From NCBI GenBank assembly GCA_947427385.1, contig CANEHT010000001.1, forward strand, positions 19,572-83,571: 64,000 nucleotides of DNA. Direction: 5' to 3'. The notes beneath the pieces were generated by a model that did no database searches, had not been told where the DNA came from, and was given only the letters and a program-made list of their open reading frames with translations. Below, piece by piece: positions 1-64,000 of this stretch. How positions within the stretch are numbered: the first letter of the stretch is position 1; every line of letters begins with the position of its first letter. The translations under genes and the position numbers were made by a program. Source of the DNA: an uncultured Clostridia bacterium (GTDB taxonomy: Bacteria; Bacillota; Clostridia; Lachnospirales; CAMVHY01).

Positions 1-2219
1 TTATTTATATCTAATCCCACTTGAAAAAATCCCGATAATTCAAGAACAGATTTTTTGGAATAAATATAAAATGTTTCAGGTATTTTTTCATAAAATTGTT
101 GAATTTTATCATTATTATTTTCAAAAGCTTCTTCAACAATAATTTTTGTAACTTCATCTCTTAAATTTTTTGATTTTGGTCCATTTAAAAATGAATTTAT
201 TTCCTTTAATGAATCCAAATCATTATTTTCTTCAACGATTAAAAGAATTTTAGCAATAAACTCAGGTTTTAATAAATGCAAATAACCACATAAAACACTT
301 TCTGAAAATTCTGCTTCAGCTAAAATTTGAAAAGCTATCTTAATTTCAACAACGTTATTAATTCGTAAATAAATTAATACCTCTTCTAGAACTTTATCAT
401 AATCACAAAATACTGTCATATTATTAAATTTACTATTAAAATATGTTATACATTCTTTACTAAATAATTTATCACTGTTTTCAATTATTGCGCTTGCATA
501 ATTTTCATTTAATAATTCACCTATTAAACCATCTACAAATTGCCAATTTAAATTACATACAATTTGAGGATATTGCAATAATATATTTTTGTTTTCTCTA
601 ACAATTTTATTATTAATTTCGTTTAATTCGCTAACAAATAAAATCCAATTATTCAAAAAAGCAAATTCGTATATTTTTAGCTCATCCTTATCAAATTCAG
701 CCAATTCAGGATAAACTTTAAAAATTTTACTCATATCAAAAGTGTTAAATGCCATTATTATATCCTCAATCGATGCACCGTTTATTAAACATCCATAAGT
801 ATATTCAACAGGACTTAATTGACAAACTTCCCTAGCAATTAAAGCACTTTCTATAGCCTGAGGTGTTTGACAAACTCTTCTAAAATTTATATTTTGAAAA
901 GATTCACGAAATTCATTTCTATAATTCTGTGGTACAAGTTGTAGAAGTTCTTCTTGCTGTTGTGTTATAACGAACCTAAAATTATCATTTTGTGCACATG
1001 CACGATTCCACAATTCATCTGTAAATCCATTTTCATCTATATTTGCAATAATCCAATCAATAAAAACAGAAACTTGTTCAGGTAGTAAATTTTTTAAAAC
1101 ATAATAAAGTTTTTCTAAACCACTTTCACCTTTATAATATTTTATCAATAACCTTCGTGAAATTCTGTATCTATTCCAAAACCAACATTTTTGTGAAATC
1201 ATGGACAAAGCAATTAATTCCCTTGCAGTCAACTTATTATTTCTAATAATTCTCAAAACCGACCATTTATCACATCCTAATACAAAAGAATTTACGTCAA
1301 AACCCTGCAATTCCTCAAAAGATAAATTTTTAAAAAAATCATTAGTAAATTTATTTGCTTTTGCACTAAATTCTCTTTGCGCAAAAGAATGTATTTGTGT
1401 TACTTTACCAAAAATAATATTAAAATTTTCTCCATAATCGCTATCACGAAAACTAGATAAATTAAATCCAAATCCATCTTGCATTTCACTAAACGAAAAA
1501 TTTATATTACCTTCTTGAATTTTTTCAAAAAGAATAGCAAAATCACAAAGTTTATTATCATAAGCTAATTTACCAAATATTAAATCATAAAAAAGTTCTT
1601 CTGAAATAAATTCTTTCCTTGTCATAAACGACAACAAACCTTTTGAGAAACTCAAATATTGTTCTTCATTACTCAAATCTTGTATTTCATTGGCTTTAAA
1701 CTTTTCAATTTCTCCATACATTTCATCTAAATTATAACAAATCCATAATATATCATTCGTTTTAGTTTTAGCATATTTCCCGCTGTCTAAAAAATTTCCT
1801 AAGTTAGATTCTCGATAAATACTATGAAGCAAAATATTTTTATTAAACATTATACCTGGACCAAGTTCAGTAAAAAAATTTTTGTTAATATGTTTATTTC
1901 TCGCAATAAATTCAGCCAACAAAATCAAAAAATTTCTATTTCTTATTTCATAAACACGAAATTCTTCTTCTTTTAAATTTGCAAAATCAATTTGTGATTT
2001 ATTTCCATCATTCAATAAATTTCCTAACTCTTCATAAACTAAACTTTCAATTCCATCAATTTGATTAATATAAAATGAAAATCTATTAAATAATTCTTCA
2101 GGAATATTATTTTCATCAAGAAGTTCTATATCTTTTATTAAATTAAAAATACCTTCTGCAATTCTTTTCGCTTTTGAACGCTCTTCATTATTTTCCGCTG
2201 CAGCCGTATTTTCACTCAT
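1..2219 (-). CDS. large orphan protein, paralog A (C-terminus lies beyond window edge; >=739 aa)
   Basis: In my own translation the minus-strand frame is open from ATG 2219-2217 (SD GAGGTG 5 nt upstream) to position 1 with no stop, which explains its absence from the ORF track. The N-terminus reads MSENTAAAENNEERSK. The central ~170 aa align with the 2344-4680 product (SQKCW..NR..RLLIK, LLQLVP, NFRxVCQTPQA, LSPxEY). No known domain recognised. Confidence 0.75.
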   Translation of the reverse strand, partial: MSENTAAAENNEERSKAKRIAEGIFNLIKDIELLDENNIPEELFNRFSFYINQIDGIESLVYEELGNLLNDGNKSQIDFANLKEEEFRVYEIRNRNFLILLAEFIARNKHINKNFFTELGPGIMFNKNILLHSIYRESNLGNFLDSGKYAKTKTNDILWICYNLDEMYGEIEKFKANEIQDLSNEEQYLSFSKGLLSFMTRKEFISEELFYDLIFGKLAYDNKLCDFAILFEKIQEGNINFSFSEMQDGFGFNLSSFRDSDYGENFNIIFGKVTQIHSFAQREFSAKANKFTNDFFKNLSFEELQGFDVNSFVLGCDKWSVLRIIRNNKLTARELIALSMISQKCWFWNRYRISRRLLIKYYKGESGLEKLYYVLKNLLPEQVSVFIDWIIANIDENGFTDELWNRACAQNDNFRFVITQQQEELLQLVPQNYRNEFRESFQNINFRRVCQTPQAIESALIAREVCQLSPVEYTYGCLINGASIEDIIMAFNTFDMSKIFKVYPELAEFDKDELKIYEFAFLNNWILFVSELNEINNKIVRENKNILLQYPQIVCNLNWQFVDGLIGELLNENYASAIIENSDKLFSKECITYFNSKFNNMTVFCDYDKVLEEVLIYLRINNVVEIKIAFQILAEAEFSESVLCGYLHLLKPEFIAKILLIVEENNDLDSLKEINSFLNGPKSKNLRDEVTKIIVEEAFENNNDKIQQFYEKIPETFYIYSKKSVLELSGFFQVGLDIN

Positions 2220-2343
2220 TTTATCACCTCAACTAAAAGCCACATTAATTATCATATAATTATTATAATACATATAAAAATATATTTAAAGCTAAGATGA
2301 ATAAAATAAATATTTATCTAAATTTAATAGCCTAATGTTTTTA

Positions 2344-4680
2344 TTATTTCCCCTTTTCATTCAAATTAAAATTTTCTTGAGGCGGCACATTATTTTCTGT
2401 AAGTTTCATTGCAACTTCTGGATTTGCAGCTAAATGTGCACCTAAATCCATAGCATTTGTATTTTCTGTTTTCTGCAATAGAGTAACGATGTTTGCTAAA
2501 TTTTCAACTGATTGATCCATCGATAATAAAATATCAGCAAAACTTTTTAATGTATCTTTTGCCCGCCATTTAACAAAGCTATTTAAAGTCGACATCAACT
2601 CATACGTACACTTGTTTACAATTAAACTATTAATAATTTTAAATGCTGTATTAATAGGCCCTTCAATATCGCATTTTTTAACTAACTCAACAATTTTTTG
2701 CTTTAATATTTTTTTGCTCGATTCATCACTTATTTTGGAGAGTTCACTTTTTATTGAACTCCAATCCAAAATATCTATTTGATTTACATCTAATCCTAAA
2801 TTTAAAAATTCATTTAACTGCAAAACATCTTCTTTTGAATTTATAAATTTAAAAACATCACACGTTTTGGCTAATTCATAAAATTTCTTGATTTTACTTT
2901 TATCATTTTCAAAAGTTTCTGTAATAAAATGTTTTTTTCGTTCAACAATAACTTTCATAACTTCAATTTTTATTTCCTTAAATTTTGGTTTATCTAAGTT
3001 TTTAATTAAAATATCGTATAAACACCAATTATTTTCTTTTGCTGCATAATCATATAAATCCACAATACAATTATAATCAGCAACTAATAAAAAATCAGCA
3101 AAAAGATCATTTGCAAAATAAAGTTCATCATTAAAATCAACAGTTGCAAACATTGCAAAGCCATTAGAAAATGTTTCAGTTACATTTTTATCTTCTGTAT
3201 ACCCATATTGCTTTAAAAAATTTCTCGACATTTTTTCTATTGTATCAAAACTTTTGAAATTTCCCCCGCTTTCAACTTTTTCAATATTTTCTTTATAATA
3301 TTTAATAGCATCCATTGAAAATATTTTATCTAAATAATTAAATAGATTATCTTTTATATTGGTAGGATCACTAAGCTCTAAAACAAATTGTTGTAAACGT
3401 AAATAATCAGCACACACTAATTGACTTTCATTAAATAATTTATTTTTATTTTCTTTACTGATAATCGAATCATCTATTTCATTTATAGCAAATGAAAATG
3501 TAATCCAAGAATGAATAAAATAAAATAAATACATTTTCTTTACACCATCAGGAAATTGATTCAATTGATCCCCAAAGACATTATAAATTTTATCTGCATT
3601 AAAAGTATCAAGTGCTATTTTTATATGTTCTATTTTCCCATAAGGTAAACAATGATTAATATATTCAATAGGACTTAATGAACAAGCTTCCGTAATAGTT
3701 AACAAATTTTTTACAGCTTGAGGAGTTTGACAAACCTTTCTAAAATTTTTATTTTGGAATAACTTACGAAATTCATCTTGTATTTCTGGAGGTACAAGTT
3801 GTAAAAGTGATTCTTGTTCACGCGATAAGAAACCATTATTTTGCGCTCGTTCCCACAAATCATTTACTAAACCATTTTCATTTGTTAAATTATTTATATT
3901 TTGATACAACCATCTATAAAAATTATCAACTTGATCTATTGGTAAATTATTTACGATATCAGCAATTCTATTTAAACCACTTCTGCCATTACCATCTTTT
4001 ATCAATAATCGTTGTAAAATTTTCTTTCTGTTCAAAGGCCAACATTTTTGTGAAACTCTTAATAAAACATTTATTTCTTCTACAGATAAATCATTATTTT
4101 GCATACATTTCGAAACTGATGGTTTTTTATACTGACTTACTAAAGGTTCTATATCAAAATCATTTAATTTTGCAAAAGAAGAGTTCCGAATAAAATAACG
4201 ATAATCAGTAAAGCTTCGCAATAAATTATTTGTGAAATTTTTCAGATTCTCTCGGGATTTTCTCCTTTCTGCAAAATAAAGTATGTCATACAATTTTTGC
4301 ATTTTATAAGAAATTTTTTCCCAATCATGCATAAATTCACATAATTGATGAAAATCAGGGTCATTCTTTTTCTTATAAGAAAATTTTGATTTTACTTCTC
4401 TCCAAATTTCAACAAAATTAATGATATCAAAATCTAAATCCGAATCTAAACCTACATTTTGTTTATTCATAATACGATGGCAAATAATATCATTTTTGGT
4501 TCGCGTTTTATCATTAAATGTCACTCTTGGGCCCAAAAATATATCTTCTTCAGCTAATAACGAATAATCTTCCAATAGCTTATCATAATCAATTTGATTT
4601 TCTTCATTAAAAATACGTTTGATATTATCTAAAGGAGCATAAGTATTATCTTTTCTAGTTCCATTTGTATTTCTATTCAT
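2344..4680 (-). CDS. large orphan protein, paralog B (778 aa)
   Basis: Long intact ORF with the same SD/start context (GAGGTGATAAA-ATG) and the same TGTATTATAATAAT -10 region as paralog A. It has no signal peptide, TM segment or catalytic motif that I recognise. Confidence 0.8.
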   Translation of the reverse strand: MNRNTNGTRKDNTYAPLDNIKRIFNEENQIDYDKLLEDYSLLAEEDIFLGPRVTFNDKTRTKNDIICHRIMNKQNVGLDSDLDFDIINFVEIWREVKSKFSYKKKNDPDFHQLCEFMHDWEKISYKMQKLYDILYFAERRKSRENLKNFTNNLLRSFTDYRYFIRNSSFAKLNDFDIEPLVSQYKKPSVSKCMQNNDLSVEEINVLLRVSQKCWPLNRKKILQRLLIKDGNGRSGLNRIADIVNNLPIDQVDNFYRWLYQNINNLTNENGLVNDLWERAQNNGFLSREQESLLQLVPPEIQDEFRKLFQNKNFRKVCQTPQAVKNLLTITEACSLSPIEYINHCLPYGKIEHIKIALDTFNADKIYNVFGDQLNQFPDGVKKMYLFYFIHSWITFSFAINEIDDSIISKENKNKLFNESQLVCADYLRLQQFVLELSDPTNIKDNLFNYLDKIFSMDAIKYYKENIEKVESGGNFKSFDTIEKMSRNFLKQYGYTEDKNVTETFSNGFAMFATVDFNDELYFANDLFADFLLVADYNCIVDLYDYAAKENNWCLYDILIKNLDKPKFKEIKIEVMKVIVERKKHFITETFENDKSKIKKFYELAKTCDVFKFINSKEDVLQLNEFLNLGLDVNQIDILDWSSIKSELSKISDESSKKILKQKIVELVKKCDIEGPINTAFKIINSLIVNKCTYELMSTLNSFVKWRAKDTLKSFADILLSMDQSVENLANIVTLLQKTENTNAMDLGAHLAANPEVAMKLTENNVPPQENFNLNEKGK

Positions 4681-4853
4681 TTTATCACCTCATTTGCAAA
4701 TTTACTGACATATCATTATTATAATACAAAATATATAAAAAGTAAATATATATTTACCAAAAAACAAAATTAGCAAAGAAAATACTTATTAGAAAGATTT
4801 CGTTTGAGTGACAAAAAAATGAAATTTTTTCAAGCAAAAAACTTTTTTGGGCA

Positions 4854-4887
4854 CAAAAAAAACTTCGCAAACGCGAAGCTTTTTTTC
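4854..4887 (-). terminator. rho-independent terminator downstream of eno
   Basis: Hairpin CTTCGC-aaac-GCGAAG (4863-4878) flanked by an A9 run and a T6 run. On the minus strand the T-run follows the stem. Confidence 0.7.
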
Positions 4888-4893
4888 ACACAA

Positions 4894-7766
<2,873 letters not shown>

Positions 7767-8510
7767 CTAAATCGCCTCTTTAATTATGGAAACGAAATCA
7801 TCTGTCAAACTTGAACCGCCAACCAAACCGCCATCAATATCAGGCATTGCAAATAATTCTTTAGCATTCTTTGAATTAACACTACCACCATATTGAATTT
7901 GAATTTCATCGGCAATATTTGGGTCATAAATTTCTGCAAGGACTTTACGAATCTCAGCACAAATATCTTGTGCTTGCGAAGCGGTCGCAGTTTTTCCCGT
8001 ACCGATAGCCCAAATCGGTTCGTACGCAATTACAAATTTGCTAGTGCCGCTGACATTTATCAATGCATTTTTTATTTGCATCCGAATAAATTCAATTTCG
8101 ACATGATTTTCACGTTGCCGCAACGTTTCACCGACACAAATTATTGGAACAATTCCATGTGCAATAGCTTTTATAACTTTTTTGTTTATCATTTCGTCAG
8201 ATTCATTAAACAATTGACGGCGTTCAGAATGTCCAACGATTACATAATTTATTTGGGAATCAGCAAGCATTTTCGCCGAAATTTCACCAGTATACGCGCC
8301 TGAATCTTCAAAATAAATATTTTGAGCGCCAACTTTAATATTTGTGCCAATGAGGCAATCACGAACTGAAATCAAATCGATTGCTGGGACGCATAAGACA
8401 ATGTCGCAATCATTTGAGTCAATATCATTTTTAATTGTGGAAACAAATTTAGTAGCTTCGTCGGGATTTTTATTCATTTTCCAATTGCCAGCAATAATTG
8501 TTTTACGCAT
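7767..8510 (-). CDS. tpiA: triosephosphate isomerase
   Basis: 247 aa with AGNWKMN, VGHSERR and AYEPIWAIGTGKTA motifs. Confidence 0.96.
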   Translation of the reverse strand: MRKTIIAGNWKMNKNPDEATKFVSTIKNDIDSNDCDIVLCVPAIDLISVRDCLIGTNIKVGAQNIYFEDSGAYTGEISAKMLADSQINYVIVGHSERRQLFNESDEMINKKVIKAIAHGIVPIICVGETLRQRENHVEIEFIRMQIKNALINVSGTSKFVIAYEPIWAIGTGKTATASQAQDICAEIRKVLAEIYDPNIADEIQIQYGGSVNSKNAKELFAMPDIDGGLVGGSSLTDDFVSIIKEAI

Positions 8511-8521
8511 AAAGTTCCTCC

Positions 8522-8716
8522 TTATTGCAAAGTTTCATTAATTTCATGTAGTAGTTCATCACAATTTAAATTATGGACGTCGCAAGCTTGCTCTAAAGTT
8601 TCCGCTTGAGCAGACGGACAACCTAAGCAATGCATTCCGGCATTAGTTAAAACGTCGGCAATTTTTTCATTAGTCTCTAAAATTTCACCGATAGTCATAT
8701 TTTTTGTTATAGCCAT
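8522..8716 (-). CDS. DUF1858-type small redox-disulfide protein (hybrid-cluster-protein-associated family)
   Basis: 64 aa with TIGEIL...[10 protein letters not shown], typical of this family. Confidence 0.7.
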
Positions 8717-8786
8717 AAAAATCTCAGCTCCTTTCCAAAAATATATTATACTCTAATAAAAACTTTTCAGCAAAAAAAGTAAGGAC

Positions 8787-9872
8787 GTGAATGAAATGGG
8801 TGGATCATTTTTCGGACGAATTTTAAAAATCAGTACATTTGGTGAAAGTCATGGCAAAGCAATAGGTGTAATAATTGATGGATGCCCGGCAGGATTAAAA
8901 ATTTATAAACGCGACATTGAAAAATATTTACATCGCCGCGCACCAATTTCAAAATTTTCTACGGCACGCCACGAACCCGATAAATTTGAAATACTTTCGG
9001 GAATCATGGATAACCAAACTTTAGGCACTCCAATTTGTATCATCGTTGAGAATAAAAATTTCAACGCCGATGATTATTCACGAGAAATATTTCGACCAGG
9101 CCACGCCGATTATTGCTACGAAAAAAAATTTGGCTGCCGAGATTATCGCGGCGGTGGTAGAGCTTCAGGACGTGAAACTGTCGCACGAGTAATTGCGGGA
9201 TGTATAGCGCAAAAATTTTTGACACAATTAGAAATTGACGTCCGCGCCTACACTTATTCGATAAATAATATTTGCATAAAAAAAATTGATTGGCACGAAA
9301 ATTTTTTATTCATGCCTGACAAAAATTCTTTCACCAAAGCCGTTAATTTTTTAGAAAACATGCCCGCAGATGATTCTGTCGGCGGAATTGTAGAATGCAC
9401 TGTAAAAAATATTAAGTGTGGCATCGGTGAACCCATCTTCGACAAATTAGACGCACAAATTGCTAAAGCAGTTATGTCCATCGGCGCAGTAAAAGGAATT
9501 GAATTCGGTAGCGGCTTCGGATCAACTTACTTATTCGGCTCACAAAACAATGATGAATATTATTTCGATGACGGCGTCAAAAAAAAATCAAATAATTCCG
9601 GTGGAATCACGGGCGGAATTACAGACGGCGGCGATATAATTTTTCGCGCCGCAATCAAACCAACGCCATCGATTGCAAAATTACAAAATACAATTAACAA
9701 CACAAACGAAAATGTACAAATAAAAACGCGCGGGCGTCATGACAAAATAATTGTACCACGCGCCGTCGTTGTTATAGAATCAATGACGGCAATAGCATTG
9801 ATGGACCAAATTCTTTTGTCATGCACTGCAAAATTTTCTGATGTCAAAAAAAATTATTTTGGACGGCGATAA
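8787..9872 (+). CDS. aroC: chorismate synthase
   Basis: FGESHG, RPGHAD and [10 protein letters not shown] motifs. The track start is GTG 8787; ATG 8796 (MGGSFFG) is an alternative start. Confidence 0.93.
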
Positions 9873-9875
9873 AAA

Positions 9876-10340
9876 TTGAAAAATAAAAATGGCAATGCTT
9901 ATATTTTTGTCATTCTAATTTTGATGATTTCATCATTATTTTTGAACAGCACACTTGACATCATAAAAATCAGCGATGAGAAAAAACATAGCGAAAACAA
10001 TAATTTATATTACATGGCAGAAAGCGGCATTGATAAATTTTCTGACATAGCAAATAAAATTTTGGAATTAAGTATCAAACAAGCCGAAGAAACAAATCAA
10101 TCTGAATCACAAATTTTTAACGAGAACATGCAAAAATTTTTTGGCAATGAAAAAATTTTAATGAAAATCAAAAATGCACCAAGCGATTATGAAATAGAAA
10201 TTAATTTTGAACGTGAAAACGATTTCGATTACAAAATAAAATCTTGCGCAACTGACACTATCAATAAAAATAAAGTTGAAATGATTGGCAAAATAAAAAG
10301 AGACGGTAAAAAATTTTCATCCGTCTCATATGTTTCATGA
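9876..10340 (+). CDS. small membrane-anchored protein with PilX_N-like N-terminus (minor pilin-like?)
   Basis: TTG start right after aroC. The N-terminus NGNAYIFVILILMISSLFL is followed by LYYMAESGIDKF, resembling the PilX N-terminal pattern (hydrophobic anchor ... AEaGle). No other pilus genes are nearby. Confidence 0.35.
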   Translation: MKNKNGNAYIFVILILMISSLFLNSTLDIIKISDEKKHSENNNLYYMAESGIDKFSDIANKILELSIKQAEETNQSESQIFNENMQKFFGNEKILMKIKNAPSDYEIEINFERENDFDYKIKSCATDTINKNKVEMIGKIKRDGKKFSSVSYVS

Positions 10341-10365
10341 AAAATAAAATTTATATACCCATTAA

Positions 10366-11250
10366 CTATTCTTTTCCTTTATCTTCGTTATTTTCTTTAA
10401 ATGGCTCATCTGAATAATCATCTAAATTATTTTCAACTTCATTAACTTCATAATTATCTTGTTCTTTTGCCTTTGATTGTTCCAATTGTTCTTCTTCTAA
10501 TTCAATTGTTTTTTTATCTGCCTTAAATTTGTCTATACAATAAGTGAAAAAAAATATCAGTACTAAACTAACAGCGGTAACAGGCGCTGCTATTTTTACA
10601 ACAACCGCAGCTGCTAACGCTAACAAACCAATTTCCCATGATATCAAAAAACTAATTGCTCCCAAAAAAATTAATAAGCCAATTGTTACTCCTATGCTGC
10701 CTAAAATTCCTAGCGTTTTATTTTTTGCTTTTCTTTCAGATAATTCTTTCCTTAAGATTTCTCTTTCTTTTTCTTTTTCATGAAATTCACATAAATTTTG
10801 AAAAAAGTTTTTTGCTAATTCAGTCTTTAAAGCACGACGTATCAAATTCACATTACTAAAAGAAAATAAATTTTCATCGCAAAGGCGATCAACGATTATT
10901 AAATTTTCATTATCTAAACTATTTTTTCCGCAAACATTAAGAAATTCAGGTAATATAGTAATATCAAATTTAAAATTCTTTGTTATTTGTAGAATAGTTT
11001 TCACACAATTTGCATCTAAAATTTCTTTTTCACAAACTCCAAAAAAGTAACCTAATGAAATTCTATCAAATTCAAGCCCAGCTTTCTTTATTGCCTCTGC
11101 AATATCATTTACTTGTTTAGTTGAGAACAGTTTAAAATTTAAATTCCCAAATAACAAAGTCAATTGAACATTTTTATTTTTATTTATCTCATCCAAAACA
11201 TTTTGAACTTTTTGCTCATGATCTTGATTTGAAATCTGTGTATCTTCCAT
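10366..11250 (-). CDS. orphan hydrophobic-hairpin/coiled-coil protein (294 aa from ATG 11250)
   Basis: Soluble N-domain, then a ~60-aa hydrophobic block LGILGSIGVTIGLLIFLGAISFLISWEIGLLALAAAVVVKIAAPVTAVSLVLIFFFTYCI, then an acidic tail. The track start (TTG 11352) lies inside a terminator stem and upstream of a TGTTATAAT -10 (11300-11308), so I prefer ATG 11250 (MEDTQIS). Confidence 0.6.
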   Translation of the reverse strand: MEDTQISNQDHEQKVQNVLDEINKNKNVQLTLLFGNLNFKLFSTKQVNDIAEAIKKAGLEFDRISLGYFFGVCEKEILDANCVKTILQITKNFKFDITILPEFLNVCGKNSLDNENLIIVDRLCDENLFSFSNVNLIRRALKTELAKNFFQNLCEFHEKEKEREILRKELSERKAKNKTLGILGSIGVTIGLLIFLGAISFLISWEIGLLALAAAVVVKIAAPVTAVSLVLIFFFTYCIDKFKADKKTIELEEEQLEQSKAKEQDNYEVNEVENNLDDYSDEPFKENNEDKGKE

Positions 11251-11336
11251 AAAAATCACAACCCATTTTAAAAAATTTAATCGTAATCGTATATAAAATA
11301 TTATAACAAAAATTGAAACAAAATTTAAAAATTGAG

Positions 11337-11371
11337 TAAAAAAATCAGACAAATTATTTTGTCTGTTTTTT
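11337..11371. terminator. orphan bidirectional terminator hairpin in a divergent intergenic region
   Basis: CAGACAAA-ttat-TTTGTCTG (11346-11365) flanked by A7 and T6 runs. No co-oriented gene ends next to it on either strand. Confidence 0.5.
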
Positions 11372-11513
11372 GTATAAAAAATTTTTAGTAAAAAATACTG
11401 TTAAAAATTTTCATCTATCTCATATGTTTATAAAAAAATCATTCTTATTTTTTTAAATCATCCTTTTCGTTTCAAGCTGTGGAACATTTAATTGTGATTG
11501 TTTATCAATATAA

Positions 11514-12086
11514 TTGCGTACCAAACTTAAAAATTTTTTTATAACATTATTATTTATTTCTTCAGATATTTTCTTTAAATTAGATTTTGCCAAAAATGAA
11601 CTTTCACAAATCAAACAAAATTTTGCAATAGCATTACCAAAAGCAATGCTTTGGATGACTTATAATTTAATTGCAGCCAAAGATTTAGAAAAACAAATTG
11701 CTATATCTCAAAATCAATATTGGTATTATATCATAAATATAATATCAGCAAATTCAAATTGCAATATTTAAACGCCATTACTTCAAAATTGCTAGAAAAT
11801 CTAAAATTAATCGTTGACGATAATGATCCTATTACCAATAAATTAGCAGAATTTAAGATAAATAATAATATGTTCCCTAAAAATTGCGTTATTGCAATTT
11901 CCGACTTATATTGCTTTTCAAAATTCTGTAGAAAGAATATATTTGTTTAATGATGTTGAACAAGTTGTTGGACACACAGTTTATCTAATGGCAATACAAT
12001 ATTTACTTTTTTTGTCGCACCAAGAATTAATAAAAATGGATTGTTTGTATTTAATGAAAACTCTAAAATTAATCAAGAAAACATAG
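11514..12086 (+). pseudogene. frameshifted 5' remnants of an orphan gene (three overlapping ORFs in frames 0/2/0)
   Basis: ORFs 11514-11771, 11720-11950 and 11892-12086 overlap end-to-start in different frames. The frame of the 12118 ORF opens at 12073, overlapping the last fragment. This pattern fits a ~385-aa gene broken by about three indels. Confidence 0.5.
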
Positions 12087-12117
12087 AAATTTTAGGTTCA
12101 CCTTTAATATAATTAAA

Positions 12118-12672
12118 ATGTATGATCCTGAGTTTGAATTGACAGATATACATTTTAAAGAAAATTTTATTAATTCAATAAACGATTTTTGCAAAGCTTT
12201 TGGATGTGATGAATTTGATAGTGAAAATATAATTAAAGAATGTGAAGATGATGCAAATAAATTTTTACAAGGTTTTCTACGAGAAAATAATGGAGTTAAA
12301 CAAATAAAAAATGAAATTAATAGCACTTCAAAAATGTTGAATAAATTGAGTTGGTTATTAGGGATTTTTTTTACTGCTGCACCAATAGCTGTAGGTATTG
12401 CACTTGGCGCAATTGGTATGCTTGTATGGCCTTTCGCTAGTATTATAATTTCGGCTGGTATTGTAGCTGGTATAATTTTTGGAATAGTTAAGTGTTGTCA
12501 AAAAGTACGGAACATAAATAATCTTAATAAAAACAATTCTGTTTATGGACAAAATAGTGATAGTATGAGAAAAAGTTTGCTTCCTAAAGAAGATAATGCA
12601 TTATTGCAAACAAATGAACTAAATGGTGAACAATTACAAAGTTTGCTCCTTAATTCAGAACAACGAGTATAA
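12118..12672 (+). CDS. orphan hydrophobic-hairpin protein (184 aa), possibly the 3' part of the disrupted gene starting near 11514
   Basis: Hairpin block LSWLLGIFFTAAPIAVGIALGAIGMLVWPFASIIISAGIVAGIIFGIV is followed by a basic KCCQKVRN stretch and an N/Q-rich tail. An upstream helix SENIIKECEDDANKFLQGF resembles the conserved Cys-helix of the 31-38 kb family. There is no SD before ATG 12118. Confidence 0.5.
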   Translation: MYDPEFELTDIHFKENFINSINDFCKAFGCDEFDSENIIKECEDDANKFLQGFLRENNGVKQIKNEINSTSKMLNKLSWLLGIFFTAAPIAVGIALGAIGMLVWPFASIIISAGIVAGIIFGIVKCCQKVRNINNLNKNNSVYGQNSDSMRKSLLPKEDNALLQTNELNGEQLQSLLLNSEQRV

Positions 12673-12780
12673 TTAATGATATTAAGTATTTTAATTCGCC
12701 TTAAAATAAAAATTGAAATACTATAAAAACAAATCATTTCAAGATTGATCATTAAATTCATTTTTGAAAAATATTACCGT

Positions 12781-12826
12781 TTGATTTACGTATTTTTATA
12801 TTATATAATGTTATCATAATGTAATT
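12781..12826 (+). promoter_or_regulatory. sigmaA-like promoter plus 11-bp-phased direct repeat
   Basis: TTGATT (12781-86), 17-nt spacer, TATAAT (12804-09). It is followed by TGTTATC-ATAA-TGTAATT (12809-12826). Confidence 0.45.
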
Positions 12827-12853
12827 TATATGTGTTTTGGGGAGGGATTTATT

Positions 12854-13309
12854 ATGGTGAAGGAAAATATACGCAATATGTTGTTGGATGTGATAAATAA
12901 TTATAATAAAAAGAATGGGGAATTAGATATATATTTTATTTTAGTTGATATGATTTTAAAAGAATTTGGAATAAATGATTTGAGGTTGGACGATTCAATA
13001 CTTTCTTCAGAATTAAAAAACAAAATTTCAGAACAAGCTGATTTATTTGCTATCAATTTTTATTGGATTTTGAATAATAATGAAAATGAAAAAAATATTG
13101 TTGATAAAATTTCAAAAGAAGAATCAGATTTAATTGATAAAATATGTTCTGTAATTAAAGAGGGAAGAACTGAATTACAAAGTTTAAATGAACAAAAAAG
13201 TATTCCGCAAGATGAACTTTCTTTGAAAGAGAAAATAGGTAATGTTGAGCAACAAAATAATTTTTATGTACCGAATCTTTATGAAGAAAATTCTATTGAA
13301 CATAAATAA
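12854..13309 (+). CDS. orphan acidic helical protein (151 aa)
   Basis: SD GGGGAGGG, 8-nt spacer, ATG 12854 (MVKENIRNML). No TM segment and no known motif. Confidence 0.65.
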   Translation: MVKENIRNMLLDVINNYNKKNGELDIYFILVDMILKEFGINDLRLDDSILSSELKNKISEQADLFAINFYWILNNNENEKNIVDKISKEESDLIDKICSVIKEGRTELQSLNEQKSIPQDELSLKEKIGNVEQQNNFYVPNLYEENSIEHK

Positions 13310-13321
13310 CAAAATGTTATT

Positions 13322-13354
13322 AAAAAACTTTGTGCAAATGCACAAAGTTTTTTT
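13322..13354. terminator. bidirectional rho-independent terminator
   Basis: A6-CTTTGTGCA-aa-TGCACAAAG-T7 lying between convergent genes 12854-13309 (+) and 13383-16139 (-). Confidence 0.75.
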
Positions 13355-13382
13355 GTTAAAGTTCTAAAGTAAAATTTTAAAA

Positions 13383-16139
13383 CTATAATTTTGTAATATC
13401 AGCGAATAAATGTCGTGCATCAAAAATTTTATTGCGATTACCTATCGTACAAACCATTGTTTTGTCTGAGTTATTTTTGATTTGCTGAGCAATATTTTTT
13501 ATGTCTTCAACTTTTGTAGAAATAATTTCTGTACGTGTTTGCAAAATTTCATCGCGTGAAGTTTCAGTAATATATTGACTAAAAGTAGTTTCGGCACGAT
13601 TTTCTACAGACTTCAATTTATCAAAAACATTTATTGCACTGACGATACATTTTTGAATTTGTTCATCAGAGAATTGAAAATTCAAAGCGTAATCTGCAGC
13701 TGCTAAAAATTTTTTATAAGTAGCTTCGATATTTGAGTCGGCGTATGAATAAAAATATATTGCGTTGTTTTTAAATTTGCAGTTAGAATCATATGCGCCA
13801 CCCATAACTCTTATCTCACGCATCAAATAAATTTTATCCATAAATGTTTCAAACGCATCGCAAAAGCCAGACAATTGAATGTCAAGCGGGATTATCATTG
13901 CATTCGTATTTATTGTTGTCAAATTATGAAATGCCTCATCCGTTTTATAATTTTTAAAGTCATAACTGCAAGATTTTTGTGGAGATGTCGGTAAACTTTG
14001 CATAAGGTTAATAAGTTTTGAATGGATTGCAGCAAAATTTTTTTCATCACAAACTATTTGCAAAAAAGAGTTTTCACGTGTAAAAATAATTTTAAAAACG
14101 TCCAAAAGTTTTTCTATCAAATCATCATATTCATCATCAAAATTTTGATTAAGATTTTTAATGAAATAATAAAAACAAATACCGTCAACAATATCTTTAT
14201 ACTTATATTCATCGCTGTTGTATGAATTAATCTTTTTGACAATATTCTCAATCGGATTTTTTATAAATGAATTTGTCATAAGCGCAAATTTTTGCAGTAA
14301 CAATTTTTTTATCAAACTTTTTGAATTAAAAGTTTTTATACTGAAAATTGCGTGCGTAATTTCAATTATGCTGTCAATATTACTTGGCAGCAACTTAATT
14401 TTTAAGTTCAACATTGGAATAAATTTCGTGTTATCTTTCGAGTAAGTATCGAATTCCATTTTTATATGTCCGATATTATTTATTATCGTTTGCATACTTT
14501 CGTTTGAATTTTCCTGCAATGCAGTGAAAACTAAAGTTTCAGCTAAAATTCCAACATACGGTAATAATTTTTCCGGCACGCAATCAGTTCTAAATGCAAA
14601 CCGCAGATAAATAATTTGTTCTGTATCCATCGGCGTATATAGAATTTTTTCCGTCGGATATTCTTTTGAATCACAAAAACCTAAAAATTTTGTTTCATCA
14701 ACTTTTGCAATCGGAATCAAATTTTCATTATTATCTTTGCTTTCAATAAAATTTTTCATTAGCTTTGCATTTTTCATATCTTCGGCGGATACATTAAATT
14801 GAAATGGATTTTTGCTATCGGGAATTAAACTTGTGAAAACGGCGTGTGTATTAAAAATGATATATTTTCTGATTAAATCTTCGAAATAGCCTTCATGAAT
14901 TTTTTTACGGAGTGAATTCAAAACTTTTATACGTTCAATTTTTGAAAATGGATTACCGTCATAAATCCAATCGGTTAGCATCAAAAGATTTAATACCAAA
15001 CCTTTCGGACGATTTTTATGGAATGATGTTCGCAAATCAAATTCATAATTATTTATGCACGATTCCAGCAACGGTTTATTTAATCCACTTTTATAAATCT
15101 GGCGGAAAATTTGCAAAATCGTATCCTTAAATTTTTCCGTACTACCGTTAAAATTTTCAGAAAGAATTGAATAAACTGGTTGATATATTTCAGTTTCAAG
15201 AAAAGTTTTTACCAGTGGCAAAAACCTTTTCAGTGGTGCGCCAACCATCTTTGCCAAATATGAATTCAAAACATTGAACGCCAAAACTAATTCCAAATTT
15301 AGCGCGGTATCGATAACAAATCCGGCACCGAAATATTTTTTTTGTGCGCCGGAAAAATCATATAGTGCATTTGCAATTAATGGTTCTGAAAAAATTGGTT
15401 GTTTCGGTATGGAAATTTTATTAGGATTTTCACGTGGCGTTAGGTATTCATCAAATAGTTCAAAATAAAAATCCAAATTGTCAATATTTCCATATAAATA
15501 AAGGAAGCAATTTTCTGGCGTGTAAAAATTTTTATGCAAGTCTACAATTTCTTGATGCTGTAATTTTAAAATTTCTTTAGGGACGCCCGATGATTCATAT
15601 TTATAAAATGTGCTCGGAAATAATTTTTTATGGATAAATGAACGAGTTTCACGTACCGGATTTGAAAAAGTTGATTTCATTTCACTATAAACTACGCCGT
15701 TTACGTCTAATCCATTTTCCATTTTTTCATAATGCCATGCTTCATGTAAAAATGTTTCAAAACGTAAAAGTGGATTAAATACGCAATCTAAATAAATTTT
15801 TGTGAGCTTAGCAAATTCACCATCATTCGTACTCGCAATTGGATAAACAGTTTTATCTTTAAACGTTATTGCATTTAAATATGTATAAAGTGAAGAAAAC
15901 GAAATTTCATTAAATGTATCTTTAAGCGGATATTTTTTGGAGCCACATAATGTACAATGTTCAAGAACATGTGGCGCACCTTTATCATCGCTCGGTAAAG
16001 TTTTAAATGCTACCGAAAAAACTTTATTGATATCATCATTTTTGATAAAAATAAGTTGTGCACCACTCGTATGTTCATATAAAAAGCCAGTGGAATCTAT
16101 TGATTCAATTGGTATTTCCTTTTTTAATGTAAAATTCAT
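13383..16139 (-). CDS. M16 family metallopeptidase (PreP/insulinase-like)
   Basis: 918 aa with an HxxEH zinc motif in GAPHVLEHCTLCGSKKYPLKD. The length and layout are typical of M16C presequence-protease-like enzymes. Confidence 0.85.
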   Translation of the reverse strand: MNFTLKKEIPIESIDSTGFLYEHTSGAQLIFIKNDDINKVFSVAFKTLPSDDKGAPHVLEHCTLCGSKKYPLKDTFNEISFSSLYTYLNAITFKDKTVYPIASTNDGEFAKLTKIYLDCVFNPLLRFETFLHEAWHYEKMENGLDVNGVVYSEMKSTFSNPVRETRSFIHKKLFPSTFYKYESSGVPKEILKLQHQEIVDLHKNFYTPENCFLYLYGNIDNLDFYFELFDEYLTPRENPNKISIPKQPIFSEPLIANALYDFSGAQKKYFGAGFVIDTALNLELVLAFNVLNSYLAKMVGAPLKRFLPLVKTFLETEIYQPVYSILSENFNGSTEKFKDTILQIFRQIYKSGLNKPLLESCINNYEFDLRTSFHKNRPKGLVLNLLMLTDWIYDGNPFSKIERIKVLNSLRKKIHEGYFEDLIRKYIIFNTHAVFTSLIPDSKNPFQFNVSAEDMKNAKLMKNFIESKDNNENLIPIAKVDETKFLGFCDSKEYPTEKILYTPMDTEQIIYLRFAFRTDCVPEKLLPYVGILAETLVFTALQENSNESMQTIINNIGHIKMEFDTYSKDNTKFIPMLNLKIKLLPSNIDSIIEITHAIFSIKTFNSKSLIKKLLLQKFALMTNSFIKNPIENIVKKINSYNSDEYKYKDIVDGICFYYFIKNLNQNFDDEYDDLIEKLLDVFKIIFTRENSFLQIVCDEKNFAAIHSKLINLMQSLPTSPQKSCSYDFKNYKTDEAFHNLTTINTNAMIIPLDIQLSGFCDAFETFMDKIYLMREIRVMGGAYDSNCKFKNNAIYFYSYADSNIEATYKKFLAAADYALNFQFSDEQIQKCIVSAINVFDKLKSVENRAETTFSQYITETSRDEILQTRTEIISTKVEDIKNIAQQIKNNSDKTMVCTIGNRNKIFDARHLFADITKL

Positions 16140-16151
16140 TATACCCGCCTC

Positions 16152-17354
16152 CTATTCCGATTTCATTTTTTCCAGATAATAATTTATTTTTTCGGGATTT
16201 TCGGAGAAAAGCAAAGCTTTTTCAAAATTTTCTTTTGCCTGTTCAAAATTTTTACTGTTATATGCTTGTAATCCTTTATCGTAATATATTTTTGCTGCGC
16301 TGGGATAAACTTTTTTTCGAAGTTTTTCTATTTGCTCTGATAATTCTTCAGATTTTACTGGGCTTAATCCGTATAAAATATCAGTAGCTTGAATAATTTT
16401 CTTCTGGCTATATAAATCTTGGGCTTGGGTAAGTAATTTTTGTGTCTCATTCTCTAATAATTTTTGCTGAAATTCTATATTATCTTTCGTTAGCTGCTCA
16501 TTTTCTTTCTTTAGCTTTGGTATCTCTTCATTTATTGTATCATAATTTTCCTGTATAACGTCTAATTCTTTTTGCAATTTCTCTATCGATTTATTCTTTG
16601 ACGAAATTTGTGCTGGGAATACTAACGCATAAATAATTATTATCCCAAAAAATATCCCTGATAAAAATATTACTGCTCGTGAAAAATTAAACATATCTAT
16701 AAATTTTATCTTCGTCGTAAAAAATTTTTTGCTCTGTAAATTTTTCTTGTCAATATATCTCTTGTAATAATTATTCGCTATTATATTTGAATTATCTATC
16801 TGCAATACGCGCTCTATAAGTTTTTGTGCCTTATCTTTTTCTTCTTGATAGATATAACATAATGCTAATAGGTTTAACGCATCGATAAAGTCTGGATTTA
16901 TCTCCAGACTTTTTTTTAACTGTATCACTCCCATATCATCATTATTTTGATTTATGTAATTCAAACCTAAATTATAAAACTTAATTGAATCATTATACTT
17001 ATCAAGAATTTTAGGATTTTGCTGTGCACTCATTAGGTAATCATTAGCAAGATTTATACCTTTAGAAAGAGTTTGACTAATGACCCAATGTTTTAATGCG
17101 TCGCCAATTCTTCCCATACGATAAAAAATAAGGCCCAAAAGATTTCGGGCATTAGTATTATTTTTATACAGGCAGAGACTTTTTTTAAGATAGATAATAG
17201 CGAAAGAGAGTTCATTATTTTTAGTAAAAGTAAGGGCATGATTATAGAAGGTATTTGATAAATCGATAATTTTTTTAGTTAAGATAATATCTTTTTTACA
17301 ATAGGGACAAATTTTGCCATAAGGGATTTCATTATTACATGCAGGGCATTTCAT
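16152..17354 (-). CDS. zinc-ribbon / TPR-repeat / single-TM / coiled-coil protein
   Basis: N-terminal CPACN...CPYCKK, TPR-like repeats, a TM segment (AVIFLSGIFFGIIIIYALVF) and a C-terminal coiled coil. It ends 12 nt before the M16 peptidase start, so the two are probably in one operon. Confidence 0.75.
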   Translation of the reverse strand: MKCPACNNEIPYGKICPYCKKDIILTKKIIDLSNTFYNHALTFTKNNELSFAIIYLKKSLCLYKNNTNARNLLGLIFYRMGRIGDALKHWVISQTLSKGINLANDYLMSAQQNPKILDKYNDSIKFYNLGLNYINQNNDDMGVIQLKKSLEINPDFIDALNLLALCYIYQEEKDKAQKLIERVLQIDNSNIIANNYYKRYIDKKNLQSKKFFTTKIKFIDMFNFSRAVIFLSGIFFGIIIIYALVFPAQISSKNKSIEKLQKELDVIQENYDTINEEIPKLKKENEQLTKDNIEFQQKLLENETQKLLTQAQDLYSQKKIIQATDILYGLSPVKSEELSEQIEKLRKKVYPSAAKIYYDKGLQAYNSKNFEQAKENFEKALLFSENPEKINYYLEKMKSE

Positions 17355-17364
17355 TTTTTTATTC

Positions 17365-17505
17365 TTACTCCTTATTGATATTGATACAAATATAGTTTAA
17401 AAAGTCCATGATATCACGTAATTCGTCAGATTCAACGGAATTTTCGACATCATCTATTCCATTAATAGGTTCATATTTTGACAATTCATATTCAAAATCA
17501 AGCAA
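17365..17505 (-). CDS. possible 46-aa acidic small protein (not in ORF track)
   Basis: My own reading: SD GAAAGGAG (17517-17524), 11-nt spacer, TTG 17505, encoding MLDFEYELSKYEPINGIDDVENSVESDELRDIMDFLNYICININKE. Its last codons (AAG GAG TAA) form the SD for the downstream TPR gene. Confidence 0.3.
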   Translation of the reverse strand: MLDFEYELSKYEPINGIDDVENSVESDELRDIMDFLNYICININKE

Positions 17506-17714
17506 ATTAAGTCAAACTCCTTTCACATCTTCCACAATATTTATTAATTATACAAATAATACCGCGTAATAGCCTATTTCATGTATAAGGACGTAAATTT
17601 TAGTAGAAAAAATGTAAATGTTTTTTGTTGTAAACAGTGATTTCATGAAGTATAATTCCATTTATTGGTAAGCTTCCAATTATTGACAACTCATTATTTT
17701 TGGAGGGATAAAAA

Positions 17715-18500
17715 TTGAGTAAGATAAAAGTATTGCTTGCAGATGATAATAAAGAATTTTGCGACGTAATAGGAGGATATTTAGAAAAACAAGGCGATAT
17801 TGATGTTATAGATTGTGCGTATGACGGAGTAACAGCGTATAAAAAAATACAGGAATTAAAACCAGATGTTGCGATATTAGATGGGATAATGCCGAAATTA
17901 GATGGATTAGGAGTATTAGAGAAATTAGATAAGAAAAATCATCCAACAAGTTCACCAATGTGTATAATTTTATCCGCTATTACTCAAGAGAAAATAACGC
18001 AAAAAGCAATAGAGTTAGGAGCGGAGTATTATATAGCGAAACCATTTGACATAGATATTTTAGCGAAACGAGTTCATCAACTCAATAATAATATATTGCC
18101 GAATAAAAATATTTTATTCAAGAATAATGCGCTGCCATTTGAAAACTATAGTTTAAAGTCAAAAGTAACAGGTATCCTACATAACATAGGAGTACCTGCA
18201 CATATTCGTGGCTATCATTATATGAGGGAAGCAATAATGATGGCGGTAGACGATATAGATATTTTAAACTATATAACGAAAGAATTATATCCGGCAATAG
18301 CAAAAAAATGTAATACGACATCGAGTAGAGTTGAGCGGGCAATAAGGCATGCGATAGAAGTTGCATGGAACAGAGGAAAGGTAGAGGAAATTGATAAATT
18401 TTTTGGCTATACGATAAATAATAATAAGGGGAAGCCAACGAATAGTGAATTTATTGCACTAATAGCAGATAGATTAAGATTAGAATTAAAAGCAAGTTAA
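17715..18500 (+). CDS. spo0A: sporulation master regulator Spo0A (response regulator)
   Basis: Receiver domain (VLLADDN...[14 protein letters not shown]) plus the Spo0A-specific C-terminal HTH ([12 protein letters not shown]...[20 protein letters not shown]...KPTNSEFIA). Starts at TTG with SD GGAGGG. Confidence 0.95.
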
Positions 18501-18548
18501 TTAACATAATGGAACAATTTTTCATATTTATAAAGAAAAAATGGAAGA

Positions 18549-19679
18549 GTGAGCGATATGAAAAATTGTTTGCAATATATTATAGAATATATGCCTGATA
18601 AGAGAGTAGAAGCAAATATAAAATCATTAGGAAAAGTAAAATATGAATTACCACTGATAAATAGTTTTGTACTGGAAATTGATAGAGATAAGTCAAATAT
18701 TTTACGTAAGCTTTGTAACTTAGAATTAATTCATGAAAATGCAAATATTACGGCACAAATGAATACGGCGCGAAAATCAGTTAATGCCGATATCGTAAAT
18801 AGTAAAGGCTATACGGGAAAGACTGTTACTATTTCGATATTAGATACGGGAATTTGTCCGGTAAATGATTTTTGTATGCCGCATAATCGAATTATTGCCT
18901 TTAAAGATTTTACTGCAAATAAACGTGAGCCATATGACGATAATGGTCATGGAACTCATGTTAGTGGGATTGCAGGTGGAAATGGATTTTTATCTGGTGG
19001 GAAATATATGGGGATTGCACCCGAATGTAATATCATAGCGCTAAAAATTTTAGACGCAACCGGTAAGGGAAATAGTGCAGATGTATTAGCAGGCCTTCAA
19101 TGGATTTTAGATAACAAAGATAAATTTAATATTCGCGTTATTAATTTATCAATAGGGACTAAAGATGAAGGACCGAATGACCCACTTATACGTGCGGTTG
19201 AAAAACTTTGGGATAGTGGTATCGTTGTAGTTATTGCCGCGGGGAATAATGGGCCAAATAAATCAAGTGTAACATCACCGGGAATTTGTAAGAAAGTAAT
19301 AACAGTAGGGGCATCGGATGACCATAAGACAGTAAATATTTGGGGGGATTCATTAATAAATTTTTCAGGACGTGGGCCTACATCCGAGTGCATTATTAAA
19401 CCAGATGTAATAGCACCTGGTGCAAATATTATATCGTGTCTGAGTAAGGAAGTGAAGAACTTAAAGTCGGTAGATAATAATTATGCAATGATGAGTGGGA
19501 CATCAATGTCGACACCGATAGTAACGGGAGCGATTGCATTATTACTAGATAGATTCCCACAATTATCACCGAATCAGGTAAAATTACGATTAAAACGGAG
19601 TACGATAAATTTAAATTACCCACAAAATCAACAAGGTTGGGGACTAATAGATATAAAAAAATTAGTAATGGGGGAATGA
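18549..19679 (+). CDS. subtilisin-like (S8) serine protease with I9-like propeptide, no signal peptide
   Basis: Catalytic triad contexts ILDTGI, HGTHVSGIAGG and SGTSMSTPIVTG. ATG 18558 is an alternative start. Confidence 0.88.
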   Translation: MSDMKNCLQYIIEYMPDKRVEANIKSLGKVKYELPLINSFVLEIDRDKSNILRKLCNLELIHENANITAQMNTARKSVNADIVNSKGYTGKTVTISILDTGICPVNDFCMPHNRIIAFKDFTANKREPYDDNGHGTHVSGIAGGNGFLSGGKYMGIAPECNIIALKILDATGKGNSADVLAGLQWILDNKDKFNIRVINLSIGTKDEGPNDPLIRAVEKLWDSGIVVVIAAGNNGPNKSSVTSPGICKKVITVGASDDHKTVNIWGDSLINFSGRGPTSECIIKPDVIAPGANIISCLSKEVKNLKSVDNNYAMMSGTSMSTPIVTGAIALLLDRFPQLSPNQVKLRLKRSTINLNYPQNQQGWGLIDIKKLVMGE

Positions 19680-19680
19680 G

Positions 19681-20085
19681 ATGTCACTTTATGAGGTAAC
19701 GCAAATGCTGCAGGATAAAAGTAAGATAAGGAATGATATGGAGGAAGCTGCCAATTTAATAAAGAATATGTTTTATGAGAGGTATCTGCAAAAGATTGAG
19801 GAAGAGGTAGAGTATCAACGATTGCAGGTAAAAAATAATCGGCCGAAAGAAATTGAGCTATTATATGCCTTAAAACCATTTATACCGCATGAGAAATATG
19901 TAATGGTAGATAAGCTAGCAGAATCAATAATGGTAATGAAGACGATAGCGGGCTTACAGGCAGAAATAGATAAATCAATTCATAAAGATGGCGTCTATGA
20001 TATAGATACAAATTGTTTGGCTGATAAAAAAAATAATTTCGCTAATGCTGCATTATTATTTGCGTTATGTTGTAAAGTAAATTGA
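19681..20085 (+). CDS. hypothetical 134-aa protein, tightly coupled to the S8 protease
   Basis: ATG lies 1 nt after the protease stop (TGAgATG). Helical, ends in ...AALLFALCCKVN. No known motif. Confidence 0.6.
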   Translation: MSLYEVTQMLQDKSKIRNDMEEAANLIKNMFYERYLQKIEEEVEYQRLQVKNNRPKEIELLYALKPFIPHEKYVMVDKLAESIMVMKTIAGLQAEIDKSIHKDGVYDIDTNCLADKKNNFANAALLFALCCKVN

Positions 20086-20103
20086 TTATAAAATATTAAC
20101 TAT

Positions 20104-20137
20104 AAAAAAAATCCGACAAATGTCGGATTTTTTTTTT
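20104..20137. terminator. bidirectional rho-independent terminator
   Basis: A8-ATCCGACA-aa-TGTCGGAT-T10 between convergent genes. Confidence 0.8.
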
Positions 20138-20339
20138 AATCTACTTGATATCTGTAGTCATCACTTTTATAATTATTGTTTTCAAGTTTTGGAATTGGTT
20201 CATTGTTTTCAAGTTTGAAAAATTTTTCTTTTATATAAGGAATTGGTAAAATAGCATATTCAAATTTTGGAATTAATTCATGTTGTGTATATGCATGATG
20301 GTTTTTTTTGTGGTGGAACTGACTCGGTTTGTGTCGCAA
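20136..20339 (-). CDS. downstream reading frame of a split low-complexity gene (continues 20278-20574 after a 1-nt shift)
   Basis: It has no SD of its own. Its frame joins the upstream ORF if the A8 tract (20302-20309) were A7. It encodes ...KNHHAYTQHELIPKFEYAILPIPYIKEKFFKLENNEPIPKLENNNYKSDDYRYQVD. Confidence 0.35.
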   Translation of the reverse strand: MRHKPSQFHHKKNHHAYTQHELIPKFEYAILPIPYIKEKFFKLENNEPIPKLENNNYKSDDYRYQVD

Positions 20340-20574
20340 TTTCTTGATGTTCGTGAAAGTTTTTTTGTTGTTTCATTTGTTCCGTTGATTGTTTCATTCG
20401 TTGTTTCTTTGATTGTTCCGCAAATTGTTCCATTAGTTCCATTGTTAGTTCCATTTTTAGTTCAATTGATTGTTTTATTCGTTGTTTCCTTTCTTGTTTC
20501 ATTAGTTGTTCCGTTGATTGTTTCATTGGTTCTATTACAAATCTTTCATATTTATTAGATTCACGTTCAGACAT
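20278..20574 (-). CDS. small K/Q/E/M-rich tandem-repeat protein (98 aa as written)
   Basis: SD GGAGGAATTATT-ATG. The protein (MSERESNKYE...) carries MKQSTEQ repeats, mirrored by DNA repeats (gttccgttgattgtttcatt appears twice). The promoter is TTGACT (20644-49), 17-nt spacer, TATAAT (20621-26). Confidence 0.6.
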   Translation of the reverse strand: MSERESNKYERFVIEPMKQSTEQLMKQERKQRIKQSIELKMELTMELMEQFAEQSKKQRMKQSTEQMKQQKNFHEHQEIATQTESVPPQKKPSCIYTT

Positions 20575-20752
20575 AATAATTCCTCCAAAAAATATATTTA
20601 AAAATTTTTATTGCAATAATATTATAATAAATAAAAATAAATAAGTCAAAAAATATTTAGGTAAAATTCATTTTAGTTAATTTTATAAGAAATTTTGCAA
20701 TGTATTGTTTTATTTTTTTTAATGTTCTAATTCTTTTTTGTTGGTATTATTT

Positions 20753-21415
20753 TTATATTTGTGGATTATGATCTATTTCTATATTAGGATTATATTGATT
20801 AGATTGAGTGATGTTGATTGGTATTAAATTGAGCAAAAGACAAATAGTATTTCTAGTGATTGAATCCTCAATTATTTTGCAAACATTATTTATATGATGT
20901 TCATAATTTTTATTTACAATAAACATAAAGTAAAAATATATGGAAGTTAATTCTTCATGTTTAATAATAGTTTGAAAATAATTGAAAAAAGTTGGGTAAT
21001 TGGGGTTTTCTGATATTTTTGATAATGCATTATAAAATTTAGCAATTTTTTTGCATTGTAAATCATTAAATGACTCATTTTTTTCTGGGTAATTTGCTAC
21101 AAACTCTATTAATTTTTCCTTAAGATTTTCAAAATCGTTTTTTTTAAGATTTTCTATTGCGGTTTCGAAAAGATCTTTTTTTAAATCTTTTGCTTTAGGT
21201 GAAGAAGTATTTTCATAAGTAGCTTTAATTTCGTGATAATTTTTCCAAAAAAAATTAATAGAATCTTTAAACTTTTGTATTGAAATATCAAGGTTAACAG
21301 TATCTCTCAATGAATTAAATTTATCTGCTTCATAGCAGGTTTTCAATTTAAACAAATCTGCATTCAATAAAAAATTAACAAATATTTCATTTTTATCTAT
21401 TCCATTTTCAGACAT
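20753..21415 (-). CDS. orphan helical protein (220 aa), paralog of the N- and C-terminal parts of 21572-22648
   Basis: SD AGAGGAATTTTT-ATG TCT GAA (MSENG). Shares FWKNY/FWEKE and a C-terminal INITQSNQYNP motif with its neighbour. Confidence 0.7.
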   Translation of the reverse strand: MSENGIDKNEIFVNFLLNADLFKLKTCYEADKFNSLRDTVNLDISIQKFKDSINFFWKNYHEIKATYENTSSPKAKDLKKDLFETAIENLKKNDFENLKEKLIEFVANYPEKNESFNDLQCKKIAKFYNALSKISENPNYPTFFNYFQTIIKHEELTSIYFYFMFIVNKNYEHHINNVCKIIEDSITRNTICLLLNLIPINITQSNQYNPNIEIDHNPQI

Positions 21416-21447
21416 AAAAATTCCTCTAAAAAAATATTTTTCATAAC

Positions 21448-21575
21448 ATAATTATTATACATCACAAAAAATATAAAAGTCAAATTTCAAAAATTATTTC
21501 GACAAAATTTATATTATAAAAATAAAAAAGCTGAACTCATATGAATTCAGTTTTTTTATGTGAAAAAAATTTTAT
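21448..21575 (-). repeat. intergenic module copy A: terminator + 0A-box + promoter (~128 bp)
   Basis: Near-identical to 22677-22802, with a 77-bp exact core at 21481-21557. It contains the palindromic hairpin CTGAAcTCATATGAaTTCAG, TTCGACA (21498-21504, which is TGTCGAA on the coding strand), TTGACT (21478-83) and TATAAT (21454-59). Confidence 0.9.
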
Positions 21576-22648
21576 ATTGAATTTTGTTTTTCAACAAAAT
21601 TTTCAATTTGCGGAATTTGTTCATTCATAATTTCTGGGAAATTATTTGAAATAATCGTTAAAAGATTATTAGCATTTTCTTCTGGATTATTTGAGGACAA
21701 TTCTCCAATAATATCAAAAAAGTAATTTATTTCATTATCATTGGGATTGCTTTTAAGGTAATTAAGAAAGTTGATTACATTAATTAGTTGCTCACAAGTA
21801 AAGGCCGTATTTGTTTTTCGTAACATATTTTTAAAAATTCTTATTAATTGATCAATTTTTTCGTCTAATGATATAGGTTGAGGTTGTTGATTTGAAAAAA
21901 TTTGAGTAGTTTGTTGTTGTTGAGCTAAATTTGCTATATATCTTAAGGCTGGTGGTAATTGTTGCTGCAAATATGGTGGTAATTGGTTGTAAAAATTTAT
22001 CGCTTGGTTAATAAATTCATCTGGATTTGGATTAGGTTGAGTTGGATCCATAAATTTTTTGGATTTATTTAATAAATCCATGAATTGTTGTTGCAAATGT
22101 GGTGGTAATTGAGAACCAAAATTATTTGGTTGCGCAAAAATATTTCCAAATTGACTTGGAGTGTAATTCATAAATGGATTAAACATTGAATAATTATTGG
22201 GGGTTGGATTAAATGTTTGTGCAAAAGGAATTGGTTGAGATGTATTTTGATTTGATTGAGTCAAATTTATTGTAACTGAATTTTGATTTGTTTCATTTTG
22301 ATTGTTGATAGGATTAGGATTGTTATTTGAAGAATTTTCTCTTTTGGAATGTTTTATTTCAGTAAGATTCGAAGAAGTGTTTTCGTTATATTTTTTGTCT
22401 AAATTGGGTACTACTTCCTTTTCCCAAAAATTTTTAATGAAATTTTCGATTTCTTCTATTTTTTCTTTTTCTGTTTTACCTTCAGGGAATTTACAAAATC
22501 CAAATAATTTATAGAATTGTGTTGCATTTTCTCCATTAAGATAAAAATCAAATAATTTGCGTATTTTCATAATAGGTAAAAGCTTTTTAAGTTTTACAAA
22601 ATTAGTTTCTTTTTTTTCAGACATTTGTTTTTCAGACACAATAATCAC
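21572..22648 (-). CDS. orphan protein with long Q/N/P-rich low-complexity core (358 aa)
   Basis: The start region is GGAGTGATTATT-GTG TCT GAA AAA CAA ATG TCT GAA AAA. The true start is probably GTG 22639 or ATG 22624. The core includes the internal repeat QLPPHLQQQF / QLPPYLQQQLPPAL. Confidence 0.7.
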   Translation of the reverse strand: MIIVSEKQMSEKKETNFVKLKKLLPIMKIRKLFDFYLNGENATQFYKLFGFCKFPEGKTEKEKIEEIENFIKNFWEKEVVPNLDKKYNENTSSNLTEIKHSKRENSSNNNPNPINNQNETNQNSVTINLTQSNQNTSQPIPFAQTFNPTPNNYSMFNPFMNYTPSQFGNIFAQPNNFGSQLPPHLQQQFMDLLNKSKKFMDPTQPNPNPDEFINQAINFYNQLPPYLQQQLPPALRYIANLAQQQQTTQIFSNQQPQPISLDEKIDQLIRIFKNMLRKTNTAFTCEQLINVINFLNYLKSNPNDNEINYFFDIIGELSSNNPEENANNLLTIISNNFPEIMNEQIPQIENFVEKQNSI

Positions 22649-22676
22649 TCCAAAATTTTTTTGAAATTTGCTACGA

Positions 22677-22802
22677 AATTATTATACAACACAAAAAAAT
22701 AAAAATCAAATTTCAAAAATTATTTCGACAAAATTTATATTATAAAAATAAAAAAGCTGAACTCATATGAATTCAGTTTTTTTTATGTGAAAAAAATTTT
22801 AT
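22677..22802 (-). repeat. intergenic module copy B: terminator + 0A-box + promoter (~126 bp)
   Basis: See copy A. Hairpin at 22757-22776, TTCGACA at 22724-22730, -35 TTGATT at 22704-09, -10 TATAAT at 22681-86. Confidence 0.9.
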
Positions 22803-23293
22803 TAGTTAATAGCTAGCCAAATTAAATAATTTATATCTGAAAGTTTTAACTGTGCGATATAATTTATTTTCTTATTTATATCAGGATTAGCTATTTCATT
22901 TGATAGCCGTAATAAATTTTGTAAATTTGAATTCTCCTCATATATTGCATAATTTATTGCGGCTTTAAAATTTCCCGGTAAATTTATTTTTATTTCTTTA
23001 ACTTCAAATAAATCTGATGAGTAAGTCGAATAAATTTCACGTAAAATATTTTGTCGGTACCGACAATTATTTTTTATTTCCATTAAAATTTTATTCATTG
23101 AGTTAGTTTCTAATTTCGTATAAAATACCTCAGCATTATATTCATCTTGGATAAGATTTTTAATTTTATTCGTATCAAATGGTAGTGGATTTTCTAGCAT
23201 ATTTTTATTAAATGGCTCAAATCGTACGCCATCTAATGAATTAAATTGATTTGGAGGAATTTGCGGCATAAATAAATTTTGCAAGTCTCTCAC
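22802..23293 (-). CDS. ferritin-like-fold protein with apparently degenerate metal ligands (spore-coat-type family?)
   Basis: 163 aa with a P/Q-rich N-terminus followed by IQDEYNAEVFYTKL ... IKNNCRYRQNILREIY ... AINYAIYEENSNLQNLLRL ... IAQLKLSDINYLIWL. From memory this matches the four-helix pattern of clostridial ferritin-like proteins (E..A..FY / DE..H ..IY / E.....Y / DE..H). Here the DE..H positions read NN..Y and LK..D. The start is ambiguous (GTG 23293 or TTG 23284). Confidence 0.4.
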   Translation of the reverse strand: MRDLQNLFMPQIPPNQFNSLDGVRFEPFNKNMLENPLPFDTNKIKNLIQDEYNAEVFYTKLETNSMNKILMEIKNNCRYRQNILREIYSTYSSDLFEVKEIKINLPGNFKAAINYAIYEENSNLQNLLRLSNEIANPDINKKINYIAQLKLSDINYLIWLAIN

Positions 23294-23417
23294 CTCAATT
23301 TAATTTATTCACTCTAAATAAAATAGTTCAATAAAGTTAAATTGCGTTTTATCTACCTATTTCTATATTTATTTCTAAAATCACTACGAATTTTTTAATA
23401 TTTACCTGAAAAATTAT

Positions 23418-23446
23418 TTGGCATGATAATTTTTTTTAACTATAAT
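23418..23446 (+). promoter_or_regulatory. sigmaA-type promoter of groESL
   Basis: TTGGCA (23418-23), 17-nt spacer, TATAAT (23441-46), immediately upstream of CIRCE. Confidence 0.65.
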
Positions 23447-23449
23447 AAT

Positions 23450-23476
23450 TTAGCACTCATCAATGAAGAGTGATAA
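23450..23476 (+). promoter_or_regulatory. CIRCE operator (HrcA binding site)
   Basis: TTAGCACTC-N9-GAGTGATAA compared with the consensus TTAGCACTC-N9-GAGTGCTAA gives one mismatch. It sits in the canonical position before groES. Confidence 0.85.
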
Positions 23477-23502
23477 CAATTTTCAAAAAGGGGGATTTTA
23501 TT

Positions 23503-25439
<1,937 letters not shown>

Positions 25440-25445
25440 AAAAAT

Positions 25446-25486
25446 AATCCCTTGCGTTAGACAATAACGTTGAGGGATTTTTTTTA
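25446..25486 (+). terminator. groESL terminator
   Basis: AATCCCT...AGGGATT stem with an inner CGTT/AACG stem, followed by a T8 run. The T-run overlaps the stop codon of the convergent 25484-25945 gene. Confidence 0.65.
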
Positions 25487-25945
25487 GCTTTCATAATCTT
25501 GCATAATGGTAATTAATTTATCTTCATCGGAAATTTTAATACCATTTTCGAGACGTGTTTTATCTTCTGAACTTAATGATTCAATTGGAGTATTTGTCAA
25601 TTCTTTCAGATTTTTTTTTCTGCCGTCATGGAAAAAAACGGCGACATATCCATCTTTTATTCCAATTATATAATATTGCTGGCGTTTAGCGGCAATATTT
25701 TTTTGCATAACAATTTTTTCACGTGAAAAGTCTTTGACATTCCAATCACTAAATATATTTTTAAAATCATGTTCATTCATCCCGATTAAGAAATTCGGGG
25801 CAAGTTTACTTTCCGTATAATTGTCATAGTTGTAAATAATTTTTGTAGATGGCGTAATAATTTGTGGCGGAAATTTTTGAGTTAATCGCCATATCAGATA
25901 AATTATAGCGGTAAAAATTATTGCGATGAGATATTTTTTTTTCAT
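25484..25945 (-). CDS. BofC-like (bypass-of-forespore C) protein with N-terminal membrane anchor
   Basis: DFKNIFSDWNVKDFSREKIVMQKNI and YYIIGIKDGYVAVFFHDGRKK..LKELTNTPIESLSSEDKTRLENGIKISDEDKLITIMQDYES parallel B. subtilis BofC as I recall it (DFWAAYAGWTLVEQKKGYVLFRKQM; GYIGVSDNGVISTFHG...IDLERLES..QKNLLKGIPF..KAEFEDVIEHMKTYS). Confidence 0.55.
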   Translation of the reverse strand: MKKKYLIAIIFTAIIYLIWRLTQKFPPQIITPSTKIIYNYDNYTESKLAPNFLIGMNEHDFKNIFSDWNVKDFSREKIVMQKNIAAKRQQYYIIGIKDGYVAVFFHDGRKKNLKELTNTPIESLSSEDKTRLENGIKISDEDKLITIMQDYES

Positions 25946-26044
25946 TTTTGCCTCACTGCATTTTTTATTTTAGTTTTGACCATTTATTTTTTTGATATAC
26001 AATTATTTGCGGAAAAAATTTTTTGAACGAAATGAGGAATAAAA

Positions 26045-26620
26045 ATGAAATTAATTGCCGGATTAGGAAATCCGGGCCTTTCGTATTTTAATTCGCGTCA
26101 TAATATTGGATTTGAAGTTGTCGATAAACTTTGTCAAATTTATAATATTGAATTGCTGCCGAAACATAAAGCATTGATGGGGACAGGTTTAATTGACAAC
26201 ACAAAAATTATTTTAGCAAAGCCACAAACTTATATGAATTTGAGTGGTGAGTCGATTCGCCAAATTGCCGACTACTACAAAATTTCTAATTCTGATATCA
26301 CGATTATTCACGATGATTTAGATGTGCCGATTGGGAAAATAAAAATTAAACACAATGGAAGTAGTGGCGGCCATAATGGCGTTAAAAATATAATTTTGCA
26401 TCTTGGCGGCGAAAATTTTAACCGAATTCGTATTGGTATCGGCAAAAAGCCGCAAGGTTGGTTGCTGGATGATTATGTTTTGGGAAAATTTCCGCCTGAT
26501 GAGAAAAAAGATATTGACATCGCCGTTGATAAAGCTTGTGATAGTGTAAAAATTATTGTCAAAGATGTTTTTACCGCCATGAATAAATTTAATGTAAGAG
26601 AAGGTAACAAAAATGAATAA
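26045..26620 (+). CDS. pth: peptidyl-tRNA hydrolase
   Basis: LIAGLGNPG...RHNIGF...GGHNGVKNI motifs. Confidence 0.95.
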   Translation: MKLIAGLGNPGLSYFNSRHNIGFEVVDKLCQIYNIELLPKHKALMGTGLIDNTKIILAKPQTYMNLSGESIRQIADYYKISNSDITIIHDDLDVPIGKIKIKHNGSSGGHNGVKNIILHLGGENFNRIRIGIGKKPQGWLLDDYVLGKFPPDEKKDIDIAVDKACDSVKIIVKDVFTAMNKFNVREGNKNE

Positions 26621-29600
26621 AACTTTGGACGTCATTATCAATTCAGAAATTATGCAAAAAATTACGCGCGCAATTCATGCCAAGAATTTTTCGATAAATA
26701 TTACCGGAGTAATTGAATCTCAAAAATGTCATTTATTTTCGGCGATAAAAGAAAAATTAAATTGTCAAATGGTTTTTATCAGTTATTCGGAATTGCAGGC
26801 CAAACGAAATTATGACGATTTGAAATTTTTTCGCGATGATGTTTATTATTATCCGTCAAAAGATTTTGTCTCGTATTTAGCTGATGTCAAAAGTTCTGAC
26901 GTTTATAAGCAAAGATTTGACGTTTTAAATTCATTAATGGAGCAAAAAAATTGTTCAATAGTTTTGTCAATCGAAGTATTATTTGACCGGCTTAGCCCGC
27001 CAGATTATTTTAAGCAATCAATTTTAAAATTAAATGTTGGTATGAATTTTTTGCTTGATGATTTGTCACGGCATTTGATTTTTTTAGGCTATGAACGTGC
27101 TGAAATTGTTGAAGCTCCTGGACAGTTTTCAGTGCGTGGTGGAATCTTTGACATTTGTACGAGTAATTATGCTGTGCGCTTAGAATTTTTCGATAACGAA
27201 ATTGATTCGATAAGATTATTTGACACAATTTCACAGCGTTCGTTAAGTTCGGTTGACAAAATAGAAATTACGCCAATGCGTGAATTAATTTATAGCGATG
27301 AAAAATTTGCGGCCGTATTGGATAAAATAAAAGCGGAGAGTGCTGACGTTGAAAAAATAACTTTACTCGAGCAAAATGTTTTTAATACGGATATGTATGC
27401 GAATTTTTTTTGTGATGGTGATGTTTGTCTTTTAGATTATTTAGCGCAAAATTGTTTAATTTTTTTAGATGAACCGTCAAAAATTTTGGATAATGCTAAA
27501 AATTTTTATGATGATTGCCAAACGCAAATTCAAAAACAAATTGAAATCGATTACATGCTTCCAAGCCAGAAAAATATAATTTTGAGTTATGAACAAGTGT
27601 TCGAGAAATTGCAAAATAAATCGTGCGTAACTTTTGAAAATTTCCCGCAAACTTCTGAATTTACGTCAAAAAATTTTATTGAATGTAAAACAAAAACGCC
27701 CGAAACTTTTAAAATTTATTCCGATTTTTTTTTGGATAGTTTGAAAAAATATCTTGCCGCAAAAAAAATTGTCATAATCCTTGCCGGCGCCAAGTTCAAT
27801 AATCTTGCGCGATACCTTGTGAATAAAAATATTCCCGTAGAATTTTTAGATGATGCAAATGAAATTTTACCCAATCGAATTTATGTTACGTCTGGAGCTC
27901 TTCATGCAAATTTTGAATACGAAAATCTTGTTGTAATTTCATGTGGACGCCGTGAAAAATCTCATGGGCCTAAAAATAAAAATCCTATCCAAAATTTCTT
28001 GGATTTGAAATTAAATGATTTAATTGTCCACGAAAAACATGGTATCGCTATCTATAAAGGTATCGAAAAAATTACCGTTGATGGTGTCACTAAAGATTAT
28101 TTGAAATTAGAATATGCAGATGGCGGCGTTTTGTTCGTTAATACCGCACAAATGGATTTGGTTCAAAAATATATCGGCGCTGAAAATGTTAGGTTAAATA
28201 AACTTGGCGGCTCTGATTGGCAAAAAAATAAATTACGTGTGCGTGAGGAAGTCCAAAAAATTGCTGCCGACTTAATTAATCTCTATGCTAAACGTAAAAA
28301 TACCAAAGGTTTTAAATTTTCTCCTGATAATGTCTGGCAAAATGAATTTGAAAGTTCATTCCCGTACGAAGAAACTGCCGACCAATTGTCAGCTATAAAT
28401 GATATAAAAAAAGATATGCAATCTGATATCGTAATGGATAGATTAATTTGTGGTGATGTCGGCTATGGGAAAACGGAAGTCGCAATGCGTGCCGCATTTA
28501 AAGCCGTACAAGATAGTAAACAAGTTGCATATCTCGTCCCGACAACTATTCTTGCTCAGCAACATTTCAATACATTTTTAAATCGGTTTGCAGATTTCCC
28601 AATTAATATTGAAATGCTTTCACGATTTCGTACACCAACTCAGCAAAAAAAAATAATTGCACAAATAAAATCTGGGCGTTTGGATATTATTATTGGAACG
28701 CATAAATTATTGTCTAATGAGATAAATTTTAAAAATCTCGGCTTGGTAATTATTGATGAAGAACAAAGATTTGGTGTCGCGCATAAAGAAAAATTAAAAA
28801 AGTTGTGTGAGGACATTGACGTTTTGACTCTAACGGCTACGCCAATACCGCGAACTTTAAATATGAGTTTGTCAGGTATACGCGATATGAGTTTATTAAC
28901 AGAGCCGCCACTTGAACGTCAGCCCGTTCAAACTTATGTAATTGAACACAATATGCCGTTAATAAAGGAAGCAATTGGAAATGAATTAAAGCGTAACGGT
29001 CAAGTTTATTACTTATTTAATCAAGTGAAAAATATTGCGGCAATTGCATATCAAATAAAAAAACTTGTGCCGGCGGCAACTGTTCGATATGCGCACGGAC
29101 AATTATCTGAAACCGAACTCGAAAAAATAATGGAAGAATTTATTCGTGGCCAGATAGATATTTTAGTTTGTACGACAATTATTGAAACCGGAATGGATAT
29201 CCCAAATGTAAATACGATTATCATTCAAAATGCAGATAAGATGGGTTTGGCACAGCTATATCAATTACGGGGACGTGTTGGCCGCTCAAATAAATTAGCA
29301 TATGCTTATTTGACATATGAAAAAAATAAAAATTTAAATGAGAATGCCGTAAAACGTTTACAAACTATACGTGAGTTTACAGAGTTTGGTGCAGGTTTTA
29401 AAATTGCGATGAAAGATTTAGAAATACGTGGTGCGGGGAATTTATTAGGCGCCCAGCAACATGGTAATATTGAGACGGTCGGCTATGATTTATATTGTAA
29501 ATTATTGAATGAGGAAATAAAAAAGTTGAATGGCGTTGAGATTCAAAATGAAATTGAAACCAACATCGATATAAATATCAGCGCGTATATTCCACAAAAT

Positions 29601-29984
29601 TATATAAGTGATGAGAAGCAAAAGTTAGATATGTATAAAAAAATTTCGTTTGTCAGCAATCAACAAGATTATTTACAAATGCAAGAAGAATTAATTGATA
29701 GGTATGGTGATGTGCCGGATGCAGTTCAAAATTTGATTGATATTGCGTTGTTAAAATCTTTGGCGCAAAAATTACGAATTACATCGATATCGCAAAAGTT
29801 TGACAATTTAATTATGATGATTGATAAGGATGCGGAGTTTCCAATTGAAAAACTTTTGACATTGATAAAAGATGAGAAGCAATTATTTTTTACAACGAAT
29901 CCGGCGCCATATATTACGTATAAAAATTTTGACGCACGTAAGCACATTAAAAAACTTTGGCAAATTTTATTGAAATTAATATAA
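26613..29984 (+). CDS. mfd: transcription-repair coupling factor
   Basis: 1123 aa with a CarD-like region (LVHEKHGIAIYKG), helicase motifs (GDVGYGKTEVA, IIDEEQRFG) and a TRG motif region. Follows pth, as is typical. Confidence 0.94.
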   Translation: MNKTLDVIINSEIMQKITRAIHAKNFSINITGVIESQKCHLFSAIKEKLNCQMVFISYSELQAKRNYDDLKFFRDDVYYYPSKDFVSYLADVKSSDVYKQRFDVLNSLMEQKNCSIVLSIEVLFDRLSPPDYFKQSILKLNVGMNFLLDDLSRHLIFLGYERAEIVEAPGQFSVRGGIFDICTSNYAVRLEFFDNEIDSIRLFDTISQRSLSSVDKIEITPMRELIYSDEKFAAVLDKIKAESADVEKITLLEQNVFNTDMYANFFCDGDVCLLDYLAQNCLIFLDEPSKILDNAKNFYDDCQTQIQKQIEIDYMLPSQKNIILSYEQVFEKLQNKSCVTFENFPQTSEFTSKNFIECKTKTPETFKIYSDFFLDSLKKYLAAKKIVIILAGAKFNNLARYLVNKNIPVEFLDDANEILPNRIYVTSGALHANFEYENLVVISCGRREKSHGPKNKNPIQNFLDLKLNDLIVHEKHGIAIYKGIEKITVDGVTKDYLKLEYADGGVLFVNTAQMDLVQKYIGAENVRLNKLGGSDWQKNKLRVREEVQKIAADLINLYAKRKNTKGFKFSPDNVWQNEFESSFPYEETADQLSAINDIKKDMQSDIVMDRLICGDVGYGKTEVAMRAAFKAVQDSKQVAYLVPTTILAQQHFNTFLNRFADFPINIEMLSRFRTPTQQKKIIAQIKSGRLDIIIGTHKLLSNEINFKNLGLVIIDEEQRFGVAHKEKLKKLCEDIDVLTLTATPIPRTLNMSLSGIRDMSLLTEPPLERQPVQTYVIEHNMPLIKEAIGNELKRNGQVYYLFNQVKNIAAIAYQIKKLVPAATVRYAHGQLSETELEKIMEEFIRGQIDILVCTTIIETGMDIPNVNTIIIQNADKMGLAQLYQLRGRVGRSNKLAYAYLTYEKNKNLNENAVKRLQTIREFTEFGAGFKIAMKDLEIRGAGNLLGAQQHGNIETVGYDLYCKLLNEEIKKLNGVEIQNEIETNIDINISAYIPQNYISDEKQKLDMYKKISFVSNQQDYLQMQEELIDRYGDVPDAVQNLIDIALLKSLAQKLRITSISQKFDNLIMMIDKDAEFPIEKLLTLIKDEKQLFFTTNPAPYITYKNFDARKHIKKLWQILLKLI

Positions 29985-29997
29985 ATGAGGTGAGAAG

Positions 29998-30846
29998 ATG
30001 ATAGATATAGCGGTTATCGGTTCGGGACCGGCCGGATTATCGGCGGCAATAAATGCACGAGTGCGCAATAAAAATGTCGTGATTTTTGGAAATAAAATTG
30101 ATACGAGCGCGTTATTTAGAGCAAAAAAGGTTGACAATCATTTAGGTTTTTTTGATATAAACGGTAAAGAAATGTTTGACATTTTTTTGCGCCATATTCA
30201 AAAATTTGAGATACCAATAAAAACGGGACGTGTCACACAAATTTTACCGCTCAAAGATTTTTTTGCTATAAATTTTGAAAATGAAATTTTTAATGCAAAA
30301 ACTATTGTGCTTGCCGTTGGAAGTAAAAAATCAAAAAAATTGGATGGCGAAGAAAAATTTATTGGCAGTGGCGTTAGTTATTGTGCTACGTGCGACGGAA
30401 TGTTTTACAAAAATAAATCTGTCGTTGTGATTGCTGATAATTTGGAAGCTGAGAGTGATGTCAAATTTTTAAGCGAAATTTGTAAAGATGTTAAGTACAT
30501 TCCAAGTTATCAAGTGAACTCGAATTTCTCACAAAATGTGGAAATTTTAAATTTCAAACCAAAAAAAATTTTGGGCGATAAAAATGTTGAAGCTGTTGAA
30601 ACAAGTGAAAAGGAAATTCCGTGCAATGGTGTTTTTATTTTGCAGGAATTTATTTTGCCGAGCAATATCATTTTTGGTTTGGAAATGCAAAATAATTTCG
30701 TAAAAATCGATCGCGCTTGCAAAACAAATTTGTCGGGAATTTTTGCTGCCGGCGATTGTAGCGGTTGGCCGCTGCAACTTAGTAAAGCTATTGGCGAAGG
30801 ACAAATTGCGGCACAATCTGCTGCAAGATTTATTGACAGCAAATAA
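29998..30846 (+). CDS. thioredoxin-reductase-like flavoprotein lacking the NADPH-binding glycine motif
   Basis: FAD motif IGSGPAGLSAA and redox-active CATCDG are present. The position of GGGNSA reads VVVIADNLEAE, and no HRRxxxR motif is present. 282 aa. Confidence 0.7.
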   Translation: MIDIAVIGSGPAGLSAAINARVRNKNVVIFGNKIDTSALFRAKKVDNHLGFFDINGKEMFDIFLRHIQKFEIPIKTGRVTQILPLKDFFAINFENEIFNAKTIVLAVGSKKSKKLDGEEKFIGSGVSYCATCDGMFYKNKSVVVIADNLEAESDVKFLSEICKDVKYIPSYQVNSNFSQNVEILNFKPKKILGDKNVEAVETSEKEIPCNGVFILQEFILPSNIIFGLEMQNNFVKIDRACKTNLSGIFAAGDCSGWPLQLSKAIGEGQIAAQSAARFIDSK

Positions 30847-30857
30847 ATTTTAATGAG

Positions 30858-31436
30858 GTGATTGCTATTACTATTTCAGAATTGAAAAATGTTGTTTGCA
30901 AATGTACGAAATGCGACTTGTCGCAAACGCGAACAAATGTCGTTTTTGGCGTGGGCAATCCAAATGCTGATGTATTATTTGTCGGTGAAGGGCCCGGCCA
31001 AAACGAAGATATGACCGGAATTCCATTTGTCGGACGCGGTGGACAATTATTGGATAAAATGCTTGACGAAATTGGCCTATCGCGTAATAAAAATATTTAC
31101 ATAGCAAATATGGTTAAGTGCCGGCCGCCGAATAATCGTGATCCATTGCCTGAAGAAATTGATTGTTGTATAAATTATTTGCGCTGGCAGTTTAAATTGA
31201 TAAAACCTAAAATAATTGTTTGCGTTGGGCGTATCGCTGCTATACGAATTATAAAAAATGATTTTAAAGTTACACGTGAACATGGTGTTTGGTTTAATAA
31301 AAAAAATATTGAGGTAATGGGAACTTTCCATCCGGCGGCTCTTTTACGAAATCCAAATAATTTACCATATGCTAAAGAAGATTTGCAAAAATTACAGACT
31401 AAAATAAATGAAATTGCTCCACAAGTTTATAATTAA
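30858..31436 (+). CDS. udg: family 4 uracil-DNA glycosylase
   Basis: GEGPGQNEDMTGIPFVGRGGQLLDKML, a Cys cluster (CTKCDL...) and the HPAALLRNP motif. The start codon is uncertain (GTG 30858). Confidence 0.85.
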   Translation: MIAITISELKNVVCKCTKCDLSQTRTNVVFGVGNPNADVLFVGEGPGQNEDMTGIPFVGRGGQLLDKMLDEIGLSRNKNIYIANMVKCRPPNNRDPLPEEIDCCINYLRWQFKLIKPKIIVCVGRIAAIRIIKNDFKVTREHGVWFNKKNIEVMGTFHPAALLRNPNNLPYAKEDLQKLQTKINEIAPQVYN

Positions 31437-31466
31437 AAATCTGTGTTCGCACACAGATTTTTTTTG
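31435..31466 (+). terminator. udg terminator (type AAATCTGTG...CACAGATTT)
   Basis: AAATCTGTGT-tcgc-ACACAGATTT followed by a T8 run. The same element recurs at 33106-33137 and 34349-34383. Confidence 0.8.
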
Positions 31467-31482
31467 TTGAAAATTTTTGATT

Positions 31483-31511
31483 TTGCAATTTGCAAATTAA
31501 AATGTTATAAT
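31483..31511 (+). promoter_or_regulatory. promoter of cassette 1
   Basis: TTGCAA (31483-88), 17-nt spacer, extended -10 TGTTATAAT (31503-11). Confidence 0.5.
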
Positions 31512-31546
31512 ATAAAAAAGGAATGTTTTTTTTAAGAGGAATTTTT

Positions 31547-39153: not shown

Positions 39154-39166
39154 GAGGTCACCTATA

Positions 39167-41560
39167 ATGCCTAAAGAATTAACTTATAAGCAGCTTAAAA
39201 AAAATTGCGACCCTAAATCTTTTGACTTCAAAACGACAAAAGAATTAGATGGCTTCGATGATACTATTGGCCAAAAACGTGCACTAAAAGCTCTAGAATT
39301 TGGCTTACGTGTTAAAACTAAAGGTTTCAACATTTTTGTTAGTGGTATAAGTGGAATTGGTAAAACTGGTTTTGTAAAAAAAGTTGCACAAAAAATCGCT
39401 GATACTGAACAAATTCCACCTGATTTATGTTATGTCTATAATTTTGATGACCCAAAATTTCCAAAAAAATTAATTTTGCCCGCAGGTTTTGGCAAAATTT
39501 TTAAGGATGAAATGGCGGAATTAATAAATTATTTGACGGACGATTTGCCAAAAGTTTTTAACTCTAAAGATTATGAGGAACGAAAGCTTCAGATTATCCA
39601 AAAATATCAGGACAAGAAAGATAAAATTATTCAGGATATTACCGTGCAGGCACAAGAACAAAATTTTAGTGTCAAGTCAAAAAATAGCGGCATTTATTTT
39701 ATGCCAATGATTGATGGCCAAGTTATATCTGAAGAGCAATTTGACAGTTTGCCGCAGGAACAAAAAGATATTATTACAAAAAATTCATTGGTTATGCAAA
39801 ATCATGCGTCGGAAATTATGAGTGAGCTGAAAGATTACGAAAAAAGTATGAATAAAGAAATTGACGCGCTCGATTATAGTATCGGTTTATTTGAGGTTGG
39901 GCGTCAAATGAGTAATTTGTTTGATAAATATTCTGAGCATGAAAATGTCGTAAATTATTTGCAAGAGGTCAAGGAAAGTATTTTGGACAATATTAATGAA
40001 TTTTTAAAAGATGATGATGCCGAAGAAGAGCCACAGCAATTGATGTTACCATTGAAAGTGAAAAAAGATTCTGACATTTTTCTTAAATATAAAGTTAATG
40101 TTTTGGTTGATAATTCAAATTTGATTTGTGCACCAGTTATCGCTGATTTTAATCCAACTTATTCAAATTTGTGCGGCGAAATTGAGTACGAAAATGAATT
40201 CGGAAACTTGACGACTGATTTTACTAAAATAAAGTCGGGGCTTTTGCATAAAGCCAATGGTGGCTATTTAATTTTGCAGGCAACCGATATTTTTAAAAAT
40301 AATTCGTCATGGGAAGCAATTCAGCGTGTTTTGAAAACCGACAAAATTTCTATTGAGCCGCCGCGCGAAGTTAATACCGGTTTCGCAATTTCTAGTTTGA
40401 CGCCTGAATCTTTTGACGCCAATGTGAAAATTATTATTGTCGGAAATGAAAGCTATTATCGAACGCTGTATCAGTGCGATGAAGATTTCTCGCGTATGTT
40501 TAAAATTTTGGCCGATTTCGATTATGAAATGGATTTTTGTGAAAAATCTGTCGAAGATACTTTGCATTTCATCAAAAATTTTATTGTGCAAAATAAGATA
40601 AAAGATTTGGATGTCGATGCCGTTGCTGCGATAATTGAGCATTCTTCAAGACTTGCTGAGTCACAAAAAAAATTATCTGCGCGCTATAATTTGTTGGCCG
40701 AAATCATGACGGAGGCAGATGCGTGGGCAACTTTGGATAATGAAAAAATTATCACGCGCTTCTACATTGAAAAAGCTATTGACGAAGGTAAAAATCGTTT
40801 GAATATGTATGAAGAAAAGTTGACAGAAATGATTAATGATGATTACATTATGATTGATACGCAAGGCGAAGTTATTGGGCAAATTAATGGGCTTGCCGTT
40901 CTTGACACCGGCAATTATGTTTTCGCAAAGCCATCAAGAATTACTGCTACAACTTATGTCGGAAAAGCTGGCGTTATTAATATTGAAAAAGAGGCCGAGA
41001 TGAGTGGCAGCATACACGAAAAAGGTATTCAAGTTTTAATTGGATATCTCGGGCAAACTTATGCACAAGATTTTCCACTCGCACTTTCATGTCGGGTTTG
41101 TTTTGAACAAAATTATAATGGTGTGGATGGCGACAGCGCTTCCAGTTCAGAGTTATATGCTGTTCTTTCAAGTTTATCTGATTTGCCAATAAGACAAGAC
41201 ATTGCTGTTACGGGAAGCATTAATCAACGCGGTGAGATACAAGTTATTGGTGGCGTTACGCATAAAATTGAGGGCTTCTTTGAATTATGTGAGAAACGTG
41301 GCTTGACGGGGACGCAAGGCGTTATAATTCCCGAGCATAATGTAAACGATTTGACATTGAATAATAAAGTTGTCGAAGCGGTTAAGCATGGTCAATTTCA
41401 TATTTATCCGATAAAACATATTGACGAAGGTATTGAAATATTGACAGGCGTGCAGGCCGGACAGAGAGATTTTAAGGGGAATTATCCGGTGGATTCTGTG
41501 CATGGGTTGGCGATGGAAAAGCTTAAAAGATTTTACAAACAATCGATTGATAGTGAATAA
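39167..41560 (+). CDS. Lon-like ATP-dependent protease (AAA+ with helical insertion, Lon_C protease domain)
   Basis: SD AGGAGG then ATG 39167 (MPKELTYKQL). Walker A is GISGIGKTG. The Ser-Lys dyad contexts are VDGDSASSSELYAVLS and GGVTHKIEGFF. Confidence 0.78.
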   Translation: MPKELTYKQLKKNCDPKSFDFKTTKELDGFDDTIGQKRALKALEFGLRVKTKGFNIFVSGISGIGKTGFVKKVAQKIADTEQIPPDLCYVYNFDDPKFPKKLILPAGFGKIFKDEMAELINYLTDDLPKVFNSKDYEERKLQIIQKYQDKKDKIIQDITVQAQEQNFSVKSKNSGIYFMPMIDGQVISEEQFDSLPQEQKDIITKNSLVMQNHASEIMSELKDYEKSMNKEIDALDYSIGLFEVGRQMSNLFDKYSEHENVVNYLQEVKESILDNINEFLKDDDAEEEPQQLMLPLKVKKDSDIFLKYKVNVLVDNSNLICAPVIADFNPTYSNLCGEIEYENEFGNLTTDFTKIKSGLLHKANGGYLILQATDIFKNNSSWEAIQRVLKTDKISIEPPREVNTGFAISSLTPESFDANVKIIIVGNESYYRTLYQCDEDFSRMFKILADFDYEMDFCEKSVEDTLHFIKNFIVQNKIKDLDVDAVAAIIEHSSRLAESQKKLSARYNLLAEIMTEADAWATLDNEKIITRFYIEKAIDEGKNRLNMYEEKLTEMINDDYIMIDTQGEVIGQINGLAVLDTGNYVFAKPSRITATTYVGKAGVINIEKEAEMSGSIHEKGIQVLIGYLGQTYAQDFPLALSCRVCFEQNYNGVDGDSASSSELYAVLSSLSDLPIRQDIAVTGSINQRGEIQVIGGVTHKIEGFFELCEKRGLTGTQGVIIPEHNVNDLTLNNKVVEAVKHGQFHIYPIKHIDEGIEILTGVQAGQRDFKGNYPVDSVHGLAMEKLKRFYKQSIDSE

Positions 41561-41568
41561 AATTTTGA

Positions 41569-42066
41569 TTGGTGATGAATTTGTATTTAATTGATTTTAT
41601 GATTAAAAATAATTTGAGTTTGTCTTGCGCCGAATCATGTACGGGTGGATTGTTGTCAGCTAAATTTGTCGATTTCGCTGGAATATCCAAAATTTTTTTC
41701 GAAGGAATTGTAGCTTACAACAACACCGCAAAAGTAAAAAGATTAGGCGTTAGCAAAGAAACGTTAAGAAAATTTGGCGCCGTAAGCGAGCAGACAGCTT
41801 TGGAAATGTTAAATGGATTAGAAACCGATATTCGTATTTCTACGACAGGAATTGCAGGACCTACGTCAGACAATTCTCAAAAACCTGTCGGACTTGTTTA
41901 TATTGGTTTGAAAATAAATGATAAATCTTATATACAAAAATATAATTTTATGGGCGACCGTGAAAGCATTCGTAATCAAACTGTCAATGCCGCTTTAGAT
42001 TTTTTGGGTGAAAAATTGTTGGTGAATATCGATGAAAAAAATTGTGAGAACGAAAAAGGTTATTAA
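41569..42066 (+). CDS. pncC: CinA C-terminal domain protein (nicotinamide-nucleotide amidohydrolase PncC-like)
   Basis: LSCAESCTGGLLSAKF...GAVSEQTALEM...TGIAGP motifs. 165 aa, and the N-terminal MoCF domain is absent. Confidence 0.8.
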   Translation: MVMNLYLIDFMIKNNLSLSCAESCTGGLLSAKFVDFAGISKIFFEGIVAYNNTAKVKRLGVSKETLRKFGAVSEQTALEMLNGLETDIRISTTGIAGPTSDNSQKPVGLVYIGLKINDKSYIQKYNFMGDRESIRNQTVNAALDFLGEKLLVNIDEKNCENEKGY

Positions 42067-43297
42067 AGGCGTAATAAATTTGCCTGCTGACAAATCTATT
42101 TCACATCGCGCATTGATTCTTGGTGCAATTGCGAATGGCCAAACTCAAATAAAAAATTTTTCGTTCAATAATGCATGTCGAGCAACTTTAAACTGTTTGA
42201 AAGATTTGGGCGCAGATATAAAAAATTTGTCCAACAAAGTTGTCATAAATGGCCATGATTTTTTACAGCCAAAAAAAATTTTAAACGCACAAACTAGTGG
42301 CACAACTCTTCGATTAATGCTGGGGCTTTTAGCAGCTCAAAAATTTCCGTCACAAATAAAATGTATCGGCTCGTTGAAAAAGCGGCCGATGAGTAAGTTA
42401 TTAGAAGCGCTCAGAAAAATGGGCGCAAAAATAACTTTACGTGACGGAACATTTTTTATTGAGCCAAGCCAACTTTCACCGATTGAATATAAAATGCCAG
42501 TACCAAGTGCACAAATTAAATCGGCTGTAATTTTGACAAGTTTATTTTGCAGTGGAACGACAAAAATTATTGAACCTATAAAATCTCGTAATCATACGGA
42601 AACAATGATAAATTATTTTGGTGGTAAGGTTTTTTGTCATGACAATAAAATTTTATGTGTTGGTCATCAAAGTTTGATAGGCAAGAAAATGAATTTACCG
42701 GCAGATACGTCTTCTGCCGCATTTTTTATTGTTCTCGCTTTAGTTTTTCCCGGTGCACATATTATTTTACGAAACGTGCTTGTAAATCCAAGACGAACCG
42801 GTTTGATACGAGTTTTGCAAAAAATGGGCGCGAAAATTTTTATCAATAATCAGCACGAAATTTATCCTGGTGAAGATGTTGCCGATATCGAAGTTTGTTC
42901 GTCACAATTGAAATCAATTCAAATTTGTGGCGATATTGTTGTCGATATGATTGATGAATTTCCAGCGTTTATTGTTGCTGCATTGTTTGCCAAAGGTACG
43001 AGTATTGTAAAAAATGCTAGACAATTAAAGTTCAAAGAATCTGACAGAATTATGACTGCTACTGAAGAATTTAACCGTTTAGGTGCAAAAATTAAGCCCA
43101 CATCCGATGGAATGATTATCGAAGGTGGGTTTGATTTAAATAAAAATTGTGAGGTTTTTTCGCACGGTGACCATCGAATTGCAATGAGTTTAGCAATTTT
43201 TGCAATTGCGGCCAATAAAGAACTGGTGATAAATGATGCACAATGTATCGATGATTCGTTTCCAGGTTTCTTTGATTACTTAGACATATTTTTTTGA
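42032..43297 (+). CDS. aroA: 3-phosphoshikimate 1-carboxyvinyltransferase (EPSP synthase)
   Basis: [35 protein letters not shown] and DHRIAMS motifs. Confidence 0.93.
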
Positions 43298-44520
43298 TAT
43301 TTATTTGTCAAATTTTTTACGCGCATCAAACATTCTTGCTTTTTGCTTTCATAATTGACAGTTATTTCTTTAATTATGCGTGCGATTTCTCGCATATCAT
43401 CTATGTCCATTCCGCGAGTTGTAACGGCTGGAGTTCCGAGTCTTATACCGCTCGCTATCGACGGTTTTTGAGTTTCAAATGGAACCGTATTTTTATTGCA
43501 AGTGATTCCGATTTCGTCCAAACGCTTTTCTGCTTCTTTGCCCGTTATTCCCATGTTACGTAGGTCAACCAACAATAAATGATTGTTCGTACCACCTGAC
43601 ACCAATTTAAAATTTAATGTCAAAAGTTCAGTTGCAAGTGCCTGCGCATTTGCAATTATTTTTTTACAGTAAATCTTAAATGAATCATCGAGTGCTTCCT
43701 TAAATGCAACAGCTTTCGCCGCAATTACATGCATCAGTGGCCCGCCTTGTATACCAGGAAACACAGCTTTATCAATTTTTTCGGCATATTCTTTTTTACA
43801 CAAAATTATTCCGCCACGTGGTCCACGCAAAGTTTTATGCGTAGTTGATGTAACAAAATCAGCATATGGTACGGGATTTTGATGTAAACCTGTTGCAATT
43901 AAGCCAGCAATATGCGCCATATCAACCATTAAATATGCGCCAACTTCTTTTGAAATTTCAGCAAATTTTTTAAAATCAATTGTACGTGGATAAGCGCTTG
44001 CGCCTGCAATTATAAGTTTTGGCTTGTTTTCTTTTGCAATCTCGCGCACTTGGTCGTAATCAATCATTTCAGTTGATTGGTCGACGCCGTACGAAACAAT
44101 TTTAAAATATCGTCCGGAAAAGTTTACATGACTACCATGAGTTAAATGCCCGCCGTGTGACAAATCCATACCCATGATTGTGTCGCCGGGATTCAAAACT
44201 GCAAAAAAAACTGCCATGTTTGCTTGCGCGCCGGAATGTGGCTGAACGTTTGCATGCTCAGCGCCAAACAATTTTTTAAGTCTTTCGCGTGCGAGATTTT
44301 CAACTATATCAACATTTTCGCAGCCGCCGTAATATCTTTTTGACGGATAACCTTCTGCGTATTTATTTGTAAGTGGCGAACCCATTGCTGCCATAACAGC
44401 TTTGGAGACAAAATTTTCTGACGCAATTAATTCAATTTTATTATTTTGTCTGTCAATTTCTTTTGTAATTGCGGCCGCAATTTCTGGGTCAACTTTTTCG
44501 ATTTCGCTAAAATCGTACAT
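43276..44520 (-). CDS. glyA: serine hydroxymethyltransferase
   Basis: [21 protein letters not shown] and [12 protein letters not shown] motifs. Confidence 0.97.
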
Positions 44521-44553
44521 CTAATTCACTCCATTCAAAATCTTTCGTAAAAA

Positions 44554-45777
44554 TCAAAACTTGTTCTCAATAAATTTTTCTAATTTAACTTTTAAATCTA
44601 AGCCGTTACCGCCACGAATGACGTGTAATTTTATTTCATCATTGATTTTACATTTGCTAATTAAATTTGACAATTCTTCTATGGTATAAACAGTTTTATC
44701 GTTAAATTTTGTTATCACGTCGAATTCTCGAACGCCGTATTTTTCAGCGTTAGAGTTAGTTACGACAGAATTTACAAATACGCCGATTGTTGGCAAGCCG
44801 TATTCGTCAGCAATTTTTTGCGTGATATTGATTCCCATGATTCCTAAGTAAGGTTTATTTGGTGAATTCATAATTTCTTCGACAATTGTTTTGACATTAT
44901 TTGCGGGAATGCAGAACGCAATTCCTTCGACTGTAAATTTTGCATATTTTGCCGTTGTTATACCGATTACTTCGCCTGAAGAATTTATCACGGCGCCACC
45001 ACTATTGCCGGTATTAATCGATGCGTCAATTTGCATTACATTAAGTTCTTTGCCATCGACACTAATTTTTTTATCTTTAGCACTTATTATTCCAGAGGTT
45101 ACTGAATTTCCTTCGCCCAACGCATTTCCAATTGCAATAATTTTTTCACCAACGAGTGCCTCATCAGAATTTCCAAAGCGTGCTACTTTTATATTAGTAA
45201 TATTTTGGCTTGCCAAATCTTTTTTATTGACACTTATAACTGCTAAATCTGATTGTGCATTTTTTCCGACAGGTTGTGCTGGAATTGCCTGCGAATTTTC
45301 TATCGTTATACTTACAGTATCTGCGCCATTTATTACGTGGCAATTCGTAACGATATAAACTTTTTCATCATCTTCGTAAAAAATTATTCCGGAACCTGAA
45401 CCATCTTGTTGAATTGGGAAGCCGAAAAACATATCACTTTTTGTTGTCGAAACCGTATTTATTACGACAACTGATTTCGTTACATTATTTATTATTGAAA
45501 CTGAGTCTTGATTGTCAATAGATGATGTTGGCTCATTAGTTGTAAATGAAAAATTATTATCTTCATTGTTTGAATATCTATTTAAGAAATTATTAACGAG
45601 ACCGGTACCGAAACCGAATCCAAATCCAATTGCACTACCGCCTAAAATACTTGCGATACAAACTAAAGCGATGATACCGGTAATTTTTTCACGTTTACGA
45701 CGTTTATTAACAATTTTTACGTAATCAATTTCATCATGATTAAGTTGGTCCGAATTTTTTTGCTCATTATCTTCCAT
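44554..45777 (-). CDS. htrA: HtrA/DegP-family S1C serine protease with N-terminal anchor and PDZ domain
   Basis: TNCHVI, SDLAVI and GNSGGAVINSSGEVIGI mark the catalytic triad contexts. There is a TM segment near the N-terminus and a C-terminal PDZ-like region. Confidence 0.85.
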   Translation of the reverse strand: MEDNEQKNSDQLNHDEIDYVKIVNKRRKREKITGIIALVCIASILGGSAIGFGFGFGTGLVNNFLNRYSNNEDNNFSFTTNEPTSSIDNQDSVSIINNVTKSVVVINTVSTTKSDMFFGFPIQQDGSGSGIIFYEDDEKVYIVTNCHVINGADTVSITIENSQAIPAQPVGKNAQSDLAVISVNKKDLASQNITNIKVARFGNSDEALVGEKIIAIGNALGEGNSVTSGIISAKDKKISVDGKELNVMQIDASINTGNSGGAVINSSGEVIGITTAKYAKFTVEGIAFCIPANNVKTIVEEIMNSPNKPYLGIMGINITQKIADEYGLPTIGVFVNSVVTNSNAEKYGVREFDVITKFNDKTVYTIEELSNLISKCKINDEIKLHVIRGGNGLDLKVKLEKFIENKF

Positions 45778-45843
45778 AATTAATTCCTCCCTAAAAATAA
45801 TTTTTTATGTTAAAATACAAAATTAAAACGTGAGGTAAGTATA

Positions 45844-46636
45844 ATGATTCTGAAAATTATAACGCAAATTTTCCTAAAATGCAAAAATGATAATATTAAT
45901 ACGATTTCAAATCAATTAACCTATAAAATTTTACTCTCACTATTCCCATTTGTAATATTTTTAATGACATTAATCGCATACTTTAATCTCGATATAAATA
46001 TTTTACTCATGAAAGTTAGTAATATGATACCGATACAGGCAATGGGAATAGTAAATTTATTTATCACCGAAGTTGTTACTAAAAAAAATATCCAATTACT
46101 CTCATCAAGTTTATTAATAAGTATATTTAGTGCGTCGTCTGGTTTCTCATCAATTATTAAATGTATAAATAAAATTTACTGCCAATATGACTCACGGAAT
46201 TTTTTAGTTATTCGTATAATAAGTATTTTTTGCGTAATATTTTTTGCACTCTCATTAATTTTATGCATTATCTTAATCGTATTCGGTAACAAAATTTTCT
46301 CGTCACTCTCTATCTATTCCCCAATTAGTATAATTTTTCGTTACTTTACCTCAATTTTTCTTTTAACATTTTTCTCCGCATTAATTTATAAAATTTCTAT
46401 TAGCCGTAAAATAAATTTTTTATCATTACTTCCCGGCGCAATGTTTTGTGCATGCGGCTGGATAGTTTTAAGTTCCGCTTTTAATTTCTACGTAAATAAT
46501 TTCTCTCGCTACTCAACTTTTTACGGTAGTGTCGGTAGTATTTTTATTTTAATGCTTTGGATTAATTTACTCATTAATGTTTTACTTATTGGAATTGAAA
46601 TAAATTATTGGCTTGATAGAGATGGAGATGAAACTC

Positions 46637-46665
<29 letters not shown>
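45844..46665 (+). CDS. YihY/BrkB family membrane protein
   Basis: A multi-TM protein with NQLTYKILLSLFPFVIFL and YGSVGSIFILMLWINL patterns typical of YihY. Confidence 0.7.
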
Positions 46666-47955
<1,290 letters not shown>

Positions 47956-47966
47956 GAGGAAAAATT

Positions 47967-48476
47967 TTGGACAGGATAATTGGCTTTGACAATCAATTAA
48001 TCATACAAATTTTCTTTCAATTTTTTAATACATTAGTTTGTGTAATGATTCTTTATCATTTTTTATATAAGCCTGTAAAGAAATTCATGCAAAATCGTAC
48101 AAATCGTATTGCAAAAGAAATAAATGATACAGAAAAAAATTCTGCTCAAGTACAAAAATTAAAGAGTGATTACGAGCAAAAATTGGTACAAATTGAGAAC
48201 GAAAAGAATGAGATATTAGAGGCGGCGCACAAACAAGCCATTATTAATAAAGATTTAATTATTACGGAGGCAAAACGTGAGGCCGCAAAAATAATAGAGC
48301 GTGCTAATCTCGAAATTAAATATGAAAAACAGCAAATTCATGCCGATATGAAAAATCAAGTTGTTAATATTTCTTGGATTGTTATAAGCGATTTTTTGCA
48401 AAATAATTTGGACAGTGAGATGCAAAATAAACTGGTAGATTTAGCTTTAAAAAAAATGGGTGAAACAAAATGGTAA
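47967..48476 (+). CDS. atpF: F0 ATP synthase subunit b
   Basis: N-terminal TM segment plus a long charged helix, in the expected operon position. Starts at TTG with SD AGGAGG. Confidence 0.75.
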   Translation: MDRIIGFDNQLIIQIFFQFFNTLVCVMILYHFLYKPVKKFMQNRTNRIAKEINDTEKNSAQVQKLKSDYEQKLVQIENEKNEILEAAHKQAIINKDLIITEAKREAAKIIERANLEIKYEKQQIHADMKNQVVNISWIVISDFLQNNLDSEMQNKLVDLALKKMGETKW

Positions 48477-49024
48477 TCTCAAAAATTTACGCGCAAGTTC
48501 TATTTGAATTAGCAAATGAAGATAATTGCCTCGATTTAATTTCTGCTGATTTAAAATTTGCGCGTCAAAATGTTTTTAATAACCAACAATTCATATCGCT
48601 ATTCCTCAATCCAAATATAAAATTTGCGGATAAATCTGCTATTATTAAAAAAATTTTCACAGATAATAAATTACTTGTGAATTTTTTTTTAGTAATGCTC
48701 CAAAAAAACAGGTTCGCACATGTGAATTCTGTTATTGAAATTTTTTTCAATTTGTATAATAAATCCCAAAATATTTTGAATGCGTCAATTCGTTCCGCCG
48801 TACCACTATCTCAAAATGTTTTGACAACCGTGCAAAATATCCTTGAAAAAAAATTCCATGCAACTATCGTTTTGGAAAATATTATTGACAAAAATGTTTT
48901 GGGCGGTTTCATTGTAAAAATTGATGAAACCCTCATCGATTTGAGTATTAGTTCGTATCTCGCTAATTTCAAAAAATATCTTTTCAATTTGAATTTGCAA
49001 GAATGGAGTGGAAATTCACTATGA
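48470..49024 (+). CDS. atpH: F1 ATP synthase subunit delta (OSCP)
   Basis: Lies between atpF and atpA. The N-terminus YAQVLFELA and the C-terminus [15 protein letters not shown] are typical of the delta subunit. Confidence 0.75.
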
Positions 49025-50535
49025 GTTTGAACCTTGAAGAAGTTGCCAATATCATTAAGCACGAAATTAAAAATTATGACTCAATCTCCGATGTCTCTCA
49101 AGTCGGAACTGTTGTACAAGTTAATGACGGTATCGCTCATGTCTACGGCTTGACAAATGTTATGAGCGGTGAGCTCGTTGAGTTCGACAATAATATTTTC
49201 GGTATGGCTATGAATCTCGAAGTCGACAGCGTTGGCGTAATTATTTTCGGTAACGCTGATGAAATTTCCGAAGGCAGTCAAGTTAAGTTAACTAATAAAG
49301 TCGTAGAAGTTCCTGTCGGTGATTCATTGCTCGGCAGAGTTGTTAATGCACTCGGTGAACCAATTGATGAAAAAGGTCCGATTGTTTCAAAAATTAAAAA
49401 GCCGATTGAAAAAGTTGCACCAGGTGTTATCACGCGTAAAGAAGTAAATGTTCCGTTACAAACGGGAATTAAAGCGATTGATGCAATGGTTCCGATTGGC
49501 CGTGGTCAGCGTGAATTGGTTATTGGTGATCGCCAAACTGGTAAAACAGCAATTTGTATCGACGCTATAATAAATCAGAAAAACAAAAACGTTTATTGCG
49601 TTTATGTTGCAATTGGACAAAAAATGTCAACGATTACGCGCATTGTTAAAACGCTAACAGATTACGGCGCTTTGGATTACACAACAATTGTTGTTGCCAG
49701 TGCGGCTGATAGTGCGTCAATGCAATATATTGCGCCGTACGCAGGCTGTACGATGGCGGAAGAGTGGATGGAGCACGGTAAAGATGTTTTGATTGTGTAC
49801 GATGATTTGTCAAAACATGCTGTCGCTTACCGAACCATGTCATTGCTTTTACGGCGGCCGCCTGGTCGTGAAGCATATCCCGGCGATGTTTTTTATCTCC
49901 ATTCGAGATTGCTGGAAAGGTCGGCACGTTTGTCAAAAGAATATGGCGGCGGTTCGATTACGGCGTTACCAATAATTGAAACTCAAGCGGGCGATGTTTC
50001 CGCGTACATTCCGACAAATGTTATTTCCATTACTGATGGACAAATTTATTTGGAAACTGAATTGTTTAATTCAGGAATACGGCCGGCTATAAATCCTGGA
50101 TTGTCAGTTTCAAGAGTTGGAGGCAGTGCGCAGATTAAAGCAATGAAAAAAGTTGCGGGGCCAATTCGAATTGAACTTGCACAATATCGTGAGCTTGAAG
50201 CTTTTTCACAATTTGGTTCCGAACTTGATGCGGATACATTGAAGCGATTGGAAAAAGGTAAAAGACTTTTGGAAATTTTAAAACAAAAACAATATGAGAC
50301 GATGGCAGTTGAGGATGAAGTTATTATTTTGTATGCTGTAACGCAAAATTATTTGGACGATGTACCGCTTGAAAAAGTTTTGGAGTTTGAAAATGAATTT
50401 TTGATTTACGTTAATAAATTCCACAAGGATATTATTGACGAAATTGCCGATAAAAAAGATATTTCTGATGCGTTGGAAATAAAAATTAAAAAAGCTATTG
50501 ACAAATTTAAAGCTGAAAATCTCCAGCTTTTATAA
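49021..50535 (+). CDS. atpA: F1 ATP synthase subunit alpha
   Basis: [10 protein letters not shown]-loop and other conserved alpha-subunit motifs. ATG 49021 overlaps the atpH stop. Confidence 0.96.
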
Positions 50536-50553
50536 AAATTTTGAGGTGCCGCA

Positions 50554-51330
50554 ATGTCTATAAAAGATATGAAATATCGGATAAATAGCGTAAAAAATAT
50601 CCGTCAAATTACAAAAGCGGTTGGTTTAGTTTCTTCGACTCGTTTGCAACGGATGCGGACTAAATTTGAAAGTTCGCGTCAATTTTTTTCCCAAATCGAA
50701 AATTTAAATGTTTCTAGCAAATTTTTTTGTCAGCCTAAAAGCAAACGTTGTGTGATTTTGGTTGTAAGCGACAAAGGTTTATGTGGCAGTTATAATTTAA
50801 ATATCGGGCGTTTCGCTGTTGATTTGTATCGCGAAAAAAAAAATTCAGCACTGATGATAATAGGAAGCAGTGGTGCGGAAATTGTTCGTCGTAATAATAT
50901 TGCGCCTGATAGAATTTTTACTGGTGCAGATGAAAATTATGTTTCAGAAATTGCGGACGCAGCGATTTCTTTTTATCATGATGATTATGAAATTTATTTG
51001 GCGTACACAAAATTTTATTCAGCTGTGAAAACTGTTCCGACTTATAAAAAAATTTTACCAATGAAAAAATCTAACGTTATCTTTGAACCTGATGAAAAAA
51101 CTGTTGTCGATTTTTTTGTACCAAATTATGTTCGTGCTGCTATTTCTTCCGCTATTTTAGAAGCTAGTGTTTGCGAGCAAAGTACGCGCATGATGAATAT
51201 GAATGCCGCTACGGAAAATGCGAATGAAATGATTAATAATTTGGTCTTGAAATATAATCGCCTCCGCCAAAATCAAATTACTCAGGAATTAACTGAAATT
51301 ATTGGCGGCGCTGATGCTTTAAATGATTAG
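50554..51330 (+). CDS. atpG: F1 ATP synthase subunit gamma (short, 258 aa)
   Basis: The N-terminus IKNIRQITKAV and the C-terminus ITQELTEIIGGADAL are typical of gamma. Confidence 0.88.
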   Translation: MSIKDMKYRINSVKNIRQITKAVGLVSSTRLQRMRTKFESSRQFFSQIENLNVSSKFFCQPKSKRCVILVVSDKGLCGSYNLNIGRFAVDLYREKKNSALMIIGSSGAEIVRRNNIAPDRIFTGADENYVSEIADAAISFYHDDYEIYLAYTKFYSAVKTVPTYKKILPMKKSNVIFEPDEKTVVDFFVPNYVRAAISSAILEASVCEQSTRMMNMNAATENANEMINNLVLKYNRLRQNQITQELTEIIGGADALND

Positions 51331-51338
51331 GAGTGTGA

Positions 51339-52965
<1,627 letters not shown>

Positions 52966-52975
52966 GAAGGTTCGT

Positions 52976-53947
52976 ATGGCTGATAAAATTACAATAGCAG
53001 TTGACGCGATGGGCGGCGATAACGCACCGCACGAAATCATTAAAGGCTGTATCGATGCTGCAAATAAAAACGTGAAAATAATTTTGGTTGGTAAAAAAAA
53101 TTTGATAGAATCTCAGAAATTTAATTTTACGGACATAGAAATTTTGAATGCAACCGAAGTGATTAATACCGAAGATTCACCAATATGGGCACTGAAAAAT
53201 AAAAAAGATTCATCAATTGTAAAAGGTTTAAATTTGGTTAAAGAAAAAATTGCGGACGGATTCGTTTCGGCCGGTAATACCGGTGCAATTTTGTCTTGTG
53301 CTACAATTTTGCTCAAACGTATTCCAAAAATAAATCGTCCAGCATTAGCAACACCTTTGCCAAATATTAACGGCATTTCACTTTTGCTTGACAGTGGTGC
53401 AAATGTTGAATGTAAACCAATTTATTTAGAACAGTTTGCAAAAATGGGTTCAGTTTATATGGAAAATGTTATGGGCATAAAAAATCCACGCGTTGGATTG
53501 GTTAACGTTGGGGTTGAAGATACGAAAGGCAATGCATTGACAAAGGAAGCTTACGAAATTTTGAAAAACTCAAATTTAAATTTTATTGGCAATGTTGAAG
53601 CGCGTGATATTCCCGCTGGTATCGCAGACGTAATAGTTTGTGATGGATTTACTGGGAACGTGATTTTAAAAAATACTGAAGGTGTTGCGCAAAATATTTT
53701 CAAGATGTTGAAAACTGAACTAAAGAAAAATTTTTCAAGAAAACTTGGCGCTATTTTAGCTAAGCCAGCTTTTATAAATATGAAAAAGAAATTTGATTAT
53801 GCAGAAATTGGTGGCGCTCCATTTTTAGGTTTAACTTCAATTGTAGTTAAAGCGCATGGGTCATCAAATGCAAAAGCTATCAAAAATGCAATTTCACAAT
53901 GTGTAAATTTTATTAAGGCTGATGTTACAAAAAAAATAAATGATTAA
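52976..53947 (+). CDS. plsX: phosphate acyltransferase PlsX
   Basis: IAVDAMGGDNAP, SAGNTGA and VKAHGSSNA motifs. Confidence 0.94.
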   Translation: MADKITIAVDAMGGDNAPHEIIKGCIDAANKNVKIILVGKKNLIESQKFNFTDIEILNATEVINTEDSPIWALKNKKDSSIVKGLNLVKEKIADGFVSAGNTGAILSCATILLKRIPKINRPALATPLPNINGISLLLDSGANVECKPIYLEQFAKMGSVYMENVMGIKNPRVGLVNVGVEDTKGNALTKEAYEILKNSNLNFIGNVEARDIPAGIADVIVCDGFTGNVILKNTEGVAQNIFKMLKTELKKNFSRKLGAILAKPAFINMKKKFDYAEIGGAPFLGLTSIVVKAHGSSNAKAIKNAISQCVNFIKADVTKKIND

Positions 53948-54031
53948 CTCTTAAAAAACAAAACCGTTCTTTTTTTGTAAAAAAAGGACCATAATCAGCT
54001 TTTTCAAAGCTGCTTCATGAAAAAACTTTAT

Positions 54032-54067
54032 AAAAAATCTTTGTGCGTTTGCACAAAGATTTTTTTT
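54032..54067. terminator. bidirectional rho-independent terminator
   Basis: A6-ATCTTTGTGC-gttt-GCACAAAGAT-T7 between plsX (+) and 54124-55140 (-). It resembles the 13322-13354 terminator, including the flank GTTAAAGTTCT. Confidence 0.75.
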
Positions 54068-54123
54068 GTTAAAGTTCTTTTATTACTTTTCTTTCAAGAA
54101 AAGTAAAGGTTTTATTTTTATTT

Positions 54124-55140
54124 CTATTTTTTAGAGATTAATTTATTCCAAGTAGCAAGTTCAGAGAAAGCAAATTTTTTTACTGAATCATTTTCTGTTT
54201 CGCAAATGTTTATATTTTTTCCGTCAATAGATGATAATTCAAACAAAGTATCTTGACATTGAATAGTTTCGAAAAGCCGCATCTTTTGAAATTCATCGGT
54301 AAAAAATTTACCATTATAAACGTCATAGAAATATGGAATTGTCGAGAATAATTTAAAATCAATTCGGTTGTCAATCGAACTTAAAAGCATGGGTATTGTG
54401 CCAATGTAACCTGACTCAATAATCATAATTTTTTCTTGTTTAATTTCGCTCAATAAATTTTCAAGTGATTGAATCAATTTGTCAAAATTTCTTTTAGTTT
54501 TTATTTCATTTTTGACGTAAATCTTTAACTCATAAAAATTTTTAATGCCAGAATCAAGTGCATCAAAAATAATATTTTGAATTTCGCTGTAAATATCGTC
54601 GTCAAAAAAAGATAAATATTTTCGACTTATAAAAAGTGGATAAATTTCAAATTTACAATTTGAATTCCATTTGTTAAATGCTAAGTATGGCAGCAAAGCG
54701 TCGCGCAATAAAAAACAATACGCTGTATTTAAATCAGCGGTTTCAAAAATATTTCGTGAATAATTTAAAATATCGTAAAAAATTTCAGGTGGCGAAGTTG
54801 CTTCATATAATTCCATTTGATTTTTCAAATATGTTATATATTCATTCAAATCGTGCTGTTCATTTTTATATTTCAAATCAGATTTTATAGTAAATTTTTT
54901 CATGGGAAATGGAATTTCATTATTTTTTAATATGAACGAATTCAAACGCGTTATCACATTTGTTTTTTGATTTATGAAATCATAAGAACTTTGATAACCT
55001 TCATCTTTTATATCTTCCAAAAATTTTAGTAATACTTTCGCTTCGTGAATAATTTTTTGTGGAGCATTAAGTGAATAATTTGTTTCATAAAAATTTAGAC
55101 GTAAGTTAAAAAATTTTATACTATAAGAAATAAATCCCAT
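54124..55140 (-). CDS. orphan cytoplasmic protein (338 aa)
   Basis: SD AGGTGGA then ATG 55140 (MGFISYS); the track start is GTG 55149. No TM segment and no confident family. The weak resemblance to HAD-like COG5610 patterns (FLLRDA..., ESGYIGT) is too tenuous to call. Confidence 0.6.
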   Translation of the reverse strand: MGFISYSIKFFNLRLNFYETNYSLNAPQKIIHEAKVLLKFLEDIKDEGYQSSYDFINQKTNVITRLNSFILKNNEIPFPMKKFTIKSDLKYKNEQHDLNEYITYLKNQMELYEATSPPEIFYDILNYSRNIFETADLNTAYCFLLRDALLPYLAFNKWNSNCKFEIYPLFISRKYLSFFDDDIYSEIQNIIFDALDSGIKNFYELKIYVKNEIKTKRNFDKLIQSLENLLSEIKQEKIMIIESGYIGTIPMLLSSIDNRIDFKLFSTIPYFYDVYNGKFFTDEFQKMRLFETIQCQDTLFELSSIDGKNINICETENDSVKKFAFSELATWNKLISKK

Positions 55141-55158
55141 AATTTCCACCTGATTTTA

Positions 55159-55184
55159 TAAAAAAATCCGCCTAAGCGGATTTT
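55159..55184 (-). terminator. terminator downstream of the tRNA-Ser pair
   Basis: AAATCCGC-ctaa-GCGGATTT, with a T7 run following on the minus strand. Confidence 0.65.
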
Positions 55185-55213
55185 AAATAAGGAGTTTCAT
55201 GAATAAAAAAATG

Positions 55214-55302
55214 CGGAAAAGAAGGGATTTGAACCCTTGCATCGATTAACTCGACCTACTCCCTTTCCAAGGGAGCCCCTTCAGCCACTTGGGTACTTTT
55301 CC
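55214..55302 (-). tRNA. tRNA-Ser (anticodon GGA)
   Basis: Manual fold: acceptor GGAAAAG/CTTTTCC, anticodon arm CTCCC-TTGGAAA-GGGAG, long variable arm, T arm AAGGG-TTCAAAT-CCCTT, discriminator G. The 3' CCA is not encoded. Confidence 0.85.
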
Positions 55303-55314
55303 ATAAAAAAGGAG

Positions 55315-55400
55315 CGGAGAGAGTGGGATTCGAACCCACGGCTCCTTACGGAGACACCAGTTTTCAAGACTGGCTCCTTAAACCACTCGGACATCTCTCC
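55315..55400 (-). tRNA. tRNA-Ser (anticodon UGA)
   Basis: Manual fold: acceptor GGAGAGA/TCTCTCC, anticodon arm CCAGT-CTTGAAA-ACTGG, variable arm with CTCC-gtaa-GGAG, T arm GTGGG-TTCGAAT-CCCAC. The 3' CCA is not encoded. Confidence 0.88.
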
Positions 55401-55448
55401 ACGATTCAACATTTTTAATTTTATAATGAGAAGAGGAAAAAGTCAAGC

Positions 55449-56150
55449 TTATAATTTTTTAAAAGTAATAGCGAGAGTGAGACTCAAAATATAGTTAGCG
55501 CCGGCATTTTTTAGCATTTGAGAGCACTCATTAATTGTAGTTCCAGTCGTAAAAATATCGTCGAGCAAAATAATATTTTTACCGCTAACATTTTTACAAC
55601 TAAAAGCGCCAATTAAATTACGTTTACGTTCGTGGAAATCTAAAAGCCATTGAGGCTTCGTATTCCGTATTCTTTTGAGTAAATCCGTACGTAATGGTAT
55701 TTGAAATTTTTGTGCAAGATTTTTTGCCAAAATTTCCGATTGATTAAAGCCACGGTCACGCTTACGAGCTTTATGTATCGGCACAGGAATTATATAATCA
55801 ATTTGAGAAATGTCAAGATTTATTTCATTGGCCATAATTTTTGACAAACCTTTGCCAATTGCGGGATGATTTTTAAATTTAAAACGATGAATCAAATCTG
55901 AAATTACATCGTCATAGATAAAAAGTGAAAAATTTTTGTCAAAGAAAACTTTTTCATGAGTTCGCGCGCAAATGCCACATAAATTTCCAAAATCAATTGG
56001 CCGACTACATTTCTCACAACGTTTTGAATTTATTGGCGTAATTAAATTTTTACATTCATCGCACAAAAATTTTTGTGTTCCAAATTCAAAAATATTGTTG
56101 CAAACGATACATCGCGGCGGATAAATTAAATCTAAAATGAAATTAAACAT
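55449..56150 (-). CDS. comF: ComF-family protein (phosphoribosyltransferase domain, zinc-finger N-terminus)
   Basis: CxxC pairs at the N-terminus and a PRTase motif ILLDDIFTTGTT. ATG 56150 overlaps the recD2 stop (ATGTTTAA). Confidence 0.78.
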   Translation of the reverse strand: MFNFILDLIYPPRCIVCNNIFEFGTQKFLCDECKNLITPINSKRCEKCSRPIDFGNLCGICARTHEKVFFDKNFSLFIYDDVISDLIHRFKFKNHPAIGKGLSKIMANEINLDISQIDYIIPVPIHKARKRDRGFNQSEILAKNLAQKFQIPLRTDLLKRIRNTKPQWLLDFHERKRNLIGAFSCKNVSGKNIILLDDIFTTGTTINECSQMLKNAGANYILSLTLAITFKKL

Positions 56151-58392
56151 CGTTAATCTTATCCAATGATTTGATGCGATAATCCAGCGCAGAATACCGC
56201 TCAAACTTTTTTTTATTTTTTATCATTGAGTAAACTGTTTGCGGCAAGCCAATCATTATGACTAAATCTTTTGCACGCGTTACGGCCGTATATAATAAAT
56301 TTCGATTCATAAGCATTGGCGGACCGCCGAAAATTGGAACAACAATTGATTTATATTCACTACCTTGAGATTTATGAATAGTAATTGCGTAGGCTAAATC
56401 AATTTCATCAAGCTGAGTGAAATCATAATCGACAAATTTATTGTCGTCAAATTTAATTGTTATTTTCTTGTGATACTCATCAATTTTTTCGATGAAACCG
56501 GTATCGCCATTAAAAACGCCTAATCCGTTAGCGACACAAATATTATTTTCAAAACATTGCCACTCGAGCGAATAGTTATTTTTTACTTGCATAACTTTGT
56601 CGCCCTCACGGTAAATATAATTGCCAAATTCTTTTTCATTTTTTAACATACTTGATGGATTTAATTTTTCTTGTAAAATTTTATTTAAATTAATTGTACC
56701 GAGTTCACCACGTTTCATTGGCGCTAAAACTTGAATTTCAGATATATCGTTGGAATTTAATTTACGAGGAATTCGATTCGCAACCATCTCAATTATCGTA
56801 TTGATAATCGAATTTGAATCAGGCTTATAAATGAAAAAAAAGTCGTCACTTTTAGAATTTAAATCAAATTGCTCACCATTATTTATTTTATGCGCATTAA
56901 TAATAATTGAACTTTGTGATGCTTGACGAAAAATCTTGTCAAGCCGTACAACTTTAGTCTTACCGCTTTCAATTAAATCATGCAAAATATTTCCCGGGCC
57001 AACTGATGGAAGTTGGTCAACATCGCCTACCAAAATTAATTTCGTATCAATAGCGGTTGCTTTGAGCAAACTATACATAAGTGTGATATCAATCATCGAT
57101 GCCTCATCCACAATTATATAATCCGCTTTGACGGGATTGTTCTCATCACAATTAAATTTTTGTGCGTCATCAAAATTTATTCCAAGCAATCGATGTATGG
57201 TTTTCGCTTCAAAATTTGTTGCCTCCGACATTTTTTTTGCCGCACGACCTGTTGGTGCACAAAGTTCAATATAATTCCCAAATGATTTCAAAATTCCAAC
57301 GATTGCTTTGAGCGTAGTTGTTTTTCCAGTACCAGGACCGCCCGTGATAATTGTTACGCCATTTTGTATAGATTGTTTGACGGCTTCAAGTTGATTATCA
57401 GCTAAATTTATTTTATTTTGTACCATGAAATTTTTTATGGCGTCATCATTTTGCATGTCAAAACTATTTGTATTGAGCAGTAAAATTTTTTTTGCAATAA
57501 ATTGTTCCATATAATAATAAATATTTAGGTAAACGACAACTTCATCTTGCAAATTCTCACGCTTTATCAAATTATTTATTTGCATTTGTTTTAAATTTTC
57601 TTTTATCAAATCTATGTCAATATTTATAAGTTCGATTACATTCTCTAGCAAAATTTTTTCTGGTAGATAAACATGACCGGAAATTTCAGCAGCTTGTTTA
57701 AGACAAAATTTTATTGCCGATTGAATACGAAAAGGTGAGTCTTTCTCAATCCCAACCTTTTTCGCTATCACATCGGCTTTTTTAAATCCTATTCCCCATA
57801 CTTCATCCGTTAATCTATACGGATTTATTTTTATCATGTTTATCGTATCATCACCATATTTTTTTTGAATCTTCGCAATATATGCTGGCGTGATATCTAA
57901 ACTTTGTAGGTAAATCATAATATTTCGTGAGCGATTTATTTCCATAAATGTTTCATTTATTAACTTCGCAAATTTTTTATTGATACCCCTAACTTTTGAC
58001 AATTGCTCATAATTATTTTCAATGATATCAAAAGTTTTACTCCCAAAAGTTTTTACAATACGTTCGGCAATTTTTGGGCCAATACCTTTAATAATTCCTG
58101 ATGACAGATATTTTTCAATATTTTCATTTGTAACCGGAATTTTTTTCTCAATACTAATAACTTTAAATTGCTCACCGTAAACAGGATGAATAACGAAATT
58201 TCCCGTAATATTTATCGATTCACTTTCATTAATTTGTGCAAAATATCCCGTACAGATAATTATTTTTTCGTCATTAATTTTTAATTTAAAAACGGTATAA
58301 CCATTTTGTTCGCTACGGAATACAATATTTTTTACCGTACCAGTAATCTCAATTTTTTCTTTCATGCGTAAAAACTCCAATATAAATTCCAT
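56143..58392 (-). CDS. recD2: RecD2-type ATP-dependent 5'-3' DNA helicase
   Basis: Walker A ITGGPGTGKTT, IIVDEASMID, the SH3-like region and C-terminal YAITIHKSQGSE. Confidence 0.88.
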   Translation of the reverse strand: MEFILEFLRMKEKIEITGTVKNIVFRSEQNGYTVFKLKINDEKIIICTGYFAQINESESINITGNFVIHPVYGEQFKVISIEKKIPVTNENIEKYLSSGIIKGIGPKIAERIVKTFGSKTFDIIENNYEQLSKVRGINKKFAKLINETFMEINRSRNIMIYLQSLDITPAYIAKIQKKYGDDTINMIKINPYRLTDEVWGIGFKKADVIAKKVGIEKDSPFRIQSAIKFCLKQAAEISGHVYLPEKILLENVIELINIDIDLIKENLKQMQINNLIKRENLQDEVVVYLNIYYYMEQFIAKKILLLNTNSFDMQNDDAIKNFMVQNKINLADNQLEAVKQSIQNGVTIITGGPGTGKTTTLKAIVGILKSFGNYIELCAPTGRAAKKMSEATNFEAKTIHRLLGINFDDAQKFNCDENNPVKADYIIVDEASMIDITLMYSLLKATAIDTKLILVGDVDQLPSVGPGNILHDLIESGKTKVVRLDKIFRQASQSSIIINAHKINNGEQFDLNSKSDDFFFIYKPDSNSIINTIIEMVANRIPRKLNSNDISEIQVLAPMKRGELGTINLNKILQEKLNPSSMLKNEKEFGNYIYREGDKVMQVKNNYSLEWQCFENNICVANGLGVFNGDTGFIEKIDEYHKKITIKFDDNKFVDYDFTQLDEIDLAYAITIHKSQGSEYKSIVVPIFGGPPMLMNRNLLYTAVTRAKDLVIMIGLPQTVYSMIKNKKKFERYSALDYRIKSLDKINDV

Positions 58393-58992
58393 TTAAAATT
58401 TACGGCGGCCCTCTAATGCTTTTGCTAAAGTTATTTCGTCAGCATATTGAATATCTGCTCCAATTGGAATCCCATATGCTATTCGTGTTATTTCGATATC
58501 AAACATACTTAGCAAATTTTTTAAATAAATTGCCGTAGCTTCACCTTCAACTGTTGAGTTTGTCGCTAAAATTATTTCAGTTGGCTTATCATTTTTTATT
58601 CGCTCAAGTAATTGTTTTATTTTTAAATCATTTGGCCCAATATTATTTATCGGTGAAATTAATCCATGTAAAACGTGGTAGACTCCATTAAAATTATTTG
58701 TTTTTTCATATGCCGCCATATCGCGTGGGTCTTCAACTACCATTATTAATTTATTATTACGTTTTGATGAAGCACATATCTCACAAATTTCTTTATCCGA
58801 AAAATTACAGCATACTTGACAATATTTTATTTTATCCTTCGCTTCTATTATTGTATTTGTAAATTCTAAAACTTTTTCCGGTTCTAAGTTAATTATATAA
58901 AAAGCAAGTCTTTGTGCAGACTTGCTTCCGATACCGGGAAGTTTTGAAAATTGCTCTATTAATTTATTTACTGGGTCCCCATAATAATTCAT
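58393..58992 (-). CDS. recR: recombination protein RecR
   Basis: LPGIGSKSAQRLAFY HhH motif, C4 zinc finger and Toprim domain. Confidence 0.96.
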   Translation of the reverse strand: MNYYGDPVNKLIEQFSKLPGIGSKSAQRLAFYIINLEPEKVLEFTNTIIEAKDKIKYCQVCCNFSDKEICEICASSKRNNKLIMVVEDPRDMAAYEKTNNFNGVYHVLHGLISPINNIGPNDLKIKQLLERIKNDKPTEIILATNSTVEGEATAIYLKNLLSMFDIEITRIAYGIPIGADIQYADEITLAKALEGRRKF

Positions 58993-59000
58993 ATCTTCAC

Positions 59001-59324
59001 CTAAAACATTCCACCTGTTAAATTATTTAATGATGCGGCAGCAGCTTCATCTACTTGCCTTATCGCTTCATTTACTGCACTAATAATTAAGTCTTGAAGC
59101 ATTTCTAAATCATCAACTACTTCTTTTGATATCTCAATTGATTGAACTGTTTTCTTCCCATCAATAATTAATTTAATAGCGCCACCTCCTGATGTAATTT
59201 CAAATGTTTTTTTAGCTAATTCATCTTGCGTTTTTTTCATATCTTCCTGCATTTTTTTCGCTTGCTTCATTAAACTATTTATATCCATTGAGCCGGGAAA
59301 TCCCGAATTCTTACCAAATGCCAT
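59001..59324 (-). CDS. ybaB: nucleoid-associated protein YbaB/EbfC
   Basis: 107 aa with MQEDMKKTQDEL...GGGAIKLIIDGK...AVNEA, upstream of recR as usual. Confidence 0.92.
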   Translation of the reverse strand: MAFGKNSGFPGSMDINSLMKQAKKMQEDMKKTQDELAKKTFEITSGGGAIKLIIDGKKTVQSIEISKEVVDDLEMLQDLIISAVNEAIRQVDEAAAASLNNLTGGMF

Positions 59325-59408
59325 AATAAATCTCCTCCATCTCTATTTTTCATTTCTATTATAAATAGTTTCAATCATTTAGTCAATGAAATTTTCCTTG
59401 AGTGTTAC

Positions 59409-59459
59409 TTGACTTTGATGTGTATAAATATTACAATAAAATTGTGATTGTTTTATAAT
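59409..59459 (+). promoter_or_regulatory. tandem overlapping promoter candidates of 59491 gene
   Basis: P1 is TTGACT (59409-14), 17-nt spacer, TACAAT (59432-37). P2 is TTACAA (59431-36), 17-nt spacer, TATAAT (59454-59). Both are conserved upstream of the paralog at 60463-60513. Confidence 0.45.
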
Positions 59460-59490
59460 TATTTTTTAAAAATTATAGGAGATGATTATT

Positions 59491-60360
59491 ATGGAAGACC
59501 AACAAAATCCAAAAGTTGAAACAGTGGAAAATGCTGAGCAAGTACAAAATGAAAATCAAGCTCAAACTTTAAATAATGATGAACAAAGTGAAGAAGACAT
59601 AGAAAGAAGAAAAAAATATGAGGAGCAACAAATAGCGCGAATTAATTTGATTTTTGGTAAGCCAACAGATCTTCAAAAATTATATGAAGAATATGCAAAA
59701 GAGTTTCAAGTTATAGCTCAAAAACGTGCAGAAGTAGAAAGTTTAAAAAAAGAAACAAATGAAAAAAACGATAATGATAAACAAGAGAATAATAATAATA
59801 ATGCTAATGAACCCCAAGGAAGCGAGTCAAAAACATTGCAACAAGATGAAGAAAAAGAATTTGCTGGACGTTGGGGACTTAATCCTGAAGAGTTATCAGG
59901 TAAGATTGAAGTCTTACAAGTAGGATGTGTAGCAACTGTTGTTCCGCAACATCTTACTTTTAAGGAAAAAGAAGAGCGTAATAATGTTTTAAAAAAAGCA
60001 ATGGAAATTAATCTTTATAAAAAATTACCGGATTTTGCAAAATTTTTGCAAGTTAGAGGAATAAATGCTAAGTTAGAACAATTTGGAGATGATATGGCAA
60101 AATTTGATCCAGGATGTGATGCTAAAGCTGTATCTTATTTTTTAGATGAATTTTGTGAATTGGAAAAACAAAAAGAAGAAATAAAAGCTCAAAAGGAAAA
60201 AGAAGAAAGAGAAAAAAAAGAAAAGGAAAGTATAATGGATAAAGCAAAAGATGCTAAAAAAGAGGCAGATGAGCAAAGTGAAAATAATGAACCAGAAAGT
60301 GAGCAACCTAATAGTGAGCATGACGAAACAGGTAATAGTGTTCCTGATTTAACAGATTAA
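59491..60360 (+). CDS. orphan acidic/K-E-rich protein (289 aa), paralog of 60555-61214
   Basis: SD AGGAG-atgattatt-ATG 59491 (MEDQQNPK). Its core VEVLQVGCVATVVPQHLTFKEKEERNNVLKKAMEINLY aligns with the neighbour. No TM segment or signal peptide. Confidence 0.72.
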   Translation: MEDQQNPKVETVENAEQVQNENQAQTLNNDEQSEEDIERRKKYEEQQIARINLIFGKPTDLQKLYEEYAKEFQVIAQKRAEVESLKKETNEKNDNDKQENNNNNANEPQGSESKTLQQDEEKEFAGRWGLNPEELSGKIEVLQVGCVATVVPQHLTFKEKEERNNVLKKAMEINLYKKLPDFAKFLQVRGINAKLEQFGDDMAKFDPGCDAKAVSYFLDEFCELEKQKEEIKAQKEKEEREKKEKESIMDKAKDAKKEADEQSENNEPESEQPNSEHDETGNSVPDLTD

Positions 60361-60462
60361 ATAAAGAAAGTGATATTTAACGAAATTTAATCTCTCATAA
60401 ATTTTTTTGTTTGTTATAACAATTTTGTTTATTTATTCAATTAATTTTTTTTTGAGTGATAC

Positions 60463-60513
60463 TTGATTTTGACATAAATAAATATTACAATAACGTTACA
60501 AGCATTTTATAAA
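60463..60513 (+). promoter_or_regulatory. tandem overlapping promoter candidates of the 60.5 kb paralog
   Basis: TTGATT (60463-68), 17-nt spacer, TACAAT (60486-91). Also TTACAA (60485-90), 17-nt spacer, TATAAA (60508-13). Confidence 0.4.
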
Positions 60514-60554
60514 CACTTATTTTATGAGGGAGGTTGATTATTATGGAAAAATAA

Positions 60555-61214
60555 GTGAAAAAAGAAGAAGAATTAAAATTGGAGAATATAGATGAAGAAA
60601 CAGATGATTCACAGGAAATGAGAAAGAAAAAATTAAAACAGGAAGAAATTTTTCAATTATTTTTTGGTACAAAAGAGCAACTTAGTCAATTATCTGATAT
60701 TTATAAAAATGCTTACGAAACAAAAGATATTGAAACATTACGAGTCTTTTTCCCGAATATTAAAGCCAAAAAAGATTTAAGTAATTATCCAAAAGAAGTT
60801 GAAGTTTTAAATGATGGTAATGTCGCAACTGTTGTTGATAAAAATATGCCCCAAGATGAAAAAGATAAATATATGAAAATTTTAAAAAAGGTTAACAAGT
60901 TAAATCTCTTTCATTCAGATAATTTGGGGAAATTTATTAAATATGCGAAGGAAAATGGAGTTAATGCTGGATTAGTTCAACATAATTTTGTTTTATTTAA
61001 AATGACATCTTTTTATATTAATTGTAATATTGATAAAAAGCTTGAACTTTTAAATGGATTTGAAAAAGAACAATCAATGGGAAAGGAAAGTTTAATAGGG
61101 AAAGCAAAAAATGTTGAATCAGAATCAAAAAATCAGAACAAAGATGATGATGAAATTGAACTTGAAGATTTAGGTGATGATAAAAATAATAACAAAAATG
61201 ATAATGAAATATAG
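60555..61214 (+). CDS. orphan protein, paralog of 59491-60360; ancestral start disabled by an in-frame TAA at codon 4
   Basis: SD GAGGGAGG-ttgattatt-ATG 60543 is followed by GAA AAA TAA and then in-frame GTG 60555. The core VEVLNDGNVATVVDKNMPQDEKDKYMKILKKVNKLNLF matches the neighbour. Confidence 0.55.
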   Translation: MKKEEELKLENIDEETDDSQEMRKKKLKQEEIFQLFFGTKEQLSQLSDIYKNAYETKDIETLRVFFPNIKAKKDLSNYPKEVEVLNDGNVATVVDKNMPQDEKDKYMKILKKVNKLNLFHSDNLGKFIKYAKENGVNAGLVQHNFVLFKMTSFYINCNIDKKLELLNGFEKEQSMGKESLIGKAKNVESESKNQNKDDDEIELEDLGDDKNNNKNDNEI

Positions 61215-61300
61215 GTAGATTAATTTACTGAAATTTAATTAATTTGAATTCGCAAACGTTATATAATAAAAATTGCAAGCGAAAAAGTGGAGGATATTTT

Positions 61301-62179
61301 ATGCCGAACAAAATTATTTTAGTTGATGGCAACAGTATTATTAATCGTGCGTTTTACGGTTTACCATTATTGACAAATAAACTTGGTGAATTTACAAATG
61401 CAGTGTATGGTTTTTTAAACATGGTTTTGAAATTATATTATGAGGAGAAGCCGACACATTTAGCTGTCGCATTTGATTTACCAAAGCCAACGTTTCGTCA
61501 TGAACTTTTTTCAGAATATAAAGCTAAGCGAAAAGCAATGCCAAATGAATTGCGCGCGCAATTTGTTACGTTAAAAAATTTGCTGCAAAAAATGGGAATA
61601 AATTATTATGAAAAATGTGGATTTGAAGCCGATGATATTTTAGGGACGCTCGCAAAAAAATTTGAAAATGAAAATTTTGAAACAATAATTTTTTCCGGTG
61701 ATAGAGACCTTTTACAAATGGCAAGTGAAAAAATTAAAATTTTTATCCCAAAATCTAAAAAAAATAGTAAATCTATAGAAAAATATGACGAAAAAATTGT
61801 TTTTGAAAAAATCGGTGTTACGCCAAAAGAATTTATCGATGTCAAAGCTTTGATGGGTGATAAATCTGATAATATCCCCGGTGTGCCAGGTGTTGGCGAA
61901 AAAAGTGCTTTGAAAATTATTGTTGAATATAAAAGTATTGAAAATGCGCTTGAAAATTTGAACCGTAAAAAAAATCTTACAAGCTTTGAAAAAAAATTGT
62001 GTGAGCACGGTCAAAATGCTTTGTTTTGTAAAAAACTTGTGACTATTAATACCCACGTACCTATTGAAATAAATTTTGATGATGCAAAAGTTACGGACTT
62101 ATTTAATATCGATGCTTTACAGGAATTAAAACGGTTGGATTTAAATTGGTTGATTAATCGTTTTGGGGCGCTTTGTTAA
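61301..62179 (+). CDS. 5'-3' exonuclease (FEN/Pol I N-terminal domain-only protein)
   Basis: SD GGAGG then ATG 61301. Motifs LVDGNSIINRAFYG, AFDLPKPTFRHE, EADDILGT, GDRDLLQ and GDKSDNIPGVPGVGEKSA. Confidence 0.87.
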   Translation: MPNKIILVDGNSIINRAFYGLPLLTNKLGEFTNAVYGFLNMVLKLYYEEKPTHLAVAFDLPKPTFRHELFSEYKAKRKAMPNELRAQFVTLKNLLQKMGINYYEKCGFEADDILGTLAKKFENENFETIIFSGDRDLLQMASEKIKIFIPKSKKNSKSIEKYDEKIVFEKIGVTPKEFIDVKALMGDKSDNIPGVPGVGEKSALKIIVEYKSIENALENLNRKKNLTSFEKKLCEHGQNALFCKKLVTINTHVPIEINFDDAKVTDLFNIDALQELKRLDLNWLINRFGALC

Positions 62180-62273
62180 AATTTTAACAAGGCGTTCTTC
62201 TTATATTTGCTTGATTAATTTTCATGAATAGTTTATTATTTCTTTTATATGAAAATTTTTGGAGGTAATTTCA

Positions 62274-63290
62274 TTGATAGAGCTGGAAGATTTAAAACAA
62301 CGCGCTTTTGAATTCATTAATAATGCAAAAAGTTTAAAGGAACTTGATGAAATTAAAATTAAGTTACTTGGCAAAAAAAGTGAAATAAATTCGTTGATGA
62401 AATCGCTGAAAGACCTTGCACCAAATGAGCGGCCGATATTTGGTGAAAAAATTAATGCGTTGCGAAATCAAATTGAAAATAAATTGAATGATGTAAAGAA
62501 TAATTTATTTGAGGCGGAGCAAAATCTTTGCTTCCAAGCTGAAAAAATCGATATAACTTTACCAGGCGTGACAAATAAAATTGGCAATTTACATCCGCTA
62601 ACCATTGTCTTAAATGATATACAAAATATTTTTATTTCGATGGGGTATGAAGTTATTGACGCGCATGATGTCGAAACTGCTTATTATAATTTCGACGCGT
62701 TAAATATTCCGAAAAGCCATCCGGCGCGTGATGAGCAGGATACTTTTTATATAAATGACGAGCAAGTTTTGGTTACGGCTACTTCGCCGATGCAAATTCG
62801 TGTCATGGAAACGCGAAAACCGCCGATAAAGATTGTTTCACCAGGTCGCGTTTATCGTACAGATGAAATTGATGCGACTCATACGCCGGTGTTTCATCAA
62901 ATGGAAGGTTTAGTTGTCGATAAAAATATTACAATGTGTGATTTAAAGGGAACATTGGACGTTTTTGCAAAAAAATTGATTGGTGAAAATATCAAGACTC
63001 GTTTTCGTCCACATTATTTTCCATTTACGGAACCTAGTGCGGAAATGGACGTTACTTGTTTTGTATGCGGCGGTGAAGGTTGCAAAACTTGCAAAAATAC
63101 GGGCTTTATAGAATTATTAGGATGTGGAATGGTTCATCCAAAAGTGTTAGAAAATGTTGGCATTGACCCATCAGAATTTTCTGGATTCGCTTTCGGGATG
63201 GGTATCGAAAGAATTGCCATGCAGCATTTTGGAATTACGGATATCAGATTGTTTTATGAGAACGATGTAAGATTTTTAAGACAATTTTAA
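62274..63290 (+). CDS. pheS: phenylalanine--tRNA ligase alpha subunit
   Basis: HPLT, SHPARDEQDTFY, RTDEIDATHTPVFHQMEG and FAFGMGIERIAM motifs. SD GGAGG, 8-nt spacer, TTG 62274 is preferred over the track start at 62259. Confidence 0.95.
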   Translation: MIELEDLKQRAFEFINNAKSLKELDEIKIKLLGKKSEINSLMKSLKDLAPNERPIFGEKINALRNQIENKLNDVKNNLFEAEQNLCFQAEKIDITLPGVTNKIGNLHPLTIVLNDIQNIFISMGYEVIDAHDVETAYYNFDALNIPKSHPARDEQDTFYINDEQVLVTATSPMQIRVMETRKPPIKIVSPGRVYRTDEIDATHTPVFHQMEGLVVDKNITMCDLKGTLDVFAKKLIGENIKTRFRPHYFPFTEPSAEMDVTCFVCGGEGCKTCKNTGFIELLGCGMVHPKVLENVGIDPSEFSGFAFGMGIERIAMQHFGITDIRLFYENDVRFLRQF

Positions 63291-63305
63291 GTTGAGGCGA
63301 TTATA

Positions 63306-64000: not shown

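Follow-up and report, generated by a model that had tools for sequence, protein, structure and literature searches.

The window, the whole 64,000-nucleotide stretch of DNA analysed here, begins with two adjacent genes on the minus strand. Gene A (2344..4680) is an intact open reading frame for an acidic, all-helical orphan protein of 778 residues that is identical to P0001. Gene B (1..2219) is open in frame 1 for its N-terminal 739 codons and leaves the window at the left end. Extension of the contig to the left, using a longer contig from the same strain, contains B at its full length of 887 residues (ORF L001:12462-15125). The size of about 750-780 residues given in the sequence-only reading is therefore right for A and too small for B. 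The longer contig revealed the gene order eno-A-B-pta-ackA-C-sigK, in which C is a third, diverged paralog that lies a short way beyond the left end of the window and directly precedes sigK. BLASTP alignment of A with B (36% identity over 518 residues, E 1e-70) confirmed that the two adjacent minus-strand genes are paralogs, and the duplication noticed from the letters alone comprises three copies rather than two. B carries approximately 140 additional N-terminal residues, and the N-termini of A and B are unalignable. A six-frame hmmsearch detected no further paralogs between 4.7 and 64 kb of the window. The boundary of the locus is marked by the hairpin terminator of the upstream enolase gene (4863..4878, minus strand). 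No terminator-like sites were found between A, B, pta, ackA and C, and the gap between B and pta-ackA is approximately 40-120 nt.

All sequences are metagenome-derived (MAGs or metagenome contigs), and their source is an uncultured mouse-gut spore-former. The A protein is identical on 12 contigs from independent assemblies, indicating that this allele is stable within the strain. Identical alleles were recovered 7-12 times with different assemblers and from different samples, while the rarer alleles P0003, P0004 and P0008 rest on 1-2 contigs and are possibly chimeric in part. The locus was found in every strain seen, and a survey of phyletic distribution and neighbourhood placed the family in one species with its eno-A-B-pta-ackA-C-sigK position fixed in 6 strains.

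The promoter and 5′ region that A and B had been noticed to share are real. The 14-mer TGTATTATAATAAT is present at 4715-4728 and at 2259-2272, and GAGGTGATAAAATG lies ahead of both start codons. Each 14-mer holds the -10 hexamer of a top regional sigma-70-like match (10/12). The sigma-A-like promoter of A, TTTACT-17-TATAAT (4718..4746, minus strand), and that of B, TTTAAA-17-TATAAT (2262..2290, minus strand), both overlap the shared 14-mer. A, B and C each have a strong ribosome-binding site, and the sequence GAGGTG is found 5 nt before the ATG of A at 4680 (4686..4691, minus strand) and 5 nt before the ATG of B at 2219 (2225..2230, minus strand). The promoters of A, B and C match 10-11 of 12 sigma-A positions, a score that is equally common in shuffled AT-rich sequence. 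The promoter sequence of A is nearly unchanged in 5 strains although the coding sequence that follows it is completely different, and the promoter of B is likewise kept upstream of B in 5 strains. Promoter and ribosome-binding site are conserved across strains while the adjoining coding sequence is replaced. Inspection by eye of the 130 nt preceding each of A, B and C found no clear CATA-type -10 of a sigE/sigK-type promoter (AC ... CATA---TA). The region upstream of sigK plainly carries the mother-cell type, AC...CATATATTA, with a CATA-type -10. From their sigma-A-like promoters, A, B and C are apparently expressed vegetatively, and the lack of a predicted terminator from B to pta-ackA suggests vegetative co-transcription.

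Four regions make up the proteins of this family: a helical domain at the N-terminus, a core of about 180 residues, a variable middle and a C-terminal region. Of these, only the core is moderately constrained. In alignments A1, A4 and A5, the core of A lies at 3556..4098 (minus strand, approximately residues 195-375) and is characterized by the motif LS..E..L..S.KCW.WNR ... AQN.GF.SREQE.LLQLVP.E..EFR..F.N.NFRKVCQT ... EYI ... ALDTF. The core of B lies at 675..1247 (minus strand, approximately residues 325-515). A direct repeat of 131 nt links the two cores (A 3646-3776, B 786-916). The strings singled out beforehand, SQKCW..NR and LLQLVP...EFR..FQN.NFR.VCQTPQA, are indeed the best-conserved part of the A/B homology, but this homology extends well beyond the proposed shared core of about 170 residues, since the BLASTP alignment spans 518. 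The C-terminal region consists of 1-2 copies of a module of about 60 residues and a conserved tail, whose motif L.A.P.V...L.T.EN.P is common to A, B, P0020 and P0022. Most invariant positions hold an aromatic or aliphatic residue.

The idea that conserved cysteines in the core bind a metal fails in the wider family. The core cysteines are conserved between A and B only: KCW becomes KTW, KTY or RSW among P0020, P0022 and the C-type paralogs, while VCQT becomes VVQT in relatives and FYQT in P0004. P0020, P0022 and most C-type paralogs have T or S in place of C213, P0022 has V and P0004 has Y in place of C317, and the other cysteines are variable. Given this divergence of the core cysteines in distant relatives, metal binding is unlikely, and we rejected a Cys4-type metal-binding domain, whose ligand cysteines are not invariant across the family.

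AlphaFold2 models are all-alpha and confident, with a pLDDT of about 90 for residues 200-640 of A and a mean pLDDT of 84 for B, and Foldseek returned no match to them in the PDB or BFVD. A hydropathy scan upheld the view that there is no transmembrane segment or signal peptide, and the net charge of the proteins ranges from -9 to -39. The family is thus soluble, acidic and all-alpha-helical, with no recognisable enzymatic, membrane or export motif. The proposed cytoplasmic location agrees with the hydropathy scan, and is itself predicted from missing export signals only.

Database searches bore out the orphan status of the family. No significant match was obtained in Pfam-A for seven proteins (A, B, C, P0010, P0014, P0020 and P0022) or in NCBIfam for A and B. 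The best curated-family matches were HTH_TANC1 (E 0.14; 12.4 bits, cut-off 27) and GapS6a (E 0.086; 13.1 bits, cut-off 90). In PADLOC-DB, no family matched A, B, C, P0020 or P0022 at E <= 1, and PHROGs returned nothing below E 0.1 for A or B, the best match in this database being phrog_5598 (E 0.0059) to a 45-residue motif of C only. Searches of the PDB by sequence gave zero matches for the single protein and for profiles A1 and A4. Core profile A5 aligned to the helical subdomain of human DNA primase PRIM1 (E 0.045, domain i-E 0.17), a candidate that we rejected because the match is non-significant, consists of one short LVPE...F..F string and was not found by Foldseek. No LXG, WXG or toxin domain was seen in Pfam at E <= 1, and the 10 kb around each locus contain no small ORFs resembling immunity genes and no genes for a T7SS or a holin. 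Neither a partner gene nor an effector domain is evident, and no location of the locus in a defence island or mobile element was found. The suspected lineage restriction was also borne out, with 12 matches among 1.84 billion (1.84e9) representative proteins and a single species among 185,579 genomes. Scans of JGI metagenome contigs and viral contigs (IMG/VR) detected no relatives, and a literature search on the protein accessions and the topic found nothing relevant.

The hypervariability of these genes between near-identical strains is a new result. Comparison of three near-conspecific genomes gave 96.6-100% identity for the proteins encoded on either side (Tpi, Pgm, Eno, Pta, AckA, SigK and an NTP-transferase) and 34-77% for A, B and C. 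The dN/dS ratio is 0.67-1.01 for A, B and C and 0.01-0.13 for the flanking genes, in agreement with the description of the proteins as fast-evolving. Synonymous divergence in B is the same as in the flanks (dS 0.15), whereas its dN exceeds theirs 10- to 60-fold. Alleles of A differ by a dS of 0.34-0.69, compared to 0.1-0.2 for flanking genes, suggesting that the allele lineages are old. The two distant orthologs share 31% identity, and the identity of their flanks is 56-83%. GC3 is 0.13-0.16 in the family and 0.23-0.30 in the flanks. The neighbouring ORF at 10366-11250 is likewise hypervariable; kinship with the A/B/C family was ruled out by hhalign.

The whole-gene pN/pS of B is 0.87, which is not different from 1, while that of its core is 0.49, and purifying selection is seen only in the core and the extreme N-terminus. 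Positive selection was not significant in a Fisher test (best region 1.37, P = 0.09). The reading frames, 778-982 codons in DNA of 25% GC, are nonetheless retained. B differs between L001 and L006 at 323 nt and contains no stop codon, whereas random substitutions on B introduced a mean of 24.7 stops, with a minimum of 9 in 2000 trials. Thus, amino acids change at a near-neutral rate while the full-length frame stays open, and A, B and C are real genes maintained under selection. The characterization of large, duplicated, fast-evolving and lineage-specific proteins is supported and can now be expressed in numbers.

Segment patterns are mosaic among the alleles, and dS in the core is as low between paralogs as between orthologs. 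One strain has a single chimeric gene, and internal duplications are seen. Segments are swapped between alleles and between paralogs, gene conversion occurs, and copy number varies through unequal crossing-over. L006 has a truncated A and a split C, which may reflect ongoing decay or an assembly error. Positions 1-5000 contain only paralog-derived repeats and short AT-rich chance pairs, the gene tables contain no RT domain, and the A allele is unchanged on its 12 contigs; a diversity-generating retroelement and phase variation by an invertible promoter were rejected on these grounds.

The extreme divergence between near-identical strains suggests an evolutionary arms race. The reading we tentatively prefer, while giving it less than an even chance, is that A, B and C serve as scaffolds for binding or recognition, with no enzymatic activity, in an antagonistic coevolution, most likely inside the cell and against proteins of phages or other mobile elements. 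Their non-enzymatic, soluble character is indicated by the lack of domain matches, the aromatic and aliphatic invariant residues, the lack of transmembrane segments and the all-alpha models. The proteins might act as sensors, decoys or blockers. The conserved core would provide the fold or the coupling to a partner, the variable helical arms would provide specificity, and several diverged paralogs with many alleles may widen the range of recognition of each strain. The description offered earlier, which stopped short of a functional call, holds up, but its conflict-type label goes further than the statistics, in which omega above 1 is not significant. Several observations speak against antagonistic coevolution. 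Strong relaxation with selection on length or helicity only would fit the pN/pS values equally. There is no effector domain, partner gene or PADLOC match, no defence island, and no relative in the scans of viral and JGI contigs. Most defence genes vary by presence or absence, and the locus is fixed in every strain seen. Finally, the conserved adjacency to sigK points rather to sporulation.

Alternatively, the proteins may be loosely constrained intracellular scaffolds or spacers, in which length, acidity and helicity matter and the sequence drifts near-neutrally towards an AT-rich equilibrium, with recombination as a by-product and no conflict. We consider this rather unlikely, although a pN/pS close to 1 with no region significantly above it, the low GC3 relative to the flanks, the confinement of purifying selection to the core and extreme N-terminus, and the damaged A and C of L006 (if these are not assembly errors) are all consistent with it. 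Drift would be expected to leave about 25 stops in B between L001 and L006, but the frames are open. The proteins are also collinear over their full length across genus-level divergence (31% over approximately 1300 residues), are modelled as well-packed domains with a pLDDT of 84-90 and no disorder, and have strictly conserved promoters. In addition, allele dS at 2-3 times the flank value and the mosaic of old alleles argue for a maintained polymorphism. The same damaged copies in one strain, together with the exclusively MAG or metagenome origin of the data, could be taken to indicate decaying, untranscribed relics or an assembly artefact. This is very improbable, being essentially refuted by the stop-codon simulation, and identical alleles were recovered repeatedly from different assemblers and samples, promoter and ribosome-binding site are conserved, and the structure predictions are confident.

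The proteins may also belong to the spore surface or to another extracellular structure, assembled by the mother cell into coat or exosporium and diversifying against host IgA, phage adsorption or grazing. The absence of a signal peptide would then be explained by assembly in the mother-cell cytoplasm, and hypervariability without export signals is expected of an exposed protein assembled in this way. Of all sporulation proteins, those of the coat belong to the least conserved. Two more distant lineages encode a single ortholog of 1288-1291 residues directly upstream of a sigK-like sigma gene, a place that C occupies in the lineage of the window. All carriers bear sporulation genes: the window contains spo0A and a BofC-like gene, L007 has spoIIIA and spoIIGA-sigE, and the sigK present includes a pro-sequence. 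However, the adjacency to sigK is the sole link to sporulation, the upstream regions of A, B and C are sigma-A-like without a CATA-type -10, and B is followed at approximately 40-120 nt by pta-ackA with no predicted terminator. We regard a spore-surface role as unlikely. Less probable again is a polymorphic effector against competitors or the host, exported by a non-classical route (T7SS-like, or dependent on a holin or lysis). Variable termini around a conserved region, tandem paralogs and the lack of a Sec signal are compatible with such a protein, and the conserved C-terminal tail motif could be a targeting signal, but neither the LXG, WXG and toxin domains nor the immunity, T7SS and holin genes sought in the searches above were found.

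We compared the family to known variable systems. Flagellin is an exported protein of known fold that is exposed on the cell surface. A flagellin study (PMC7018530) describes it as having conserved termini and an extremely diverse central region. A, B and C similarly combine conserved and extremely diverse parts in one gene, with mosaic alleles at a fixed genome position, but their core is central with the variable parts flanking it, and they have no export signal or known fold; the resemblance is one of evolutionary pattern only. The helical-repeat sensor arms of antiviral defence proteins of the STAND/Avs and DSR2 types are thought to recognise phage proteins. These arms resemble A, B and C in being large, cytoplasmic (predicted for A, B and C), all-alpha and fast-evolving binding surfaces (proposed for A, B and C). 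STAND/Avs and DSR2 proteins carry an NTPase and/or an effector (nuclease, SIR2 or others) and reside in defence islands whose presence differs between strains, whereas A, B and C have no such domain, no PADLOC match and a fixed core-genome locus. Morphogenetic or outer-layer proteins of the endospore coat and exosporium are lineage-specific, poorly conserved and without signal peptides, as are A, B and C, which also lie near a mother-cell sigma gene. Unlike these, A, B and C show no sigE/sigK-type promoter, match no named coat family in Pfam or NCBIfam and are much larger than coat proteins usually are. The HsdS specificity subunits of type I restriction-modification systems are cytoplasmic, with conserved helical spacers and variable modules that are shuffled between alleles and paralogs. 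A, B and C share the recombination-shuffled variable modules beside a conserved part, but have no Methylase_S match and no hsdM or hsdR neighbour, and are predicted to be all-alpha, unlike TRD domains.

To our knowledge, the hypervariable genes described in bacteria are almost always those of surface or exported proteins, or members of mobile defence islands. This family is apparently intracellular, has a confidently predicted fold unmatched in the PDB, and sits amid genes of glycolysis and acetate fermentation with 97-100% identity across strains. In its most specific form, which is speculative and rather unlikely, the preferred reading of antagonistic coevolution would make the family a new strain-specific recognition system of gut Clostridia: a stand-alone, non-enzymatic, all-helical protein with a fold absent from the PDB, maintained in several recombining paralogs, whose hypervariable arms would bind phage or mobile-element proteins as an innate immune sensor or decoy or distinguish self from non-self, and whose specificity would be renewed by gene conversion between paralogs at a fixed locus instead of by gain and loss of defence islands. 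If the arms race is real, an uncultured branch of the mouse gut microbiota would possess a recognition module of a new kind and would diversify it in a new way, based on a fixed locus and paralog gene conversion. If the proteins instead belong to the spore surface, they would provide a strain-typing antigen for the lineage. Either way, the alleles can serve directly as a strain marker and give structural work a well-defined target.

The two minus-strand genes at the left end of the window are tandem paralogs, as had been proposed from the sequence alone. Gene A (2344-4680, minus strand) is an intact ORF of 778 aa, and gene B runs on the minus strand from 2219 to the window edge as an open frame with 739 codons inside the window; BLASTP aligns them at 36% identity over 518 residues (E 1e-70). 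The complete B gene, found on a 95-kb contig of the same strain (L001; window coordinate = 14681 - L001 coordinate), encodes 887 aa, so the size of ~750-780 aa given in the sequence-only reading holds for A but is too small for B. In the alignment, A residue 129 pairs with B residue 272, the B N-terminus being ~140 residues longer, and the two N-termini cannot be aligned with each other. The strings quoted in that reading as a shared ~170-aa core do fall within the best-conserved A/B stretch, where 786-916 and 3646-3776 also form a 131-nt direct repeat with 78% identity, but the homology is wider than this core. No further paralogs occur in the other 59 kb of the window.

Extension of the contig leftward, suggested earlier as a search for more copies, yielded one. 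Downstream of B on L001 lie pta, ackA, a third ORF (C), a SigK-type sigma gene with a pro-sequence and an NTP-transferase gene. C (L001:17511-19736, left of the window; 741-744 aa), directly upstream of the sigK-like gene, has no Pfam match and is, judged by sequence comparison, a diverged paralog of A and B: it matches A across the core (BLASTP, E 3e-7) and the family profile (hhalign, 96% probability, E 2.4e-9), and a broader profile matches the C-type ORF of strain L010 over the N-domain and core (E 4e-17). C has the N-domain and core in common with A and B, without the C-terminal half. The window-strain protein carries two copies of the motif ...GFF.LS.NQQKVF..VPE...EF..NF...EFR and ends in a moderately hydrophobic stretch.

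The family is rare, and the claim that it is lineage-specific was borne out. A word-indexed search of 5.8 billion clusters matched 8, all unnamed, and an exhaustive search with a profile against 1.84 billion representatives yielded 12 proteins, including several fragments. Among 185,579 species-representative genomes a single one has it, a MAG from mouse gut with the label 'uncultured Eubacteriales bacterium', and no relative was found in JGI metagenome contigs or IMG/VR viral contigs. Two distant orthologs, P0020 (1288 aa; L007:10001-13867) and P0022 (1291 aa; L008:10001-13876), from two other low-GC spore-former lineages, are full-length and collinear with A and B, with large insertions. Both loci have the arrangement ABC-F ATPase gene, family gene, sigK-like gene, which is the position of C in the window lineage. 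Adjacency to sigK is the only neighbourhood conserved across the family, and sigK adjoins a family gene in every locus long enough to reach it. All carriers are endospore formers: L007 has spoIIIAE-AH and spoIIGA-sigE, and the window encodes spo0A (17715-18500, plus strand) and a BofC-like gene (25484-25945, minus strand), which mark its organism as an endospore former. Rfam matched nothing in the window but two adjacent tRNA genes (55214-55400, minus strand).

No member has a transmembrane segment or signal peptide, and every member is acidic (net charge -9 to -39). Searches of Pfam, NCBIfam, PADLOC, PHROGs and PDB sequences gave no significant match. AlphaFold2, run on shallow family alignments, returned confident all-helical models: pLDDT is ~90 at residues 200-640 of A and below 50 in its allele-specific first 189 residues, and the model of B (1-739) averages 84 with its N-terminal domain included. 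Foldseek searches of PDB and BFVD gave no significant match (best E 0.18-0.7, TM ~0.1), the weak ones being generic helical solenoids. By these sequence searches and model comparisons with PDB and BFVD, the family appears to be new, with no detectable relation to a described family or solved fold. Invariant residues are mainly aromatic or aliphatic, with a small number of polar residues (K, E, R, Q, T, N) in the motifs WNR and NFR..QT; none of this looks like a catalytic constellation. Most C-type paralogs, P0020, P0022 and the rarer allele P0004 have other residues in place of the cysteines that had been put forward as possible metal ligands. This makes a structural metal site unlikely and speaks against a Cys4 metal domain. 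At the C-terminus, a ~60-aa module (..INSK.DVL.L.E.L..G.DI.K....DF..IK..) is present once in B alleles of 887-890 aa and twice in alleles of 975-982 aa (pairwise E 1e-8), and the N-terminal part of one A allele is internally duplicated.

The upstream elements said to be common to A and B are real: TGTATTATAATAAT and GAGGTGATAAAATG precede both genes, and the shared 14-mer includes the -10 hexamer of a sigma-70-like match that ranks among the region's best. Promoter-like sites lie before A (TTTACT-17-TATAAT, 4746-4718), B (TTTAAA-17-TATAAT, 2290-2262) and C (TTGATA-16-TATAAT, an 11/12 match), with consensus matches here no commoner than in shuffled AT-rich sequence. The site and RBS of A and B are nearly invariant in five strains, even where the coding sequence that follows starts with an unrelated allele. 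The AC...CATATATTA element, obvious upstream of sigK, is not seen upstream of A, B and C. A clear hairpin terminator (4863-4878) ends the enolase gene upstream of A, and no terminator-like hairpin occurs between A, B, pta, ackA and C, which would allow read-through with the acetate-fermentation genes.

We compared substitution rates among three genomes with the same gene order, L001 (the window strain), L005 and L006. The flanking proteins (Tpi, Pgm, Eno, Pta, AckA, SigK, NTP-transferase) are 96.6-100% identical, with dS 0.03-0.24 and dN/dS 0.01-0.13. Identity falls to 40-56% in A (dS 0.34-0.69, dN/dS 0.80-0.84), 52-77% in B (dS 0.15-0.41, dN/dS 0.86-1.01) and 34-66% in C (dS 0.38-0.67, dN/dS 0.67-0.84), the ratios being pairwise Nei-Gojobori estimates from sequences that recombine. 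The genes had been called fast-evolving, and their dN/dS of 0.67-1.01, against 0.01-0.13 in the flanks, agrees; amino-acid change in the family proceeds near the neutral rate. In the cleanest pair, B of L001 and L006, dS (0.150) equals that of the flanks and dN is 0.129. Whole-gene pN/pS is 0.87, not different from 1, compared with a pooled 0.07 for the seven flank genes. The ratio falls below 1 in the core (0.49) and across the first 103 residues (0.46; P ~0.03 for each), and reaches 1.37 at residues 454-654 (P = 0.09). With a whole-gene ratio indistinguishable from 1 and P = 0.09 in the best region, positive selection is suggested, not demonstrated. None of the 323 nucleotide differences creates a stop codon, where random substitutions matched to the base composition of the gene gave a mean of 24.7 and a minimum of 9 (2000 trials). 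The dS of A alleles (0.34-0.69) is ~3x the flank value, a figure inflated by alignment uncertainty, and hints at old allele lineages. P0020 and P0022 are 31% identical and their neighbours 56-83%, which indicates that the family has long evolved fast while keeping its full-length architecture. In GC3, A, B and C (0.13-0.16) lie below the flanks (0.23-0.30).

Alleles of the family recombine. P0004, backed like P0003 and P0008 by one or two contigs, is a mosaic, ~90% identical to L006-type B N-terminally and to L005-type B C-terminally, with a middle segment resembling no other allele. Window A has a unique N-terminus, whereas its C-terminus shares 70-90% identity with other A alleles. The cores of A and B from the same strain are as close as orthologs, so the paralogs undergo gene conversion. 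In L010, a single chimeric gene (L010:4903-7389), A-like at its N-terminus and B-like in its tail, replaces A and B between eno and pta, the product expected from unequal crossing-over. In L006, A is truncated to 766 aa with a separate fragment of 107 aa (7278-9874), and C is divided into two ORFs (15059-16994), owing either to genuine decay or to faulty assembly. The sequences are all metagenome-assembled, and common alleles are reproduced 7-12 times; the exact A protein is present on 12 contigs, and variation is therefore between strains, not within a lineage. No DGR- or inverton-like repeat was seen at the locus, which speaks against variation of that kind.

Other variable or orphan genes lie nearby. 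An orphan protein of 294 aa (10366-11250, minus strand) consists of a soluble helical N-terminal part, 2-3 predicted transmembrane helices and an acidic tail. It too is hypervariable, with 37-43% identity between strains against 93-95% for its neighbours (a 154-aa ORF and aroC); hhalign found no relation to the A/B family. For the three small orphan ORFs beside it (85, 184 and 159 aa; ~11514-13309), tblastn found no counterpart at the syntenic position in any other strain examined, and at least two strains (L006, L009) have folate-biosynthesis genes there; on this comparison the segment is a strain-specific insert. Low-GC ORF clusters with essentially no Pfam match occupy 20753-23269 (minus strand; 220, 350, 155 aa) and 31547-38631 (plus strand; 483, 379, 73, 82, 370, 234, 345 aa). 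Three genes downstream of sigK in L006, an 874-aa DUF4116 protein (L006:19603-22227) with a weak metallophosphatase match has no detected similarity to the A/B family.

A, B and C are firmly shown to be a real family, confined to few lineages, soluble-looking and all-helical, with reading frame and expression signals maintained; a relic or artefact is essentially excluded. In the tests applied, the family was placed in none of the curated or phage families, matched neither PADLOC components and their island context nor LXG/T7SS toxins, and showed no Cys4 metal domain, DGR or inverton, or sigE/K coat-protein promoter. In evolutionary behaviour only, it resembles flagellin-type hypervariability, the helical sensor arms of STAND/DSR2 defence proteins, coat proteins and HsdS shuffling. 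The omega values fit a loosely constrained scaffold under neutral drift, which we nevertheless consider unlikely, since old alleles, confident predicted folds and long-term retention do not. Slightly more doubtful is a spore-surface or otherwise exposed structural role, to which the conserved sigK adjacency points and which the promoters of A, B and C weaken. A polymorphic effector with non-classical export seems improbable. Our tentative first choice is intracellular recognition of phage or mobile-element proteins, because A, B and C look intracellular and vegetatively expressed in their sequences. The family combines a conserved scaffold and hypervariable arms with multiple paralogs, gene conversion among them and mosaic alleles that look old, a pattern shown by recognition proteins under antagonistic coevolution; the targets here may be the proteins of phages or mobile elements inside the cell.

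Follow-up and report, generated by a model that had tools for sequence, protein, structure and literature searches.

A duplicated, probable terminator-promoter junction carrying a perfect 0A-box core in a tandem gene array of an uncultured Clostridia bacterium

The window, i.e., the whole 64,000-nucleotide stretch of DNA that was analyzed, contains two copies of an intergenic module, both read on the minus strand, and this module separates independently transcribed one-gene units of a tandem paralog array. Copy A (21448..21575) comprises the terminator of a 350-aa cassette and the promoter of a 220-aa cassette; copy B (22677..22802) comprises the terminator of a 155-aa gene and the promoter of the 350-aa cassette. 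From the observed anatomy, conservation pattern, paralogy, strain differences and mosaicism, we consider it probable (about 0.65) that the module is the terminator-promoter junction of a fast-evolving tandem family, and that the TGTCGAA box it carries is at most an accessory Spo0A input. Conservation is higher in the intergenic DNA than in the genes on either side of it, which is mildly notable in a finding that is otherwise ordinary.

The two copies were identical at 123 of the 129 positions of the whole module, in line with the near-identity reported in a preliminary description of this DNA, and shared an exact core of 78 bp (21480-21557, corresponding to 22706-22783), not 77 bp as given there. 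A 40-mer and a 31-mer from this core each occurred exactly twice in the window, versus 0 times in shuffled sequences; the repeat is thus far beyond chance. Only these two copies were found within the 64-kb window, and none was dispersed. The order proposed earlier (stop codon, terminator, TGTCGAA, 14-nt gap, -35, spacer of 17-18 nt, TATAAT) was recovered in full on the minus strand.

In copy A, the stop codon of the upstream gene (21572-21574) was followed, 21 nt further on, by the hairpin CTGAATTCATATGAGTTCAG (21550-21531) and directly after it by the U-run CTTTTTTATTTTT (21530-21518); with an A-run, these form an intrinsic terminator (21518..21557), as determined by a terminator scan and folding. 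Next came TGTCGAA, a perfect 0A-box core (21504-21498), at about -57 to -51 from a transcription start deduced from the -10 hexamer, and, after a gap of 14 nt, a sigma-A-type promoter (21454..21483) consisting of TTGACT (21483-21478), 18 nt and TATAAT (21459-21454), with 11 of 12 consensus matches. The ribosome-binding site (RBS) AGAGGAA (21427-21421) and the ATG start codon of the downstream gene (21415) completed this copy. Copy B exhibited the same arrangement: a stop codon (22802-22804), a hairpin starting 25 nt past it (22776-22757), an intrinsic terminator with A-run, hairpin and CTTTTTTATTTTT (22744..22783), the perfect box (22730-22724; about -56 to -50, on the same basis), a sigma-A-type promoter (22681..22709) with TTGATT (22709-22704), 17 nt and TATAAT (22686-22681; 10 of 12 matches), a GGAG motif (22651-22648), and a downstream start at either GTG 22639 or ATG 22624, all on the minus strand.

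The hairpin RNA folded at -13.6 kcal/mol (z = -5.9), and the -10 hexamer was located approximately 26-29 nt upstream of the RBS. The earlier reading of a stop codon, an intrinsic terminator and a sigma-A-type promoter was confirmed for each element, and for the terminator and the promoter it was backed by conservation in homologous modules; both would be expected to function in vivo. Other sigma factors were rejected: the hexamers disagreed with the consensus of sigma-H, -E, -F, -G and -K, and matched sigma-A at 10-11 of 12 positions. An UP element was likewise discarded, as the region from -59 to -38 is AT-rich, yet mismatches the UP consensus. Between 20000 and 23600, no Rfam match was obtained even at E ≤ 1, except for weak ones on the terminator at 20.1 kb.

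Homologous modules were collected from assemblies made independently of one another, comprising one metagenome assembly from ENA, the NCBI MAGs GCA_948632375.1 and MGBC163006, and many Logan runs. They fell into ten distinct types, nine of which were aligned for column counts. In this alignment, invariant columns accounted for 6/6 of the -10, 5/6 of the -35, 14/20 of the hairpin and 10/13 of the U-run, but for 1/7 of the box, which was among the least conserved segments of the module. Six of the seven hairpin variants folded at -11.4 to -16.9 kcal/mol, with base changes that preserved the pairs (in L008_3, for example, C8>T plus G15>A with pairing kept); the hairpin of L018_2 alone was degenerate (-2.8 kcal/mol). 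The -35 and -10 hexamers were also present in L028_1, in L053 and in a third junction of the window. In L053, a distant relative, only the promoter, the leader and an MSEN start were recognizable; the terminator was different and the box was absent.

The first gene of the array, which is conserved, encodes 155 aa (22802..23269, minus strand; the ORF start could be 23293), and its stop codon opens copy B. It is about 95% identical in related strains and adjoins groES, with the cassettes lying behind it. The protein models as a ferritin-like four-helix bundle (AF2 pLDDT 81; ferritin-like and CotF-like PDB folds at TM 0.6-0.68), and no Pfam, NCBIfam, PHROG or PADLOC match was found for it. Cassette gene 1 (21572..22639, minus strand; 350-355 aa) has a Q/N/P-rich center and bears the family domain in its C-terminal part; its L008 counterpart, at 57-62% identity, is a decayed gene that starts with ACG and is truncated. 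Cassette gene 2 (20753..21415, minus strand; 220 aa) is predicted to be all-helical and serves as the prototype of the family domain, whose pattern is L..F..NYP.EN.S.NDL.CEKI ... YF..IINEN...EIN.VC..IDN; a search of 1.84 billion representative proteins found just 3 relatives of it. The AF2 model of this protein was unusable (pLDDT 36.7). Beyond it lies the third, diverged junction (20575..20752, minus strand), which retains only the promoter half, GGAGGAATTATTATGTCTGAA, with TTGACT (20649-20644), 17 nt and TATAAT (20626-20621); the hairpin is absent, and TACCTAA occupies the expected position of the box. Cassette gene 3 (20278..20574, minus strand; 98 aa) is composed of about 11 tandem 12-nt units and has an MSE start like the other cassettes. 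The array is closed by a bidirectional terminator (20101..20138), an inverted repeat with 18-nt arms that are 94% complementary.

By BLASTP, paralogy was detected between the 451-aa and 220-aa proteins (1e-6), the 449-aa and 122-aa proteins (3e-9), the 451-aa and 195-aa proteins (1e-3), and the 451-aa protein and the C-terminus of the 350-aa protein (6e-3), the domain common to cassette proteins being about 110 aa. The 98-aa and 211-aa genes are tied to the family by the module only, plus the MSE start in the case of the 98-aa gene. The cassette proteins are diverged, lineage-restricted paralogs of a predicted helical family with no database counterpart: searches for a cassette function in Pfam and NCBIfam, as well as word-indexed and exhaustive HMMER searches, matched this lineage only. 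A DUF5752 match was weak (E 0.0028, below the cut-off) and was discarded. A mobile or phage origin was rejected: none of the array proteins had a PHROG or PADLOC match, and IMG/VR and the JGI metagenomes lacked the module pattern. The dN/dS of the cassettes was 0.4-1.1, and some copies were decaying.

Cassette content differed among strains: 350, 220 and 98 aa in the window; 451, 206, 449 and 58+122 aa in L008; 195 and 211 aa in L018; and 441 aa and more in L045. The flanking backbone was 95% identical between strains, and homology broke inside the first module. Module segments were mosaic. The terminator half of copy A shared 97% identity with copy B and 95% with L008_1, versus only 79% with its positional counterpart L008_3. 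The middle segment was 100% identical between copies A and B, no other module exceeded 91% identity to it, and GTAAT was replaced by ATAAT in the window only. The leaders had different closest matches: L008_1 for copy A (86%) and L008_2 for copy B (93%). This pattern indicates that gene conversion homogenized the two window copies, which explains the exact 78-bp core; its direction and mechanism are inferred.

The same strain differences could be read as the work of a dedicated recombination or portability element, whose conserved junctions let cassettes swap, duplicate or be deleted while a strong promoter and terminator free the incoming cassette from its context. The breakpoints inside modules in strains with a 95% identical backbone, together with the mosaic segments, are in keeping with such an element. 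So are junctions more conserved than synonymous sites (modules differed by about 5-9% between strains, with a synonymous divergence of 0.15-0.37) and a conserved stretch that spans exactly the stop codon to the first codons, ATGTCTGAA. We nevertheless judge a dedicated element very unlikely. No recombinase, integrase or transposase was found in or next to the array (Pfam, NCBIfam, PHROGs), the 20-nt palindrome, with its U-run, is a terminator hairpin rather than an attC-like site, and simple homologous exchange between direct repeats roughly 100 bp long accounts for all the observations. Moreover, two other arrays of the window share the architecture with plain paralog divergence. The search for an integron-like array or for MITE/REP elements, which covered recombinase and transposase domains among the neighbors, attC-like sites, and dispersed copies within the 64 kb, was likewise negative.

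An assembly artefact, i.e., a collapsed or chimeric repeat, has a nearly negligible probability as the source of the duplication. Short-read contigs do often end within the module; however, the two-copy arrangement, with different flanking genes, was read through in several independent assemblies (L001/L019/L023 and L020), and related genomes hold 2-4 diverged copies, each in its own context.

The preferred reading, a junction between duplicated units, would proceed as follows. The 5' half of the module would provide the Rho-independent terminator of the upstream gene (A-run, 8-bp hairpin and U-run), and the 3' half would contribute a sigma-A promoter close to consensus, followed by a leader of approximately 35 nt and the RBS of the next gene, usually with a Met-Ser-Glu start. 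Whole promoter-gene-terminator units would have been duplicated in tandem to give the array, after which the coding parts would have diverged fast, with some copies decaying. The junctions may have been kept alike by selection on the terminator and promoter, as well as by recombination or gene conversion between junctions, and the same recombination would gain and lose cassettes between strains. The 78-bp identity would then be a recent conversion tract. TGTCGAA would belong to one module subtype and have been copied along with the module; it would probably be dispensable for module function and would supply at most an accessory Spo0A input.

The window contains two more tandem paralog sets whose upstream modules are duplicated, and in one of these sets the duplicated piece is a terminator-promoter junction; the junction architecture is thus routine in this genome. 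As in the studied array, each paralog of the second array of the window (31.4-35.2 kb) is preceded by a terminator with A-run, hairpin and U-run, a sigma-A promoter and an RBS. Its genes are still 45% identical and its junctions 71-90% alike, whereas the junctions of the studied array are 95% identical and its genes barely recognizable as paralogs. A motif common to arrays 1 and 2 (TTTTGTYGAAA...TTTTTGA) was also considered; a relaxed search returned 6 occurrences versus 3.4 expected, the exact matches being the two module copies only, and the likeness was treated as a coincidence.

Tandem families of the Mycoplasma vlp/vsa type have conserved 5' expression regions that are kept alike by gene conversion. 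The array resembles them in that the promoter, the leader and the first codons are conserved while coding regions diverge, and in that copy number and content vary among strains. It differs from them in having no signal peptide or lipoprotein box and in showing neither an invertible element nor a homopolymer switch that would point to phase variation; each array copy also has its own terminator and a promoter predicted to be constitutive. In this uncultured Clostridia lineage from the mouse gut, the array documents the homogenization of regulatory intergenic DNA alongside near-neutral divergence of the genes that this DNA serves.

The 0A-box core is TGNCGAA, and TGTCGAA is its ideal form. The box had been presented in the preliminary description as a match to this core, and it is indeed a perfect match in both copies, extending to TTTGTCGAAA in the module. 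A warning given there, that such a 7-mer should occur by chance, was borne out, with 13 occurrences in the window versus 9.2 ± 2.9 in shuffled sequences. In the approximately 9.2 kb of intergenic DNA, three occurrences were found, corresponding to two independent events (the duplicated module and one site upstream of spo0A) versus about 0.96 expected. TGTCGAA is not enriched and is no commoner than chance. A second warning, that duplicates are not independent, was upheld as well: the box in the two copies counts as one event and not two, a caution that applies to any perfect 0A box inside a duplicated module.

Some observations on the box were counted against the main reading. The perfect TGTCGAA and its extension to TTTGTCGAAA are rare in such AT-rich DNA, the perfect box was present in 6 of the 10 module types, and the only other intergenic perfect box of the window lies upstream of spo0A itself. 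At the junction after the 155-aa gene, the perfect box was observed in all four close strain lineages; this conservation is uninformative either way, because the dS of the adjacent gene is only 0.06-0.07.

These boxes raise the alternative that TGTCGAA is a working Spo0A operator, from which Spo0A~P bound at about -57 to -50 would either turn the strong vegetative promoters of the cassettes down as sporulation begins, through interference with the contacts that RNA polymerase makes upstream, or turn them up; expression of the box-bearing cassettes would then follow the Spo0A state. The 7-mer is perfect, and its only intergenic perfect occurrences in the window are the two module copies and the one upstream of spo0A. 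The spo0A gene (17715-18500, plus strand; Pfam Spo0A_C at 4.9e-46) lies 2.9 kb away, close to the 3 kb first estimated, and in an alignment its recognition helix differed by one conservative change from 1LQ1 and 1FC3, being nearly identical to that of B. subtilis (1LQ1).

In the 0A box, Spo0A contacts the bases G2, C4 and G5; in C. difficile, in vitro binding is well predicted by a perfect box, and single perfect boxes are bound (PMC3485338). With such boxes and a canonical recognition helix, binding of Spo0A to the module box in vitro is plausible. The perfect boxes of C. difficile spo0A, sigH, lplA and ssuA, located 67-82 nt upstream of the start codons, were bound in vitro (PMC3485338), and the module resembles these promoters in its 7-bp core TGTCGAA, in a similar distance to the start codon (89 nt in copy A and 91 or 106 nt in copy B, i.e., about 89-106 nt) and in a clostridial-type host whose Spo0A has a canonical DNA-binding domain. 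Binding was shown for those promoters; the module box is a candidate site that travels as a passenger with a repeated junction, is missing from some of the homologous junctions and precedes genes with no known link to sporulation. A second parallel is provided by the phages phi29 and Nf, whose strong sigma-A early promoters are repressed by Spo0A through boxes that border the core promoter on its upstream side, TGTtGAA boxes included (PMC2731898). The module likewise has a 0A box bordering a strong sigma-A promoter upstream, and the imperfect variant that is functional in the phages is also found in L008_2 and in array 2 of the window. The phage boxes, however, are tandem, 3 bp apart, overlap the core promoter and exclude RNA polymerase (PMC2731898), whereas the single box of the module stops 14 nt short of the -35.

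Despite these parallels, we regard operator function as doubtful. TGTCGAA shows no enrichment, and the box is single: no tandem second 0A box was found at the 3-bp spacing of footprinted tandem sites, and the 7-mers lying 10 nt away on each side (ATTTTTG downstream and ATATAAA upstream) matched at no more than 2 of 7 positions. The promoter is already near consensus with a spacer of 17-18 nt, a type from which Spo0A-activated promoters such as spoIIG differ. Contact bases were lost in four of the ten module types, namely L008_2 (TGTTGAA), L008_3 (TATTAAA), L018_2 (TGTTATT) and L022_1 (TGTAGTA), yet all four kept an intact -35 and -10, and three of them precede an apparently intact gene or gene start. 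L053 and the third window junction likewise keep the -35 and -10 and have no box. The box columns were conserved no better than the flanking spacer. Finally, linkage to spo0A is not conserved, argS following the array in L018, L021 and L034-L039. The preliminary reading as a Spo0A box thus held for the anatomy, and the comparative evidence adds nothing to the claim of operator function; a regulatory role of TGTCGAA is, on present comparisons, unsupported. Because the box represents one event at chance frequency and is lost where the promoter is kept, these genes should not enter a Spo0A regulon before a binding test.

A broader proposal combines the alternatives: the array would be a set of hypervariable expression slots, the junction would have been selected as an exchange site, and the subtype carrying the box would be under Spo0A control. 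We assign it little likelihood; if true, a gut sporeformer would shuffle a private, diversifying family, with cassette choice following the sporulation state. The homologous promoters provide a natural box series (TGTCGAA, TGTTGAA, TATTAAA, TGTTATT and TGTAGTA) that is suited to a Spo0A binding test.

The two copies of the intergenic module (copy A, 21448-21575; copy B, 22677-22802) align at 123 of 129 positions and share an exact stretch of 78 bp (21480-21557, identical to 22706-22783), which bears out the near-identity claimed in the preliminary description. 31-mers and 40-mers from this core were each present in exactly two copies in the window and in none of the shuffled sequences. All the previously listed elements were found in place on the minus strand, in the following order: a stop codon, an A-run, the hairpin CTGAATTCATATGAGTTCAG, CTTTTTTATTTTT, the Spo0A-type box (0A box) TGTCGAA (21504-21498 in copy A, 22730-22724 in copy B), a 14-nt gap, a -35 element, a spacer and a -10 element. 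The hairpin with CTTTTTTATTTTT was detected by a terminator scan and folded at -13.6 kcal/mol (z = -5.9). The -35 element is TTGACT in copy A and TTGATT in copy B, the spacer is 18 or 17 nt long and the -10 element is TATAAT; together, the two hexamers match the promoter consensus at 11/12 positions in copy A and at 10/12 in copy B. A leader of about 35 nt, an RBS and a start codon follow. The module, which belongs to known kinds of element, is best read as the junction, with predicted terminator and promoter, in a tandem array of genes that varies among strains and is without database match.

This array is strongly AT-rich (23-26% G+C) and consists of four minus-strand genes arranged head to tail: a first gene encoding a 155-aa protein (22802-23269), followed by cassettes encoding proteins of 350 aa (21572-22624, or from a GTG start at 22639), 220 aa (20753-21415) and 98 aa (20278-20574), with a bidirectional terminator at its end (20101-20138). 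It is flanked upstream by the divergent groES and groEL genes (23470-25439), and downstream by a 134-aa gene, a subtilase gene and spo0A (17715-18500), all convergent. The interior of the 98-aa gene (20353-20546, minus strand) is made of about 11 tandem 12-nt units, which encode a MKQS/TEQL-type repeat of 4 residues; this stretch may be a length-variation hot spot. An internal 126-nt duplication (21957-22006 and 22083-22132; QLPPYLQQQ / QLPPHLQQQ) was also observed in the Q/N/P-rich low-complexity centre of the 350-aa gene.

No match to the array proteins was found in Pfam, NCBIfam, PHROGs or PADLOC. For the 220-aa protein, a word-indexed search covering 5.8 billion clusters gave only two relatives, and an exhaustive HMMER search (1.84 billion representatives) gave three. 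Relatives' loci were recovered by exact-protein look-ups and one genome scan, from independent assemblies of one lineage. Four of them, from ENA and Logan assemblies (L001, L019, L020 and L023), showed the same arrangement as the window. The others included L008 (MAG GCA_948632375.1), L018 (mouse-gut MAG 'uncultured Eubacteriales bacterium MGBC163006'), L022, a relative with 68% identity in its first protein, and the more distant L053; the locus was also recovered in many Logan contigs.

From mfd to the 155-aa gene, the backbone is about 95% identical at the DNA level between the window and L008, L018 and L028; homology between the window and the strains breaks off inside the first module. Beyond this point, the 350-, 220- and 98-aa cassettes of the window are replaced by cassettes of 451, 206, 449 and 58+122 aa in L008, of 195 and 211 aa, followed by a lone terminator and a convergent argS, in L018, L021 and L034-L039, and of 441 aa and more in L045. 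The proximity of spo0A, pointed out earlier, is therefore true of the window and not conserved, since the neighbours of the array differ among strains and argS takes the adjoining position in L018, L021 and L034-L039. In L008, the 206-aa gene (7056-7676) corresponds to the 350-aa gene in a decayed, truncated form whose start position reads ACG, and the 58+122-aa pair (9735-10369) corresponds to the 220-aa gene, likewise decayed and split in two; the junction promoters of these cassettes are still intact.

According to an all-against-all BLASTP comparison, the array cassettes appear to form one diverged family. The 451- and 449-aa proteins matched the 220-aa protein (1e-6 and 3e-7), the 122-aa fragment (4e-6 and 3e-9) and the C-terminus of the 350-aa protein (6e-3 and 1e-3), and the 451-aa protein also matched the 195-aa protein (1e-3). 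The family domain spans about 110 aa, with the approximate pattern L..F..NYP.EN.S.NDL.CEKI ... YF..IINEN...EIN.VC..IDN, and is present in three copies in a 654-aa relative (P0020). Cassette divergence is fast, with a synonymous divergence of 0.15-0.37 and dN/dS values of 0.38-0.82 between window and L008 counterparts and 1.07 for the 451/449 pair, versus 0.13 for groEL. The model of the 220-aa protein was all-helical, with a pLDDT of 36.7 that makes it unusable. The conserved 155-aa protein, which has no matching sequence family, was modelled as a four-helix bundle (pLDDT 81), and its closest solved folds were ferritin-like, including a putative CotF-type spore coat protein (TM 0.6-0.68, weak E-values); this resemblance is only a hint.

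When the modules were compared segment by segment, the terminator half of copy A was 97% identical to copy B and 95% identical to L008_1 and L018_1, the junctions that follow the 155-aa gene, and only 79% identical to its positional counterpart, L008_3. The middle segment, which bears the box, was 100% identical between the window copies and at most 91% identical to any other module; it contains a window-specific ATAAT, where close relatives all have GTAAT, GTGAA or GCAAA. The leaders of the two copies are only 60% alike, that of copy A being nearest to L008_1 (86%) and that of copy B to L008_2 (93%); over its whole length, copy A is 91.6% identical to L008_1. Such mosaicism is a signature of unequal exchange among junctions or of gene conversion, the latter having probably homogenised the copies, and the 78-bp core is probably a recent conversion tract in this genome rather than two independently kept sites. 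The same recombination, acting on direct repeats about 100 bp long, also accounts for the gain and loss of cassettes among strains. Short-read contigs of several samples end within the module, as expected of a repeat. Logan contigs from different samples break there (L002-L005, L007 at the start; L028-L031 at the end), a practical indication that assemblies of this lineage are fragmented by the repeat.

The preliminary description had also read TGTCGAA as a Spo0A box, with the caveat that such a 7-mer might occur by chance. The perfect TGTCGAA is real, and the caveat was justified: the motif occurs 13 times in the window (both strands) versus 9.2 ± 2.9 in dinucleotide shuffles, 13 out of 100 of which reached 13 copies. 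Only three occurrences are intergenic, namely the two module copies and one upstream of spo0A, with about 0.96 expected (first-order Markov, 9.2 kb of intergenic DNA, both strands). Since the module copies represent one event, two intergenic events stand against about one expected, a count without statistical weight. The occurrence upstream of spo0A, the sole other intergenic perfect box in the window, is paired with TGACGAA 21 nt apart (17422-17449, minus strand). The pair lies between a TPR gene (16152-17354) and spo0A, some 270-290 nt ahead of the start codon of spo0A, and is a candidate site for autoregulation by Spo0A.

The modules collected fell into ten distinct types, and nine sequences were aligned. 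Invariant columns made up 6/6 of the -10 element, 5/6 of the -35 element (position 5 being C or T only), 14/20 of the hairpin and 10/13 of the U-run, versus 6/14 of the 14-nt gap, 1/13 of the spacer upstream of the box and 1/7 of the box itself. TGTCGAA was found in six types (both window copies, L008_1, L008_4, L018_1 and L028_1), which are not independent because they are near-identical across the entire surrounding segment. At the same position, we found TGTTGAA in L008_2, TATTAAA in L008_3, upstream of the intact 449-aa gene, TGTTATT in L018_2, upstream of the 211-aa gene, and TGTAGTA in L022_1. In L053, recognisable elements are limited to the promoter, the leader and ATGTCTGAAAAT; the terminator is different, and no box-like sequence was present in the junction. 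The third junction of the window (20575-20752) retains TTGACT, a 17-nt spacer, TATAAT and GGAGGAATTATTATGTCTGAA; it has no hairpin and reads TACCTAA at the box position. Spo0A contacts G2, C4 and G5, single changes of which lower affinity about tenfold (PMC3485338), and the natural variants alter exactly these bases. Hairpin variants retain pairing (e.g., C8>T with G15>A in L008_3), and six of the seven that were folded gave -11.4 to -16.9 kcal/mol. Selection has thus left a visible trace in the terminator and the promoter but none in the box, which is a single event at chance level that varies where the promoter is kept.

A physiologically meaningful role of Spo0A at this box seems unlikely, though well short of negligible. 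The Spo0A of this organism has a canonical C-terminal domain (4.9e-46), and a single conservative substitution separates its recognition helix from that of B. subtilis (1LQ1). A perfect box located 67-82 nt ahead of the start codon was predictive of in vitro binding in C. difficile, also at genes without a link to sporulation (PMC3485338). Strong sigma-A phage promoters are repressed by Spo0A via boxes that lie at the upstream border of the core promoter, where TGTtGAA boxes are functional when in tandem (PMC2731898). However, the module has a single, poorly conserved box, ending 14 nt upstream of the -35 element of a promoter for which no activator should be necessary. Binding in vitro would have a better than even chance.

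Similar architecture was observed elsewhere in the window. In a second tandem array (31408-35250, plus strand), a junction is repeated at 31408-31556, 33079-33220 and 34325-34462, each time combining an A-run/hairpin/U-run terminator with an extended -10 sigma-A promoter and an RBS; identity between the first two paralogs (31523-32998 and 33210-34328) is 45%, and no long ORF is present in the third copy. TGTTGAA directly follows the U-run in junction copies 1 and 2. Upstream of the genes of a third, tandem paralog pair (59320-61214, plus strand; proteins of 292 and 219 aa, 30% identical with E 2e-10), the two regions share 77% identity and include TTGACT/TTGATT ... TACAAT. Given these further arrays, tandem duplication of one-gene units normally yields duplicated junctions in this genome, and the array studied here is unusual only in that its genes can hardly be recognised as paralogs although the junctions between them are 95% identical. 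In L018, a 79-nt intergenic repeat (14536-14614 and 17599-17677, 85% identical) lies on either side of a 962-aa gene without Pfam match, which suggests that repeated junctions are common across the lineage. Near 12 kb, where no dnaA was seen, the GC skew of the window changes sign (cumulative minimum; 1-12000 versus 12000-44000), as does the predominant gene orientation.
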